60,259 nt of DNA from a virus (Duplodnaviria > Caudoviricetes). A program made the position numbers and the translations under genes. This document shows, piece after piece, positions 1 to 60,259 of this stretch (positions within the stretch are counted from its first letter, which is position 1; each line of letters begins with the position of its first letter). The notes under the pieces are model-generated. The model was not told the origin of the DNA, searched no databases, and saw nothing but the letters and a program-made list of their open reading frames with translations. The stretch lies in IMG/VR virus record IMGVR_UViG_3300010316_001058, positions 1 through 60,259 of that record; one strand, 5' to 3'.

Positions 1-135
1 TGGAGTGACACCATCTGATATTCTAATCTCGCCTGTAGTACTCTCGTAGAACAATCTACCAGTGTGTCCTACATAGTTTTCTGGTGTTGACGCAGCACCA
101 TTTCTGCTTAAAAAGAAATCATAAATTGCCATTGC

Positions 136-444
136 TTATCCTTCGAATGGGCCGTCGTCGTCTGCCAACTCTTTTGTGCTGCTGATGTTTAATCCTGCGT
201 TTCTTTTAATGTGATTGAGCTCATCGTCACCTTCTTCGCCTTCTTCTTCATAAGCGTTTGGCATACCTTCTGACTTCTTTAGAAGTTCCATCTTTGCTTG
301 AAGCGGCGGTATATACTGAGCATCATCAGTGTCTTCTGGGTCAACTACGTCTTGATCCATATCCTGCGTTGCTTTGCTAATTATAGGATCTTCTACGCCG
401 TCAACTTGATCAGCTAGTAATCTTAATAAATCTGATATTTTCAT
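136..444 (-). CDS. hypothetical acidic late protein (possible internal head protein)
   Basis: 102-aa ORF, AAAAGGA SD and TATAAATA late box upstream; ELNHIKRNAGL resembles the C-terminal ELNDISRLAGL of 56897-59008. Confidence 0.6.
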   Translation of the reverse strand: MKISDLLRLLADQVDGVEDPIISKATQDMDQDVVDPEDTDDAQYIPPLQAKMELLKKSEGMPNAYEEEGEEGDDELNHIKRNAGLNISSTKELADDDGPFEG

Positions 445-471
445 TGGTCGTCCTTTTGTATATTTATAACT

Positions 472-690
472 TTATGTCCACGGACGTCCGGTTACTAATC
501 CGCCAGCATTTGCGTTGTCTACAATGTCAGCAGCACTATTTGATCCAACTCCGTAAAGTGTAGGTAATTGAGTAGCATCAAGTGTCGCTCGTGGGTTGCC
601 GTCAGCAGCTCTTTTGATTGCAGCGGCTGCTAGTTTAGCATCTTGACGCTGTCTCTTAAATTCTAGTGTTGATATTCCATTTGCCGCCAT
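472..690 (-). CDS. hypothetical late protein
   Basis: 72-aa ORF with GGAG SD and ATAAATA box upstream on minus strand. Confidence 0.6.
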
Positions 691-729
691 AATAGTTCTC
701 CATACAGATATTTATCGTTAAATAGCTTT

Positions 730-1938
730 GTGATAGATTTAACTCCATTTCAAAAAACAATCGATGAATTAAAGACACAAGGCAACTATCGTGTGTTTAA
801 TGATATAATACGTGAGCGAGGGAAGTTCCCTCGCGCTATCTGGTATGGCCCATATGCTATTAAAGAGATAGTAAACTGGTGCTCAAACGATTACCTTGGG
901 ATGGGGCAAAATAAAACAGTCATTGATGCTATGTCAACTGCTCTTATCCAAACAGGCGCAGGCAGTGGCGGCACACGAAACATCAGTGGCACGACACACT
1001 ATCACGTAGCATTAGAAAATGAGTTAGCAAGACTGCATAACAAGAGTTCTGCTTTATTATATTCTAGTGCGTATGTTGCCAATGAGTGGACAATAATCGC
1101 CCTAAGCAAAATCATTACCGACATTGTGTTTCTTAGTGATAGTAAGAACCATGCCTCATTAATTCAAGGCATAAAACACAGTGGTGCTCGCAAACTTGTT
1201 TGGACGCACAATGATATGGACGATTTAGAAGAGAAGTTGAGCCAAGTTTCCGCACAGAACTCTACCCCTTGCGTAGTCTTCGAATCCGTATATAGTATGG
1301 ATGGTGATGTCGCGCCTATTTCTCAAATCTGCGAACTTGCCGAAAAGTATAACGCTATCACCTACATTGACGAGGTTCACGCTGTTGGACTGTACGGGAG
1401 GACGGGCGCAGGGTACCTTGAGTTACTAAATCTACAGGACAGAGTAGACATTGTTAATGGAACCCTAGGCAAGGCATTTGGTGTATCTGGGGGCTACGTT
1501 GCTGCAAACAGTGTTGTATTAGACGCTGTCAGGAGCGTAGCCTCTGGGTTCATCTTTACTACCAGCATCTCACCTGTGACTTGTGCAGGTGCTCTTGCTA
1601 GTGTAAAGTATCTTAAAGACCACAACGAACTTAGGATAGCACATCAAGAACGTGCAACCACACTCAAACGTATGCTAGTAGAAGCAGGTATAGAAGTGTA
1701 CAAAGATAGCTGTACACATATTGTACCTGTAATGGTACGGGATCCTATACGCTGCAAGACTATGAGTGATGTATTACTAAATGAATACGGAATATATGTG
1801 CAAAGCATAAACTTTCCTACAGTAGCAGAAGGAGAAGAGCGATTAAGATTCGCACCTACTCCGTTACACACAGATGCTATGATGAGCGATTTAGTTGAAG
1901 CACTTGTTAACGTCTTTAAGGATGTCAAAGGCTATTAA
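730..1938 (+). CDS. hemA: 5-aminolevulinate synthase (auxiliary metabolic gene)
   Basis: [44 protein letters not shown] (PLP lysine), [10 protein letters not shown] motifs. Confidence 0.95.
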
Positions 1939-1960
1939 CTATCCTACTGTGATAAATAAG

Positions 1961-1997
1961 AGTGTAGTCCACGGTATTGGCGTACCCGACTACTCTA
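1961..1997 (+). ncRNA. structured 5' leader of mini homing endonuclease (copy 1)
   Basis: GTAGTC-CAC-GGTA-TTGGCG-TACC-C-GACTAC nested hairpin just after TAAATA (1953); covaries with copy at 4645-4679. Confidence 0.5.
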
Positions 1998-2020
1998 ACA
2001 CTAGCGAGGAGTATCAGCAA

Positions 2021-2334
2021 ATGTATTTACAAAACAAATACACTCGTATCTATAATAACATCATAGAACAGGCTAAGACAAGAACAATTAATCGCAAACT
2101 GGCAGAGTGACTTCGGACGAAACTAAACGCAAAATAGCTAACTCTGCAAAAGAGCGATGGGATAACCAAGATACAGTTGCTGAAGAAGCGCGGCGAGATA
2201 AGATTAGAGCAGCGAGAGCTAAACAAGTGATAACTACAGTACAGGTTACCTGTCCGCATTGCGGGAAAACTGGAGGTAATAGGATTATGCCACGTTATCA
2301 TTTTGATAACTGTAAATTAAGGAAGTCTAAATGA
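2021..2334 (+). pseudogene. internally deleted/frameshifted HNH-NUMOD3 homing endonuclease
   Basis: N-terminus MYLQNKYTRIYNNIIEQA and C-terminus CPHCGKTGG..MPRYHFDNCK like the full-length endonucleases in this window; catalytic HNH core absent, split across two frames. Confidence 0.75.
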
Positions 2335-2459
2335 TAAATTATCCAACAGTAGCAGTAGGGCAGGAGAGATTGCGCTTTGTACCTACACCATTACACACAG
2401 ACGCAACGATTGACGACTGTGTGCGAGCAGTAAAGGAAACATTAAATGAATATTCGTAA
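2331..2459 (+). pseudogene. displaced duplicate of hemA 3' end (42 aa)
   Basis: Translates [42 protein letters not shown] vs Hem[34 protein letters not shown]. Confidence 0.85.
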
Positions 2460-2862
2460 GGCGCTTTGGTTTACCCTAGGCATGATACTATTAGCTGTTG
2501 CATTTATCGGAGTGTATTTGCCAGGGCTGCCCTGGAGTACGCCTGCTGTAGGCGCTGCATACTGCTTCTCTAAGTCAAGTCAGCGTATGCACGATTGGTT
2601 GTACAATCACAAGCTGTTTGGCCCGTTCTTAACAGGCTGGAGTGAGAAGCGTATCTTCCCTACTAAGTTCAAATACTTTATGGTTGTAACAATGTGTTCT
2701 AGTCTATTGCTGATGTGGTTCACTACAGGTAACCCTAAGGCTATGTTATGGACAGGTGGCTTTATGTTCTTGGTCTGCCTCTGGGGATTTCGTTACCCGG
2801 GTAGTGAAGATGAGTACCAGCGACGCAAGGCCGCTGGTAAAAGGATTGCTTGGTTAAAGTAA
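2446..2862 (+). CDS. DUF454/YbaN-family membrane protein
   Basis: GVYLPGLPWSTP..AAYCFSKSSQRMHDWL.HKLFGPFL signature, hydrophobic segments. Confidence 0.85.
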   Translation: MNIRKALWFTLGMILLAVAFIGVYLPGLPWSTPAVGAAYCFSKSSQRMHDWLYNHKLFGPFLTGWSEKRIFPTKFKYFMVVTMCSSLLLMWFTTGNPKAMLWTGGFMFLVCLWGFRYPGSEDEYQRRKAAGKRIAWLK

Positions 2863-2863
2863 G

Positions 2864-3388
2864 TTAGACCGGTTCAAGATCTAACCACTGGTTCCAGCTA
2901 GGGTGCTTAACTGTCAACGGAAGCTGCTTACGCTTGCGCACTAGTTCCCAGTATCCTGGGCGGTATGGTGGGTACATAGGCTTCATTAACAGTTTGTTGC
3001 CTTTTCGAGTGTTACAAGGTCCACACGCAGTAACGATGTTTTCGAAGTTGGTCTTGCCACCTTTGCTTACAGGTTGGACATGGTCCATTGTAGCAGCACT
3101 TCTAGTTACTGGTGTGTTACAGTACTGACACTTATACATATCGCGTAGGTAAACGTTGCTCTTAGAGAAGCGTACCATCGACTTGCTGCGAACGTAATCC
3201 TTGAGCATAATTACTGCCGGGACTTTGGTTTCCCAGTTGGCCGATCTGACCATCCAGTCATCATACCATTCAAGAACTGTACACTTGTCGTTGTACATAT
3301 ATAGTATCGCTTCCTTCCACTGAATTGCACTCAATGGTAAGAAAGATACTGGCTGCGCGTCTGTGTTTAATAATAATGTATCACTCAT
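2864..3388 (-). CDS. HNH endonuclease (McrA-like)
   Basis: LLLN..QP, RD.YKCQYC, TMDHVQPVSKGG, NIVTACGPCNTRKG. Confidence 0.9.
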   Translation of the reverse strand: MSDTLLLNTDAQPVSFLPLSAIQWKEAILYMYNDKCTVLEWYDDWMVRSANWETKVPAVIMLKDYVRSKSMVRFSKSNVYLRDMYKCQYCNTPVTRSAATMDHVQPVSKGGKTNFENIVTACGPCNTRKGNKLLMKPMYPPYRPGYWELVRKRKQLPLTVKHPSWNQWLDLEPV

Positions 3389-3417
3389 TTTCTTTTCTTT
3401 CTGTCTTCTAAGACATT

Positions 3418-3783
3418 CTAATCTCCTGTTTGTGGACTAAATTTTGACATAGTTGACTGAATACAAGTACGTCCATTCCTATCTGTGAACGTCATAGTAG
3501 CGATTCCAGTGTCTTGGTTAGTCCAACCCATGTACACTCCCGGAATTACGATTACTTCTTCTTCTCCGTTTTCATTCTTTGTTACGTCAACAATGCGACC
3601 ACTTGCTGAAAACAATATTCTTTGCTCTAATCCTTCTGCTGTTAGTAAGTCTGATATTCTTTCGTAGTCGCTGCATGATACCGCTTGAGTCCTTATTTCA
3701 AACCCGGGCGGCAGTGTCGAATCTTGTGCTAACACAGGGCCAGCAAGTAACATTGTTGCGGCTACTCCTAATACGTACTTCAT
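3418..3783 (-). CDS. hypothetical secreted protein
   Basis: Signal-peptide-like N-terminus, AGGAG SD. Confidence 0.6.
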   Translation of the reverse strand: MKYVLGVAATMLLAGPVLAQDSTLPPGFEIRTQAVSCSDYERISDLLTAEGLEQRILFSASGRIVDVTKNENGEEEVIVIPGVYMGWTNQDTGIATMTFTDRNGRTCIQSTMSKFSPQTGD

Positions 3784-3792
3784 TGTTATCTC

Positions 3793-4332
3793 CTAGATAT
3801 ACTGGTCGATCATACTAGCAGCGCATAAGTCTATAGCCTTTTCCCAATGTCTGGAACTGTTACAATATACTATATCTTCATTTGCTTCACAAGTCAACCA
3901 ACTTTTTTCTTTAATGATTTCTTTCTCTAATTGGCTAGGGTTCCACCCTGCCATCCCGCTTATGAATTTATAGTTAACAGGCACATCACCCATCTGCATT
4001 TTCTCTATCATAAGTTCGTCACTTGACACTGCCGCATAGTTTGCAAAAGCAAGTGTATTAGAACTAGCAAACTCTGTTGTATGAAGCATGAAGAGAGCCT
4101 GTTCTTGTATTGGACCTCCTACATATAGTTCATCACCAAGCGGCCACGACACTCCGTGTTTCTCTAATACTGATGGCATATCAAGTCCACTTGACCGATT
4201 TAAACAAAGGCCGACATAGCCGCCGATGTTGGCTTCAGTAATTAGTACAACACTCTTGCGAAAGAAATGATCTGTAAGATCGGGATGTGCTACTAATAGT
4301 GTTCCTGGTTTTATAAATGGTTTATTCTGCAT
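3793..4332 (-). CDS. YqgE/AlgH (DUF179) family protein
   Basis: LLVAHP.L.D.FF.KSVVL, GLCLNR, YVGGP, GMAGW..SQLEKE. Confidence 0.9.
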   Translation of the reverse strand: MQNKPFIKPGTLLVAHPDLTDHFFRKSVVLITEANIGGYVGLCLNRSSGLDMPSVLEKHGVSWPLGDELYVGGPIQEQALFMLHTTEFASSNTLAFANYAAVSSDELMIEKMQMGDVPVNYKFISGMAGWNPSQLEKEIIKEKSWLTCEANEDIVYCNSSRHWEKAIDLCAASMIDQYI

Positions 4333-4420
4333 ACTGATATTTACCTTAATGCTGATAGCAAATGTAAAAATATCAATGTGTTTAATCGTAGTTTGGGAAA
4401 GTTTATAGTTCTAACTATGT

Positions 4421-4621
4421 TTACCTATTTATATACTTACAATTATCAAAGTGCCAACGTTTCATACTAGGTTCACCGCCTGTTTTACTTCTTGACTTAT
4501 AAAATGATTGCGGTATAATGTGATGGCATTCTGTGTAAACGTCGTCAGGTAATGATCTGAAGCGGGCCTGTTCTATAATCTCATAATAGATGCGGGTATA
4601 CTTATTGTCTATAAATAGCAT
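4421..4621 (-). pseudogene. internally deleted HNH homing endonuclease (66 aa)
   Basis: NKYTRIYYEII..ECHHIIPQS start joined at KTGG to ..MKRWHFDNCK end. Confidence 0.75.
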
Positions 4622-4644
4622 TGCTGTTGTTCCTTATTAACAAT

Positions 4645-4679
4645 AGAGCAGTTGGAGCGGCTACTCGCGAACTGCGCTT
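4645..4679 (-). ncRNA. structured 5' leader of mini homing endonuclease (copy 2)
   Basis: Minus strand GCAGTT-CGC-GAG-TAGCCG-CTC-C-AACTGC downstream of GATAAATA. Confidence 0.5.
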
Positions 4680-4710
4680 TACAATAATATTTATCGTTTA
4701 ATTTAAAAAC

Positions 4711-4962
4711 TCACGAATAGTCTGGAAGTGGTCCACCGTGGGATTTACCTTTAATCTTCTTGCCTCCCACGGTGATTCTTTTCTTTCCGACTTTATGAGA
4801 CTTTTTGCCTGAACGTCTGCGATAGCCTTGACTCTTGCAGCTTGAGAGCGCACTGGCTCCAATTGCTGAATCAGGCTTTGAACTCTTACAAAGGCTGGCG
4901 CTTGCTTGCCAATCTACTAGCTCTTCGTCGTCACGGGATTCTGTTATCTCATTTATTTTCAT
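4711..4962 (-). CDS. basic late protein, possible internal head protein
   Basis: TAAATA-N5-ATG; MKINEITE start; Lys/Arg-rich. Confidence 0.65.
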   Translation of the reverse strand: MKINEITESRDDEELVDWQASASLCKSSKPDSAIGASALSSCKSQGYRRRSGKKSHKVGKKRITVGGKKIKGKSHGGPLPDYS

Positions 4963-4978
4963 ACTAATATTTATCCAC

Positions 4979-5188
4979 TCACCTATATTTGTCAGCTGAA
5001 TTGTCGAACTCTTCTTCTACTAGGGCAAAGGTAAATGCTTTCCTAGGACCCTTGGTCGTGTTAAGGCAGACTTCACCTGATTTCTCGTGATATTCAATCT
5101 TTGTAATTTCAGCCGGCTCTCTATTTTTGCCCACAAGGATTGTTTGCCCTAACTCTAAGTCAAAGCTTATCTTTTTTAGTGTACTCAT
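4979..5188 (-). CDS. hypothetical protein
   Basis: 69-aa ORF, GGGAG SD, TAAATA upstream. Confidence 0.65.
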   Translation of the reverse strand: MSTLKKISFDLELGQTILVGKNREPAEITKIEYHEKSGEVCLNTTKGPRKAFTFALVEEEFDNSADKYR

Positions 5189-5278
5189 TGGAAGTCTCCC
5201 GTTAACACATTACTGTGTATCAGTATTTATTTGAAATAACCTAAGCAAAGCTAATTAATTATATAATAGGAGACATAC

Positions 5279-5566
5279 ATGGATATCGCAGACATCGAAG
5301 CAGGACAATCATATGCCTGTAAATTTAAGATAAGAACATTTGTAGACAAAGAAGGTATAGCAGTTGACACCAGAACACTTGCTCCGGGAGAAGCTGTTGT
5401 AGGTGGCACTCCGGGCGAGTACGAAGGGTTTGGATACATTGTCAAGCGTGACGCAGACAAACGCCTTGTTGAAGTAATGGACCCTAAGCTAGAACGTGAG
5501 TGGGTAGTGAACTGGAACGATACCTGGGATGTTGACGTAATCGAATGGGTTGATAAAAACGATTGA
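5279..5566 (+). CDS. hypothetical protein
   Basis: 95-aa ORF, AGGAG SD. Confidence 0.7.
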   Translation: MDIADIEAGQSYACKFKIRTFVDKEGIAVDTRTLAPGEAVVGGTPGEYEGFGYIVKRDADKRLVEVMDPKLEREWVVNWNDTWDVDVIEWVDKND

Positions 5567-5627
5567 CGACACCATAACTCTCTGTTATAATGACTGTAAT
5601 GTCAATCTTGCATCGAAGGAGTAAACC

Positions 5628-5801
5628 ATGCGAGTAAAAGAAACAGAGATGCCAAAGGTTGTAGATGTAGTTTACAAAGATAACTTTTACGCAAACGTTG
5701 GCATGGGCATGGCTTGGACAACATGTGTTAATCAAGCAGCTACTGAACTAGGGTATACTGGCGAACAATTTGATCGAAAGAGTTTGTTCAATAATGCGTA
5801 A
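5628..5801 (+). CDS. hypothetical protein (57 aa, not in ORF track)
   Basis: AAGGAG SD; TTGACG..TATAAT promoter at 5563-5591. Confidence 0.55.
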   Translation: MRVKETEMPKVVDVVYKDNFYANVGMGMAWTTCVNQAATELGYTGEQFDRKSLFNNA

Positions 5802-6072
5802 GATACACGAAATCGATTGTGTTGAAGTTGGAATACATCCTTATGGCCAGGTTGGATCGCGGCGCAGACATCGCCCAAGCTACAAGTTTAAGGCCGAGTT
5901 TATTGAAGCTGCACTAAGCAATGGACAATTGATGTTCTTAGAAGACAAACATTGGCGTATGCGTCCGCATCCGCGACACAACCCTACAATAGAGTTGTTT
6001 ATCGAAGAGGAAGAACTAACAGCTAGAGATTGGACAGTAATTGGATTACTCTTTCAACGAAATAAAGCCTAA
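5794..6072 (+). CDS. hypothetical protein
   Basis: ATG overlapping previous stop; ORF track 5770-6072. Confidence 0.55.
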   Translation: MRKIHEIDCVEVGIHPYGQVGSRRRHRPSYKFKAEFIEAALSNGQLMFLEDKHWRMRPHPRHNPTIELFIEEEELTARDWTVIGLLFQRNKA

Positions 6073-6307
6073 GCTAGAGATACAAGTTGACTACCACATA
6101 AACAAGTGGACGTCAACTGCTGACCGCAGGGCGCATCATACTAGCTTTTTTGGTAAGCTAAGTCCTGCCCAGCAACAGTTCATATCAACTAAATGCTATA
6201 GCTGGCATTTATTAAAAAATACACTAACGCTTACACTGCTACACGAGAAGCACGTCAGCTTTGCTCAGGTGCTTTTTTCTGATGTAAAACTCAAAATAGA
6301 CCATTAA
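6041..6307 (+). CDS. hypothetical protein
   Basis: 88-aa ORF in operon-like run; start uncertain. Confidence 0.5.
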   Translation: MDYSFNEIKPKLEIQVDYHINKWTSTADRRAHHTSFFGKLSPAQQQFISTKCYSWHLLKNTLTLTLLHEKHVSFAQVLFSDVKLKIDH

Positions 6308-6318
6308 AGGACAACACA

Positions 6319-6636
6319 ATGAAAACCCTACTAGCCGCAGCACTAGTTGCATTAACAGCAACATCAACATCAGCATTGGCCCACGGAGACGGAACACTGT
6401 ATCAAGGACACGGACACGGACACGATCACACACTCGGGCATCATCATGATGGACATACGCATCATCAGCCTGTGCCTGTATATCGCGCACCACCTCCTGT
6501 TGTTGTTTGTAACTACTATACTGAGAGCCATCGCCGAGGCCCAGAGATTTGGTACTACACCCGCGACTGCTACGGCAACGTAGTCAACACTTGGGCTGAG
6601 TACGCACCTGTATACTATTACCAGCACAGATATTAA
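6319..6636 (+). CDS. secreted His-rich protein
   Basis: Signal peptide, GHGHGHDH..HHHDGHTHH tract; C-terminal DCYGN shared with NCYGE of 21084-21434. Confidence 0.7.
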   Translation: MKTLLAAALVALTATSTSALAHGDGTLYQGHGHGHDHTLGHHHDGHTHHQPVPVYRAPPPVVVCNYYTESHRRGPEIWYYTRDCYGNVVNTWAEYAPVYYYQHRY

Positions 6637-6705
6637 GGTTGACATCTCAGCAAAATGTCATATACTGTACATATGTATCAACCCTTGGAATATTAGGAAC
6701 AAACC

Positions 6706-7026
6706 ATGCCTGCATACAAATACAAGAACAGCTTGCTTTGGAATGAAAGCACAGACATCGTAGACAAAGAGATTGAAGAACTGGCTGCTTGGCTACACTC
6801 CAGCGAGATTGATGTAGACTTTACCATCGACCATCACGTACACGTAGATGAAGAAGGCAATCGCATCTTGTTCCTGCCCTGGGGTATCAATGACAGACAA
6901 TTGTTTACTATGACCCTGATCCTTAGTAGCAGTGAACTCAGCTTTGAAGACAAGCCTGTGCATTTTGATAAACCACCTGTGGAGTATGTTGATGACAACT
7001 GGAAGCCCAAACCCCAGCGGGGATAA
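6706..7026 (+). CDS. hypothetical protein
   Basis: TTGACA/TATACT promoter at 6639, AGGA SD. Confidence 0.7.
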   Translation: MPAYKYKNSLLWNESTDIVDKEIEELAAWLHSSEIDVDFTIDHHVHVDEEGNRILFLPWGINDRQLFTMTLILSSSELSFEDKPVHFDKPPVEYVDDNWKPKPQRG

Positions 7027-7030
7027 AACA

Positions 7031-7273
7031 ATGAAACTGTATCGCATCACCACTAGCAAACCCTTAACTAAAACTCAGCTGTCTCTAGTAGCCGGTGTTA
7101 AGAGCAACAGCACAGTGACCCAAGAACACTTGTACAGTGATGATCCTTTTGACCATCACTGGCTATGGGCTATAAGCGGCGCACAAACTGTTACAGCCAA
7201 CGATGTGCTGCTGGTAAGGTTTCACTTGGCTGACTGCTACACGCACATTCAAGGATTGTTCGCCAATGATTAA
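7031..7273 (+). CDS. hypothetical protein
   Basis: ATG MKLYRI after GGGGA SD inside ORF 6932-7273. Confidence 0.55.
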   Translation: MKLYRITTSKPLTKTQLSLVAGVKSNSTVTQEHLYSDDPFDHHWLWAISGAQTVTANDVLLVRFHLADCYTHIQGLFAND

Positions 7274-7454
7274 GATACCCCTCAGCGACGACAGTGTGTA
7301 TTGGGCTGCTGACTCACCAATTAAAAAGCTGCTCCAAGGCCACGACTATCACGTATCCCTTCCCAGGCGGAATGACGGATACACTCCTCCTATAATAAAC
7401 ATAAGTCCAACAGTGAGCGCAAACACTTTAACAATGATTAGGTTACTAGCATGA
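7266..7454 (+). CDS. small protein, paralog of 7451-7630
   Basis: Ends TLTMIRLLA. Confidence 0.6.
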   Translation: MIKIPLSDDSVYWAADSPIKKLLQGHDYHVSLPRRNDGYTPPIINISPTVSANTLTMIRLLA

Positions 7455-7630
7455 TTGGTATTGACATTACTGACATTGATGCGTATGACCTACACGAGCA
7501 ACAAATCAGTGAGTTGCTCAGCGACTACTTCTGGTATTTCTGGCGCAACGGATCGGCCGACTGCTACATGTTAAAAGTAAGCTCACTAGTGCCCAAGACT
7601 ACTTTAACAATGATTAGGTTACTGGTATGA
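7451..7630 (+). CDS. small protein (59 aa, not in ORF track), paralog of 7266-7454
   Basis: ATGA overlap; ends TLTMIRLLV with near-identical DNA ACTTTAACAATGATTAGGTTACT. Confidence 0.6.
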   Translation: MIGIDITDIDAYDLHEQQISELLSDYFWYFWRNGSADCYMLKVSSLVPKTTLTMIRLLV

Positions 7631-7887
7631 GATACGAATGGGCAATGCGGAGGTAACATACTACCCAGCAACGATGAGATCAAACGTATTGTAGGCAACA
7701 AAAACTTCGTAACTACTGCATTTGATTTGAATCGCATTGACGGCATTGCCACCACTGGCACACTGCCCATTCAAATAGTTTTTGTGGTAGAGACTGATGA
7801 GCCTCTAAACCCACACAAGAAACTGCTGTTAGATGTATTGTTGAGCAACATATAAACTAAGCACACACTACAGAACTTTACAAGTAA

Positions 7888-8052
7888 AGGCCCCGCTGTT
7901 GCTGATTGCATATACAACAAAAAAACATCTTATACATATATACAGATCGTACACGCATATAGGCCCCGCTGTTGAGGTCTATGCACTCAAGCAAAAAACA
8001 TCTTATACATATATACAGATCGTACACGCATATAGGCCCCGCTGTTGAGGTC
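7888..8052. repeat. 73-bp tandem repeat (about 2.2 copies)
   Basis: AGGCCCCGCTGTTG at 7888, 7961, 8034; AAAAAACATCTTATACATATATACAGATCGTACACGCATAT twice. Confidence 0.9.
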
Positions 8053-8082
8053 TAGCATTCACACCTGCGCGTAAATACTAGT

Positions 8083-8337
8083 ATGATTCACACCAGTCTT
8101 ATAAGAACCCTCAGCGAACCTCCTACACACGCGCAAGCACAGCTTGATCAACTGTTGCCCAACCACAACTACCATTGGACAGGCTATAGTGGGCATCGCT
8201 ATGGTTTAAAAATCGTTTGGGAACTTGAGAAGAGAGTCTTTTGCGTAGCAAAGCGACCCCTATGGATGATAGACGATAGAGTGTTACTGCTGGTAGACAC
8301 TGTTAGAGAGTCTTTTGCGAAGCAAAGCGACCCCTAA
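8083..8337 (+). CDS. hypothetical late protein
   Basis: TAAATA-N5-ATG; 3' half overlaps 30-bp repeats so may be degenerate. Confidence 0.4.
   Translation: MIHTSLIRTLSEPPTHAQAQLDQLLPNHNYHWTGYSGHRYGLKIVWELEKRVFCVAKRPLWMIDDRVLLLVDTVRESFAKQSDP
8231..8334. repeat. 30-bp repeat AGAGAGTCTTTTGCG(T/A)AGCAAAGCGACCCC x2 (third copy at 28080)
   Basis: Copies at 8231, 8305 and 28080; contains TTTGC-GNA-GCAAA hairpin. Confidence 0.9.
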
Positions 8338-8388
8338 GCAGCTACTACGTAAATGAAATATACTAGACTAGTATCGTATTCAAGACTT

Positions 8389-8514
8389 TAACTGTAGAGA
8401 AACTGAGCCTTAACTATAGAGAAACTGAGCCTTAACTATAGAGAAACTCGGAGTATTCAAAAAGACCTTAGAGCAGTCAAAAAGACCTTAGAGCAGTCAA
8501 AAAGACCTTAGAGT
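8389..8514. repeat. short tandem repeats (22-bp and 20-bp units)
   Basis: TAACTATAGAGAAACTGAGCCT x~2.7; CAAAAAGACCTTAGAGCAGT x~3. Confidence 0.9.
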
Positions 8515-8564
8515 ATTTGAACTATACCCCAGCCGACCTCAGCCAAAGGTTTAACAAAGTGCTA

Positions 8565-9423
8565 TAAGTCTTTGAATTCTGCGAGAAAAACCACCACGAC
8601 AGGCACCTGTCGCCAGGTCGTTAGGCGGTTGTAATGGTGGTTAACCTGAATAACCTAATCGAATCAATAGCTTAGTACTACTAGTTCATCCTCAAGTCTG
8701 GGCTTAATAGTGCTTAAAGATCAATGACTTAGCTCAACTAGTTCAACCAGAATTCACTATTTCAAACTCTTACTACGTGTGATCGACTTTTTCAATGTTT
8801 TCAATGGGTTAGCGGGTTTTCATCATGTATTACATCAAGATTTGAAATTTCTCAATGTTTTCAAAGTCTTACTACGTGTGATCGACTTTTTCAATGTTTT
8901 CAATGGGTTAGCTGTGGATGTAGATGTGATGGTCAAACTCTTACTACGTGTGATCGACTTTTTCTAAGTCGTTGTGTTCGTTGAGTATATTGGCACCGAG
9001 ATTGTTTAATGAAATCAATGAGTTATAGGCCTGGGAGATAGTTTAACATTAAACCATTTTCGCATATAAGGTTTATTATGTTATCTTTTCTCAAGGTAGT
9101 TTAACGTTAAACCATTTGGGGAGAAGGTAGTTTAACGTTAAACCATTTTAGGAGATAGTTTAACGTTAAACCATTTTCACATATAAGGTTTATTATGTTA
9201 TCTCGGCGGGATGACTTATAAGGTTTATTATGTTATCTAAAGAGATGGTTTAATCATTAAACCATAGAGTCAGGGCTCCGTGCCCTCCCGTCTGCTGCTT
9301 CTGGCTATCGCCTTGTCACCAACCTCACTTACAGTATAGCACCTCTAGCCGAGACTGCAACCAAATTGAATCCAATGATTTCAAGCAGTTAGGAAATAAA
9401 TTTATTTTTCTAAGTCATTGAAG
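8565..9423. promoter_or_regulatory. cluster of IHF-like boxes and iteron-like repeats (candidate origin/packaging region)
   Basis: AATCAATAGCTTA (8662), AATCAATGAGTTA (9013) match WATCAANNNNTTR, with about 6 near matches; CTTACTACGTGTGATCGACTTTTTC x3; GTTTAAC(G/A)TTAAAC-type palindrome x5; TATAAGGTTTATTATGTTATCT x3. Confidence 0.55.
9333..9360 (-). promoter_or_regulatory. divergent sigma70-like promoter pointing into the repeat block
   Basis: TTGCAG-N16-TATACT with extended -10 TG. Confidence 0.5.
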
Positions 9424-9538
9424 TTGTTGGAAACTTTTCGGTTGCATTAGTGTGAAATTTGATTAAAAAGAGGTTGACAATGGCACCGAAAGGTGCTATT
9501 GTTATTGTATAGGGCAACACACAAGAGGGAACAGCACA

Positions 9539-9697
9539 ATGACTGTTAAGCAACTTAAAGCTAAAATGAATCAAGCGTTTGACAACCATGCCGCAGAACT
9601 TGCCGCAGGCAACACCCAGCAGATCCAAGCAGCTTGGAACGTGTACGCGATTGCAAAGAACACTTATATGGAAGCATATTTTGGGGGCGATGAATGA
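9539..9697 (+). CDS. early hypothetical protein (52 aa, not in ORF track)
   Basis: Follows first promoter cassette and GAGGG SD. Confidence 0.7.
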   Translation: MTVKQLKAKMNQAFDNHAAELAAGNTQQIQAAWNVYAIAKNTYMEAYFGGDE

Positions 9698-9770
9698 AAA
9701 ACGGTTGACACAGCCACAACGCTGTGTTATAGTTAACGTATAGGGCAAACAAACAAGAGGGACTACCGCA

Positions 9771-10085
9771 ATGGCATATGTGATTTACCGCAAAGACACC
9801 ACAGCTATTCCAGCGCAACTGCGTGACAAGGCTTACAAGACACTGCCAGCAGCTAAGGCAGCGCTCACACGTTTCAACACTGCGTGGGCCAAGACACGTG
9901 GCAAGTTGGGCAACGAGCCAGAGGCGCCGCAGTTCACAATGGGCATTGCGGAGGTTGGTTATTATTATGAGAACATTGAGCGCACGGTGACACGTGTCAA
10001 CATGATGAGCGGCAAGAAGTACCAGGAGCGGGTGAACACTTCAATTGCTTGCTCGCCGGCTTCGGAAACCTACTGGTGCTCGTAA
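9771..10085 (+). CDS. early hypothetical protein
   Basis: Own promoter and SD; C-terminal CSPASETYW motif. Confidence 0.8.
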   Translation: MAYVIYRKDTTAIPAQLRDKAYKTLPAAKAALTRFNTAWAKTRGKLGNEPEAPQFTMGIAEVGYYYENIERTVTRVNMMSGKKYQERVNTSIACSPASETYWCS

Positions 10086-10153
10086 GAAAAAGGTTGACAA
10101 TGGCACCGAAAGGTGCTATTGTTATTGTATAGGGCAAACAAGGAGACGACAAC

Positions 10154-10576
10154 ATGAGCTACTGGAACAACGAAGGCACATACGAAGCTGAAGCTGCGAC
10201 ACTGCAAGAGCTTGTACCTGCGCTGGGCAAGTCAGATACATTCAAAGGCGAGATTTGGCGCGCTGCCACAAAGATCTACTACGACTACTTCAACAACGGT
10301 TGGGGCAACAACTGGAAGCAGGCCGCTGCGTTCCTTATCACCAACATCGATCTTGACGAAGCCACACGCGACATGCTGTTCCAGCACGCCAACAACAACA
10401 TGGGCGATGGCTTTGATGAGCAGCTAGACGCGATGATTAACACTGTGATTGTTCAACTGCGCTCAATCGAAGACACGCCTAACACGCAGGACATGTGGGA
10501 GTTCGAAGCTGACTGGGAACTGGATCGCAAGTTTGCTGGCGACAGCAGACGGGCACGGCGCCTTCGACGAAGATGA
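10154..10576 (+). CDS. early hypothetical protein (paralog of 13901-14329)
   Basis: YWNNEGTY..GE..R..YDYFNNG.GN; possible frameshift near 3' end. Confidence 0.8.
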   Translation: MSYWNNEGTYEAEAATLQELVPALGKSDTFKGEIWRAATKIYYDYFNNGWGNNWKQAAAFLITNIDLDEATRDMLFQHANNNMGDGFDEQLDAMINTVIVQLRSIEDTPNTQDMWEFEADWELDRKFAGDSRRARRLRRR

Positions 10577-10658
10577 GGAATATGATTATTAATGGTTGAC
10601 AATGGCACCAAACGGTGCTATTGTTAATGTATAGGCAAACAAACAAGAGGACAGCGAT

Positions 10659-11030
10659 ATGTTTGATCAGTGGAACACCGCAAAGACATTCAAAGCAGGC
10701 CAGTTCGATATCGAGGTCGCGTGGGCATACGAAGATATGCCGTTGCGTGATTGTTTTGACGAGGACTTGTTTGACCTCGAAGACCTACAAGACCGCTGTG
10801 AGCGTTATGTAGACACGCACTATATGGTTCGCGTCCGCGCGCTGTGCGACGGTGTAGAGATGGGGGCAGACTACTTGGGCTCGTGCTACGCAAGTGACTG
10901 CGACCCTGCAGACGACATCGAGCTCGGTATCGACGGCTACTTGGAAGATATGGTAAGCTCAGTTGTAAGCCAAGCGCAGGAAGAAGCTGTAAAGATGTTG
11001 GATCGTCTTAAGGCAGATTTCCTTTCTTAA
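10659..11030 (+). CDS. early hypothetical protein
   Basis: Own promoter and GAGG SD. Confidence 0.8.
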   Translation: MFDQWNTAKTFKAGQFDIEVAWAYEDMPLRDCFDEDLFDLEDLQDRCERYVDTHYMVRVRALCDGVEMGADYLGSCYASDCDPADDIELGIDGYLEDMVSSVVSQAQEEAVKMLDRLKADFLS

Positions 11031-11096
11031 TGGTTGACAATGGCACCAAACGGTGCTATTGTTAATGTATAGGCAAACAAACAAGAGGACGACACA

Positions 11097-11450
11097 ATGG
11101 ACATCACAGTAGCACAGATCCAGGACTGGCTTTCGGAAGCAGAAGAAGCAGCTCGCATCGCAGCCGCAGAAGCATATGCGAAGAATGGCAACTCAGACTG
11201 GGACGCCTGCGGGTTTGGTTGGGTTAACATCTACAAGTTCGAAGGCAAGAACCTAGACGGGCGTTCGCGTTTGGCTAAGCTGCTCAAGAGTGCAGGTGTG
11301 CGTCAGAACTACACACGAGCGTTCGAAGTATGGAACCCAGGTGGTTACGGCGGGCAGAGCATCTCAATCAAAGAAGCTGCGGCCAGTGCCTATGCAGACG
11401 TGTTGATCCGCAAGGGCTTTACTGCCTACGCTGGCTCGCGTATGGATTAA
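11097..11450 (+). CDS. early hypothetical protein
   Basis: Own promoter and SD; CGFGWV..QS..KEAAA.AYA..SRMD. Confidence 0.8.
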   Translation: MDITVAQIQDWLSEAEEAARIAAAEAYAKNGNSDWDACGFGWVNIYKFEGKNLDGRSRLAKLLKSAGVRQNYTRAFEVWNPGGYGGQSISIKEAAASAYADVLIRKGFTAYAGSRMD

Positions 11451-11513
11451 TGGTTGACAGCACTGCGCTGTGGTGCTATTGTATATGAGTAGGGCAACAC
11501 AAAGGAACGACAT

Positions 11514-11717
11514 ATGAAACCGATCCGCGAAGTAACCAACAAGATCCACGCTGCTATTGCAGAAGGTACATTGGATCCATTGCAGGTAGCTGAAGCTGCA
11601 CTGCGTTTTCTCAGCGAGGACGATGTAGCCACAATGGCACACAACGAAGAGTTCTTCCTCTACGAAGAAGAGTTCTTGGAAGGCGACGACGACTTTGCAC
11701 TCATGGAGGACTTCTAA
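11514..11717 (+). CDS. early hypothetical protein
   Basis: Own promoter and SD, acidic tail. Confidence 0.75.
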   Translation: MKPIREVTNKIHAAIAEGTLDPLQVAEAALRFLSEDDVATMAHNEEFFLYEEEFLEGDDDFALMEDF

Positions 11718-11786
11718 AAAAGAGGTTGACACAGCCCTAGGGCTGTGCTATTGTAAGTTATAGGGCAACATAACAAGGGATACACT

Positions 11787-11951
11787 ATGTATAAAATCAC
11801 AGTTACTAAAGACGCGGATCCAGGCCTTGCAGGAATACCAGCCGTCATAACGGGTGTAACCGACGATGGCGTAGAACTGGTTCTACGGTTTGATGAGGGC
11901 TCGGGACTTTTTGCTCATCCCAAGAACGTTGTCCTACTGAAAAACAAATGA
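11787..11951 (+). CDS. early hypothetical protein (54 aa, not in ORF track)
   Basis: Own promoter and AAGGGA SD. Confidence 0.65.
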   Translation: MYKITVTKDADPGLAGIPAVITGVTDDGVELVLRFDEGSGLFAHPKNVVLLKNK

Positions 11952-12015
11952 TTGACATTGCGCCGCTCCAGTGCTATAGTATTGGAGTAGGGCAACGCAC
12001 ACAAAGGAACCGCAT

Positions 12016-12210
12016 ATGGACAAGATTCGTGCTGAGAAATGGCAGAAACTGATCGACCTGCTGGACGAAGCAGATGGGCTCCAGCAAGAGCTGTTGGGCG
12101 ATGTAGACGAGTTTGCTTGTAAAGAGTTCCACGAAGCTATCACAGCTATCGCCGAAGACTTGGAAGGTTGGGCTGCTGAAGAAGAAAAAGAGGTTGACAC
12201 TACTGCGTAG
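12016..12210 (+). CDS. early acidic hypothetical protein
   Basis: Own promoter and SD. Confidence 0.75.
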   Translation: MDKIRAEKWQKLIDLLDEADGLQQELLGDVDEFACKEFHEAITAIAEDLEGWAAEEEKEVDTTA

Positions 12211-12254
12211 ACGTGCTATAACTTACAAGTAAACAGCAACAAGAGGGACACAAG

Positions 12255-12530
12255 ATGCTGACACTGGAAAACACTGTTCGTTCGTATAGCGGCAAGCTTG
12301 GCTGTATGTGTGGCTGCAATGGCACCTACAACGAAGGTAGCCGTGCTCGCAAGATGGCTATCACTGCACTGCTGAAGAACCCAGACGTGCAACTGCAAGC
12401 GTGGAACCGAGGACGCGGCGACGATGCGGGCTGCTTGTTCGTTGACACTGCTACTCGCACCCGTGTGCTGTACCTCAATGAAGAGGGTGTTGCTGTTGCT
12501 CGTGCTTTGGGCGTTGGAGAAGTAGAATAA
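12255..12530 (+). CDS. early hypothetical protein with GCMCGC motif
   Basis: YSGKLGCMCGCNGTY; own promoter and SD. Confidence 0.8.
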   Translation: MLTLENTVRSYSGKLGCMCGCNGTYNEGSRARKMAITALLKNPDVQLQAWNRGRGDDAGCLFVDTATRTRVLYLNEEGVAVARALGVGEVE

Positions 12531-12599
12531 ATGGTTGACACAGCCTTAGGGCTGTGTTATTGTATATGAGTAGGGCAACACGCATACAAGGAGCATGAT

Positions 12600-12824
12600 A
12601 TGCAAATCACAGTAAACATCGATGCCTATCTAAATAAGCAGCAGCTGGAGCGTATTGCAGGTGACTCAATTGCAGCCAAGCTGGATACCATTGTGCAGCA
12701 TTTGTCAAATGAGTTCGGTGTGTATGCCGATGCAGGGCAGTCTGCCAGCGGGCTATGGATTGAGTTGGATGAAGGCTCGCCTGTGGACTTTGTCAAAGGC
12801 TTAGACACTTACAAGTTCTTTTGA
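12600..12824 (+). CDS. early hypothetical protein
   Basis: Own promoter and SD. Confidence 0.75.
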   Translation: MQITVNIDAYLNKQQLERIAGDSIAAKLDTIVQHLSNEFGVYADAGQSASGLWIELDEGSPVDFVKGLDTYKFF

Positions 12825-12894
12825 AAAAGAGGTTGACACAGCCTTAGGGCTGTGTTATTGTAAGACATAGGGCAACACACAAGGGAACGACATA

Positions 12895-13323
12895 ATGGCA
12901 TATGTAAGCAAAGACACCAAAGCAGCGTTGGCACCAGCAATCAAAGCAGTGCTTAAGAAGTACGCTGTCAAAGGCACCATCGCAGTTCGCAATCACAGCA
13001 GCTTGGTAGTCAACCTGCGCAGTGGCGCATTGGACTTGATTGGTGATGCCAACGCTTGGAACCAGCAGTATGCAGAGCGCACAGGACAGCGAGCTCACCC
13101 TGTGACTGACTACTACCAAGTGAACCCGTACTATGCAGGCACAGAGCACAGCGTTGACCCGCGTGTAGGCGAGTTCTTCGAAGAGCTGATTGCTGCAATG
13201 AAAGGCAACCTGTGGTACAATAACAGTGACGCACAGATCGACTACTTCGACACAGCCTACTACCTGGACATCAATGTAGGCAAGTGGGACAAGCCCTACG
13301 TGTTGGAAAAAGAATACGCATAA
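12895..13323 (+). CDS. early hypothetical protein (paralog of 22160-22510)
   Basis: MAYVSKDTKAALAPAIKAVLKKY..SDAQIDYFD..DINVGKWDKPY. Confidence 0.85.
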   Translation: MAYVSKDTKAALAPAIKAVLKKYAVKGTIAVRNHSSLVVNLRSGALDLIGDANAWNQQYAERTGQRAHPVTDYYQVNPYYAGTEHSVDPRVGEFFEELIAAMKGNLWYNNSDAQIDYFDTAYYLDINVGKWDKPYVLEKEYA

Positions 13324-13391
13324 ACTGGTTGACACTGCTCTACTCCGGTGCTATAGTATTGGAGTAGGGCAACGCACAAGAGGAGCACACA

Positions 13392-13598
13392 ATGCGTTCA
13401 ATGAAAGTATACGGTATCAAAGACGGCGGTGCAGAGCAGTATGTGGACACAGTCTACTCAGCTGCTGAAGGCAAGCAGGTTCACGTGCTGATGAAGCTGC
13501 AAGGCCACTTCGACGAGATGGTTGTGCGTGATGCGCTGGGTGGCAAGCAGATGCACCGCGACTTGCGTGTTGATCAAAGTCTTATGCAGCCTGCATAA
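13392..13598 (+). CDS. early hypothetical protein
   Basis: Own promoter and AGGAG SD. Confidence 0.75.
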   Translation: MRSMKVYGIKDGGAEQYVDTVYSAAEGKQVHVLMKLQGHFDEMVVRDALGGKQMHRDLRVDQSLMQPA

Positions 13599-13670
13599 TA
13601 ATGGTTGACACTGCTCTACTCCAGTGCTATAGTATTGGAGTAGGGCAACATAACAAGAGGGAAACACGTT

Positions 13671-13829
13671 ATGGATTATATCTTTGAAATTATGCAGCTG
13701 GACAATGACAAGATTGCGCCGGCTATGCAGAAGTTGAACGAACTGCAAGCAGAGTTCCATTCTGCACCCTACGACCAGGCCCGTATTGATCGACTGGAAT
13801 ATGAACTGGAACGGATGATTAACGAATAA
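13671..13829 (+). CDS. early hypothetical protein (52 aa, not in ORF track)
   Basis: Own promoter; leader identical to that of 13901. Confidence 0.65.
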   Translation: MDYIFEIMQLDNDKIAPAMQKLNELQAEFHSAPYDQARIDRLEYELERMINE

Positions 13830-13900
13830 AGGTGTTGACAGCATCAGTGCTTGATGCTATAACTAACACATAGGGCAACATAACAAGAGGGAAACACGTT

Positions 13901-14329
13901 ATGGAAAACATTTACTGGCACAACAAAGGCAAGTACCAAGCAGACTACGCACGCCTTTGCGAAGCATTGATTCCTGGAATGGGCAACTGCGAAACTGTAG
14001 CAGGAGAGATGCTGCGCTGTGTATCACGCCTTGCACACGACCTTTACAACAACGGTATGGGCAACAACACGTCAGGCGCTGTGAACTTCCTCAAAGCCAA
14101 AGGCGCTATTGACAGCAACACTCACGCAACCATCTACGAATACACACGTGGCCTGCTGTATGACGGGCGCTACAAAGGCGACAGCTTGCAGGTTGCTGTA
14201 GAGCACGCCATTGACAGTGCAATGGAGCTCATCCTTGCACACCCTGTGCTGGCTACCCTGCCCAACACGGAAGACATGTTCGACTACGAGGATCCCGAGG
14301 AAGTGTACGAGGACGACTACTACGCATAA
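13901..14329 (+). CDS. early hypothetical protein (paralog of 10154-10576)
   Basis: YWHNKGKYQ..GEMLR..HDLYNNGMGN. Confidence 0.8.
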   Translation: MENIYWHNKGKYQADYARLCEALIPGMGNCETVAGEMLRCVSRLAHDLYNNGMGNNTSGAVNFLKAKGAIDSNTHATIYEYTRGLLYDGRYKGDSLQVAVEHAIDSAMELILAHPVLATLPNTEDMFDYEDPEEVYEDDYYA

Positions 14330-14420
14330 GAGATCCCTCAGAGCAGCGTGTTAAAAATGGTTGACACGCTGCTCAACTCGTGCTATAACTAACACATAGG
14401 GCAACAAAGAGGACACTGCT

Positions 14421-14702
14421 ATGTCGATGATGGACTACTACCTCTACTATGACGAAGATCAGGACTGTGCTGAAGAGGCAATGCCCGAGCACACGCCTGT
14501 TGAGCCTGTGCACCTGTTGGAACTGTATCAACGTGGTCTGCTCCAGCTGCGCGAAGTGTTCAGTCACCGGGGGTGGCATCACAAGCTCACGCTGATGCAG
14601 TGGACAGACACTGGCGACGAGTATAACGCTCAGATGTGGGACGGGCCCACGGGCGAAGAATATGGGTGTCACGATGTTGAAAAATACAATGAATGGGGTT
14701 GA
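14421..14702 (+). CDS. early hypothetical protein
   Basis: Own promoter and SD. Confidence 0.7.
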   Translation: MSMMDYYLYYDEDQDCAEEAMPEHTPVEPVHLLELYQRGLLQLREVFSHRGWHHKLTLMQWTDTGDEYNAQMWDGPTGEEYGCHDVEKYNEWG

Positions 14703-14758
14703 CACGCTGCTCAACTCCTGCTATAACTAACACATAGGGCAACAAAGAGGACTACACT

Positions 14759-15001
14759 ATGAGCCATATGACTGCACTGAAAGAAATGTTTCCGCGCACA
14801 GACAACACCCGTCACTCCGCGTTCTGCGAGCGTGTTCCAATGGACCTATTTGAAGCAATGGAATCCGAACTGCGCACAGAGATGCGAGCAAAGGGCTACC
14901 GTGCCATGTATCGCGGTCCGCGTGTGAGCAACGATACCCGCGGCATTCCTTCAATGACACGGCGCTGCGATGCGACTCACGTGTTGCTGTATCGCAAATA
15001 A
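14759..15001 (+). CDS. early hypothetical protein
   Basis: Own promoter and SD; YRGPR motif. Confidence 0.75.
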   Translation: MSHMTALKEMFPRTDNTRHSAFCERVPMDLFEAMESELRTEMRAKGYRAMYRGPRVSNDTRGIPSMTRRCDATHVLLYRK

Positions 15002-15075
15002 ATGGTTGACACAGCCTAAGGGTTGTGCTATATTAAACAAGTAGACAGAAACACAGTGTAGAGGGAATATACACA

Positions 15076-15501
15076 ATGGGAACTCGTTCAACAATCGCAA
15101 TTGAAAACGCAGACGGCACAGTCACTGGCATCTATTGTCACTGGGATGGCTACCTCAGCAACAACGGCCGTATCCTGCAAGAGAACTACACAGACGAAGC
15201 TAAGGTGCGTGAACTGATCGCACTAGGCGACCTTAGCAGCTTGGGCGAGACTGTTGGCACCAAGCACAGCTTCGACAATGCTCCTCGCAACGAGTGCAAC
15301 GCTTACGGGCGCGATCGCGGCGAGAAGGATGTGGGTCCTGCGAGCTATGACACCTACGCAAACTTCCTTGACGTGATGGGGCAGGAGTTCGACTACTTGT
15401 TTGTGCCCGGCAAGGGCTGGCAAGTGCGCTACTTTGGCGAGTGGGAAAATACCGAAAGCCCGCTTGCAGAAGCACTGGTTAAGGACGCAGAAGAAGCGTA
15501 A
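15076..15501 (+). CDS. conserved phage protein (MGTRS..YCHWDGY family)
   Basis: MGTRSTIA, IYCHWDGY, AYGRDRGE, EFDYLF. Confidence 0.85.
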   Translation: MGTRSTIAIENADGTVTGIYCHWDGYLSNNGRILQENYTDEAKVRELIALGDLSSLGETVGTKHSFDNAPRNECNAYGRDRGEKDVGPASYDTYANFLDVMGQEFDYLFVPGKGWQVRYFGEWENTESPLAEALVKDAEEA

Positions 15502-15577
15502 GGCCGCGCTGCTATATATACACAAGCAGGTTGACAGAACGATCTGCTTGTGTTATACTAAACGCACAACAAAGGTA

Positions 15578-16123
15578 ATGGAGGGTAGTACCATACCAAA
15601 TTGGAATTCGAATGTAATCATCATTGATGGACCTGCGGATAAGATCCGTGCGCTGTGGGACGCTGCACAACCTGCAGAAGGCAACGACGGCTCACTGCTG
15701 GAAGCAATGGCGCCCATCGGCGAGTGGGACTACGATACTGCTGTTACTGCTTGGGGCACCAAGTGGGATGTGTCGATGGAAGGGCTTCAGCTCATTGAAG
15801 GCGGCGACGGCACTGCGAGCATTCAGGGCTATGCTGACTCAGCTTGGGGCCCGCCCATTGAAGCGTTCCAGACCTATGCTGCGGCCAACGACGATGTGTT
15901 CCTGTCGCTGAAATACTTTGAACCCGGTATGAGCTTTATCGGACAGTGGGATTCAGAAGCAGGTGACGACTACTGGGAAGACGTGGGCAGCTTGCTGGAG
16001 ACTACTGCTGAGTCTGATCCGTTCCTTTACGAGCTTATGGAAGAGTTCGACGTGTGGGGTTGGTTTGACGACGAGGAAGAGGAAGACGAGACTGCTGAAG
16101 AGATCGAACTTAGCGAAGAATAA
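15578..16123 (+). CDS. DUF1281/YubB ferredoxin-like domain protein
   Basis: PNW.SN, WGTKWD, SAWGPP, YFEPG motifs; true start uncertain (ATG 15578 or ATA 15593). Confidence 0.75.
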   Translation: MEGSTIPNWNSNVIIIDGPADKIRALWDAAQPAEGNDGSLLEAMAPIGEWDYDTAVTAWGTKWDVSMEGLQLIEGGDGTASIQGYADSAWGPPIEAFQTYAAANDDVFLSLKYFEPGMSFIGQWDSEAGDDYWEDVGSLLETTAESDPFLYELMEEFDVWGWFDDEEEEDETAEEIELSEE

Positions 16124-16182
16124 TGGTTGACACTAGGCCCTCCTTATGCTATTTTGTATAAGTAACGCAAGGAGGGCATCAA

Positions 16183-16332
16183 ATGCGCATCACAATCAAA
16201 GCTGAAGACATCACTGTTCGCAACCGTGCTTATGGCGAGGCACGTTCGCAAGGGCGTCTTGCTACTCGCAGCATCTGCGACAAGACCAAATATCGCCGCA
16301 AAGAAAAACACAAAAAGAAGTTGACAGACTAG
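16183..16332 (+). CDS. small basic protein (49 aa, not in ORF track)
   Basis: AAGGAGG SD; ends DKTKYRRKEKHKK. Confidence 0.65.
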   Translation: MRITIKAEDITVRNRAYGEARSQGRLATRSICDKTKYRRKEKHKKKLTD

Positions 16333-16378
16333 GCCCTAGGTGCTATAACTAACACATAAGCAACGAGAGGGACACAAG

Positions 16379-16594
16379 ATGCTTTACGTAGATGTTAAGA
16401 CTGTAACTGCAACTGAAGACGGTTTGTTTACTGTGGTACTTGCGTGTGACGGCGTAGAGGTGCAGTGCGAAGGCGTAGCGTGGTTTGACGCAGCATACGA
16501 CGAAGACGAGCTGATAGCAGTGTTTGAAGAATGGCAAGACTTGGCGCTTGAGCCCGAAGAAGGCTATACTTTTGTAGGCGAAACAGTATTGTAA
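16379..16594 (+). CDS. early acidic hypothetical protein
   Basis: Own promoter and SD. Confidence 0.75.
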   Translation: MLYVDVKTVTATEDGLFTVVLACDGVEVQCEGVAWFDAAYDEDELIAVFEEWQDLALEPEEGYTFVGETVL

Positions 16595-16734
16595 AAAAAT
16601 AGCAGTGCAGGCAAAATAACGCTTGCACTGCTCGTCATATGCTATAACTAACACATAGGGCAACACACAGAAGGAACTACACAATGGCACCGAAAGGTGC
16701 TATTGTTATTGTATAGGCAAACAAGGAGACGACG

Positions 16735-16890
16735 ATGACTAATGAGTATGTTGCGGAGCGGGTCAAGCGGTTGCTAGCGAACGAGATTGAAGACAACGAG
16801 ACTGAGATGGAGATGCTGACTGTGCTGCCCGATGGCTCACTTAAGGTGTATGGCTTCACTGGCGAAGCTGTTATAATTAATTTCAAATAA
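16735..16890 (+). CDS. early hypothetical protein (51 aa, not in ORF track)
   Basis: AAGGAG SD after fused promoter scar. Confidence 0.65.
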   Translation: MTNEYVAERVKRLLANEIEDNETEMEMLTVLPDGSLKVYGFTGEAVIINFK

Positions 16891-16959
16891 GGGGTTGACA
16901 TTGGCACCAAAGGGTGCTATATTAAGTTATAGGGCAAACAAACAAAGAGGGACTACACA

Positions 16960-17175
16960 ATGGCTAACATGAGCTACTGCCGCTTCCAAAACACTGTACA
17001 AGATCTTCAGGATTGCTTCTACGCAATCGAAGAAGCTATTGAGCAGGGCGAGAGCATGGATCTTAGTGATGATGAGAAGCGCGCCTTCAATCGCATGTTC
17101 AACTTGATGGAGGACATGATGCCGATGATGGAAGCAGTCACTGAGCTCGAAGATGAGTTGGAGGCTGCTGAATGA
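16960..17175 (+). CDS. conserved phage protein (NMSYCRFQNT family)
   Basis: MANMSYCRFQNT..DL.DC..LSDDE. Confidence 0.85.
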   Translation: MANMSYCRFQNTVQDLQDCFYAIEEAIEQGESMDLSDDEKRAFNRMFNLMEDMMPMMEAVTELEDELEAAE

Positions 17176-17363
17176 GCTGGGACCGCACAGGGGAGAGTGT
17201 CACTGGCGCATACCTTGAACAGTTCGACTTCACAGGCGTCGTTGAGTCGTCGCGTGTGACCTATGGTGGAGCAATTCAGCACACCATCTTACTTGGTAAT
17301 GAAATTATTGTATTCGATGTGGCGCGTGAACGCCTGTTGGTACTTGAAGGAGACTTGAAATGA
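17172..17363 (+). CDS. early hypothetical protein
   Basis: ATGA overlap, GGAGG SD. Confidence 0.75.
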   Translation: MSWDRTGESVTGAYLEQFDFTGVVESSRVTYGGAIQHTILLGNEIIVFDVARERLLVLEGDLK

Positions 17364-17552
17364 TTACTGCACTTATCGGTATGTTCGCTATCCCCTTGAT
17401 GCCCGTTGCTATCGGAATGGTGTATGCTTAACATCCGCGGCGCCGAGCACCGTGCGATCTACGACAGCATTCCTTAAACAAAATGGTTGACAATGGCACC
17501 GAAAGGTGCTATTGTTATTGTATAGGGCAAACAAGCTAAAGGAGTTTAGCAC

Positions 17553-17840
17553 ATGGGACGCAAGACAATTGAAGTTGGCAAGCTGTTGAAGATTGCAAAT
17601 AACTTCCTCGCAGCAGAAGCAACAACCGCCGAAGAGCGCGAAGGCGTCTGTTCTATCATCGAAGCGGCGCTGTTCGAAAGCGGCAACTATGAAGGCTTCC
17701 GCTACCTCGAGCAAGAGCATCACGCAGACGGCACGTTGAAGACATTGGGCTGCGGCTCACGACGCTATTACTTCACTAACAAGGTCACGCAAGAAGCCTT
17801 TGCCGCCGAAGACCGTAACATCAACAAGATTCGCGTGTAA
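17553..17840 (+). CDS. early hypothetical protein
   Basis: Own promoter and SD; GNYEGFRYL. Confidence 0.8.
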   Translation: MGRKTIEVGKLLKIANNFLAAEATTAEEREGVCSIIEAALFESGNYEGFRYLEQEHHADGTLKTLGCGSRRYYFTNKVTQEAFAAEDRNINKIRV

Positions 17841-17902
17841 GAGGTTGACAGCAGCCGCAGAGATGCTATTATAAACAAGTAGACAACAAAGAGGGTACTT
17901 AT

Positions 17903-18103
17903 ATGTCGACTATCGAACAACGAGCTGACTGGGCAATGGCCGCAGCGGACAACATCGATCGCAACCTTGCTGACGCAGTGGACGGCGACCTCGACAACAT
18001 CCAAGAACATATGTACACCTTAGCGCACGACGGCGCAGTGGATGCCGGCGCTACAATGGAAGACGCAACAGAAATCGCAATCATGCTAGCAGGAGAACAA
18101 TAA
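17903..18103 (+). CDS. early hypothetical protein
   Basis: Own promoter and SD. Confidence 0.75.
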   Translation: MSTIEQRADWAMAAADNIDRNLADAVDGDLDNIQEHMYTLAHDGAVDAGATMEDATEIAIMLAGEQ

Positions 18104-18291
18104 TGTTTACAGTTTACTTTGCCCGTGGGTACTTCAACGAAGAGATCGTGGCTACATGCCGCACAGAAGAAGCAGCAGTTGCCCGAGCAGACGAAGAGTT
18201 TGCTAACGGTAGCCGCGACATTGAGGTCTACGATAGCGCAGGTGTGTGCATCTACGTAGCCGACGAAGAAGTGTTGTTCGACGAATATTAA
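18103..18291 (+). CDS. early hypothetical protein
   Basis: TAATG overlap, AGGAG SD. Confidence 0.7.
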   Translation: MFTVYFARGYFNEEIVATCRTEEAAVARADEEFANGSRDIEVYDSAGVCIYVADEEVLFDEY

Positions 18292-18359
18292 TGGTTGACA
18301 GCCACTAGTGATCGTGCTATATTAAGTTATAGGCAAACAAACAAAGAGGGTACTACACA

Positions 18360-18644
18360 ATGTCAAATGTACGCACAGCAATCCAAGCAATCCGCGGTAT
18401 GAGCAACGACGAGATCAATGAGATCATGGAAGCGATCCGGCTCCAGCGTAACTTTAACTCAAAGGACGCTGTGCGTTCGTTTATGGTCGGCGACACTGTC
18501 AAATTCAACGCTGGTCCACGCCGCGGTATGCGCTACGGCACTGTTACCAAAGTCAACATCAAAAACATCAAGGTGCGCACCACAGACGGTGCCAACTGGA
18601 ATGTTGCTGCTACGCTGCTGGAACAGGATACTTCCAAAGCGTAA
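18360..18644 (+). CDS. early protein with SH3/KOW-like C-terminal barrel
   Basis: FMVGDTVKF..GTVTKVNIKNIKV..WNVAATLL. Confidence 0.75.
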   Translation: MSNVRTAIQAIRGMSNDEINEIMEAIRLQRNFNSKDAVRSFMVGDTVKFNAGPRRGMRYGTVTKVNIKNIKVRTTDGANWNVAATLLEQDTSKA

Positions 18645-18705
18645 CACATCACCAGCAGGGCTTAGGCCCTGCTTCACCGCCGATATCATAACTAGGAGAG
18701 AACAG

Positions 18706-18876
18706 ATGTCAAAGAGTATTGTTAATCAGATTACCTCAATGAGCGAACGGCGGATCGAACAACTGGCAGCATCACTTTACGCTGCTGACCCAGCACAGGC
18801 AATGGCACTGGCCAAAGCGATTGGGTTCGAAGATATGGAAGCCATGCTAGACAGCCGGGAGGGTGTTGCGGTATAA
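18706..18876 (+). CDS. hypothetical protein (56 aa)
   Basis: AGGAG SD before ATG 18706. Confidence 0.6.
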   Translation: MSKSIVNQITSMSERRIEQLAASLYAADPAQAMALAKAIGFEDMEAMLDSREGVAV

Positions 18877-18879
18877 ATA
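18872..18879 (+). promoter_or_regulatory. T4-type late promoter upstream of tRNA cluster
   Basis: TATAAATA 6 nt before first tRNA. Confidence 0.7.
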
Positions 18880-18885
18880 GACTAC

Positions 18886-18962
18886 GCTCCAGTAGCACAA
18901 TTGGTTAGTGCATTCCGCTCATAACGGAACGGTTGTAGGTTCAAGTCCTACCTGGAGCACCA
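18886..18962 (+). tRNA. tRNA anticodon CAT (elongator Met or Ile2)
   Basis: GCTCCAG/CTGGAGC acceptor, TTCCG-CTCATAA-CGGAA anticodon arm, GGTTCAAGTCC, encoded CCA. Confidence 0.92.
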
Positions 18963-18965
18963 TAC

Positions 18966-19049
18966 GCCCCCTTGGTGGAATGGTAGACGCGGGAGACTTA
19001 AAATCTCCTTCCTTAGGGAGTGCCAGTTCGAGTCTGGCAGGGGGCACCA
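18966..19049 (+). tRNA. tRNA-Leu(TAA)
   Basis: GCCCCCT/AGGGGGC acceptor, GGAGA-CTTAAAA-TCTCC, long variable arm, CCA. Confidence 0.93.
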
Positions 19050-19057
19050 TAGTTAAC

Positions 19058-19114
19058 GGATCCTTAGCTCAGCTGGGGAAGAATATATTTGATGGACCCT
19101 TAGCTCAGCTGGTG
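19058..19114 (+). pseudogene. two truncated tRNA 5' stubs
   Basis: GGATCCTTAGCTCAGCTGG (19058) and GGACCCTTAGCTCAGCTGGT (19094), no anticodon or T arms follow. Confidence 0.65.
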
Positions 19115-19142
19115 AGCTATTGAAGCGTAGAATACATATGCT

Positions 19143-19219
19143 GTCTCCGTGGCACAACTGGACAGCGCAAGGCACTTCTAATGCCTAGGTTGGGGGTTCG
19201 AGTCCCTCCGGGGACACCA
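19143..19219 (+). tRNA. tRNA-Arg(TCT)
   Basis: GTCTCCG/CGGGGAC acceptor, AGGCA-CTTCTAA-TGCCT, GGTTCGAGTCC, CCA. Confidence 0.93.
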
Positions 19220-19326
19220 TATGTATTCTTCGATCAAAAAGTACTCTTCCTGCTAACTTTTCGGTTGACATCGGTATCAATCAGTGCTATAACTAATGTA
19301 TAGGCAAACAAACAAAGGGTAGCAAG

Positions 19327-19515
19327 ATGACAGCAACAGAAAAAGCAATGGCAGCAGAATTGGAGATCAGTAAGTGCCTCGAGGCACTTACTGATCTCCA
19401 GCTGCTTACCGCTATGGAAGCACTCGACAGTGACCCAGCGCCGCAGCATGTTAAAGATCTTATCATGCGCAAAATCAACAGCATTATGAATGTGCGTATT
19501 GGATTGGAGGCGTAA
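19327..19515 (+). CDS. early hypothetical protein containing a perfect 40-bp palindrome
   Basis: Own promoter and SD. Confidence 0.7.
   Translation: MTATEKAMAAELEISKCLEALTDLQLLTAMEALDSDPAPQHVKDLIMRKINSIMNVRIGLEA
19361..19400. repeat. perfect 40-bp palindrome
   Basis: TGGAGATCAGTAAGTGCCTC|GAGGCACTTACTGATCTCCA. Confidence 0.95.
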
Positions 19516-19516
19516 G

Positions 19517-19780
19517 ATGGCAACGTGTCCAGAGTGCTTTGAACGCAAACCGTTTTGGGCTCGTCGTTGCCATAGTTGCAACGAAGAGATTGGATTCTTG
19601 CGTCAGCTATATACTCAGTGGGTGATCCTTACAGTGACCTTTGGGTCTATGTGGGTGTTCTATGCTGCGTTCGCAGGCGGCGTTTGGCATGCATTGTTCT
19701 GGAGCCTAGTTTGGGTGCTTGGTCCACTCATCATTGCGTTTCCGTTCATATTCATCTATTTTCTAAAGTTTGCAAAATAA
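19517..19780 (+). CDS. zinc-ribbon membrane protein
   Basis: CPEC..CHSC then two hydrophobic helices; GGAGG SD. Confidence 0.75.
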   Translation: MATCPECFERKPFWARRCHSCNEEIGFLRQLYTQWVILTVTFGSMWVFYAAFAGGVWHALFWSLVWVLGPLIIAFPFIFIYFLKFAK

Positions 19781-19839
19781 ACGGTTGACACTAGCGCGTT
19801 AGGTGCTATACTAAACAAGTAAGCAAAGAAGGGCAACGT

Positions 19840-20835
19840 ATGACACAGATTAAAATCAACAACGGTAGCTATAAGATCCGCGGCGCTGAGACTAGCATGT
19901 CCGGCAATGTGTTTGAGCTTGTAGAAGAATTCAAAGTTGGTAAGATTGGCGGCTACGTAACCGTAGATGGTCGTAGCGTTGCCGGCTTGCCCGATCGCAA
20001 CATCAAGATCCGCTGCGATGGTCCAGAAGACTACACGGTGGTCACAGGCCCCGCTAATGTACAGGCGATTGACGAAACAGACGAGCAGATCATTGAGCGG
20101 CTTCGCAACCGTTTCGACATGCTTTCGGAGATGACCAAAGCAGTCAAGAAGGGCGCTGTTGGCGCTATGATCGTAAGCGGACCTCCAGGCGTTGGCAAGT
20201 CACATGGTGTTGAGGAAGTGCTTGATCGGTATCAGATGGTTGAGACGCTGGGTGGCAGTCAGAAGCACGAGGTAGTCAAAGGCGCAATGAGCGCGATTGG
20301 CTTGTACTGCAAGCTCTACAAGTTCTCCGACAAGGACAACGTGTTGGTGTTCGACGACTGTGACAGCATCTTTAACGACGAGCTGTCGCTTAACATTATG
20401 AAGGCGGCACTTGACTCAAAGAAGAAGCGTGTGATTCACTGGAACACAGATAGCTACAAGCTACGCAACGAAGGTGTGCCAGATCAGTTCGAGTTCAAAG
20501 GCTCGGCGATCTTTATCACTAACTTGAAGTTCGACAAAGTCAAAGGCAAGCTGCGCGAGCACCTTAAGGCACTTGAGTCACGCTGCCACTACATTGACTT
20601 GACAATTGATACAGACCGCGAGAAGATGCTGCGCATCAACCAAATCGTACAGGACGGCATGTTGGACAGCTACGGCTTCGACGACGAGACACTTGAAGAG
20701 ATCATTGACTTCGTTGACATCAACAAAGATCAACTGCGTGAATTGAGCCTGCGTACTGTACTGAAGATCGCAGACTTAGTAAAGAGCTTTCCAGATCGCT
20801 GGGGCGACTTTGCACAGAATACCGTTATGCGGTAA
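19840..20835 (+). CDS. AAA+ ATPase
   Basis: Walker A GPPGVGKS, Walker B VLVFDDCD, sensor FITN, ESRC. Confidence 0.9.
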   Translation: MTQIKINNGSYKIRGAETSMSGNVFELVEEFKVGKIGGYVTVDGRSVAGLPDRNIKIRCDGPEDYTVVTGPANVQAIDETDEQIIERLRNRFDMLSEMTKAVKKGAVGAMIVSGPPGVGKSHGVEEVLDRYQMVETLGGSQKHEVVKGAMSAIGLYCKLYKFSDKDNVLVFDDCDSIFNDELSLNIMKAALDSKKKRVIHWNTDSYKLRNEGVPDQFEFKGSAIFITNLKFDKVKGKLREHLKALESRCHYIDLTIDTDREKMLRINQIVQDGMLDSYGFDDETLEEIIDFVDINKDQLRELSLRTVLKIADLVKSFPDRWGDFAQNTVMR

Positions 20836-20841
20836 CGAGAT

Positions 20842-21024
20842 GGTGTTGCGTTTGGCAGGTTGAGCTATGCTCCCGCAAACGCAACACTTAAAGCAGGGTT
20901 AACCTGCGACAGTGCTGGACACTTGTTTGCCCTCGGTCCAGCGCACTACAGAGCAAGAGTGCTGCCCTCGCACTATGCTCTAACTGCTCGGGATGCGGTT
21001 GCCCTGCTGCTCCCGAGCATTTTT
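20842..21024 (+). ncRNA. five-hairpin non-coding RNA with three (T)TGCCCT loops, ending in a terminator
   Basis: Hairpins 20842-20888, 20893-20907, 20911-20947, 20950-20981, 20985-21019 then TTTTT; G-U pairs favour plus strand. Confidence 0.7.
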
Positions 21025-21083
21025 CTCTTGACAAGACGTCCAAACGGTGTTACTATGAAAGTAAGAAACAAAGGAGAGTCCGA

Positions 21084-21434
21084 ATGAATAAGCTCATCGC
21101 AGTCGCACTGGCTGGCATTGTGTTCGTAACCCCGGCGCAGGCTGGCAATGAAGATGTCATCGTCGGAGCCATTGTTGGCGCGATCCTTGGCAAGGTGCTC
21201 AGTGATAGTCACGGGCATCAGCCACAGTACTATCCACAGCACAGCCCACAAGTTCAGCTACCACAGCACAACCCACGCAACTCACCACGCTTGCCGGGCT
21301 ACTCACGTGGTGTAAACAACCCTAGCGCAGTGTGCTCGAGCACAGCACAGCACAGTGGGAACTGGGTTATCGTGCGTCAATATAACTGCTATGGCGAACT
21401 GCTCGGTGTTCAAAAGAGTGTGCGTCACTACTAA
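21084..21434 (+). CDS. secreted glycine-zipper protein
   Basis: Signal peptide, GAIVGAILG. Confidence 0.75.
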   Translation: MNKLIAVALAGIVFVTPAQAGNEDVIVGAIVGAILGKVLSDSHGHQPQYYPQHSPQVQLPQHNPRNSPRLPGYSRGVNNPSAVCSSTAQHSGNWVIVRQYNCYGELLGVQKSVRHY

Positions 21435-21506
21435 TTAGTGGTTGACATTGGCACCGTTCAGTGCTATAGTATATGTATAGGGCAACACGCTAAAGGAGAT
21501 TAGCAC

Positions 21507-21701
21507 ATGACTCAGTGGAAAGATATTTCAACGTTCGACTACGGTGCGTATCGCTATGTGGACGTGCTAGTGCGTGGCAAGGATGGTGTGGCTGTGGCTG
21601 CTTGGGACCCCGCGGAATTTGCATTCATCTCCGACCTCCGCGGCAAAGGTATGGGGGAAACCGTATACGGCCCAGTTGCTTGGATGGAAATTCCAGAGTA
21701 A
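21507..21701 (+). CDS. DUF551-like small protein
   Basis: QWKDI..VLV..WMEIPE pattern. Confidence 0.65.
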   Translation: MTQWKDISTFDYGAYRYVDVLVRGKDGVAVAAWDPAEFAFISDLRGKGMGETVYGPVAWMEIPE

Positions 21702-21711
21702 GGATAATGAG

Positions 21712-21864
21712 ATGACTAGAATTTTTATAGTGATGATGATCGTGACTCTTGTAGTGGGACTTGCGTCAGTGTCCTTTGTGGTCAGCAAGTGTGGCGCCAA
21801 GGGGCTGCTCTACGGCAATGGCGCGGTGATCGTTGCTGCTTCAGGAGTGTGCGACGACAAATAA
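21712..21864 (+). CDS. small membrane protein
   Basis: AAGGA SD, hydrophobic N-terminus. Confidence 0.5.
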   Translation: MTRIFIVMMIVTLVVGLASVSFVVSKCGAKGLLYGNGAVIVAASGVCDDK

Positions 21865-22159
21865 ATGGTTGACATTGACACCATTAGGTGCTATAGTATA
21901 TGTATAGGGCAACAAGGAGATAATGAAAATGACCAACTGCTGCGCAAAGAATAAAGTCTGGGTTAATAAGTTCGCTGACCTTGAGGTTCAGGACGTCGAT
22001 AGCAAGGGTGCTCTAACCAAAGATTATGTTGCCTTTGATGTAAATGTTTTTATTTGCAAGGTTTGCAATAAAATTCATTTAAGCGCGGATTAGGCTTGTA
22101 ATCTGCACCATTAGGTGCTATAGTATATGTATAGGGCAACAACACAAGAGGGCAACAAG

Positions 22160-22510
22160 ATGGCATATGTAAGCAAAGAAGACAAAGCGAAGTTGGCACC
22201 AGCGATCAAAGCTGTGCTTGCCAAGTACAACATGAAGGGCACGATCGCCGTGCGTCATCACAGCACATTGGTTGTCACTGTGCGTCAAGGCGCTATCGAC
22301 TTCGGTGGCACCGACATCGACGTTAACGTTTATTGGATTCACGAGCACTACAAGGGCAAGGCTAAGAAGTTCCTTACAGAGCTGCTGGCGGCTATGAAGG
22401 GGCCGGACTTCTTTGATCACTCAGACTCAATGACTGATTACTTCCACCGCAGCCACTACACAGACATCAACATCGGCGCATGGAACAGGCCATACGCGCT
22501 GGCCAAGTAA
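22160..22510 (+). CDS. early hypothetical protein (paralog of 12895-13323)
   Basis: MAYVSKEDKAKLAPAIKAVLAKY..SDSMTDYF..DINIGAWNRPY. Confidence 0.85.
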   Translation: MAYVSKEDKAKLAPAIKAVLAKYNMKGTIAVRHHSTLVVTVRQGAIDFGGTDIDVNVYWIHEHYKGKAKKFLTELLAAMKGPDFFDHSDSMTDYFHRSHYTDINIGAWNRPYALAK

Positions 22511-22533
22511 CACACAAACAAAGGACGAACATC

Positions 22534-22878
22534 ATGGGAATTTATTACAGAGGCATCAGCAAGCGCACTCGCACTGTCAAAGGCGTTACGTTTGCGTTCA
22601 CTAACTTCCACGGCAAAGCGCCAGTGAACCGAGTCGAACCCAACCGAGCGTGGAACACCTTTGTTACCAAGAGCTCAAAGACCGCAGACGAGATGGCGCT
22701 CAAGGTCAACTATGTAGTCATGGCCAACACCATCACCGAGATGGCCGAATATGGCGAGACTGTGATCGCTGCGTGGAATGGACAGTCGACTATGGACGAT
22801 CACTTTTGGGACACCAAGGCTGTTGGCAAGGTGATCAAGCGTGGCAAGCGGTGGCAGGTTGAGTTCAGCCCTGCCTAA
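22534..22878 (+). CDS. early hypothetical protein
   Basis: AAGGA SD. Confidence 0.7.
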   Translation: MGIYYRGISKRTRTVKGVTFAFTNFHGKAPVNRVEPNRAWNTFVTKSSKTADEMALKVNYVVMANTITEMAEYGETVIAAWNGQSTMDDHFWDTKAVGKVIKRGKRWQVEFSPA

Positions 22879-22952
22879 ACAAAATGGTTGACATCGGAAC
22901 CGTTTGATGCTATATTATATGTATAGGGCAAACAACCAAAGAGAGACGCACA

Positions 22953-23690
22953 ATGATTAAGTTTACAAGCATCGTAGCCGCTGCAATGATTACCGCAGGA
23001 GCGGCATCAGCATGTGAATACAAAGCACACAACATCAACATTGACTTCAACGGCACCGCGCCAATTGCAGGTGCGTGTGAAGGCGCAGTGACAGCGATCA
23101 AGTTCTTTGAAGATGTAGGCTACGACGAGCAAGTGTTCACTGTAAACATCACAGTCACTGACGCTGTCTACACTTACATGACAAACGAGAACACAGGCGA
23201 AGAGATTCCGCTTCGTGCGTTTGGCCTGTATGACGGCGAATCAAATCAAATCACAATAAGCGCCTTGGGCACTGACTACATGAACTCACGCACTGCATGG
23301 AACACTGATGCGCGTGATGACACCAGCGGCATGCCAATCACTGAAGAGATTTGGGCAAGCGTTATTACACACGAGACAGCTCATGCACTTAGCACACAGG
23401 TCTTCAACAGGCTGAACCCTGTGATGGTGAGCAACGGCTATTTTATGCCACATGGCCCAAGCGAGTATATTTCTTACATGATTCAACTCGCTACTACACG
23501 CGATGAACTGCGTGATGAGATCATTGCCAGCTTTGACAACCCTACAGCGTTTGCACACAGAGACAACTTGAATCCGTATGTCCACTTTGCTCACCCACAC
23601 AAGTATGGCGTCCGCGCGTACCTTACACAGAACATGGATTGGTTCCATAATGCACTGAGCGGCAAGTTTGGTCAACTGCCGGATTGGTAA
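22953..23690 (+). CDS. secreted zincin-like metallopeptidase
   Basis: Signal peptide; HETAH (HExxH) with downstream SEY. Confidence 0.65.
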   Translation: MIKFTSIVAAAMITAGAASACEYKAHNINIDFNGTAPIAGACEGAVTAIKFFEDVGYDEQVFTVNITVTDAVYTYMTNENTGEEIPLRAFGLYDGESNQITISALGTDYMNSRTAWNTDARDDTSGMPITEEIWASVITHETAHALSTQVFNRLNPVMVSNGYFMPHGPSEYISYMIQLATTRDELRDEIIASFDNPTAFAHRDNLNPYVHFAHPHKYGVRAYLTQNMDWFHNALSGKFGQLPDW

Positions 23691-23764
23691 ATTAGAGGTT
23701 GACAATGGCACCACTAGGTGCTATTGTTATTGTATAGGCAAACAACAAAAGACGAGGGCAGTCA

Positions 23765-24319
23765 ATGAAGTTTATCAAAGTTATCGCGCACACAGTCAAT
23801 GTCGCGGCATTAGCCGGCATGATTGGAGTATACGCAGCAAACAATGTCGCAGCAGACACAGCACAAGACACGATGTCAGTTGCTGATATTGTAGGCGCCG
23901 CCGAACTACTGTGTCTACAGCAAAACATCTACTTCGAAGCAGGCAACCAAAGCCTGCTGGGCAAGGTATCCGTTGCGTGGGTCACACTCAATCGAGTAGA
24001 GGACGATCGTTATCCAGGAACGATCTGCGGCGTAGTCAAGCAAGGACTCAAGGATGACAAGGGCAACATGATCCGACACAAGTGTCAGTTCAGCTGGTAC
24101 TGCGATGGCAAGGCTGATACTGTTTCTGACAACGTTATCGAGCAGCGCGCCTGGCAAGACAGTCAGATAGTTGCCGAGGTTGTGCTGCTAGACTGGGCTC
24201 GTGCTATGCAGTCACCAGTTGGCGAAGCTGTTATGTATCACGCAGACTATGTCGAGCCATACTGGGCTTCAAGCTACGATCGCGTGGTACAGATCGACAC
24301 TCACATTTTTTACGAATAA
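23765..24319 (+). CDS. SleB/CwlJ-like cell wall hydrolase (Hydrolase_2)
   Basis: CL.QNIYFEA, V.LNRV...YPGTICGVV.Q, CQFSWYCDG, YHADYV.P.W, HIFY. Confidence 0.92.
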   Translation: MKFIKVIAHTVNVAALAGMIGVYAANNVAADTAQDTMSVADIVGAAELLCLQQNIYFEAGNQSLLGKVSVAWVTLNRVEDDRYPGTICGVVKQGLKDDKGNMIRHKCQFSWYCDGKADTVSDNVIEQRAWQDSQIVAEVVLLDWARAMQSPVGEAVMYHADYVEPYWASSYDRVVQIDTHIFYE

Positions 24320-24381
24320 GGGGTTGACAACGGTGTCAATCAATGCTATAACTAGTGTATAGGCAAACAAGGAGACACGCG

Positions 24382-24783
24382 ATGACACATACTTTTGAAG
24401 CAAACATTTTTTCCGACTTGTTCAAAGATGCGCGTGGCTACCGTCCAGACAGCGGACACGAGTTCTACATGCTGGACACCACCGACGATCGCAAGCAAGA
24501 GATCTGGGACAGCATGATCGAAGAGTTCAACGAAGCACAAGAAGCAGAGCAGAAGCGCGAAGCTGCGGCACTTGCTGCGTTTGAAGCTCGTGTTGCTGCG
24601 ACACGCGCACTTGGTGCCAGCACTGACGTCGAAGCGATCAAATGGATCCTTGACGCAGAAGGCATGGACGAGTACGATTACATGTACGGCGCTGATGCTG
24701 CGGCTTTCCACTTCGGACTTGCTTACAGCAATCCATTCAAAGAACTATTCACTCAAGCAATGACTAAGGAGACGACACAATGA
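24382..24783 (+). CDS. early hypothetical protein
   Basis: SDLFKDARGYRP motif; own promoter and SD. Confidence 0.8.
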   Translation: MTHTFEANIFSDLFKDARGYRPDSGHEFYMLDTTDDRKQEIWDSMIEEFNEAQEAEQKREAAALAAFEARVAATRALGASTDVEAIKWILDAEGMDEYDYMYGADAAAFHFGLAYSNPFKELFTQAMTKETTQ

Positions 24784-24995
24784 GCTTTATTCCATTTATC
24801 CTCCAAGGTGCGTTCTTTGGATACGTACTCGGCAACTTTTTGTCAATGGAGACTGACCTACTAGCGTTCATAGGCCTGTGCCTCATCAACGCCGCGCTGG
24901 TGATTGTCTACGGCGACCACCGCCGCAACGAATAAATGGTTGACATCGACACCAAACGGTGTTATCGTAAGTTATAGGCAAACAAGGAGAAGACT

Positions 24996-25475
24996 ATGGG
25001 ACTTGATATGTATCTGACTGCTGAGCGTTACCTTTGGGGATCCGGCGACAACACTGACAAAGACGTCAAAGCTGCTATCCAAAAGATGATGCCAGAGACT
25101 GCGGGCATGGAAGTCAAGACCGTGAGCATCGAAGCCATGTACTGGCGCAAGGCCAACGCTATCCACAAGTGGTTCGTTGACACACTACAGGAAGGAGTCG
25201 ACGAGTGTCAGACTACTCGACTCGAATGGGATAGCCTTGTTCAGCTTCGCGCACTGTGTCAGAGTGTACTTGCTGATCATTCTATTGCTCCAGACGTGCT
25301 GCCAGCAGGCGGCGGGTTCTTCTTTGGCAACACTGAGTACGACGAGTGGTACTTCGACACCCTAGAGCGTACCGTTGAAGGCATTGACCGCATTGAGAAT
25401 CAGTTGGTGGCTGAAACGGACCGATCCGGTGTGCCGTACAGCCAGTGGGAATTCAAATACCAAAGTTCCTGGTAA
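24996..25475 (+). CDS. conserved phage protein (MGLDMYL family)
   Basis: MGLDMYL, YWRKANAIH.WF, GFFFG..YDEWY, YQSSW. Confidence 0.88.
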   Translation: MGLDMYLTAERYLWGSGDNTDKDVKAAIQKMMPETAGMEVKTVSIEAMYWRKANAIHKWFVDTLQEGVDECQTTRLEWDSLVQLRALCQSVLADHSIAPDVLPAGGGFFFGNTEYDEWYFDTLERTVEGIDRIENQLVAETDRSGVPYSQWEFKYQSSW

Positions 25476-25780
25476 TAAGAGGTTGACAATGGCACCATTG
25501 GGTGCTAGTATAAGTGTATAGGGCAAACAAACAAGGAACATGATATGATAGTCTATGCTGTGATGTGCGAGAGCTACAACGGTGAGCGCGATGTGACTGA
25601 GGTCTATACCTTGTATGCTAACAAGAACGATGCCGAAGCCTTTGTAGCCACTGCGATGGCTGGCAAGCGCAGTTCATATTCGCCTACATATTATGTTGAC
25701 CCAATGGAAGTTATTGGTTGACAAAGGCACCATTTGGTGCTAGTATAAGTGTACAGGGCAACACGCTAAGGAGTTAGCAC

Positions 25781-26182
25781 ATGACAAAGACATTTACCCG
25801 CGTAGGCATCAGCACTAACAAAGGCAAGACTCAGTTCCGCTACACCAACGACCTCAACCGTGAGACGGTGCTCAGCAAGAACGGTCACACTGACATCGTG
25901 TTCTACGAGCTCGGCGAAGCGTTGACCAAAGAGCAGGCAAGCGAAGTTATGAGCAACATCCTTGCTCAAGCTGCTAGCGGCGCATTGGAAGCAACACCCG
26001 ACGATGGCTTTGTTGAACCCAAGGACGAAGCTGTCCAGGTAGCAATGTGCCAAGCTGCTCGCGACAATCCAACACTGGACGCGCAAGCTTTGTTCATGCT
26101 AGTGACTGCTCCGGAAGTCGAAGAGGAGTGGACCCCTGAGAATGCCGACTACTGCGATGTTGGATCGCGTCATCATTATTAA
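25781..26182 (+). CDS. early hypothetical protein
   Basis: Own promoter and AAGGAG SD. Confidence 0.8.
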   Translation: MTKTFTRVGISTNKGKTQFRYTNDLNRETVLSKNGHTDIVFYELGEALTKEQASEVMSNILAQAASGALEATPDDGFVEPKDEAVQVAMCQAARDNPTLDAQALFMLVTAPEVEEEWTPENADYCDVGSRHHY

Positions 26183-26252
26183 ATAATAATGGTTGACAAT
26201 GGCACCATTAGGTGCTATAGTATATGTATAGGGCAAACAAGAGGACTTGAAC

Positions 26253-26477
26253 ATGTCAACATCATTGCGCGACGTAACTCCAACACTCCTGCAGACACGC
26301 TTCTTTGGCGGACAGAACCGCGGCCCATGTGTACAAGTTACACAGACGCAGATGAAGAGCTGTGCTGCAAGCAACCCACAAGGTGTGCAGTTCCTGCAAC
26401 TCACACGCAACGAAGCAGCACTGTTGGCAGCAGAGTTGTTGCGCTTTGCTACAGGCAACGAAGTGGAGGAAGTATAA
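26253..26477 (+). CDS. early hypothetical protein
   Basis: TRFFGG..RG.CVQVT. Confidence 0.75.
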   Translation: MSTSLRDVTPTLLQTRFFGGQNRGPCVQVTQTQMKSCAASNPQGVQFLQLTRNEAALLAAELLRFATGNEVEEV

Positions 26478-26758
26478 TGAACACTGCACAGATCATCCTA
26501 AGCCAAATCAAAACACTGGACCCGATGGCCACGTTCGCTTGGGGCGCGAAAGATATGATCCGCATCACTGACGGCTTGAAGTTCAAGACTTCGGGCATGG
26601 TCAAGTGGAAAGGCTACGTAGAGGTCACACTCAACGGCAGCGACCTCTACGACATCGACTTCTACAAGATCCGCGGTGCCAAGCTTACCTACACCGAACA
26701 GGTAACTGATGTGTTCGTCGAAGACTTGGTCAGCACCATAGACAGCGTGGTAGGATAA
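26477..26758 (+). CDS. early hypothetical protein
   Basis: TAATG overlap, GGAGG SD; AQIIL.QI..WGAK..DLYDI. Confidence 0.8.
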   Translation: MNTAQIILSQIKTLDPMATFAWGAKDMIRITDGLKFKTSGMVKWKGYVEVTLNGSDLYDIDFYKIRGAKLTYTEQVTDVFVEDLVSTIDSVVG

Positions 26759-26832
26759 CATGTCATCATAAAAGGTTGACAATGGCACCGTTTGGTGCTA
26801 TAGTATATGTATAGGGCAACAAGGAGAGCAAG

Positions 26833-27072
26833 ATGTTCAGCGAGACTTATACTGTAAAGCAACTTCGGAATGCGTTGTTGGCGTTGAGCAACCGCAAGAC
26901 CAAGAGTGTCAAAAAGCGTATGGCATATGCTCGACTCAACAACATGCTGGATTGGCTAGGTTGGGAAGACCAAAAAGAAGTTACACTGAAGGATCTATAC
27001 GCCATTCCCAGCGTAGGCAAGAAGACTGTAGATACTGTCCTATGTGACTGGCGGCATGTATTAAGAGGTTGA
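26833..27072 (+). CDS. small protein with HhH-like motif
   Basis: DLYAIPSVGKKTV. Confidence 0.7.
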   Translation: MFSETYTVKQLRNALLALSNRKTKSVKKRMAYARLNNMLDWLGWEDQKEVTLKDLYAIPSVGKKTVDTVLCDWRHVLRG

Positions 27073-27130
27073 CAATGGTATCATTCGATGCTATAACTAG
27101 TGTATAGGCAAACAAACAAAGGACTTGAAT

Positions 27131-27391
27131 ATGAAACTCACAGTACAGAACTTGCAGCAGATGATGCAGTACCTCCGCAACGTTGCAGAGATTGATGCCA
27201 ACGATGTAGTCAGCAACGCTGCTTCAAGCCTTGCTTATCGTTTGGAAGCTGCTGGCCTTAGCTGCTTTGACATGAGCTTGGACTTCACTAAGTGGAGCAC
27301 AGCTGATCAAGCCATTGCCAAGTATGCTATCAGCAAGCGCAACACCTATGTGTTGCTGCCCGGCAACCGTCACGCAACACTCGCAGCATAA
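27131..27391 (+). CDS. early hypothetical protein
   Basis: Last promoter cassette and SD. Confidence 0.7.
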   Translation: MKLTVQNLQQMMQYLRNVAEIDANDVVSNAASSLAYRLEAAGLSCFDMSLDFTKWSTADQAIAKYAISKRNTYVLLPGNRHATLAA

Positions 27392-27401
27392 GGAACACAC
27401 T

Positions 27402-27611
27402 ATGACTAATAGAGTCTTTGAAGATGCTAACAGCTTTGAAGTATCAAGCAAGGGCTGTGATGTAGAAGTCTATGTGTTCAACACCACTGACCGCAGTGTG
27501 AACATACAATGCATCGAGGAAGCTGGCTGGGACAGTCAGCGCGTCACTATGAATATTACAGCTGAGGAAGCTACTAAGCTCAAGCAGTTCCTCATCGCAC
27601 AAGGATACTAA
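27402..27611 (+). CDS. hypothetical protein
   Basis: AAGGA SD. Confidence 0.65.
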   Translation: MTNRVFEDANSFEVSSKGCDVEVYVFNTTDRSVNIQCIEEAGWDSQRVTMNITAEEATKLKQFLIAQGY

Positions 27612-27612
27612 C

Positions 27613-27774
27613 ATGACAGAGCTAGAGTTCCTCCAGGGCTTCATTGACTGGGCACAGGCACAGGGCAAGCTAACGCACAAGGATATGACTGCGTACACTG
27701 CACAGCTACAGCAGCAGCAGCAGCTAGAACAAGCTCGCGCAGTAGTAGCTGAACAGTTCAAAGGACGGTTCTAA
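27613..27774 (+). CDS. hypothetical protein (53 aa, not in ORF track)
   Basis: AAGGA SD. Confidence 0.55.
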   Translation: MTELEFLQGFIDWAQAQGKLTHKDMTAYTAQLQQQQQLEQARAVVAEQFKGRF

Positions 27775-28079
27775 TGAACTCGTTGGGATGGTGGTGGCTT
27801 AGTGTGTTTGTAGCATGTATTTTGTTTTGGTATGTGTTTATCAAATTTATTTTCTTCTGAGAAATAAAAAAAATATTTCTCGAGGGGGGTCGGGGCATAT
27901 ATTATATAATGATAACAACTACTTAGCTACAGCTAAGCCTCTCTTTCTTTCATCTTTCTTTCATCTTTCTTTCATGCTTTTTAAAATCCATGGGTGCAAA
28001 ATCACCACCTCACTTCTGTAAGTACTTCTCTACATATTTTCGTAACAGAATTTTTTACACTCAAGGACCCATTTCGGGC

Positions 28080-28109
28080 AGAGAGTCTTTTGCGTAGCAA
28101 AGCGACCCC
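28080..28109. repeat. third copy of the 30-bp GNA-hairpin repeat
   Basis: Identical to 8231-8260. Confidence 0.9.
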
Positions 28110-28250
28110 ACTATACAAAACTTTGTCTTATAATAGATCTACAGTGTTAAATTTTTTGCGCAAAATTTTTTCTACACAGTACAGGGAAATTCTCAGCGAA
28201 GCACAAACAAGTACGAGCGTGTAAGCGAGTACTGAGTCTGTAAGACTCTC

Positions 28251-28577
28251 TTGACTTACTATACAGCTCTAGCATTTTTATTGTTGACACTACCTCTAAA
28301 CTCTGCTATACTGCAGACAACGTTAACTAGCACAGGCATTCAGATGGGACTAACCAAACACTACACGTGGCACGTTCAGATACAAAGTACCTATCCTGGT
28401 AGTGTTATGCGCGTTGTTCACGAGTTCCGCGACAGTGGATTCATAGTAACAGAACTTCCCGGGCGCATCGACTGGAAGTACTCTTTAACACACAGTAATC
28501 CTGCCGCTATGACACTGCACTTACTAACAGTTGACAGCGTAAACTTTACTGTGTTACACGAGTTTGCTAATGTATAG
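28251..28577 (+). CDS. hypothetical protein (start probably ATG 28344)
   Basis: TTGACA/TATACT promoter at 28283 lies inside the ORF's 5' part. Confidence 0.5.
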   Translation: MTYYTALAFLLLTLPLNSAILQTTLTSTGIQMGLTKHYTWHVQIQSTYPGSVMRVVHEFRDSGFIVTELPGRIDWKYSLTHSNPAAMTLHLLTVDSVNFTVLHEFANV

Positions 28578-28791
28578 ATGGAAAATAAAAACATACTTCG
28601 GCATGGTGTCTACTAACATCCTAGCTAACAAACTACATGACGATAATTTTACTATTGATTCTTATAGTGTTGATGCTAGTGGCAAGTATATGTATGTTAA
28701 GGTTAGCCACGCCAGCCTTGGTGCTATAACTATAGCGAGATTAAAACACCATGAGATATTTAGCACTGTTGAAGTTGTTAATTTATTCTAG
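28570..28791 (+). CDS. small protein (MYRWKI family)
   Basis: Same first 18 nt as 28800 gene. Confidence 0.65.
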   Translation: MYRWKIKTYFGMVSTNILANKLHDDNFTIDSYSVDASGKYMYVKVSHASLGAITIARLKHHEIFSTVEVVNLF

Positions 28792-28799
28792 GAAATAAA

Positions 28800-29063
28800 A
28801 TGTATAGATGGAAAATTTCTCCCAAGGACCCAGCTGACTTTGATCTAATGTCGGAGTTTGAAACACGTCGGCAGTGTGCTATTGAAACTATGAATCCAAG
28901 TCGAGGATACTTTATTGTTAGTCATACTAGTGAAGTTGCGATTACCAAAGCTGTGATGTTTGGCGGTGATAGATTTACTGTCGAACCCTTGCGGGATAGT
29001 TTTCGTGTACAGCGCAAAAGATACAGTCGCTGGCTGCGCAAGAAAAGTAAAGTGGGTAGATAA
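28800..29063 (+). CDS. small protein (MYRWKI family)
   Basis: MYRWKI..VSHTS..AIT. Confidence 0.65.
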   Translation: MYRWKISPKDPADFDLMSEFETRRQCAIETMNPSRGYFIVSHTSEVAITKAVMFGGDRFTVEPLRDSFRVQRKRYSRWLRKKSKVGR

Positions 29064-29146
29064 CCGGATGCCAAAAATACCTTTTACCGCAAGCTGCTAC
29101 GCAGCTTTTCGGGCTTCTTGTGCCGCTCTACGCCGCGGAGGTTCTG

Positions 29147-29461
29147 ATGCATAGATGGTACTATATCATACTAGATCATAATGAGTTCTATTGGGAAGCC
29201 AATCAGCAGATCCGCAAGTATCGCCAGCAACTGGTGGAAGATCTGTTGCTGTCAGGATGTGCAACCACAGTAGATCCTCAGCTTGAAACAGAAGGTGTTA
29301 TTGTAAAGTGCAGTGACAGTGTTTGGCTTGCTATCAATCTCAAGTACAGTGAACTAATGCGAGTAGTAAAAACACGCGAGTTAAACCTTGAAGAAGTTAT
29401 AGAATATCTCAAGACCAATCATTCGGTTACTAGAAAGGTCGTCAACCATGGCGCACTCTAA
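29147..29461 (+). CDS. hypothetical protein
   Basis: GGAGG SD before MHRWYY. Confidence 0.6.
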   Translation: MHRWYYIILDHNEFYWEANQQIRKYRQQLVEDLLLSGCATTVDPQLETEGVIVKCSDSVWLAINLKYSELMRVVKTRELNLEEVIEYLKTNHSVTRKVVNHGAL

Positions 29462-29558
29462 AATCAGCCAATGGCGCAAACTACTGTTTACTAATACAGA
29501 GCGCGGCCTTTGACGATGAGTTTAATCAGGATATGATATCCCGTATGTTTGCTGAACA

Positions 29559-29807
29559 ATGACCAACTGTTGGCACAAATGGGAAACCAACGACCTTTCA
29601 CTCTTTGTTGATGTCGAAACGTTTTTAGAATACCACGGTCATTCCTGCGGAATCTATAACTGTCCAGCAGCTATTGGTCTAGTTCTAAGAATGGAAGCCA
29701 GGCTAGCAACTTATGCACAACTACACAACCTAGCTTTTGTGCCTGTTGAGATTGATGACGAGCACGCCGCTGAATTACTAGTGCGCTGTGCTGTGGATAA
29801 TGTCTAA
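29559..29807 (+). CDS. hypothetical protein
   Basis: 82-aa ORF. Confidence 0.55.
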   Translation: MTNCWHKWETNDLSLFVDVETFLEYHGHSCGIYNCPAAIGLVLRMEARLATYAQLHNLAFVPVEIDDEHAAELLVRCAVDNV

Positions 29808-29825
29808 AACACCATCTTTTCACTA

Positions 29826-29880
29826 ACCACCACGACAGGCGCCTAACGACCTGGCGACAGGCGCCTGTCGCCATGGTTGT
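29826..29880. repeat. GC-rich palindromic element related to 8589-8632
   Basis: AACCACCACGACAGGC shared; GCCTAACGACCTGGCGACAGG is the reverse complement of 8606-8626. Confidence 0.85.
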
Positions 29881-29887
29881 GTCAAAA

Positions 29888-29939
29888 CTCGATTAACACA
29901 TGCCTACAGTACTAGTGGTGCGGTCGCATGTTAATCGAG
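29888..29939. terminator. hairpin between convergent transcription units
   Basis: CTCGATTAACA...TGTTAATCGAG. Confidence 0.5.
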
Positions 29940-29947
29940 CTTAACTC

Positions 29948-31402
29948 TTATGATTTTAATGTGTTAAGGAAACTTCTCAGCTTGGTTGAATCAGCTTGTG
30001 CTTGAACTTTTCCAATGGGCTTTCCTGTTACAGGATCCATCTCAATCTCAGGAGTAGTGTCAGTCCAGTCTGTCTTGGTCTGACTTTGTCTCTTGATGTT
30101 AGCTACAATGCTACTGCCCGATGTAGTGCCTGATGATGAACCTTCATCATCCATATCGTCTTCGTCTATGTCAAAGATGCGCAATGTGTCTATGTCAAAG
30201 CCCAGATCAATCTTTGAGTTCACTCCGCTCGAACTACGTGTCTTCATTAGCTGTAATTGATAGCGTCCGCGTTCGCGCATTGCTCGACTTGTAAAGATGC
30301 CAAACAGGTTATCCGCTGTGTTGATCTTTGAGATACCGCCCGAGATGTGAGAGTGGTCGAATTCAATTTCTTCAACTGCTCCTCTGTTAAGCTGCGACGC
30401 TGTAACAAAGATTGTGTTCAGTTCCATAGCAAGGTTGCGCAGTTCTTCACTTACGTACTTGTCTTTGATGAACAAGTTCTCTGCTGAAATCTTTGCACCG
30501 TTTGGATGTAGTAGATCCAAATAGTCAACTAGGATAACATCAATCTTGCGCCCTGTTTTGATTTCGTATTCTTTGATATAGCTGCGAATGTCGTTGGGCG
30601 TTTTGCCAGATGGCATGTACTTAACTTGGAACGCACCGGACTTCTTGCCTATCATTGTAACTTTCATTTCAACATCATCAATGTTCTTAAAGATGTCTCT
30701 AGTGCTAATGCCAGTTAGCATTGAGTCAACACGCATACTCACTAGTGCTTCACTAAGTTCTAGTGTGATGTATAAAACGTTCAGTCCTGCTAGTGCCCAG
30801 TTCACTCCTAGGTTGGCCATGAACAAACTCTTACCAGAACCCGATCCGCCTGCAAAGATATTAAGCTCGCCTCTGTTGAAGCCTCCAAACAGTTTATGAT
30901 CTAGTGCTGCCCAGCCTGTAGATATTTGTCCGTTGCTTTCTTTAATGCTTTCCAAACGCGACCGCGGATTCTCAAAGTAGTTAGTACCAAGGTCTTTTTG
31001 TAAACCAATCTGTACAGCTTTCTTAACCAAGTCTTCAACAGGACCGTACTCTCCCTTTTCAAGTAGGTCTGCTGATTGTAAGATTGCACGTTCGAGTGCC
31101 TTGTGACGTGAGAACGTTTCGAAGTCTGTGAGCAGCCAATCGAAATGCTCTTCTCTCAGACCATCGCCCGGATCCTTTAGGTCAGAATGTGTGCTAGCAT
31201 TAACCATATCAAACGTCGGCATTGCGTTGTGCTCTGCTACGTAATCACTAACAAACTCGGCTGCATTGGCTAGTCGCCTGTCAAAGTTCTCTGGGTCAAA
31301 GATGTTCTGGCAGCGAATAAATGTCTGCGCATCTCTAAGCATCATTTCTAGATATACTTTTTGTATATCGAAACCGTATTCTGTATTTTGCTTTGTTTTC
31401 AT
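29948..31402 (-). CDS. replicative DNA helicase (DnaB/T4 gp41-like)
   Basis: GGSGSGKS, YITLELSE, ILVDYLDL, TASQLNR, KTR. Confidence 0.93.
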   Translation of the reverse strand: MKTKQNTEYGFDIQKVYLEMMLRDAQTFIRCQNIFDPENFDRRLANAAEFVSDYVAEHNAMPTFDMVNASTHSDLKDPGDGLREEHFDWLLTDFETFSRHKALERAILQSADLLEKGEYGPVEDLVKKAVQIGLQKDLGTNYFENPRSRLESIKESNGQISTGWAALDHKLFGGFNRGELNIFAGGSGSGKSLFMANLGVNWALAGLNVLYITLELSEALVSMRVDSMLTGISTRDIFKNIDDVEMKVTMIGKKSGAFQVKYMPSGKTPNDIRSYIKEYEIKTGRKIDVILVDYLDLLHPNGAKISAENLFIKDKYVSEELRNLAMELNTIFVTASQLNRGAVEEIEFDHSHISGGISKINTADNLFGIFTSRAMRERGRYQLQLMKTRSSSGVNSKIDLGFDIDTLRIFDIDEDDMDDEGSSSGTTSGSSIVANIKRQSQTKTDWTDTTPEIEMDPVTGKPIGKVQAQADSTKLRSFLNTLKS

Positions 31403-31420
31403 ATACTTAGTATACCTTCT

Positions 31421-32134
31421 TTAATCAGTCTTGTCAATATTATATTTGGTCTTAATAAACGGAAGAATCACTTGCTCTGTAAAATCTACATATTGCCCTT
31501 CTCCGGGATGCCAGCCATCGCTACAAAACGGGTGTGTGCTATTGTCCCTGCACCATTCATGGCATCCTTCAACTGGCAAGAAATGATTCCAATCAATTAG
31601 TTTATATAGATAATCAACGTCAGGAGTATCTCGATAACTAAATGTTTCGGCAGTAAAGTTACTCATAAAAAATTTAATCTTATTAGCTTTCAGAAATGAC
31701 TGTAAATAGATAATGTTGTGCAGCGTATCTATCTGTGCGCCAATGTTGTCGTGGCGTCTATAGAAGTCTCGAGAATATACATTGGTCCAATGGACGTTGT
31801 GAATTAGCCAACCACCTTGACTGTTTTTAGGAAACGTTACAGGATTATGTTGCCAGCCATCTATATTCTTTTTTTGATAGGCTTGATGAATTACTTTATT
31901 AGTGGTAAACTGTTCGCCTCGATTGACTCCGCTCCACATAACTCCAACTAGTGTATTTTTGTAACTCTTTAATTCTGTCAATGCGTGTATAACACGTTTA
32001 GCTATTAGCCCATTTCCTTGACACGACAACCCGACATTTGTTAAGTCGGCACCTAACATTTCACTTAGTGGCAATGGCCATGCACGTATTGATTCAGTTT
32101 CTGTGAAGCTACACCCGCCCGTAATTAGTTTCAT
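31421..32134 (-). CDS. SGNH-like hypothetical protein
   Basis: GGCSFT, GN..I, VMWSG..R, DGWHP. Confidence 0.65.
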   Translation of the reverse strand: MKLITGGCSFTETESIRAWPLPLSEMLGADLTNVGLSCQGNGLIAKRVIHALTELKSYKNTLVGVMWSGVNRGEQFTTNKVIHQAYQKKNIDGWQHNPVTFPKNSQGGWLIHNVHWTNVYSRDFYRRHDNIGAQIDTLHNIIYLQSFLKANKIKFFMSNFTAETFSYRDTPDVDYLYKLIDWNHFLPVEGCHEWCRDNSTHPFCSDGWHPGEGQYVDFTEQVILPFIKTKYNIDKTD

Positions 32135-33600
32135 GTAAACACCTTTACCTTATATTTCTTTTCAAAGTTTGCAGCGTCATGTGCATTATTAACAATCGGC
32201 ATACCTTTGATATTAAGACTAGTGTTGAGCAGCATTGGGCAACCTGTTAGTTTGTACCATTGTTCAAGCAAAGATCTAAAACCTGATTTACTTGATTTTG
32301 CAACTGTTTGAACTCTGCTAGTTCCGTCTCCGTGGACAATTGCCGGATACTGATCAGGATATCTGCAACGTGATGTGTACTGCATATATGGCCCGACGGG
32401 ACCTTCAAAGTAGTCTGCTGCGTGTTCTTCAAGTATAGCTGGGGCAAATGGTCTGAACTGTTGACGTTTTTTGATTTCATTAACTGTATGCTTAATATTA
32501 CTACCACGAGGATCAGCAAGCAAACTGCGATTGCCCAAGGCTCTGGGGCCGAATTCTGCTCTTCCATTAGCTACTCCTACAATACTGTTTGTACTTAGTT
32601 CCTGTAAAAGACTATCTATGGGATAAGGACGATCGATGTTATATCCTAAATAAACGTGTGGCATTTCTATGTGCTGTTGCTTATGTGCAAGTACACACCC
32701 TATAGCCGATCCTGCGTCACCTGGGTTAGGCATGATCCAAACATTGTTAAAATATTTGCGAGCAATGTGATTAGCTGAACAGTTTAGAGCACACCCACCT
32801 GCTATTACTAGATTAGGTATATCGTACTGTGACACATATTGTATTAAGTATTCAAAGATGTCTTCGTACACTTTTTGTGTAGCAGCAGCAATGTCAAATA
32901 GATCTTGTTCTGTAGTAAGATCCGGCCTCCAGTCTAAACAGCCACGATGAAGGTTTCTTTTAAACTTTATTTGAGGACTATTCATATCAGGCCAACGATC
33001 GATAAAGTCGCGTACTATGTCCCTATAAAGACGATTAGGATCGCCGTATGCTGCCATGCCCATAAGAATATATTCGTCTTCTTGTGGGTTTAGTCCAACC
33101 CTTTGGGTAAGTGCGGAATACCAGAGCCCCACTGAGTGTGGGTATCTTTGTGAATAGATTCTGTTAAGTTCTTGTCCTTTACCATGCCAGATAGTGAGTG
33201 TGTCAAACTCTCCAATACTGTCGATACAGACAACGCAGGCTTCGTCAAAAGCACTAGTATAATACCCGGCAGCAGCATGGGAAAGATGATGATCAGTATA
33301 CTGAATAGGAGCATTAATTTTGTAATTAGCCAAATAATTTCGAACATTATTCTCCCTAAAGTTAATCCCTTGCCCTGCTCTAAATTGTCTAAGAGTCTTG
33401 ACAAGGGGTCTTTCGTACCAAATAATTTCATCTGGCTCTCCCCATTGTTTTGCATAATCTATCAGTTGTATATTCAGGTGTGCATCGTTTTTTATACCAC
33501 TAAATCGTTCACTATGACTAGCAAATTTTATTTCAGTAACATCTTCATCAAAGACTGCCAAGGCAGCGTCGTGGCTGTTTGCACTAATTCCCCAGATCAT
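32131..33600 (-). CDS. carbamoyltransferase (NodU/CmcH family)
   Basis: HDAA, HHLSHAA, MGMAAYG, GGCALNC, EFGPRALGNRS, RPFAP, LLNTSLN. Confidence 0.93.
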   Translation of the reverse strand: MIWGISANSHDAALAVFDEDVTEIKFASHSERFSGIKNDAHLNIQLIDYAKQWGEPDEIIWYERPLVKTLRQFRAGQGINFRENNVRNYLANYKINAPIQYTDHHLSHAAAGYYTSAFDEACVVCIDSIGEFDTLTIWHGKGQELNRIYSQRYPHSVGLWYSALTQRVGLNPQEDEYILMGMAAYGDPNRLYRDIVRDFIDRWPDMNSPQIKFKRNLHRGCLDWRPDLTTEQDLFDIAAATQKVYEDIFEYLIQYVSQYDIPNLVIAGGCALNCSANHIARKYFNNVWIMPNPGDAGSAIGCVLAHKQQHIEMPHVYLGYNIDRPYPIDSLLQELSTNSIVGVANGRAEFGPRALGNRSLLADPRGSNIKHTVNEIKKRQQFRPFAPAILEEHAADYFEGPVGPYMQYTSRCRYPDQYPAIVHGDGTSRVQTVAKSSKSGFRSLLEQWYKLTGCPMLLNTSLNIKGMPIVNNAHDAANFEKKYKVKVFT

Positions 33601-34220
33601 TTAAGTTTGTATCCTAATTTATAACCGCTGGGTGCTGTACCAAGTAAACACCTAATACGGTCTGTTCCGTTATTATAGAATCGCTTACCTTTCATTTTAT
33701 CGCTTATCTCTTTGCGCTTGTCATCAGAATGTTTTTTCCCATACATAGGATTGTTTTCTCCTGATTGTGCAGCCGACATCCTTGATTTTTGTTCATTAGA
33801 TCTTTTTAAACCAGTTCTAGATTCTGACATCTTTCTTTTTGTTTCGTCGGAATGTGGTTGTCTTTTTCTTCTTGCCATAATTAAATTCTCTATGTGTTGC
33901 TTAGTAAACCCGTTTCCTCTAGTATAATGATTTTCGCCCGAACTGAATCCTTTGCCGCCCGGTTGCTTGTTATGACAATTTTTATCAGTTATCCACAAAT
34001 CCCCGACGTAAAGTTCTTCAGCACAGTGGCATTCTTCTTCTGTATCAAATTCTGCTAACGTAATGCGTTCAAAATTTTCAACTCCGTATTTTGCGATAGC
34101 ATTTTTAACTACTTCACTACTTCCAAAATAACCATCAAAGTCTTCAGTTAGCATTTTGTGCTTACCGATATAATATTTGTTATTTGTTTTATTCACTGTT
34201 TTATATACTATGTATTTCAT
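33597..34220 (-). CDS. GIY-YIG (Seg-like) homing endonuclease with NUMOD3 repeats
   Basis: YIVYKT.N..NNKYYIGKH, YFGS, HSDETKRKMS, NPMYGKKHS. Confidence 0.9.
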   Translation of the reverse strand: MKYIVYKTVNKTNNKYYIGKHKMLTEDFDGYFGSSEVVKNAIAKYGVENFERITLAEFDTEEECHCAEELYVGDLWITDKNCHNKQPGGKGFSSGENHYTRGNGFTKQHIENLIMARRKRQPHSDETKRKMSESRTGLKRSNEQKSRMSAAQSGENNPMYGKKHSDDKRKEISDKMKGKRFYNNGTDRIRCLLGTAPSGYKLGYKLK

Positions 34221-34255
34221 AGTTATATTTAGCATTAAATAAACGGAGCCTTCTG

Positions 34256-34366
34256 TTAACGATAAATAAACGGATCTTTCTTCCGCAACTCCTTCATCTT
34301 CTTGCGGAAGGCAATTTCTTCTTTAAGTCTTGTGTAAGGCCACATTAACCATTTTAGTAAAACCAT
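34256..34366 (-). CDS. small basic protein (36 aa, not in ORF track)
   Basis: MVLLKWLMWPYTRLKEEIAFRKKMKELRKKDPFIYR, overlapping primase stop. Confidence 0.6.
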   Translation of the reverse strand: MVLLKWLMWPYTRLKEEIAFRKKMKELRKKDPFIYR

Positions 34367-35343
34367 TTTTTTGCTCTCAATCTTATTTTTAGCGGCGATG
34401 TCTCAGCAGCGCTCACTACACTATATAGCGCATACAATTTACCGTACTTGCTAACGCAATCATCAACGTCTTCGACATCTTCTGGCCAGTCAGGTAAACT
34501 AACTCCCCATTCTTGTTCGATTGCTTGTTCCATAAGTCCCATGCCCTTGTTGTTCCTGTCTGGTACAACAATAACATCTTTATTTAATCTATTAATCAGC
34601 AACGCCTGTTGATCTGATATCTCACTTCCGTTAAACGCAACGCCTCCTAAATGACTTGCGTCAATTGGTCCTTCAGTTGCAATAACAAACATCTTCTCGT
34701 GACTCTGTTGGTCTAGGCCGAATACATAGCCAGGCTGGCTTTCCATTAAGTAACGAGGCTTGTCATTCTTATCTATGTTTCTAGCAGTCCATCCTACTAT
34801 TCTATTCTCATAGTAAAATGGTACAATCAGTCGACGCTTGTACAACGGATTGTTACACCAAAAGTAGTTGTAGCCGTCATCTAAATAGAGATTGCGCGAC
34901 GTCATGTACTGCATCACATCCCATAGTGCGCCATCGGCACAAGGGTCGTCTGTAATTTCTATAGTGTTATTAGGCAGTGCCATTGTTTCAAATTTCGGAA
35001 CAACAGTGCCAGTAGCAAACGATCTAATCTCAACGTTTTCTTTAATGCGCAATGCATCAAACGTTAGCTTAGTAATAACTTCATCTGGGACATACAGCCA
35101 ACTAAGTAACTGTCGCATTTTGTAACCAAGCTTTCTGCCTGGTTGCCAACTTGCTTTAAATCCGCAGTTGAAACAGTGATACGAAACACTATCGCCGTTT
35201 TCAATTAAGCCTGCTCTATCTTTAGTGTCTCTAGATTCGCCGTTGTGAACACAGCACGAACCTGAAAAGGTGACCCAGCCACTAGGCGTAGTTTTACGCT
35301 TAGGTGGAAGATAAGATACAAGGACTTCGCTTACAATGCTCAT
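34354..35343 (-). CDS. DNA primase
   Basis: Zn finger C..H..CFNCG, RLIVPF..GWTAR, TOPRIM TEGPIDA, PDRN, DVDD. Confidence 0.9.
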   Translation of the reverse strand: MSIVSEVLVSYLPPKRKTTPSGWVTFSGSCCVHNGESRDTKDRAGLIENGDSVSYHCFNCGFKASWQPGRKLGYKMRQLLSWLYVPDEVITKLTFDALRIKENVEIRSFATGTVVPKFETMALPNNTIEITDDPCADGALWDVMQYMTSRNLYLDDGYNYFWCNNPLYKRRLIVPFYYENRIVGWTARNIDKNDKPRYLMESQPGYVFGLDQQSHEKMFVIATEGPIDASHLGGVAFNGSEISDQQALLINRLNKDVIVVPDRNNKGMGLMEQAIEQEWGVSLPDWPEDVEDVDDCVSKYGKLYALYSVVSAAETSPLKIRLRAKKWFY

Positions 35344-35410
35344 AATAGTAGTATAACATTACAGGAAAGTAAAGTCAATTAGTTTATTTCTCATTGTGCA
35401 TTAGCTGCTA

Positions 35411-35647
35411 TTAAATCATCCATCCGAGGTCACTTGCAACAAAATCGCCGATCTCTTTTGAATGTCGACAGTTTGCTCTATACATCATGCCCGGACAATC
35501 ACAAGTGAAGCCTTTTTCAGTCATTTCAATTGTGTAGACTTCGCCCTTTTTCTTGCCAGCAAGTGCCCAAATACTACCAAGTTGAGGATGGTTTTTGTAG
35601 TGAGTTCCTACTGCCGGCTTGTAAACTCTAGAACCATATTTACTCAC
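35411..35647 (-). CDS. SWIM zinc-finger protein
   Basis: FTCDCPG....CRH. Confidence 0.8.
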   Translation of the reverse strand: MSKYGSRVYKPAVGTHYKNHPQLGSIWALAGKKKGEVYTIEMTEKGFTCDCPGMMYRANCRHSKEIGDFVASDLGWMI

Positions 35648-35714
35648 TGCTCTACTCCGTGCTTATCTATTTTCCCTATAATAGTATTATAGCATTGCAG
35701 TCTAATAAAGTCAA

Positions 35715-36506
35715 TTAGTTTCTAACTAGTACCTTAGGTAATGTTCCATCTGGGTCAGCTGTTGTTTTGATTCTTAAGAAACGGATAACACCTGTGAAGT
35801 TAGCTGGTGTAGGTTCTGTTTCAGTTCCGTCGAACGTCAGTGTCACTACGTCCGACCATACCGTAGTGCCGGTAATTGCGTTCTCTAACGTTGCTTGTAC
35901 AATTACGTCACCTACATACCCATTAGTGTATACCGCCACTGTATGAAGCGCATCGTTGTTGTTAGTGCCCGGTTCAGCGTCAACTGCGCCCGATACGTAA
36001 GGCGAGTCCAGAACGTTGTCTACTAGGTTAAAGGTTTCGATAACCTTCGATGCTTTAGGACCGGGGAATATTTCATTGCTTACCTTAATGATACCGTTGT
36101 TGCCAAAGTGCGAGTCAGTATAAGTTAGCACATCTTTACCGTCTTGATCAACAAGGATGATGCTGTATGATAGGTATTGGTATTTGAAATTCAACATTGC
36201 GTTTTCAGGTATTGTAATGCTGAACAAACCTTTGCACTTTGTAGTTGATCCATCATCAAGTGATACACCATCAATGTCCAATACTAGGTTTTTGTTTTCG
36301 TCAAAGGCAATAAATCTAGGTGTATACTGTGTTGTATCAATTGGTTTTTGATCTGCGTTAAGTAGTCTGAATTGAACTACGTTATCTATTCCTTTATATA
36401 CTTGTATATGTCTTTGATACACTGGTCTGTACTCCACTATGAATCCTGCCAAATCGGCTACAACGTTCACTCTATTATTGACTAAATATCTTGGTAACAA
36501 CTGCAT
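35715..36506 (-). CDS. late beta-rich protein, probably structural
   Basis: TAAATA-N5-ATG; F.LLN.DQKPID resembles baseplate-upper-protein N-terminal folds (by eye). Confidence 0.55.
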   Translation of the reverse strand: MQLLPRYLVNNRVNVVADLAGFIVEYRPVYQRHIQVYKGIDNVVQFRLLNADQKPIDTTQYTPRFIAFDENKNLVLDIDGVSLDDGSTTKCKGLFSITIPENAMLNFKYQYLSYSIILVDQDGKDVLTYTDSHFGNNGIIKVSNEIFPGPKASKVIETFNLVDNVLDSPYVSGAVDAEPGTNNNDALHTVAVYTNGYVGDVIVQATLENAITGTTVWSDVVTLTFDGTETEPTPANFTGVIRFLRIKTTADPDGTLPKVLVRN

Positions 36507-36530
36507 AGCTATATTTATTAAAAAGAGAAC

Positions 36531-36899
36531 ATGTTAACAAAAGATATAAAAGATAAATTCCCGTTCTTGAGCGTGGTGAAGTACGGAGGCAACGAGTATG
36601 TTGGCATCGTAATCAATCAGGATCAGTGGGTTACTAGTATGTACATTTATAGTACTTTAAAGACTATTGTCGAAAAGCAAGGGTTCTTAGAGATGGGCGA
36701 AGTATGGTGGTGGGAGTCGAATAGACTCATACCTATCAATATATTTCTAAAAAAAGAAATGGAACCATACAAGTATTCCATTATGACTATGAACTCCAAG
36801 GACGTAGATGTATCAATAGGGCCGACTGTAAATTTAAATAATCTACTTATAAAGAGGGTAAAGCGTAAGAATGTACAGCTTGTAAAGAAACCTAAGTAG
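36531..36899 (+). CDS. conserved hypothetical protein
   Basis: FPFLS..EYVGI..WWWESNR.IPINIFL. Confidence 0.7.
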   Translation: MLTKDIKDKFPFLSVVKYGGNEYVGIVINQDQWVTSMYIYSTLKTIVEKQGFLEMGEVWWWESNRLIPINIFLKKEMEPYKYSIMTMNSKDVDVSIGPTVNLNNLLIKRVKRKNVQLVKKPK

Positions 36900-37452
36900 A
36901 TAGTTGTTCGCAGATTAAATTCATGTGTACAATCACTAGCATTGCGTAGCTGTAGGCATGGCTTTTTTTGAAAAAGTATTCGTCAGTAGTTGGCTTAACC
37001 CATACATCCGACAACACTTCATCCCAGGGCTTACCGATAAGGTGCCGCTTAGCCGGCCGAATAATTGCCAGTACCGCAGCAAGTTGTTCTAAGTTTGCGG
37101 GCGGATTCTTCCTACAAATATTAGCATGGCCAGATAGGTGGAATAACTGATCTACAAATTCGTCGTGTTGCAATAATTCCCATATAGGCTCTTGCTCAGT
37201 CAACGCATTAAGATGTTCTTCGTCTCGAATATCTTTATATATGTTAACATTAAGAAAGTCTAGTTTAAAATAGTTGCGGTCTTCCGCAGTCTTGTAATCA
37301 ATAGTAGCCAGACCATCTATCGGATTGTGGGGTATTTCAGTAACGTAGATTCCTGTATTATGCTTCTTGCCGTTAGATAATTTAGCCACACGGTGCTCTA
37401 GTAATGATAAGATTTCAGATCTATTTTTGAAATCAATGTCAATATCAGGCAT
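36892..37452 (-). CDS. minimal DNA polymerase III alpha-like (DnaE) catalytic core, 186 aa
   Basis: MPDIDIDF, H..G.Y, FKLDFL, AIIRP, FKKSHAYSY; start ATG 37452 right after the 37454 stop. Confidence 0.85.
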   Translation of the reverse strand: MPDIDIDFKNRSEILSLLEHRVAKLSNGKKHNTGIYVTEIPHNPIDGLATIDYKTAEDRNYFKLDFLNVNIYKDIRDEEHLNALTEQEPIWELLQHDEFVDQLFHLSGHANICRKNPPANLEQLAAVLAIIRPAKRHLIGKPWDEVLSDVWVKPTTDEYFFKKSHAYSYAMLVIVHMNLICEQLST

Positions 37453-37453
37453 A

Positions 37454-37645
37454 TTACTTGTCTTTCTTTCCGCGCTTTGCTTCGCTTTCTGCTTTAGATA
37501 ATTTGTTATTCCAGGTGTTGTTGCTAATGCCCAGTTCACTAGGCATCGGCTTTGTCTTGCCTTTTGTAACAGCGCCGCCCTTTTTAAGGAACGCATCGAT
37601 CAAGTCTTGATCAGTAGTCGGCTTAGGTCGGTGATTCATTGCCAT
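37454..37645 (-). CDS. hypothetical protein
   Basis: AAGGA SD; IDAFLKKGG.V. Confidence 0.7.
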   Translation of the reverse strand: MAMNHRPKPTTDQDLIDAFLKKGGAVTKGKTKPMPSELGISNNTWNNKLSKAESEAKRGKKDK

Positions 37646-37657
37646 TGAGTAGTTCCT

Positions 37658-38155
37658 TTACGTATATAACTTCTTTGCTTTAGCTACTCGTTTTGTAGCA
37701 CGGTCCCACTTGAGTTTGCTCACTCTATCTTTAATTGTAATTCCGAGCAAGTGATCCATTTCGTGAAGATATACCTTTGCACTGTATCCGTTAATCTTAG
37801 TAATCTGTTCTTCTAGATTCTCATCTAAGTAAGTTGCCAAGATTTCTTTAGGACGCTTTACTTTAACATAGACATCAGGGAAACTCAAGCAACCTTCGTC
37901 GTCAAGTGTTACATCTTCTGTATATTGCAAGATAGTTGGGTTGATAAAAATGTTAGCGTTATCTGGCGAGTCGCCAAATACAAATACTTTCTTGTCTAGT
38001 CCGATTTGATTAGCTGCTAGCCCAATGCCGCGATTGCTTATCATAAACTCAACCATTTCGTCTTTGAGTTCTTTTGGATCAAAGCCGGGATTAGTAGGAT
38101 CTACTTCCTCAACTACTTTTTCTAAAAACGGATCTGGGTAATATAATAGGTTCAT
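37658..38155 (-). CDS. def: peptide deformylase
   Basis: GIGLAANQIG, EGCLS, HEMDHL.G. Confidence 0.95.
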   Translation of the reverse strand: MNLLYYPDPFLEKVVEEVDPTNPGFDPKELKDEMVEFMISNRGIGLAANQIGLDKKVFVFGDSPDNANIFINPTILQYTEDVTLDDEGCLSFPDVYVKVKRPKEILATYLDENLEEQITKINGYSAKVYLHEMDHLLGITIKDRVSKLKWDRATKRVAKAKKLYT

Positions 38156-38853
38156 AATTTGCTTTCTTTCACTACTTGTTTTACTAATTCAACGTCTGCT
38201 GGCGATCTCCTAAATCGTATAGCCCAGTGCTTCGGGTCTAATACAGCGTAAATCATTTCTAATTGTTCATCACTTAACTTGTTAAGCATCTCTTGTCCGC
38301 TTTCGCAATTAAGCATTAACCACGGAGATATCTTTCCATCCTTGATGTGCCATACTACGCGGTTGGGTGAAATATATTTAAAATAATGATTCCATACTGA
38401 GTCGTTTTCTTTTGCCCATTCAACCATAGTATTAACAGAACGTTCTAGTGCAGTCTCAACACCTTCCTTGCGGATAGCTTCAATGGCATACTTTTCGTAC
38501 ATAGCATCACTGCACCATTTGTCTAGTTTTGCGCCGCTGGTTACAACGTGATCAATATACTTCTCTGGATACAATGGCTTCACGTTACTTAAGAAGCTAC
38601 CAAATTTTACAAAGGCATTGTAGTACGGACTCTTGCTAAATTCAGCATATGTCTTTTCTTTTGTTGCGCCTGTGCTTAGTTTGTAAAAACGTTGAAACGC
38701 ATACAAGCCTAACTTCACTGGCTTCTCATCTCTCTGCAGCGCCCGCCGTTTCGGCTCGCACATATGATTAAACAATGTACGCTCACGAGAGTAACCTGTG
38801 TTACAATACTCGCATTTAAAAGGCTTTTCAGAGCTTGATGTTTTCGATGCCAT
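38152..38853 (-). CDS. zinc-finger hypothetical protein
   Basis: FKCEYC..HMC N-terminus; start probably ATG MASKT. Confidence 0.65.
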   Translation of the reverse strand: MASKTSSSEKPFKCEYCNTGYSRERTLFNHMCEPKRRALQRDEKPVKLGLYAFQRFYKLSTGATKEKTYAEFSKSPYYNAFVKFGSFLSNVKPLYPEKYIDHVVTSGAKLDKWCSDAMYEKYAIEAIRKEGVETALERSVNTMVEWAKENDSVWNHYFKYISPNRVVWHIKDGKISPWLMLNCESGQEMLNKLSDEQLEMIYAVLDPKHWAIRFRRSPADVELVKQVVKESKL

Positions 38854-39298
38854 ATTCTTCAGCCAATTGCTTGAGTTCTTTTTTTGTAGATATTCCAGCA
38901 AGTAGTTCTACCTCATCTTTCTTTAAGTGCGGATAAATTTCTTCAATCAGCTTAATTGCCTTTGAATTATTTGTACCCTTCTTTTTGTGGCCAATCCATT
39001 GATGAAATTCAATATTGCCTGTTGCTCCGCTCATACAAAGTAACTGCCACAGCAACTCAGGATGTCCACTATCTTTACCAACTCCGATATCGTTGAAGTT
39101 TTTGTTGTACTGGTAGTTAGTTAATAGTACAGCACGTTCTTGTCTTTGTCTGCTACCTTTAACCGAACTTACATATCTATTTAACAACCAAAAGCTTACG
39201 CTCTTCTTTTCTTCGTCGCTGAATTCTTTCCATGCACCTTTGTAATTCATGTCGATGCAGCCTAGTGTTTGCTTTAGTGTAAGCTTTTCGTCTGTCAT
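38828..39298 (-). CDS. clamp loader small subunit (T4 gp62-like)
   Basis: FWLLNRY.S, HPEL.W, HQWI..KK, I.E.Y. Confidence 0.6.
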   Translation of the reverse strand: MTDEKLTLKQTLGCIDMNYKGAWKEFSDEEKKSVSFWLLNRYVSSVKGSRQRQERAVLLTNYQYNKNFNDIGVGKDSGHPELLWQLLCMSGATGNIEFHQWIGHKKKGTNNSKAIKLIEEIYPHLKKDEVELLAGISTKKELKQLAEEYGIENIKL

Positions 39299-39543
39299 TT
39301 TTTACCCTCACTCTTTACAATATAATACAGATTTACTAATATGTCAAACTGTTTCTGCAGAGTGACGTTATCTTTTGCTAGATCTTTCATTTCACAGAAA
39401 TCATTGTAATCAAACAAATCAGCTTCGGTGCTAGTCCTGCCTATCTCCCAGCGTGGAATGTCCGGACGACCTGCGTACCTGGCGTACTTTATATTACCTA
39501 CTCGTTCGTAAACTAATGTTTCGCCAGGTATTAGGTTTCCCAT
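39295..39543 (-). CDS. hypothetical protein
   Basis: PGETLVYER...YAR. Confidence 0.7.
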   Translation of the reverse strand: MGNLIPGETLVYERVGNIKYARYAGRPDIPRWEIGRTSTEADLFDYNDFCEMKDLAKDNVTLQKQFDILVNLYYIVKSEGKK

Positions 39544-40316
39544 TACAAGTTTCCTTTGTAAGAATACGTTACAATATCTTTAACTAACTGCTCAAAGTCT
39601 TCTAACTTTAGCATATTAGGGCCGTCGCTCGGCGCGTTGTCTGGGTCTTCGTGTACTTCTATGAAAAAATTAGTAACGCCCAGAGCACTACCTGCACGAC
39701 AAAGATCAGGAACATACTTCCTATTACCACCCGAAGCGGTTCCAAGCCCGCCAGGTTTTTGTACAGCGTGAGTAGCATCCAAAACGATAGGGCAATCATA
39801 GGTGCCGAGCATATAGCTAATGCCAGTAAAATCCACGACGAGAGTGTTATATCCAAAACTTGTTCCCCTTTCAGTTATCCAGACTTCGGAGGCTCCTTGC
39901 GTTTTCGAGAGTATACCTTTGATATCCCACGGCGCAAGAAACTGTCCTTTTTTAATATTGACGATTTTACCTGTCGCCACGCAAGCGTTGATAAGATCTG
40001 TTTGACGGCAAAGAAAAGCAGGAACTTGATAAACATCAACACAATTATAACTATCCACATTTTTTACTTGCTCCGCATCATGTACGTCGGTTAATGTCTT
40101 GACCCCGAACATTTCCTTAATAGTTTTGAAGTCTGCCATAGTAGCACCAATGCCGTGGCCACGGATGCCATCGACACTGGTTCTGTTAGCTTTATCATAG
40201 CTGGCCTTGAAGTAATAGTCAATACCGTATAGTTCACAAACACGCTTGCATTCTTTAGCAATCGCCGCGCTTTGAGCTAGACTTTCGTGCTGGCATGGAC
40301 CAGCTATGATTCTCAT
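39543..40316 (-). CDS. kdsA: Kdo-8-phosphate synthase
   Basis: IAGPC, KASYDKANRTS, PAFLCRQTDL, NIKKGQF, ERG.SFGY, DATH.VQ, SDGPN. Confidence 0.95.
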   Translation of the reverse strand: MRIIAGPCQHESLAQSAAIAKECKRVCELYGIDYYFKASYDKANRTSVDGIRGHGIGATMADFKTIKEMFGVKTLTDVHDAEQVKNVDSYNCVDVYQVPAFLCRQTDLINACVATGKIVNIKKGQFLAPWDIKGILSKTQGASEVWITERGTSFGYNTLVVDFTGISYMLGTYDCPIVLDATHAVQKPGGLGTASGGNRKYVPDLCRAGSALGVTNFFIEVHEDPDNAPSDGPNMLKLEDFEQLVKDIVTYSYKGNL

Positions 40317-40669
40317 GTTTTTTTACCAATTGTTCTACGTACAATATCATCATGATTAAATTCGGCCCAATAGAGTTCAAATGCTATTCCGTCTTTAAGA
40401 CCTTCAAACTGATGAATCTTACCTGGCTTAACTTGTGTAAAGTCACCTGCTTTGAGAATTGTTTCGTCTACCAATCCTTCATTATCGCCGTCTTGCCAAA
40501 CCCGTACAATCATTTCTCCAGACTCAACAAAGAACCCATTCCACTTATACTTGTGCTCATGTTCTGAACACTTATATCCTTTGTTAAATTCAATGCGGTG
40601 AAACTCTAGTACACCGTTAGCGTGGATGAGCTCTGTTGATCCCCATATTTTACCGGCGCGAACTCCCAT
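40313..40669 (-). CDS. cupin-fold protein
   Basis: K.WG, CSEH.H..K..GF.V..G, PG..HQF. Confidence 0.85.
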   Translation of the reverse strand: MGVRAGKIWGSTELIHANGVLEFHRIEFNKGYKCSEHEHKYKWNGFFVESGEMIVRVWQDGDNEGLVDETILKAGDFTQVKPGKIHQFEGLKDGIAFELYWAEFNHDDIVRRTIGKKT

Positions 40670-41256
40670 TATTTTTTCTCCTTACAATTATCAAAATGCC
40701 ATCTAGTCATAGACGGTTTACCTCCTTTTTTATTACAATAAGGACAAACAATTTGTTCTTTTTTGTCCCCAACAATCCCTTTATTCCACGGAATATTTCC
40801 TTCGGCAAAAGAGTGAATCTGTACCGTTTTATATTTTTTAGGTTTACTGTAATGCCCGTGCTGATCGCCACTTACTTGCGTTTTACCTAATCGAAATCCT
40901 ATAGGACAATCTTCGGTTAACATATTATCTTTTCCATTAGTAAACCAATGTTTTTCACTATGGTTTGGAGGCATACCTCCACCTTCTAATATATTCCAAC
41001 CTATTTCTTTAATAGGGCGCAGTTCGATTTCTTTAGCAATACATTCTTCTTCAGTTCCTTCAAATACGATATCTACTTCTAATTCTTTATATAAGTTGTA
41101 AACATTTTGTAAATGAGAATTAGGATGAGACTTATTACGCAATTTGTTAAAATGTCCCTGAATTCTATTGCCTCGGCCTTCGGTTACAGTTATGCCAACA
41201 TATCCTTGTGTCATTATATCATTATGTTCTTTATGTTTTATCCAATATACTTTCAT
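40669..41256 (-). CDS. GIY-YIG homing endonuclease
   Basis: VYWI..GYVGIT..R...H, E, GWNI..GG; C-terminal CPYC.K.GG..MTRWHFDNCK. Confidence 0.85.
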   Translation of the reverse strand: MKVYWIKHKEHNDIMTQGYVGITVTEGRGNRIQGHFNKLRNKSHPNSHLQNVYNLYKELEVDIVFEGTEEECIAKEIELRPIKEIGWNILEGGGMPPNHSEKHWFTNGKDNMLTEDCPIGFRLGKTQVSGDQHGHYSKPKKYKTVQIHSFAEGNIPWNKGIVGDKKEQIVCPYCNKKGGKPSMTRWHFDNCKEKK

Positions 41257-41311
41257 ACAAGTATTTAGCATTTTTCCTGCTTTTATAAATCTTTCCTGCT
41301 TTTATTCCCAT
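41231..41311 (-). pseudogene. displaced 5' stub of the cupin gene
   Basis: AAGGAG SD then MGIKAGKI vs functional MGVRAGKIWG. Confidence 0.8.
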
Positions 41312-41322
41312 TTTCATTCTCC

Positions 41323-41826
41323 TTATAATAGCAGCGAATAGTCTATTAATTCGCATTGTCTTGATATATCCTTAACAAAATAAGCACACATCGGGTCATC
41401 GCCAGTTGATATTGGCACAGTTAGTAGTTGTCCATTTTTCATTTTAGGAAAGTACCATTTAACGTCTGTATAAAAGTTAACTATCTTTACTTCACCAAAA
41501 TAAGTTTTAAAGCTTGAACGTGGATTAAAGAGGAAAGCCTCAAACCCTCTGTCGTTTAAACTAGTTAGCGGAAGTACCTCTAGGTCGTTGCTGCTTTCGG
41601 AACACCCTACCGCTATACTCCAATCTACAGGCATTGGTATCTCGAATCCGTTAATTTCTAGTATCATTGCCGGAGCACTAAAGCTTTCTAGAAAAATTAA
41701 TGGTATAAAGAAGAAGTCAGGTTCTGCTGGATTTGAATTATCCAATACTGAAAATCTTACGTCATCAACTTGTTCCGGAAGTGTGTCTAGTTCTAGGCAT
41801 TTGTTTTCTAATGTTAATATTCTCAT
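41323..41826 (-). CDS. conserved hypothetical protein
   Basis: 167-aa ORF downstream of UvsW locus. Confidence 0.75.
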   Translation of the reverse strand: MRILTLENKCLELDTLPEQVDDVRFSVLDNSNPAEPDFFFIPLIFLESFSAPAMILEINGFEIPMPVDWSIAVGCSESSNDLEVLPLTSLNDRGFEAFLFNPRSSFKTYFGEVKIVNFYTDVKWYFPKMKNGQLLTVPISTGDDPMCAYFVKDISRQCELIDYSLLL

Positions 41827-41827
41827 T

Positions 41828-42547
41828 TTATTTCCAATCTACTTTTTCTATTGTGCAAAACTTAACATGTCTTGCAGTAACATTCTTTTTATTACAAGAT
41901 GGACAACTATCTACTCTTTTTTGCGGGCCGCGTTTTCCTTGCATGTTCTTACTCATTTTTTCACGAGTCTCAGCAGAATGTGTTTTTCCTAACATCCCCG
42001 AAGGCTTTCCTTCTTTAGTTTTAGATATTTTTTCTTTTACAGATTTTGCCTTTTCTGCACCGTATCTTTCTTCTAAAGATTTGTTAGAATACAATTCTTT
42101 TAATTTTTCTTTAGCAGTTTCTGAATATTCTTGTAATCCAACCTTGCCTTTATTCCACGGAGTTCTTCCTATATTAGATTCACTTATTTTTTGACGCATT
42201 TCTTTAGTATAAACTCTATTGCTATTTGCTTCTGCTATTGCAGTTCTAGCAATATCAAATTGCCTGCTAGTTAGATTTCTTTTTTGCTTGGAGTTTTGCT
42301 GTACAAATTTTCCTAATGCATTTTGCATTTTCTTTTTATAAAAAGTTTCGGTTGTGCATTTAGTAAGTAACCAGTGACAAATAAAGTGCTCTCTTGCAGT
42401 TAAATCTACTAAGTTTTCTTTATTGTTACTTCCGCCCATACATTTAGGAATAATATGATGTCTTTCTTTATATTCAGTTAAATCTCTATTTTTAGCATTT
42501 TCTATGATCATATCGTACCATTTTTTATATTTGTTGTTAGTAAACAT
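41828..42547 (-). CDS. HNH homing endonuclease with NUMOD3 repeats
   Basis: ERHHIIPKCMGG.N..NLV.LTAREHFICH.LL; HSAETREKMS; ends TIEKVDWK like UvsW. Confidence 0.92.
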   Translation of the reverse strand: MFTNNKYKKWYDMIIENAKNRDLTEYKERHHIIPKCMGGSNNKENLVDLTAREHFICHWLLTKCTTETFYKKKMQNALGKFVQQNSKQKRNLTSRQFDIARTAIAEANSNRVYTKEMRQKISESNIGRTPWNKGKVGLQEYSETAKEKLKELYSNKSLEERYGAEKAKSVKEKISKTKEGKPSGMLGKTHSAETREKMSKNMQGKRGPQKRVDSCPSCNKKNVTARHVKFCTIEKVDWK

Positions 42548-42570
42548 AATATACTCCTTTAGTATATTTA
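42548..42570 (-). promoter_or_regulatory. late promoter inside an SD-sequestering hairpin
   Basis: TAAATA overlapping AATATACT-AAAGG-AGTATATT immediately before ATG. Confidence 0.7.
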
Positions 42571-42590
42571 TGCTTTCTGGTAAAACTTTT

Positions 42591-44060
42591 TTATTTTTGC
42601 CAGTCTACCTTTTCGATTGTAAAAGGATATTGGGCTTCAGAATAAAATTTCTTGCGCTGTGTTAGGTGGCGCTTGGCATACTTACATGTAGATGTTAAAT
42701 CCCATATTTGCACAAAGTCTTTGTCTTTTGCCTTTCTTACGCCTCTACCGATTGATTGGATTACTCGAACAAAGCTCTTGCCTGGCTCGAATAGCATTAG
42801 ATTAAAAATTCTAGGAATGTTAATACCAACCGCAGCAACACCATATGTAGCAATCACAATTTGATTTGTGCCAGTGTTGATGTCGTCGTAGGCTGTCTTC
42901 CTGTCCTTTAATTTCACATCACCCTTAACGAATACCGATCCGGGTATGAGAGATTGTAATGTCTCCCCTGCGCTAATCCTGTCTACAAGTATCAAAGTGT
43001 TGCCGCTGTCTTTGATACTATCGATCATTGTAGCTATAAACTCTAATCGAGCTTGATTAGAAGTTAAATATTTTAGTTCTTCTTGGTAGTTTCTAAATGC
43101 CTGAGTGTCTATCAACTGCATCACATTAACGTGACACTTTGATAGTAAGCCTAAATCTTGTAGTTCCTTGGCACTAACCTGTCCAACTACTGGTCCAATA
43201 CTTGCCAAGATGCTTTGGAATTCAAAGTCTTCTTTTGGAATTGTTCCAGTTAATCCCCAACGTATGGGAGCGTTTTTAAGGTTTTGTGTTAGTATTTTCT
43301 TAAGTACTTCTGCTTTAGCTTGGTGTACTTCGTCGACAATTATAGCAGCAACACCGTCTAAGAATTCAGCTAAACTTAGTATTGCTGAGCCGTCTTTATG
43401 CTTCTTGTCCATAATGTTGAGCGACTGCCAAGTACAGATAGTGTGCGTTCTGCCTAGCTCTTTTCTGTCACCAAAGTACACACCCACATCAAGTCCGCAG
43501 TTAATGTAGTCTTCTTCAGTCTGCGTAACCAACGACTTGTTGGGTACAATAATTATCGAACGACCAAATGATTCTGCTAGGTGACTGAGGGTTGCAGTAG
43601 TAATTGTCTTACCTGCGCCTGTAGCAATCTCTTGGAGACTTTGCGGATGATCGATAAAGTTGTTGATAGCAACAACTTGGTGATCGTGTAGAACAATGTC
43701 TTCACCTTCGGCAGGATGCCCTGCTGGCCACTTAACGCCTTGGTCTGCCCAATAACGTTCTGTTACTCTCGGAAACTGTAGATTAATCTTATTGCGCTGA
43801 TCTACAATCTCTCCAACTTCTATTTTTTCTCGTTGAAGTTCAGCTAGAATTACATCTAAATGATTAAGATATCCATTGCCGCCAAGGCCAAAAAAGCCTA
43901 CTTTGCCGTCCCATCTGCCTAGCTTATACTGAGGCATATGCTTTGCGTAAGGCACTTCATACTTGAGCGCGTTTGCAATTCTGCGTCTAACGTCTACTGA
44001 TAAATTTTCTAACTTTACATTTACTTCGTCTTGAATAATTAATTTACAACTAGTTACCAT
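42591..44060 (-). CDS. uvsW: UvsW-like SF2 DNA helicase
   Basis: WDGK, ATGAGKT, DEVH, GLTGT, QSIGRG.R. Confidence 0.9.
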   Translation of the reverse strand: MVTSCKLIIQDEVNVKLENLSVDVRRRIANALKYEVPYAKHMPQYKLGRWDGKVGFFGLGGNGYLNHLDVILAELQREKIEVGEIVDQRNKINLQFPRVTERYWADQGVKWPAGHPAEGEDIVLHDHQVVAINNFIDHPQSLQEIATGAGKTITTATLSHLAESFGRSIIIVPNKSLVTQTEEDYINCGLDVGVYFGDRKELGRTHTICTWQSLNIMDKKHKDGSAILSLAEFLDGVAAIIVDEVHQAKAEVLKKILTQNLKNAPIRWGLTGTIPKEDFEFQSILASIGPVVGQVSAKELQDLGLLSKCHVNVMQLIDTQAFRNYQEELKYLTSNQARLEFIATMIDSIKDSGNTLILVDRISAGETLQSLIPGSVFVKGDVKLKDRKTAYDDINTGTNQIVIATYGVAAVGINIPRIFNLMLFEPGKSFVRVIQSIGRGVRKAKDKDFVQIWDLTSTCKYAKRHLTQRKKFYSEAQYPFTIEKVDWQK

Positions 44061-45265
44061 CGGTATATTTGTGAATGCTTTCTTAAGGGCGACATTTGAT
44101 TGTCGTACATTATTTGCAGATCCGTGCGCTCATTCGCATATAGATCAACGTACCTATCGATGCTGCTACTGTTAAAAAACAATGATGTGATTGGTTTCCA
44201 ATCACAGTCTTGCTGAAGCAATATCTTAGGCAATTTATTACTATTAATATAAACTACTTTAGTATCTTTGTTAACCCAATTATTGAGTTTTTTGTCTTTA
44301 ACATACTCATTAAAGTCTGCTGGACCATCTAGTCTAAAGAGGACGCTCTGTTCCTCAGTTGCTACTAGATTGCGCAGTATTGAATAACACTTGTACAGAG
44401 AATCTTCGGCATTATTGTTGTTTAATCCGATCAGCAAAGGAAACCTATCAAGCTTCCAAATAGTGCTAAGAACATCTTGCAATGCAACATTTTCGTTGTT
44501 TACAAAAACTTCAAGATCTTTTCTGTTAACAAGAGTAGCAAGCAAGTCTTCACCACTGACTTGATCGTCAGTAATTAGTCCATAGCGCCTCTTACGATCT
44601 ATAATTTTAACAGCGTCATAATCTGTGTCTTGTCCAATCTTCTGTCGCAAGCTATCACTAATGTTAAACAGCTCGTTGTTCTTATAAAGAGGAAGATAGT
44701 CTTCGGGGTTGCTTTTTACTTCTGCAACCCTTTTGTAATAATCAAGAATCTCTTGATCAATATCAAAGTTTCGATCTTTAAATTCTTCAACTATTTCATA
44801 AGTAGAAACTTCGTCAAACAAGAAGTAATGTTCTAGAGTTCCTAGCTCGTGGTAGTAGTTCTTTTCTAATGACTTAGCAACAGCTTCCACTGCTACGATT
44901 GTTTTCTTGTTGAACGGAAACCGAATCTTAATCCAAGTGCCGTCTACTGGTCCCGACTTTGTTTCAATTCCGTCAACTAGCGTAACAGTCTTAGATCTAT
45001 CAATATGTCTGAGAGGAAGTCTCAATTGAGACACTGCCTCGTCAAAACCTTCTACGCTGTTATAAACGAATTGTTCTCTGTAACTCGCAAGCTTTTCTTT
45101 AGCAAGTGCATACTGCCTGTCTGTTAGTGCAGTATTTCGAAATACTTGCCGTGCAAAGCTGTCAAGTAAAGCACGATCGTTTTCGTTGATGTGAAAGTTG
45201 CCATCGCCTTTTAATCGGCACAGCATCTCAAGGCAATCTTCAATATGTAAAACTGTTTGTATCAT
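44054..45265 (-). CDS. hypothetical protein
   Basis: 403-aa ORF, own sigma70 promoter, overlaps uvsW start. Confidence 0.75.
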   Translation of the reverse strand: MIQTVLHIEDCLEMLCRLKGDGNFHINENDRALLDSFARQVFRNTALTDRQYALAKEKLASYREQFVYNSVEGFDEAVSQLRLPLRHIDRSKTVTLVDGIETKSGPVDGTWIKIRFPFNKKTIVAVEAVAKSLEKNYYHELGTLEHYFLFDEVSTYEIVEEFKDRNFDIDQEILDYYKRVAEVKSNPEDYLPLYKNNELFNISDSLRQKIGQDTDYDAVKIIDRKRRYGLITDDQVSGEDLLATLVNRKDLEVFVNNENVALQDVLSTIWKLDRFPLLIGLNNNNAEDSLYKCYSILRNLVATEEQSVLFRLDGPADFNEYVKDKKLNNWVNKDTKVVYINSNKLPKILLQQDCDWKPITSLFFNSSSIDRYVDLYANERTDLQIMYDNQMSPLRKHSQIYRW

Positions 45266-45282
45266 ACGCTTACTATAACACC

Positions 45283-46128
45283 TTAGAGGCGCGGTGTCAA
45301 GTTCTTTAATGGGATGCCGTTTGCTATTTCACTAACCGTATATTCTGTATGAGCATAATCGTTTACCCATTGTTGTCTGTCTGGCCGATTTGGATTTTCT
45401 ATGTTACTAAAATCATCAATGTCGTTTGCTACTTCGTATGCTAAACTATGTCTACTAACATACGCAGGTATGCCTTCTAGAACTGCTTGAATTCCTGGGT
45501 TGCTGCTCCAGTTGACCACAGCCCAAGCATCGTCGAAGCTTAGGTCGTAGTTATCGTAACTGCCAGGTATTTTTGTTGGCATAGCTGCTATTGTGTTCAG
45601 CGGATGTACCACGCGATGTCTGCTTCTTGGATGGGTGCGTACTACAATAGGACGGTTAGTGTGTTGCCGGATCCTGGTCACAGTAGAGCTGATCCATTCA
45701 TTCATCTCTGGCATATTGTCCCATTGCTGACTCTTTTCGTGTTGGCCGCAGAGTAATATGTGATTGCCCGAATTCTTCCAAGGCTGTGTCTTAATCTTCA
45801 AGCTCTTTGCTCGTTCAGTGTCGTTGCCGCTTGGTCCAAGATAAGCATCTCTGTTTATTCCATTGAGGCCGACTTTCCAAGTAGTGCCTCGGTTAATGCT
45901 GCCTATTTCTAAGACTATGACTGGCATATCTCGTTTGCGCCTTGCACTCCATATCTTTTTATTAGCTGCCATTCGACCGTTCCACAGCACACTCCAAATC
46001 ACTGCTACATCGGCATCGTCGCTGTTGTAGACAACGTTGTAGCCTGCGTTTACTAAGCTTGTAGCAAATGCTTCAAATACAGGTTTTGAATTTAGCGCAC
46101 CATGATTAGTCCATAGGCTAAATTTCAT
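45283..46128 (-). CDS. KpsS/KpsC-like glycosyltransferase
   Basis: LLCGQ, IVVRTHPR, AVVNWSSN.GIQAVL.GIP. Confidence 0.7.
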   Translation of the reverse strand: MKFSLWTNHGALNSKPVFEAFATSLVNAGYNVVYNSDDADVAVIWSVLWNGRMAANKKIWSARRKRDMPVIVLEIGSINRGTTWKVGLNGINRDAYLGPSGNDTERAKSLKIKTQPWKNSGNHILLCGQHEKSQQWDNMPEMNEWISSTVTRIRQHTNRPIVVRTHPRSRHRVVHPLNTIAAMPTKIPGSYDNYDLSFDDAWAVVNWSSNPGIQAVLEGIPAYVSRHSLAYEVANDIDDFSNIENPNRPDRQQWVNDYAHTEYTVSEIANGIPLKNLTPRL

Positions 46129-46167
46129 CGGTTAAATACTCCATAACATATTTACAAAGGATAACAA

Positions 46168-47016
46168 ATGTCAGATATAACTGTGGTTACAACATTCCAT
46201 CAGCCAGGCTTAGAATTGTACGGTCAAAGATTCTTAGACTCGTTTGCTGAGCGAGTTGACAAAAAGATCAAGTTGTTAGTCTACACAGAAGACTGTGACC
46301 CAGTAAATCCAGACCCTGATCAAATCACAATATTAGACGCAAAGGAAGTTTTGCCTAAGCTAAATCAATTCAAAGCATTGTGGAAAGGTATTCCGAAAGC
46401 AAATGGGAAACCTCCAGCTGATATTGTTCAACGTCGTCCAAGAGACCATCACAAAGAATTTAAATGGGATGCTGTACGTTTTGCTAACAAAGTGTATGCT
46501 GTATTTGATGCATGTGAGCGCAGCACTGATTGGTGTGTTTGGATGGACGCAGACACGTTTGTACACAGTGATTGGAGTTACGAAGAATTTAAAGAGTGCT
46601 TACCGGACACCAGCTGGATCACTTATGTAGGCAGAGGCAAAGGATCACAGACGTGGCCCGAGTGCGGATTCTACGGAATGAATTTAAAGAATGGCGACTG
46701 CAAGGAATTCCTAAAAGAATTTGAACGGGTATACGACGATGCCGACAATGGAATATTTTTATTAGAAGAATGGCACGACAGTTATGTGTTCGGCGACATC
46801 TTAAGTCGTATGAAAAAGATTGCTCCCAACGTGTTAGACTATAGCGCAGAGATGTATTTAAAAGAAGCTAAGACAGGAGGCGGGGGACATCCCCTTATTA
46901 ATTCAGTGTTAGGCAAATGGATTGATCATATGAAGGGTGATCGCAAAAACACAGGAAAAAGCTTACCTAAAGATATTATGGTAAAGAGAAAAGAAAAGTA
47001 TTGGAAAAATAAATGA
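46168..47016 (+). CDS. GT-A fold glycosyltransferase
   Basis: VVTTF, RF..KV.A, WMDAD, ECGF, EWHDS, HMKG. Confidence 0.8.
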   Translation: MSDITVVTTFHQPGLELYGQRFLDSFAERVDKKIKLLVYTEDCDPVNPDPDQITILDAKEVLPKLNQFKALWKGIPKANGKPPADIVQRRPRDHHKEFKWDAVRFANKVYAVFDACERSTDWCVWMDADTFVHSDWSYEEFKECLPDTSWITYVGRGKGSQTWPECGFYGMNLKNGDCKEFLKEFERVYDDADNGIFLLEEWHDSYVFGDILSRMKKIAPNVLDYSAEMYLKEAKTGGGGHPLINSVLGKWIDHMKGDRKNTGKSLPKDIMVKRKEKYWKNK

Positions 47017-47552
47017 AACCTTGGATATTTGAAGTAATGGTCGACATAATCGGCGATGCTAAATGCAACACCGTTGCAGAGATTGGTACACATAACGGCG
47101 GCACAGCACAGCAATTAATTAGCTTGCTTGCTCCGCGCGTTGAAAAATTAATGTATTACGGGTACGACATCTTTGACGCAGACAATCCTGATCTAGAGTT
47201 TCACAAGCAAGAACGCAATGGCAAGGCGCCTGCGTCTTACGATCAAGCTTTGTATACACTGCGTAAAATATCTAAGCGGCTCGGAAATATCGAGTACACT
47301 CTCTTTAAAGGGTTTACTACTGACACTCTTGTTACTCCGCAAGTTTTTGATTTTGTATATATCGACGGCGGGCATAGTTATGACACAGTTAAGCATGATT
47401 ATTCCATGGTCAAAGACAGTAAGTTAATTGTATTTGATGATTACAAAATTCCAGGAGTACAACAGGCAGTAACAGAAATAGAAGCTACTGGAGTTGCTGT
47501 AGAAATTGTTAGCACTCCGTCAAAGCATACTTGGGCTGTTATTAGAAATTAA
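47013..47552 (+). CDS. class I SAM methyltransferase
   Basis: EIGTHNG, GYDIF, DFVYIDGGHSY, VFDDY. Confidence 0.88.
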   Translation: MKPWIFEVMVDIIGDAKCNTVAEIGTHNGGTAQQLISLLAPRVEKLMYYGYDIFDADNPDLEFHKQERNGKAPASYDQALYTLRKISKRLGNIEYTLFKGFTTDTLVTPQVFDFVYIDGGHSYDTVKHDYSMVKDSKLIVFDDYKIPGVQQAVTEIEATGVAVEIVSTPSKHTWAVIRN

Positions 47553-48471
47553 TATATTCTCTCATATGGCGCCAGCAGCTACCATCTTCTAGTTCGCTAA
47601 ACTTCCAATGAAACATACTAATACGCTCTAGCCATTTTTGTCTATCAAATTCCACAGGAGTTTCTATTTTAGAAAAGTCAGTGTGCGCAACTTCTGCGCA
47701 TTGGCTTGTTTTAGGACCAGTAATAAAAGCAGGATATCCCATAATGATCGGACCTACTATTGAGCTACTATTGTGGTTAACTACTGCCCATGCCTTGGAT
47801 AAATCTTCTTCAAATGTTGTTCCGATATTAATTTTAACACCAGGCAAACGTGTAATCTCAGGTAAGTTTAAATAGCTGCTTGCATGTCGATCGTTGGGGT
47901 GTCCCCGGACAATAATCAATCGATTGCTATACTTTCTAATCTCTCGAACAGTAGATAAAATCCATTCAACTACTCCTGTGTTGGCCATACTCCAACCGCC
48001 ATTGCGCTGGCAGCATAGCACAATGTTTCTGCCTACAGTTTTATGATTACCTAATTGTATTCCTAAGTCGTTGCTTATCTGTTGCCATCTTTTTGGATCC
48101 GGATTAGTGTCACAGTATATTCCCGTATTAGGAAATACTCCATCAAAGCTATATCTTAAATAATGATGCGGCTCATTTGTTTTATCTGCATAAAGAAATA
48201 GGTTACTATCGGCAGTGACTACATGTCGATTTCTTTCTCGCTGAGTAGTAATTATATCTTGACGCAGCTTTAAGTGAAGTGCTTCTTTACCAAACTCATG
48301 TGTCCACCCTTGTATTACAGCAACGTCAGAATTTCTAATCTTAAAGTTGTCTACTACTTTGCCATTGTCTCCTGCTTGATCTACTCCGGCAGCAAACTTT
48401 GTCAACAGATCTATTTTTTCTGCTTTCTTATTCTTTGGTGGAATAACTTTGAGATAACTATACACCTTCAT
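47542..48471 (-). CDS. KpsS/KpsC-like glycosyltransferase
   Basis: VLCCQR, IIVRGHP, AVVNHNSS. Confidence 0.7.
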   Translation of the reverse strand: MKVYSYLKVIPPKNKKAEKIDLLTKFAAGVDQAGDNGKVVDNFKIRNSDVAVIQGWTHEFGKEALHLKLRQDIITTQRERNRHVVTADSNLFLYADKTNEPHHYLRYSFDGVFPNTGIYCDTNPDPKRWQQISNDLGIQLGNHKTVGRNIVLCCQRNGGWSMANTGVVEWILSTVREIRKYSNRLIIVRGHPNDRHASSYLNLPEITRLPGVKINIGTTFEEDLSKAWAVVNHNSSSIVGPIIMGYPAFITGPKTSQCAEVAHTDFSKIETPVEFDRQKWLERISMFHWKFSELEDGSCWRHMREYINF

Positions 48472-49378
48472 TTACAATATTCCAAGCATATCCTGACTGT
48501 AGTTCTTCTAGTGTAAATTGACAGTACGACAAGTGTTTAGCAAAGTTAACACGAGTTTTGTCAGCTGGAGTTTCTAATTTTTCGATATCACTAATGCGAG
48601 TACTACATACTGTTGACGCAGCGTTAGGTGCAAGTGCAATAGCAGGCACACCGTACAAGATAGCTTCAGTGGCAGCAATGCTATTAAATGTAATCAAGCA
48701 ATAAGCATCATCAAGTACTTGCCAAATTGTATTGTTTGTAACTCGTTCACGTCTTGTTGGCTTTTCTCTAATTTCAATTTCACGAATAGTATGTCGTTCA
48801 ATTCTTCTCACAGTGTCACGAATCCATTGATTTAAATCTCTATTATAGAAGTTCATCACTTTGTCGCTCGGCGGACATATTAAAATCTTTTCACCTTTAG
48901 GAGCCGGTGTTAATTCCCATCGAAGTTTAGTTAGTCTATCTTCAGGTCGTTCTATTATAGGTCCTAAGTATTGTAAATTATTTTTTGTTACTCTATGATA
49001 GTTCTTTGCTTTTGATCCAGCTACTTGTAAATACCCTGTATCAATTGCATAGAAGTCTCTACTAGTGTCCATGCAATGTTTTATTGCCTCTTGACTACTT
49101 TTTCCAAGTCCTCTTATTATCAAAGGACTTTTAGTATTTTTCTCACTGCTCCAATTTGATATCCTTCCTGTTGACCCTTGTGCAAACGATTCGCAAACTT
49201 TATCAAAGACAAGTCCTTTTGCTCCTAAGTTTACTTCTTCAGGATCGACATTTATTGCGACTGTTTTAAGTTCTTTTGCCATTGCCTTCATTTCCTCTTT
49301 GGTGCTGTAAAACTGTTCAATTGGATCTAACAGTCCCTTCAGTGCTAGGTTTAGATATTCTTTATGGAATTCCGGCAA
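48458..49378 (-). CDS. KpsS/KpsC-like glycosyltransferase (frame open back to A10 tract)
   Basis: IDTGY, IREKP, LITFNSIAATEAI..GVP. Confidence 0.65.
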   Translation of the reverse strand: MPEFHKEYLNLALKGLLDPIEQFYSTKEEMKAMAKELKTVAINVDPEEVNLGAKGLVFDKVCESFAQGSTGRISNWSSEKNTKSPLIIRGLGKSSQEAIKHCMDTSRDFYAIDTGYLQVAGSKAKNYHRVTKNNLQYLGPIIERPEDRLTKLRWELTPAPKGEKILICPPSDKVMNFYNRDLNQWIRDTVRRIERHTIREIEIREKPTRRERVTNNTIWQVLDDAYCLITFNSIAATEAILYGVPAIALAPNAASTVCSTRISDIEKLETPADKTRVNFAKHLSYCQFTLEELQSGYAWNIVNEGV

Positions 49379-49419
49379 TGATAGATCGTTAATATCTATA
49401 TGGCGCTTGCGCTCAATTT

Positions 49420-50169
49420 CTAACTTTTTTTTTTATATTTGGCTCGCGTGTTGCTTTGTGCTAATAGAGTTTTGTAATATTCTACTTGATATTGATACCA
49501 GTCAACCGCGTATTCGCAATTTTGATATTCATCAAACCACGGGCCGCCTTCAGTGTAATGAATAAGCCTAGGTGCACCATCTTCTGGTTCGTTATACCAT
49601 CCTACTAGCCAGTTCCATTCGTGACTAATTTCGCCAATCTCTTCATCTTGCAACCAGCTAAATCTGTGCAAGTATGCTCCGTTGATTTCTGGCTCATTTA
49701 CTAGTTCAGTGGTTAGTTTTTGATTACTAGGATGTTCGCAGTTAAACAGTACCATACTTGACCAGTTTTTTCTTGGATAGATGTGTTGCTGTTGCCCATC
49801 CATCTTAACTCCTTCTTTAGGAGTGTAGTCATGGTGTACGCACATTACAGCATATTTTTCGTTTACTTGATCAAACAATTCTTTAACATCTCTTTTGAAT
49901 ATCATATCACAATCTATAAACAACGCCCAGCCTTTGAACCCATTAAGTTCTGGTACTAGAAAACGAGTAAATGTAAATTCTGTTGATGCTAGCTTGTCAA
50001 CTGACCTGCTGTAATATCCGCGTTTGCGAAGATCAGCTTGCTTCAACGGAATCACTTCAACTGGCACGCTTGCTGTATCAAGGATGCTTTGCTTGCATAT
50101 TTGAAACGCAATATCTTCTCTGCTGTCCCATCCAACGTAAATCTTTAATGGGTTAATTTCTTCTGACAA
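49420..50169 (-). CDS. GT8-like glycosyltransferase
   Basis: YVGWDSRE, STEFTFTRF, FIDCD, PRKNWSS, WNWL, HYTEGGPW. Confidence 0.85.
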   Translation of the reverse strand: MSEEINPLKIYVGWDSREDIAFQICKQSILDTASVPVEVIPLKQADLRKRGYYSRSVDKLASTEFTFTRFLVPELNGFKGWALFIDCDMIFKRDVKELFDQVNEKYAVMCVHHDYTPKEGVKMDGQQQHIYPRKNWSSMVLFNCEHPSNQKLTTELVNEPEINGAYLHRFSWLQDEEIGEISHEWNWLVGWYNEPEDGAPRLIHYTEGGPWFDEYQNCEYAVDWYQYQVEYYKTLLAQSNTRAKYKKKS

Positions 50170-50920
50170 TGTCTTCCTCCACGCACTGTTCTCCGTACTG
50201 TACTTCTAAAATGTGACAAGGCTGTGCTGTGTCGTTTCGTGCCTTGTGCCACGTACCCTTACCTATTATATATCCGTTGTTTAGTGGATGCAGATTTATA
50301 ACTGATTTGCGGCCCTGGTATTCCGTTGTTAAATGGCATATTCCACTAAGTACATACCAGTGCTCATTTCTAATTTGGTGTTTTTGATCGCTTAGGCTTT
50401 TTCCCGGTAGTATTACTAATTCTTTTACTTTGTAGCCTGGTTTCTCGTCTAGTACTCTGTACCATCCCCATTCGCGTTCTGTTTTAGGATTCTTCCATTC
50501 GTCTAATATCCAGCTTGACGAATTCTTCTTGTCATCACCGCCGATACCCCAAGCAAAAGTAACACCGTACTGATTCTTGTACATGTCGTATTCTGGGCAA
50601 TTGCCTTGTTGCCTATCTCCGCCATTGGCAAAAATGATTTCGGTTTGTTGCCCGTGTGTTGACATCACTCGAAATAAAGCGTGGCACGCTGTACCTGATG
50701 AATCGTCGAAACCAATAACTTGATCCACCATGTCCAAATGTTTAATGATGTTACACCGTTCTTCAAAGGACATAAATGGCTTACCCTTTTTTCGAGTAAG
50801 CCAATCATCTGAATTAACTCCAACTATTAATTTATCACCCAAAGCTTTTGCTGCTTTGAAGTACTCGATGTGCCCGCTGTGTAAAGGATCGTAGCCGCCC
50901 GTACAGAGTACAATTTTCAT
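50153..50920 (-). CDS. cytidylyl/nucleotidyltransferase fused to cupin (mannose-6-P isomerase-like)
   Basis: GGYDPLHSGH (HIGH), NSD.WL.RKKG, SSS; R.WG.Y, LS.Q.H..R.EHW, EVQYG..EEDI.R. Confidence 0.88.
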   Translation of the reverse strand: MKIVLCTGGYDPLHSGHIEYFKAAKALGDKLIVGVNSDDWLTRKKGKPFMSFEERCNIIKHLDMVDQVIGFDDSSGTACHALFRVMSTHGQQTEIIFANGGDRQQGNCPEYDMYKNQYGVTFAWGIGGDDKKNSSSWILDEWKNPKTEREWGWYRVLDEKPGYKVKELVILPGKSLSDQKHQIRNEHWYVLSGICHLTTEYQGRKSVINLHPLNNGYIIGKGTWHKARNDTAQPCHILEVQYGEQCVEEDIVRRN

Positions 50921-51612
50921 TTTTTAACAATCCTTCCTTTAATGTAGTTATTTGGCTTTTCGTTAGGAAAACAAAGAATTGAATGATTTGTATTCGGATC
51001 GTAAAACCAAGATTTTCCTCGTTTTCCGTTTCCTGCTGCATATCTTTTAGCAGGGTCTTTCATTTGTTCTTTTGACTTTTGTTTTCTTATCTCAATTTGT
51101 TTAGGGTCCTCAAATTGTTTTCGGTTTGCTTCTTGAAGTTTTTCTTTTGTTTTTTTGTTGTGTGCTTTTCCAAGCATCGGAGGATCTTGAAGTTTTCGTT
51201 TTTCCTTCATCAAAGATCGAGTTTCGTCAGAATGTGTTTTTCCATAATAAGGATTGTTTATCCCTTTTTGTGATTCACCTATTACTTTTTTAGTTTCTTT
51301 AATTATAGATTCATAACCTTTAGACGATATTTTGTATCTTGTTTGATGAGAATTTTCTCTAATCATCATTGTTCTAATAGCATAGGACATTTTTACTTTA
51401 TCTTGGCCTTCTGTCATTTTAACAAGAAGTCTATGACAAATAAAATGTTCTTTTGCTGTAATCGCCACTAAGTTTTCTTTTTTATTCGAGCCACCTAAAC
51501 TTTTTGGGATTATATGATGATTCTCTTTATAAACTGATTCTTCTAAAGGATTATTTTTTCTATTAGAGATAATGCTGTTATACCATCTTGTATATTTGTT
51601 ATTCTTAAACAT
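50917..51612 (-). CDS. HNH homing endonuclease with NUMOD3 repeats
   Basis: ENHHIIPKSLGG.N..NLV..TAKEHFICH.LL; NPYYGKTHSDET. Confidence 0.92.
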   Translation of the reverse strand: MFKNNKYTRWYNSIISNRKNNPLEESVYKENHHIIPKSLGGSNKKENLVAITAKEHFICHRLLVKMTEGQDKVKMSYAIRTMMIRENSHQTRYKISSKGYESIIKETKKVIGESQKGINNPYYGKTHSDETRSLMKEKRKLQDPPMLGKAHNKKTKEKLQEANRKQFEDPKQIEIRKQKSKEQMKDPAKRYAAGNGKRGKSWFYDPNTNHSILCFPNEKPNNYIKGRIVKK

Positions 51613-51616
51613 ACAA

Positions 51617-51679
51617 TTATTTATCAAACTTTGAATCAAATCCGCCTGTAACTAGTACAACTTTCTTGATTGATTTCAT
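51617..51679 (-). pseudogene. displaced 5' stub of the nucleotidyltransferase gene
   Basis: MKSIKKVVLVTGGFD vs functional MKIVLCTGGYD; retains TATAAATA-N5-ATG. Confidence 0.8.
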
Positions 51680-51804
51680 AACGGTATTTATATTTTTGTT
51701 ACAGAACAGGAATAATATTTCGCGTAAAGTAATCATGTATTATGTGCCCAAATAAAGTCTTTTCGAATGCCATCAACCATAGAATAATTTAGTTTTTTAA
51801 TTTA

Positions 51805-52731
51805 TTATTGATCATATTTTTCCTTTAAATGAAACCATGGATCGCCCCTTAGTATTTCGTCTTCTCTCCACTGACAATAACCTAAGTTATATAACCATTG
51901 ATTTCTTTCAAAGTATTCTGGATTTTCTAATAACGACAAATCTTTATTTGAACACTCCCAGGCCATTGAACTAGGGCACAAGCTGAACGTAGGAATTCCT
52001 TCGCATATACTCTCAGTTAATGCGTTACTGTTGAACCCGACAACAGCTGAAGCATTATTAAAGTCTTCATACAATCCGGCTCCGCCCTCTAAAGGCTTGG
52101 CGCCGTGTGTATTAGGTGATATTTCTACATTGACAATATTGAGATTATGAATGATTTCCAATTGCTGCTCTTGACGCAAGGGATGAAGTCTTAGTCTTAT
52201 TTTCCGATCAGTATTATTTCTTATATCAGCTACTGTACTGCTTAAGAAATTATCATAAGTTTTATACTTCTCTATCAAATTCTTTAAGCTACTGTCGCCT
52301 GGACGTTGTAATATAACTAAAACGTATTCGCCCGATTCTTTCCAGTCTTTAATTTCTATTTGTTGTTCTTTTTGAATTCGTAACCACCTGTCTGGGGGAG
52401 AATTTTCATTGCAGTAGTTGCCTTCGTCTCTAAAATAACTAGTCCAACTGTACCTGTGATATGCCATAGGGCTAGGCGGACGAATCATATTCTTTCTAAA
52501 AACTGAACTTTCAGTAACTAAAAAAGGCTTATTGCTATCTAAAATAAATTGATAATATTTTTTAAGCTTCTTTCGCTTCTGACTAATAATATTATTTTGC
52601 AAATAGATATCAGCTGACAATATTGTTTTTTGGTCTTCCCAAGGTACTATCTTAAAATTAGGCAGTTGAGGGATAGGGTGATTTCTGTATGCTTCTTCAA
52701 TTCCGACTATTAATGGTTCAGAAGTTTTCAT
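51805..52731 (-). CDS. KpsS/KpsC-like glycosyltransferase
   Basis: VILQRPGDSS, IRLRLHP, VVGFNSNALTES..GIP. Confidence 0.72.
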   Translation of the reverse strand: MKTSEPLIVGIEEAYRNHPIPQLPNFKIVPWEDQKTILSADIYLQNNIISQKRKKLKKYYQFILDSNKPFLVTESSVFRKNMIRPPSPMAYHRYSWTSYFRDEGNYCNENSPPDRWLRIQKEQQIEIKDWKESGEYVLVILQRPGDSSLKNLIEKYKTYDNFLSSTVADIRNNTDRKIRLRLHPLRQEQQLEIIHNLNIVNVEISPNTHGAKPLEGGAGLYEDFNNASAVVGFNSNALTESICEGIPTFSLCPSSMAWECSNKDLSLLENPEYFERNQWLYNLGYCQWREDEILRGDPWFHLKEKYDQ

Positions 52732-53914
52732 TTACAAAAACTAGTCCTCTATTTCTGACAAAGGCTTTTTTCCGCTTGTGTGTATTCATTGTAGAATGTT
52801 CTCTTAATTTCTTTGTCTTTAATTTGTCATAAATTAAGTTGTATTCTGCAAACGTATCAATCCAATACTGCTCTTCCTGTAAATTAACATGATGATGCCC
52901 GGCCCAGCCCGGCGGAGCATAAGTCATTATTACTGATTTACAACACTGAAACGCTTGCATGTAATTTGGTATATATTCCTCGTACACATGCTCAACAAAC
53001 TCTACGCTCCAGCCTAGATCGTATTTTTTTGTTAATGGAGCAGGACCCGTTGTAAAGTCGTGTATTAAAAAGTTGTCTGCATTATATCGGTCGAGGGTGT
53101 AATCTCCATCAACTCCGAAGCTTTTAAATCCTTGCTCTTCTGCTAGCTGCACCATACCGCCTGGACCGCATCCAATATCCAAAAACGATTTACTATTAAG
53201 TTCTTGTGCTGCCCATAGTAATGCACCTTTGTCTAAATGAGTTTTGTTAGCGTGTCCGCCTAAATGTTCTTCTAATGTTGCCATATTTCTATATCCAATG
53301 AATTTCTCTAAATATTTATCAGTAGTTTTTTGATCGCCTTTTAATGTTAAAAACGCACTATCATTTTTGTTCTTTCCAACTGTAATCCATTCTACGCCAA
53401 CTGGCATAAAGTTGTATTCATTGTCAAGCTGGGGCATAACTAGTTGATCTCTGCCCCATTTCCAATCCCTTATCGGCTTGGAATTTAATGCCTTGGCATA
53501 CTGGTGCCTAAAATCGTCTTGTCCAAAAGTGACTAAGCCGGCTAACCAGCGCCCATCTTTAGGATGCTGCATAACGTAGTGAGCGTCAAACAGCGTTGCA
53601 AATTCTTCTTCTGTAAAACTTCTTGTACAAATAGTATCAGCATCGAGTGTGATAAAGCTTTCATTCATCGGTATTTTAGAAGCTGCTATAAATCTAACAG
53701 CTTGGAGATATGCTATCTTTACTTCGTCGTTTTGAAACTCTATTTCTTCTACGGTGTATTCGACAAACTCTAATTTTTCTAGGTTGATAGGATTAACAAC
53801 GTGGCATCTTAATTTAATCCAAGGGCTATGATGATTGATTGATTTCAACAAACCGATCCCCCAATCATCATAGTATAATTGGTCACAAGCTATTAGTATA
53901 CTATATGCTTGCAT
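52718..53914 (-). CDS. glycosyltransferase-methyltransferase fusion
   Basis: N-half TLDAD (GT-A), C-half FLDIGCGPG, VEFVEHV. Confidence 0.8.
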   Translation of the reverse strand: MQAYSILIACDQLYYDDWGIGLLKSINHHSPWIKLRCHVVNPINLEKLEFVEYTVEEIEFQNDEVKIAYLQAVRFIAASKIPMNESFITLDADTICTRSFTEEEFATLFDAHYVMQHPKDGRWLAGLVTFGQDDFRHQYAKALNSKPIRDWKWGRDQLVMPQLDNEYNFMPVGVEWITVGKNKNDSAFLTLKGDQKTTDKYLEKFIGYRNMATLEEHLGGHANKTHLDKGALLWAAQELNSKSFLDIGCGPGGMVQLAEEQGFKSFGVDGDYTLDRYNADNFLIHDFTTGPAPLTKKYDLGWSVEFVEHVYEEYIPNYMQAFQCCKSVIMTYAPPGWAGHHHVNLQEEQYWIDTFAEYNLIYDKLKTKKLREHSTMNTHKRKKAFVRNRGLVFVNENF

Positions 53915-54356
53915 CTTCCATTCCTGCTACTCGTAGTTTAACAACGTTGGTAATTTGCCATTGCTTTTGGTCAAGTGCTTTTAATACACCTAACCATTTG
54001 TTGCGCAGTAGAGCAAATTCATTGATTAATATTTCGTAGTCAACTACTGCTTGTTCGCCATCGACATATTTTTCTACGTCTCTACTTGACAGAGCACGTT
54101 GATAGTTTTCTAGATATTTCTTGAAAAACGAGCTACGCAACTTGCGCAGCTCGATGTTCAAAAAGTGGAGTATTGCTTCGATCTCCTGAAGCTGATTAAA
54201 TCGATGTTCAACAATGCCCGGCATTTCTGCCGCAGCCTTTTCAACATTACCTTTAAGCTTTACTTCAACTCTTGCAGTAAGAAGCTCAGTTTCATAATGC
54301 TGTATTGCTGAAGGTAGTTGTCCAAGATCACGAGTGACCTTACTATACCATCCCAT
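53901..54356 (-). CDS. uvsY: recombination mediator UvsY-like
   Basis: Helical protein downstream of uvsX; YVDGE, N..KLR.AG. Confidence 0.7.
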   Translation of the reverse strand: MGWYSKVTRDLGQLPSAIQHYETELLTARVEVKLKGNVEKAAAEMPGIVEHRFNQLQEIEAILHFLNIELRKLRSSFFKKYLENYQRALSSRDVEKYVDGEQAVVDYEILINEFALLRNKWLGVLKALDQKQWQITNVVKLRVAGMEDASI

Positions 54357-54358
54357 CT

Positions 54359-54601
54359 TTAATCCCACTCCTCCGCTTCGTCGTCTACATAACCTTCTGC
54401 GTCAATATCTAAATAATATCCAATCGCAGCGTCTAGCACAGCATCGTGTCCTAGCACTTCTTTGAAAGATACATCACTCACACCGTAGTCTGCTAACATA
54501 TCAACAAATTTTTCTGCTACAACATCAATCTGCTTCTTATCCAAATATTCTTTAAATAAAGTCCAAACATCAGCTATTTGTTCTTCATCCATGGCGTTCA
54601 C
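54359..54601 (-). CDS. hypothetical acidic protein
   Basis: Between uvsX and uvsY, GAGGAG SD. Confidence 0.7.
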   Translation of the reverse strand: MNAMDEEQIADVWTLFKEYLDKKQIDVVAEKFVDMLADYGVSDVSFKEVLGHDAVLDAAIGYYLDIDAEGYVDDEAEEWD

Positions 54602-55704
54602 TCCTCGTTATTTTCTTCTTCAACTACTTCTACTTCAGCTTCTAATGCTTCAGCTTCTCTAGCTTCCTTCTCGATATTTAGCAGTTGCTCTTCCTTGGCA
54701 GGTAAATCAGCCATAACTATTTCCAGCTTGTCACCAGTCCAGTTTTTGCGGAATTCAATAACTTCTTCGCCATCAGTTGTCATGTACTTGTAGCGATTGC
54801 CTTGCTTCTCTAACAAGCCTCGTGCCTCAAATAAGTCAAACAATCCGCTGTAAGGATCCATGCCAGTTGAATAAGGAATCTTTACCTGTACACCTTCAAA
54901 TGGCTTTGAGTATCGTGTTTTCATAACCTTGCAGCCAGCACGAATACCGTGAACCTGTGACGTTTTATTTCCGTCTGCGTCTTCTTTAAGCTTCATCTTC
55001 TTCATAGCCACAACAATACTTGATGCATATACGAATCCGCTGCCGCCTGAGATCTTGTCGTCCGGGTCAAACATATCCTGCGATGCGTAAGTGTGATTTG
55101 TAACAACCATGCCTACATTGTATGAACCAAACATGTTGACACAGTTTGTAACCAATGCTTTAAGTGCCTTTGCTTTACGTCCAAAGTCACCTTTCATATC
55201 ACCTTTGTTAAACTGGTCTTGTTCAGTTGGTGACATAAGCATACCGAGTGAGTCAACTACAAACAACACCTTTGGGCGTTCATCTTCATTCATTGCTTTG
55301 TAGTCTATCATGAATGTTGAAATAGTCTTTGCCACGTCGTCGATCATTGCCATGTTAAGCTTTAGTAGTTTGCTTTCATCTGTGTCCACGTCTAGTGCGT
55401 GTAACCATGATTCGTCTAGTGCGTTCTCTGTGTCAATAAGCACAACATAAATTCCTTGTGCTTGTGCTTCTTTAACTATATTGCCGCTGGCAATATATGA
55501 CTTACCTGCGCCAGATTCACCAGCAAACACACTCACTTTACCGAGTGGAATGCCTCTTCTGAATTCACCGCTGATAAGATAATTGAGAGCATAGTTGCCA
55601 GTTGAGATCCAGTCTGTAGGATCGTGGAAACCTGCGCTCATTCCCGTTATTGATTTTGTTAACGAGTTTCTAAACTTCGTAGGGTCAAATGTCTTTGATA
55701 CCAT
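54598..55704 (-). CDS. uvsX: RecA-like recombinase UvsX
   Basis: GESGAGKS, IDTENA, VVDSLG, SGG.G. Confidence 0.92.
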   Translation of the reverse strand: MVSKTFDPTKFRNSLTKSITGMSAGFHDPTDWISTGNYALNYLISGEFRRGIPLGKVSVFAGESGAGKSYIASGNIVKEAQAQGIYVVLIDTENALDESWLHALDVDTDESKLLKLNMAMIDDVAKTISTFMIDYKAMNEDERPKVLFVVDSLGMLMSPTEQDQFNKGDMKGDFGRKAKALKALVTNCVNMFGSYNVGMVVTNHTYASQDMFDPDDKISGGSGFVYASSIVVAMKKMKLKEDADGNKTSQVHGIRAGCKVMKTRYSKPFEGVQVKIPYSTGMDPYSGLFDLFEARGLLEKQGNRYKYMTTDGEEVIEFRKNWTGDKLEIVMADLPAKEEQLLNIEKEAREAEALEAEVEVVEEENNEE

Positions 55705-55727
55705 TAATTTCTCCAAATTGGTTTATT

Positions 55728-55749
55728 GTACTGGGCCGTAGCCCAGTAC
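55728..55749 (-). terminator. hairpin after gp32
   Basis: GTACTGGGC-CGTA-GCCCAGTAC. Confidence 0.55.
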
Positions 55750-55777
55750 TTAATAATATTCAGTTATAGTGTTATTA

Positions 55778-56764
55778 TTATGTTTCTTGTCTGTTACGAA
55801 TCATTGCAAGAATATTCCTTGCCGAATCGTCTGACGCCGGTGCAGGTGTTTCTGCTGCCGCTTCTTCATTGCTCTTAAACGGAATGTCATCGTCTTCATC
55901 TGCTGCCTCTTGCACAGGTGCCTTAGGTGCTGCTGGCTTCGATGCCGGAGTTGACTTGTTTGGATCACCCGTCTTTGCTTGCATACCTGCAGGACGGAAG
56001 TACTGGCTCCAACGATCTGGATCGTATGGTTCGCCATCGACACTTGCTTCAAACATTTCCATCATTACCTTTAGTTCGATTTCGCCTGGCTGCTTCGGAA
56101 GGAAGTCGCCCAAGTTAAACAAACCGTGTGTATTGACTGCTGCCATTTCTTCATCATTTAGAGGACGCTCACGACGTGCCCAGTTTGATGTACCGTAGTC
56201 GGCATATCCGCCTTTTGAGCCTTTGCTTAGACGAAAGTCAAGTCCGTTTGTGTAGTCAGTTGGCATATCTTCCATATCCGGGTCAAGCAAGCTTGCCTTG
56301 ATGATTTGGAAAATCTGTGGTCCAATAATAAATCTACGAACTGGATTCTCTGGAGTTCTGTCATCTGTCAAAGGATTGTCTGCTACAAAACCTTGGAATA
56401 CGTACGAACGCTTCTTCCAATACTTACGACCCATATCTTCAAGTGTTGGATCCTTGAACCATCCACGTACTTCGTTCAAAATGTCACATTTTTCACCGTA
56501 CATTTCCATGCAAGGAATTTGTACTTGTACTGGACGAGAATCTGTCTCACCCTTGATGCCCTGGAATGGCAGCTTAATCATAAGACGTTCTTTCCAGAAA
56601 AAGTCGTTCTTATCATCGCCGTCAGGTAAGAAACGCATAGTACACGTCTCGCCTTCTTTGATATTCCAAAATGGGTAAATTGCTGAATCGCCTGGTGCGT
56701 TGTTTCCACCTGTGCGCGATTCTTGTTCTTTGAGCTTTGCTCTGATTTCTGATAGTGATGCCAT
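55778..56764 (-). CDS. single-stranded DNA binding protein (T4 gp32-like)
   Basis: RFLPD, C....C, G.DF...K..GGYADY..S, acidic tail DDDIPF. Confidence 0.88.
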   Translation of the reverse strand: MASLSEIRAKLKEQESRTGGNNAPGDSAIYPFWNIKEGETCTMRFLPDGDDKNDFFWKERLMIKLPFQGIKGETDSRPVQVQIPCMEMYGEKCDILNEVRGWFKDPTLEDMGRKYWKKRSYVFQGFVADNPLTDDRTPENPVRRFIIGPQIFQIIKASLLDPDMEDMPTDYTNGLDFRLSKGSKGGYADYGTSNWARRERPLNDEEMAAVNTHGLFNLGDFLPKQPGEIELKVMMEMFEASVDGEPYDPDRWSQYFRPAGMQAKTGDPNKSTPASKPAAPKAPVQEAADEDDDIPFKSNEEAAAETPAPASDDSARNILAMIRNRQET

Positions 56765-56832
56765 AGTAATTGCCTCCTAAAGTTTTTGCCTATCTATGTG
56801 CTTTTGTGCCTATAATGTGTAGCACTTATTAC

Positions 56833-56861
56833 ATACTACACGATATTATTTATCATGTCAA
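56833..56861 (-). promoter_or_regulatory. nested sigma70 and late promoters for gp32
   Basis: TTGACA-N17-TAGTAT with TAAATA in the spacer. Confidence 0.6.
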
Positions 56862-56896
56862 GCGAAAAATGTCTTGAAAATGAATAAGTTAGCGGA

Positions 56897-59008
56897 TCAA
56901 AGACCCGCTAACCTTGAGATGTCATTTAGTTCTTGTGATTCTTTTTCACTGTCTAATGGAGTCAACCGCCAGTGTCTAAACTCTGTTTGGTCTAATGTTT
57001 TAGTTACTCGTTTGCCTCTAACTGTTTCGCGATACTTTACTGGAGTGTCTAGTTTTACTAACACGTCTCCCAGTGTGCTTGGCTTGATTACTTCTCCTGT
57101 GATGAATCCGCCTTGTGGATAGATTTTAGTAGGATGCCAATCGCCGAGTCTATCCTTTTTCATAAAAGGACTTGTACCACGTACATTTATGCGAACACGT
57201 TGACCTGGTTCGAACTTTTCAGCCGCATCACGATCTTTATCAAAACGCTTCTTAATCATTGAGGTTTGATATTCTGAACTTTTATCAAAATCAGTTCTTT
57301 TCTTAGCGTTGCCTGGGGGTAGATCTAAACTCATTTGATCGTCATCTGCTTCTTGAATGTCAGGTTCTCTAAATCCATAACGCTCTGATACAAGATTGTT
57401 AACCTGCTCTATAAATCCCTTTGCCGGATCAATGAACTGATCGCCGTATTCTTTTTCTACCATCGTTAGTACTGATGTTTCGCCTTTTGGAAACTGGCCT
57501 GTGTGCCTGTCAAAATATGATAGAATAAATTCACCTAGTGGTATTTGTGGTTTTTCAGGTACATCTTTGTCTGGCATTTCATCATAGTCGTCAGCGTCGC
57601 CTTCGCCGAACTGTCCCATAGATTGATTAAACAGTTCTTCTAATTCTTCTTCTTCTTTTACGCAAGAGCCTTTTTCACCGCGTGTCTTGCCTGGTACTTT
57701 TTTATAACCGTCCCGGCACTTGTCATAAACTTTGCTGTTACCGTGTGCTTCGTCTACTTCTTTATCTTTTTTATTTTTGTTTGTATTACCTAATTTATCA
57801 TTTATATCAGCTAATGTTTTCGAAGTTACAGGACCTAATTTTTTACGCTTTTCAGCAGCATCTGCTTGTGCTTTTTTAGATGCTTTATCCATATTACTAT
57901 GCCATGCTTCTTCTACTTCTTTGTCTTTTTTGTACTTTTCAGGATCGCCTGTTCCGCCGCAATCCGGGCAACTCTTTGGGCAAGATTCGTCACAGTCATT
58001 TGCTGCTTCGCCTAGTAAATCATCCGGGCCCAGTGCTTTGGTCTTTGTACCTTCTTTTACTAGATTATAAATGTACGGAAATACATCTGATAATTCTTCA
58101 TTAAACTGTTTAATAGTAAGTTGGTCAACCCAGTTTTCAGCAACATCCTCAGGAACATCTTCGAACATCGGAGTTTCAAAACCGTCAACTGCTTCGCGAT
58201 AATAGTTAGGCTTTTGAAGATTTTCTATAGTCTTCTTTACAGTTACAATGCGTTCTCTAACAATATCCATATAATCAGCAAGGCTTTCTGCCATTACCGA
58301 ACTGCGACCCATATAGTTTTTAAACTTACGAAGCTTTGACATTTCTTCTGAAAGTCCAGTAATGTGTCCGCCGAAATCATCGTATGGCTTTCCGCCTTCA
58401 CTTACGTGACGTGCCATTGCTCTAGCACCGTTTAAGTGACGGAATGGATATTTAAATCGCTCGCCTTCTGCACTTTCAATATAAATGTTGCTAATGTTTC
58501 TTGTTCTTGCGCCTGGCATTTCTTGATTGATGCTTTCATTATGCTTAATAACAATTCTTGCATTGTCTACATCTTGATAGCTAATTCTTCCAGTACCATA
58601 AAGTTTAGATTCGTTCATCGAATATTCTCCGAAGTTATTCTGTGAAAGGAATTTGTAATCCCTTTTTGTAAGGTTTGTTTTTGTAATGTCTCTAACGTCA
58701 AAGTCTAGCATACGCTTCTTTGAAAAACGTCTTAGTTCTTTAAGAAACTCATACCAATTATCTTTAGTAGTTTCGTCTTCATCTTCAACAAAGTCTTTTG
58801 AATAGATTACAGCTAGTCTGTTATCGTCTGATAAGCTAACTGAAACTTTGCCTAGCGGTCTTTCTGATTCAGTATATTCAAAATCAAAGAATCGTGCATC
58901 GCCTGGCTCATTGGTAATGTTGCCTGCTTCGTCGCCAATTGTTACGTTTGGAAAACGACCGCGAATCTTATTAAAAAGATCTTCACTTATTTTACTTAAA
59001 TCCATCAT
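56897..59008 (-). CDS. large late hypothetical protein (possibly head-associated)
   Basis: TAAATA box; follows terminase; low-complexity acidic/basic middle; ends ISRLAGL. Confidence 0.7.
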   Translation of the reverse strand: MMDLSKISEDLFNKIRGRFPNVTIGDEAGNITNEPGDARFFDFEYTESERPLGKVSVSLSDDNRLAVIYSKDFVEDEDETTKDNWYEFLKELRRFSKKRMLDFDVRDITKTNLTKRDYKFLSQNNFGEYSMNESKLYGTGRISYQDVDNARIVIKHNESINQEMPGARTRNISNIYIESAEGERFKYPFRHLNGARAMARHVSEGGKPYDDFGGHITGLSEEMSKLRKFKNYMGRSSVMAESLADYMDIVRERIVTVKKTIENLQKPNYYREAVDGFETPMFEDVPEDVAENWVDQLTIKQFNEELSDVFPYIYNLVKEGTKTKALGPDDLLGEAANDCDESCPKSCPDCGGTGDPEKYKKDKEVEEAWHSNMDKASKKAQADAAEKRKKLGPVTSKTLADINDKLGNTNKNKKDKEVDEAHGNSKVYDKCRDGYKKVPGKTRGEKGSCVKEEEELEELFNQSMGQFGEGDADDYDEMPDKDVPEKPQIPLGEFILSYFDRHTGQFPKGETSVLTMVEKEYGDQFIDPAKGFIEQVNNLVSERYGFREPDIQEADDDQMSLDLPPGNAKKRTDFDKSSEYQTSMIKKRFDKDRDAAEKFEPGQRVRINVRGTSPFMKKDRLGDWHPTKIYPQGGFITGEVIKPSTLGDVLVKLDTPVKYRETVRGKRVTKTLDQTEFRHWRLTPLDSEKESQELNDISRLAGL

Positions 59009-59020
59009 ACTGTATTTATG

Positions 59021-60259
59021 TCAAACGTTTGAACTTATAAAGATTGGCATCGGTGGCTCGTAATCTGCTTCGTGTTCTGCTTGCACAAACGTATCGTACA
59101 CACGAGGATCCCAATCTTTCAATACCACCATCATTCTTATAGCAAGCAATGATGCACTAACTAAGTCATCTGTTTGTCCATTTTTTGCTTGATAACTGCT
59201 GCCTGTTGCAACATAGTTTTTAAGTTCTGAAATAAATGGCTTGGACCGCACTGCCATTTTATCATTTTCTATCATTGTTTTTAGTCTGCTACATGCCGAA
59301 ATCTTTGTTGCGTGTGTAGTATTAAACCCTTTGCGGAATTTTCTTACGTGTCCTTTTCTAATAGGCTCACTTACAAATAGTCCGGGAATATTTTCTTCAC
59401 CTATATCGTTAATAACAATAAGAGCAGCTTCGCCTAAACTGTTGTTTTCCACACTCCAATAGATGCCTTGAGGGTTTTTTGTTTGTTCTTCAAGGTACAT
59501 ACAGATATCTTTTAGCACTCGTATTTGTCCCGGAATAGCAGTTGTATTATGTTGCCATTCTGCTACCTGCTCATAAGTAGGTAATTCAAATACTTGAATA
59601 GCTGCGTTGTCGCCTCCAGTTCCCATACTGGGATCAAGTGCCACAACGTATGTATATGACGGCGAGGGTTTTTTGTACCAGCGTGTTTGGCCCATATTAA
59701 TAATAGGTGCATCGCCTCCCATTGATGCTAGCTTAATTGAATTGATTAGTGTTTCGTCAAATACAAGGAATTCACAACCGTATTCACGACGGAATTTCTC
59801 TTCGCCAATTCTGCCAATCTCGTCGCGCTTCCAATCTTCGTCTCTGTCTGGATGTTCACTCCAGTGAGATCTAAATGAGTGAAACCCGTTTTTGCCCAAT
59901 GGTTGTTCATTACCGTGCTCGTCAAACTTGTCGTCTGCTGCTTTCCAAATAGTAGCAAATGTGTCTTCGTCTGAGTTAGGTGTACTTGTAAGAATTGCGC
60001 GTCCACCTGTTGCTAGTGTAGGTGAAATTGACGTCCAGAATTCTTCAGCAATGTTAGGTTGCACAAATGCAAACTCGTCACATTGATGTGAATTAATTTC
60101 GTTTGCTATTATTACATGATTCTCGGCATTAAAAATTTCATATGTATGCTCTAATACTATATCTTCAAGTTTGATTATTTTTTTAACAGTATTATAGGAA
60201 TCTAATATATCTCCTACCTTTAAGTCAATTACTTTTATTTCTTTTTTATTAGAAAAAAA
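59021..60259 (-). CDS. terminase large subunit, 3' part (5' truncated by window), intein-containing
   Basis: CDEFAFV Walker B, TSTP, F.REY.CEF, DPSMG.G.D, VENN, DDLV; frame open to window edge. Confidence 0.92.
   Translation of the reverse strand, partial: FFSNKKEIKVIDLKVGDILDSYNTVKKIIKLEDIVLEHTYEIFNAENHVIIANEINSHQCDEFAFVQPNIAEEFWTSISPTLATGGRAILTSTPNSDEDTFATIWKAADDKFDEHGNEQPLGKNGFHSFRSHWSEHPDRDEDWKRDEIGRIGEEKFRREYGCEFLVFDETLINSIKLASMGGDAPIINMGQTRWYKKPSPSYTYVVALDPSMGTGGDNAAIQVFELPTYEQVAEWQHNTTAIPGQIRVLKDICMYLEEQTKNPQGIYWSVENNSLGEAALIVINDIGEENIPGLFVSEPIRKGHVRKFRKGFNTTHATKISACSRLKTMIENDKMAVRSKPFISELKNYVATGSSYQAKNGQTDDLVSASLLAIRMMVVLKDWDPRVYDTFVQAEHEADYEPPMPIFISSNV
60083..60259 (-). mobile_element. 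intein (C-terminal part) ending His-Gln before Cys+1
   Basis: ..IKVIDLKVGDIL..TYEIFNAENHVIIANEINSHQ|CDEFAF. Confidence 0.8.

What the first reader, a model, noticed from the sequence alone, without database searches (positions are those of the whole stretch)
20842..21024. Candidate master sRNA whose three loops are antisense to the shared 5' leader of about 33 early mRNAs
Seen: directly after the AAA ATPase stop there is a 185-nt run of five hairpins ending in TTTTT, with no credible ORF. Three consecutive hairpins have unrelated stems but the same loop core: CTTGTTTGCCCT (20922-20933), TGCCCTC (20963-20969) and TTGCCCT (20999-21005). By my count 24 early promoters continue into AGGGCAA and 9 into AGGCAA about 7-8 nt after the -10 box, i.e. 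at the predicted transcript 5' end. Loop 1 is a perfect 12-nt complement of AGGGCAAACAAG (leaders near 10131, 17525, 26230). Loop 3 (GTTGCCCT) matches the AGGGCAAC class. Loop 2 matches GAGGGCA in SD regions (near 16173, 22148, 23754). The ATPase's own SD region also reads AGGGCAAC. G-U pairs in the stems and the 3' U-run favour the plus strand. Inference: a 3'UTR-derived multivalent antisense RNA that recognises a common barcode on dozens of host-takeover mRNAs (shut-off or stabilisation), perhaps with feedback on its own ATPase. If transcribed from the minus strand it would instead be a CsrB-like decoy for a protein binding AGGGCAA.
Basis: partly seen in the sequence, partly recalled or inferred. 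Interest (0 to 1): 0.92.

Follow-up and report, generated by a model that had tools for sequence, protein, structure and literature searches.

The report
Phage RNA matching early-gene ribosome sites
Just after an ATPase gene, this uncultured giant phage and its relatives carry a folded, non-coding stretch whose hairpin loops are the exact complement of a private sequence tag on most of their early genes, which points to an RNA that controls the whole early gene set by base pairing.

Summary
Window 20842-21024 (+) folds into five hairpins ending in T5 (z -6.8). Three loops carry GCCCU, complementary to AGGGCAA. AGGGCAA occurs 36 times against 6.8 expected, mostly about 8 nt after the -10 box of some 31 repeated early promoters.

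Comparison with relatives strengthens the reading. 22 related phage contigs ("class A") carry 2-5 such hairpins in the same place, with GCCCUC in small loops and variable stems. In those genomes GAGGGC(A) is the ribosome-binding element of many early genes.

A sister group ("class B", 32 contigs) has a different RNA at the same locus. Its loop AUUCGCUCC is complementary to that group's ribosome-site consensus AAGGAGCGAA. 35 relatives with no such RNA in the flank examined lack both extensions.

The most likely reading is an antisense RNA, probably the 3'UTR of the ATPase transcript, that pairs with a clade-specific tag on early mRNAs. I think it most likely shuts off their translation.

No transcript evidence was obtained, and the direction of the effect is inferred. 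Nothing matched in Rfam or in the papers searched. The scan had not noted this element on other DNA.

The parts
19785..19812 (+). sigma-70-type promoter of the ATPase gene, and probably of the RNA (TTGACA-16-TATACT, TG before the -10)
   Evidence: 11 of 12 consensus matches. No other + strand promoter-like site lies between it and 21028.
19830..19836 (+). AGGGCAA in the ATPase's own ribosome-binding region, 3 nt before the ATG
19840..20835 (+). AAA ATPase, 331 aa, T4 NrdC.10-like (phrog_1250, function unknown)
   Evidence: PF00004, 23.7 bits; phrog_1250, E 1e-80; a relative's ATPase hits Acj9 nrdC.10.
20842..20888 (+). hairpin 1, a long stem without a GCCCU loop (contains GCTCCCG at 20869-20875, inside the stem)
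20893..20907 (+). hairpin 2, 5-bp stem with loop GTTAA, no motif
20912..20944 (+). hairpin 3: 9-bp stem closing a 15-nt loop region (20921-20935) that holds CTTGTTTGCCCT (20922-20933). Predicted main pairing site for the early leaders.
   Evidence: best site for 33 of 33 leaders, mean -12.9 kcal/mol against -5.75 for shuffled leaders.
20950..20981 (+). hairpin 4, loop TGCCCTC (20963-20969). Positional counterpart of the family's conserved '...GCCCTCACGCTCTGC' hairpin.
20985..21024 (+). hairpin 5 with apical loop in GGTTGCCCTGCT (loop 21000-21005) plus T5 (21020-21024). Intrinsic-terminator-like 3' end.
   Evidence: Relatives end the same way in 15 of 18 class-A members. The simple terminator scan did not list it because the stem is bulged.
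21028..21056 (+). next early promoter, directly after the T-run
   Evidence: 10 of 12
9474..27115 (+). early region: 31 promoter cassettes (regex) followed 4-11 nt after the -10 box by AGGGCAA (23) or AGGCAA (8), plus variant cassettes at 16657 and 16715. These are the predicted targets.
16172..16177 (+). GAGGGC at a ribosome-binding position. The same motif is at 22148-22153 and 23754-23759.

Best explanation
Window 20842-21024 encodes a structured non-coding RNA. It is most likely the 3'UTR of the NrdC.10-like ATPase transcript, started at the promoter at 19785 and ended at the hairpin-T5 at 21024. It may or may not be processed out of that transcript.

Its hairpin loops present a C-rich sequence (core GCCCU/GCCCUC) that base-pairs with a G-rich tag, (G)AGGGC(AA), carried by the phage's early mRNAs. 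In most relatives the tag is the ribosome-binding element itself. In this window it sits mainly at the predicted 5' end of about 31-33 early transcripts, and at the ribosome site of a few genes including the ATPase.

I infer that the RNA accumulates and, being multivalent, sequesters early leaders and out-competes the 30S subunit. Computed duplex energies are -10 to -19 kcal/mol, against -4 to -6 for the part of the same sites that can pair with the canonical anti-Shine-Dalgarno. This would give class-specific shut-off of early translation, an RNA counterpart of T4 RegA/RegB.

Shown: structure, conservation, loop placement, complementarity, and co-occurrence and co-variation with the tag across clades.

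Inferred: transcription, pairing in vivo, and repression as the outcome.

My odds: about 0.75 that the loops work by pairing with the tag, and about 0.45 that the net effect is translational repression or shut-off.
For: (1) Structure. MFE z = -6.84. In 18 class-A members z runs from -2.2 to -6.9, median -4.8.

(2) Motif in loops. 49 of 64 GCCCT motifs lie in MFE hairpin loops of 14 nt or less, against a mean of 7% when the flanks are shuffled. 42 of 67 GCCCTC have a stem of 4 bp or more closing a loop of 10 nt or less, against 26 of 160 elsewhere in the same loci, and there are 22 different closing arms. In 18 hairpins with 8-nt loops, 5 of 6 pairs show double changes, and slide controls pair at 23-43% against 83% (the hairpins were preselected for 4 or more pairs).

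(3) Uniqueness and strand. In 5 records of 83-358 kb, GCCCTC-N10-40-GCCCTC occurs only at this locus and only on the ATPase strand. The reversed-pattern control found 0.

(4) The tag. 117 of 211 AGGGC on the gene strand of 19 loci lie 1-9 nt before a start codon. GAGGGC lies upstream of 87 of 354 genes, 24.7-fold over background. After AGG at ribosome-site positions the next bases are G 53% and C 46%, against 14% and 21% elsewhere.

(5) Co-variation between clades. Class B RNAs carry CCGAUUCGCUCCCGG and their ribosome sites read AAGGAGCGAA (AGGAGC 35, GGAGCG 29, GAGCGA 23, AGCGAA 16 of 138 genes). In the contingency table, class A (22 loci) has AGGGC at 106 of 499 genes and GGAGCG/GAGCGA at 2 of 499. 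Class B (32 loci) has 15 of 504 and 101 of 504. Loci with no RNA seen (35) have 19 of 524 and 3 of 524.

(6) Tree. The RNA-bearing clades are nested. A 10-row subclade inside the class-A-containing clade lacks the RNA and both tags, and 24 outgroup rows lack both (quick tree).

(7) The tag is early-specific. 15 of 22 forward matches in a complete 357.6-kb genome lie in 11.4 kb around the RNA. 14 of 14 forward matches in a class-B record lie in 9.4 of 106.8 kb.

(8) Window-specific fit. A 12-nt perfect match to 3 leaders and a 10-nt match to 7. 33 of 33 leaders score -8 kcal/mol or better, against 25 of 132 shuffled. The window's own loops fit its targets better than the loops of any of 22 other genomes.

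(9) Energies.
Against: - No transcript evidence. Two metatranscriptome runs held only pieces of the ATPase ORF and nothing over 20842-21024. These were assembled contigs, so absence is uninformative.
- Transcription start sites are predicted, not mapped.
- Within class A, loop flanks do not generally track the flanks of their own genome's targets. Own fit exceeded cross-genome fit in only 9 of 19 genomes, Wilcoxon p = 0.57. Pairing beyond the 6-7-nt core is therefore not a family-wide feature.
- In the window the tag lies 15-30 nt upstream of the Shine-Dalgarno, so simple occlusion of the ribosome site is less obvious there than in relatives.
- One RNA gene faces about 30-40 strong promoters, so stoichiometric shut-off would need high stability.
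- The clade contrast rests on few independent evolutionary events (one gain, one switch, one or two losses) and on crude gene calls.
- The consensus terminator scan did not list hairpin 5.
Confidence: 0.6

Rival explanations
1. Same pairing, opposite outcome. The RNA binds the extreme 5' end or ribosome-site region of early mRNAs and protects them from 5'-end-dependent decay, or from a RegB-like nuclease. This would prolong or boost early expression rather than shutting it off.
For: In the window the tag is at the predicted +1 to +9 of the transcripts, not on the Shine-Dalgarno. The RNA is co-expressed with its targets from an early-type promoter. RoxS is reported to activate yflS by pairing at the mRNA 5' end and blocking RNase J1 (PMC5419742; title and abstract start seen in the listing).
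Against: In most relatives the tag is the ribosome-binding element itself. A duplex of -10 to -13 kcal/mol there should block 30S binding. Nothing computed here separates the two outcomes.
Confidence: 0.17
2. Protein-binding scaffold or sponge. The repeated loops are recognition sites for a phage or host RNA-binding protein (for instance the adjacent ATPase), as in CsrB/RsmZ-type RNAs, and the complementarity to the early tag is incidental.
For: The architecture, 2-5 hairpins with the same loop motif and unrelated stems and a variable copy number, is that of known protein sponges. The RNA is tightly linked to the ATPase gene, and its stop codon often lies inside the first hairpin.
Against: Two different loop motifs in two clades are each the exact complement of that clade's ribosome-site extension, 6-7 nt and 8-9 nt. 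That is very unlikely by chance. The loops have no GGA. No CsrA-family gene was found in 5 records, with a working control. In some class-B genomes the element sits next to a different gene rather than directly after the ATPase.
Confidence: 0.1
3. Passive 3'UTR. A stack of stabilising or terminator hairpins that protects the ATPase mRNA from 3' exonucleases, or a cis element that pairs only with the ATPase's own ribosome site.
For: It lies between a stop codon and a T-run. The ATPase ribosome site carries the tag in the window and in relatives.
Against: A stabiliser needs stems, not conserved loops. Here the loops are conserved and the stems vary. This reading does not explain why dozens of other early genes carry the complement only in RNA-bearing genomes.
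Confidence: 0.06
4. Minus-strand transcript displaying AGGGCAA/GAGGGC loops as a decoy for a factor that binds the early tag, or a DNA-level element such as an origin or a protein-binding array.
For: The minus strand also folds well, z = -5.06.
Against: U-G closing pairs in 9 of 17 hairpins become A-C on the other strand. T-runs follow the array on the + strand. The + strand folds better. The array is always on the ATPase strand. A duplex-DNA site would not need a flanking stem at every copy.
Confidence: 0.04

Closest known systems
RsaE/RoxS-type sRNAs of Firmicutes (C-rich loop motifs that pair with G-rich Shine-Dalgarno regions)
   Same: Several exposed C-rich motifs in hairpin loops, complementary to ribosome-binding regions of many mRNAs. 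RoxS can also act at an mRNA 5' end (PMC6158497, PMC8216469, PMC5419742: titles and abstract starts seen; the UCCC detail is recalled).
   Different: There is no sequence or Rfam relationship. This RNA is phage-encoded. The motif matches a private extension of the ribosome site that is shared by a whole temporal class and is absent from relatives lacking the RNA. The loop code differs between sister clades.
T4 RegA and RegB (protein regulators of early mRNAs)
   Same: Both give global post-transcriptional control of a phage's early messages through their translation-initiation regions. RegB cuts GGAG in early ribosome sites, and RegA competes with the ribosome on about 30 mRNAs (PMC3014915, passages read). 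The phage is T4-related (NrdC.10-like ATPase).
   Different: Those are proteins, whereas the specificity element here would be an RNA. No RegA-family (PF01818) match was found in 5 records including one complete genome, but that search had no positive control.
CsrB/RsmZ-type sponge RNAs
   Same: Variable number of hairpins with one repeated loop motif, followed by a terminator.
   Different: The loop motif is the complement of the ribosome site, not a mimic of it. There is no GGA and no CsrA gene. The inferred partner is RNA, not protein.
3'UTR-derived enterobacterial sRNAs (e.g. CpxQ, SroC; recalled, not checked here)
   Same: Located between a stop codon and the mRNA's own terminator, sharing the parent gene's 3' end.
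   Different: Multivalent, phage-encoded, and targeting a regulon-wide tag. Processing has not been shown.

Membership tests
Any Rfam 15 family | Covariance-model match at or near the gathering score | tested here: not met
   (window, gathering threshold): only 3 tRNAs. (20700-21150, E up to 10): one 13.7-bit hit against a gathering score of 81.3. (10 relatives' loci): only tRNAs.
Trans-acting base-pairing sRNA | Stable transcript with defined ends | tested here: inconclusive
   two RNA runs, contigs only, with no cover of 20842-21024. Promoter at 19785 and hairpin-T5 at 21024 are predicted.
Trans-acting base-pairing sRNA | Accessible seed complementary to the targets | tested here: met
   (motif in loops). 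(33 of 33 leaders at -8 kcal/mol or better after accessibility correction, against 25 of 132 shuffled)..
Trans-acting base-pairing sRNA | Seed and target conserved or changing together in relatives | tested here: met
   Between clades. Within class A, fine-scale flank matching is not met (9 of 19 genomes, p = 0.57).
Trans-acting base-pairing sRNA | Intrinsic terminator at the 3' end | tested here: met
   RNAfold hairpin 20985-21019 plus T5. 15 of 18 class-A members have a run of 5 or more T. The simple consensus scan missed it.
CsrB/RsmZ-type protein sponge | Repeated GGA/ANGGA loop motifs that mimic the ribosome site | tested here: not met
   The loops are GCCCUC, the complement of the site.
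CsrB/RsmZ-type protein sponge | Cognate CsrA-family protein | tested here: not met
   PF02599 absent from 5 phage records. The control rang in 3 of 14 genomes. The host genome is unknown.
RsaE/RoxS family | Homology to the family model | tested here: not met
   No Rfam hit. Only the working principle is similar.
Protein-coding gene | Conserved open frame | tested here: not met
   10 of 22 class-A regions have stops in all six frames, and the open frames in the rest are inconsistent.

The most novel reading that the evidence does not exclude
The RNA is a phage-encoded surrogate anti-Shine-Dalgarno. It would be a trans-acting reader of a private initiation code that marks the early regulon, and the code has been rewritten at least once in concert with dozens of ribosome sites (UUCGCUCC/GGAGCGAA to GCCCUC/GAGGGC). 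In the boldest form it does not merely block. It acts as an adaptor or specificity factor that channels tagged mRNAs to, or away from, ribosomes, giving the phage an orthogonal layer of translational control independent of 16S rRNA.
Probability: 0.12. Interest if true: 0.95.

Novelty: new variant of a known kind. Interest (0 to 1): 0.8.

Why it matters
How large lytic phages time the shut-off of their early genes is known in detail only for T4, which uses proteins (RegA, RegB).

Here sequence comparison alone points to an RNA solution. A single small locus would read a tag that the phage has written onto most early ribosome sites or leaders.

The tag and its reader differ between sister clades, which gives a natural compensatory-mutation experiment. 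It also gives a ready-made orthogonal pair (loop and ribosome-site extension) that can be tested in E. coli reporters even though the phages are uncultured.

It would add a regulon-wide, multivalent base-pairing RNA to the few known sRNAs of virulent phages. It also explains an otherwise puzzling non-canonical extension of the Shine-Dalgarno in these genomes.

Tried and rejected
- Megablast of 19800-21500 against cultured phages: no match. Tblastn places the ATPase at 46% identity or less to PA5oct-group and T4-like phages, so no annotated close relative was available.
- Distant blastn of a class-B RNA against phages: only chance 19-24-nt matches.
- Rfam: nothing.
- RNA evidence: two metatranscriptome runs held 0.09 and 0.06 of the sampled words. 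When laid, they cover only 19834-20201 and 20509-20643 and a bit at 21439-21480. Nothing covers 20842-21024, and being contigs they say nothing about expression.
- MAFFT plus RNAalifold on the whole region or its 3' module gave poor consensus structures, because the number and length of hairpins vary. I used per-sequence folds and loop-anchored counts instead.
- My first, liberal hairpin test did not discriminate: 42 of 65 in the region against 134 of 310 overall at 4 or more pairs. It was replaced.
- A covariance model of a single hairpin (R1) is too weak. The window's hairpin 4 scored 11 bits (E 1.2), second of 16 hits at a similar level.
- Fine-scale loop/target flank matching within class A was negative overall.
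- RegA family search: no hit, but no positive control.
- CsrA: no hit.
- The consensus terminator scan did not list hairpin 5.
- Literature: searches found no paper on a GAGGGC-type ribosome site or on a phage RNA complementary to early ribosome sites. Only PMC and bioRxiv full text was searched.
- Rejected readings: coding region, minus-strand decoy, DNA-level array (see rivals).

Full report
**What is in the window.**
The AAA ATPase ORF (19840-20835) ends in TAA. It is followed by 183 nt that fold into five hairpins: 20842-20888, 20893-20907, 20912-20944, 20950-20981 and 20985-21019. TTTTT follows at 21020-21024. The next promoter-like site starts at 21028.

The + strand folds to -93.9 kcal/mol (z -6.84, 0 of 200 shuffles as good). 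The - strand folds to -88.7 (z -5.06).

Hairpins 3, 4 and 5 expose GCCCU in their loops. CTTGTTTGCCCT (20922-20933) is the exact reverse complement of AGGGCAAACAAG, which is found at 10131, 17524 and 26230.

AGGGCAA occurs 36 times against 6.8 +/- 3.1 expected, 31 of them on the + strand. Of the 5 on the - strand, 2 are the loops in this 183-nt stretch.

23 AGGGCAA and 8 AGGCAA follow a TTGACA-N15-19-TAnnnT-type promoter by 4-11 nt. Two variant cassettes appear.

No Rfam family matches. No frame is conserved.

**The element is a conserved family.**
The window is a 60-kb fragment of an uncultured virus record. Searching viral contigs with the ATPase, and with a 15-nt piece of the conserved hairpin, gave 101 distinct ATPase-bearing loci.

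In 22 of them ("class A", ATPase about 65-75% identical, plus the degenerate L135) the ATPase stop is followed by 2-5 hairpins and usually a T-run. 15 of 18 class-A members have a run of 5 or more T.

The stems differ, but the loops carry GCCCUC. The motif is usually placed as N1-3-GCCCUC-(A) in a 7-9-nt loop.

- 49 of 64 GCCCT motifs lie in MFE hairpin loops, against 7% when the flanks are shuffled around fixed motifs.
- 42 of 67 GCCCTC have a stem of 4 bp or more closing a loop of 10 nt or less, against 26 of 160 elsewhere in the same loci. There are 22 different closing arms.
- In 18 hairpins with 8-nt loops, 5 of 6 stem positions show changes on both sides, and slide controls drop from 83% to 23-43% paired. 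9 of 17 closing pairs are U-G, which fits only the + strand. These hairpins were preselected for 4 or more pairs, so the pair types are the informative measure, not the percentage paired.
- In five records of 83-358 kb the array occurs once, on the ATPase strand. The reversed-pattern control found nothing.

**The complementary tag.**
In class-A genomes (G)AGGGC is the ribosome-binding element.

- 117 of 211 AGGGC on the gene strand lie 1-9 nt before a start codon of an ORF of 40 aa or more.
- GAGGGC is upstream of 87 of 354 crude gene calls, 24.7-fold over background.
- After AGG at ribosome-site positions come G (53%) and C (46%), against 14% and 21% at other AGG.

The part of this site that can pair with the canonical anti-SD (recalled: CCUCC) is only GAGG. 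The extra GC(A) is unexplained by 16S pairing but is complementary to the loops.

In a complete 357.6-kb relative, 15 of 22 forward AGGGC-N3-9-ATG matches lie within 11.4 kb around the RNA locus. The tag therefore marks the early cluster.

A few class-A genomes (the window, L004/L063, L006/L059, L007, L091) also, or instead, place AGGGCAA about 8 nt after the -10 box. The window uses mostly AAGGAG or AGAGGGA ribosome sites and has moved the tag to the predicted 5' end.

**Co-variation between clades.**
Sister clades have a different RNA. One or two hairpins plus a terminator carry the nearly invariant CCGAUUCGCUCCCGG.

- In ten loci this element lies directly after the ATPase.
- In 22 loci it lies about 590-930 nt downstream, after small ORFs.
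- In L203 and L197 it has been relocated upstream.

Their ribosome-site consensus is AAGGAGCGAA (AGGAGC 35, GGAGCG 29, GAGCGA 23, AGCGAA 16 of 138 genes). That is the complement of the loop AUUCGCUCC.

| Group | Loci | AGGGC at ribosome sites | GGAGCG/GAGCGA at ribosome sites |
|---|---|---|---|
| Class A | 22 | 106 of 499 | 2 of 499 |
| Class B | 32 | 15 of 504 | 101 of 504 |
| No RNA seen (1100 nt or more downstream examined) | 35 | 19 of 524 (8 from L135) | 3 of 524 |

12 loci with too little flank were set aside.

On a quick ATPase tree (the careful search did not finish) the RNA-bearing groups form one 77-row clade (support 99). Inside the class-A-containing clade, a long-branch subclade of 10 rows (9 scored 'none', 1 with too little flank) lacks the RNA and both tags. 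The 24 outgroup rows lack both.

In a class-B record all 14 forward GGAGCG-N3-10-ATG matches lie in 9.4 of 106.8 kb next to the RNA.

Two different loop sequences each match their own clade's ribosome-site extension, and both features are absent together elsewhere. This is the main argument that the loops work by base pairing with the tag.

**Fit in the window.**
With an accessibility-corrected duplex model of my own, all 33 leaders tested pair best with the large loop of hairpin 3. The mean is -12.9 kcal/mol, against -5.75 for shuffled leaders. 33 of 33 score -8 or better, against 25 of 132.

The window's loops extend pairing with its own targets to a mean of 8.8 nt, against 6.3 nt for other genomes' loops. 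None of 22 other genomes does as well.

| Duplex | Energy, kcal/mol |
|---|---|
| GAGGGC/GCCCUC | -10.4 |
| Class-A 7-mer | -12.0 |
| Class-B 9-mer | -13.4 |
| Window 12-mer | -18.7 |
| GAGG with anti-SD | -3.7 |
| AAGGAG with anti-SD | -6.2 |

**Evidence against, and gaps.**
- There is no transcript evidence.
- Transcription starts are predicted only.
- Own-genome loop flanks fit no better than foreign ones across class A (9 of 19, p = 0.57), so only the 6-7-nt core is general.
- The clade contrast rests on few evolutionary events and crude gene calls.
- The simple terminator scan missed hairpin 5.
- The sign of the effect cannot be computed.

**Mechanism and comparison.**
I commit to a plus-strand RNA, co-transcribed with the ATPase from the promoter at 19785. 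Its loops would pair with the early tag, and I think it most likely represses early translation as it accumulates.

In function it resembles T4 RegA and RegB, which act on early ribosome sites (PMC3014915, passages read). In principle it resembles the C-rich-loop sRNAs RsaE and RoxS (listing). In architecture it resembles CsrB-type RNAs, but with the complement of the site rather than a mimic.

It is not a member of any of these families (see the membership table). An earlier first-stage note on this genome says that late genes look leaderless. If that is true, a regulator specific to early ribosome sites would fit a switch between two initiation regimes. I did not test that note.

**Verdict.**
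The element is a new variant of a known kind, a base-pairing regulatory RNA. It has an unusual regulon-wide tag that has been rewritten between clades. Experimental proof is missing.

Noticed in passing
window 18886-19219: Three tRNA genes (Met-CAT, Leu-TAA, Arg-TCT) lie just upstream of the ATPase operon. tRNA genes were also found in all seven of the ten scanned relatives' loci that gave any hit (L002, L005, L040, L046, L138, L146, L151), so the neighbourhood looks conserved.
   Followed up: partly
window 20869-20875: Hairpin 1 contains GCTCCCG, the core of the class-B loop motif, but it sits inside the stem in the MFE fold. It may be a relic of the other code or a coincidence.
   Followed up: no
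window 21084-21434: A 116-aa ORF directly after the RNA has its own promoter and a hydrophobic, signal-peptide-like N-terminus. It has no Pfam or PHROG match.
   Followed up: partly
window 20860-21087: The frame that continues from the ATPase stop is open through the whole RNA region in the window (75-aa ORF with a TTG start). It is open in only 4 of 22 class-A members, so it is not conserved.
   Followed up: yes
L138 5061-5838 (and other class-B loci): In one class-B group three small ORFs sit between the ATPase and the RNA: a 79-aa Cys-rich protein, a 67-aa hydrophobic protein, and a 90-aa protein (phrog_4973, function unknown). The RNA follows the 90-aa gene, including where that gene lies upstream of the ATPase in L203.
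   Followed up: partly
L176 about 4800-4850; L008 about 4000-4160; L135: Variant or transitional loops. L176 has GUCGCUCCCG, with GGAGC at 8 of 29 ribosome sites but GGAGCG/GAGCGA at only 1 of 29. L008 has CCCUC/CUCCC-rich loops. L135 has one GCCCUC and one GCCCUU loop. These may show how the code changes.
   Followed up: no
window 19834: An RNA-library contig identical to the window begins at 19834, inside the ATPase leader. A contig end is not a transcript start, so this is only a curiosity.
   Followed up: no
G000-G004 (whole records): No RegA-family (PF01818) match was found in the window's record or in four relatives, including one complete 357.6-kb genome. The search had no positive control.
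   Followed up: partly
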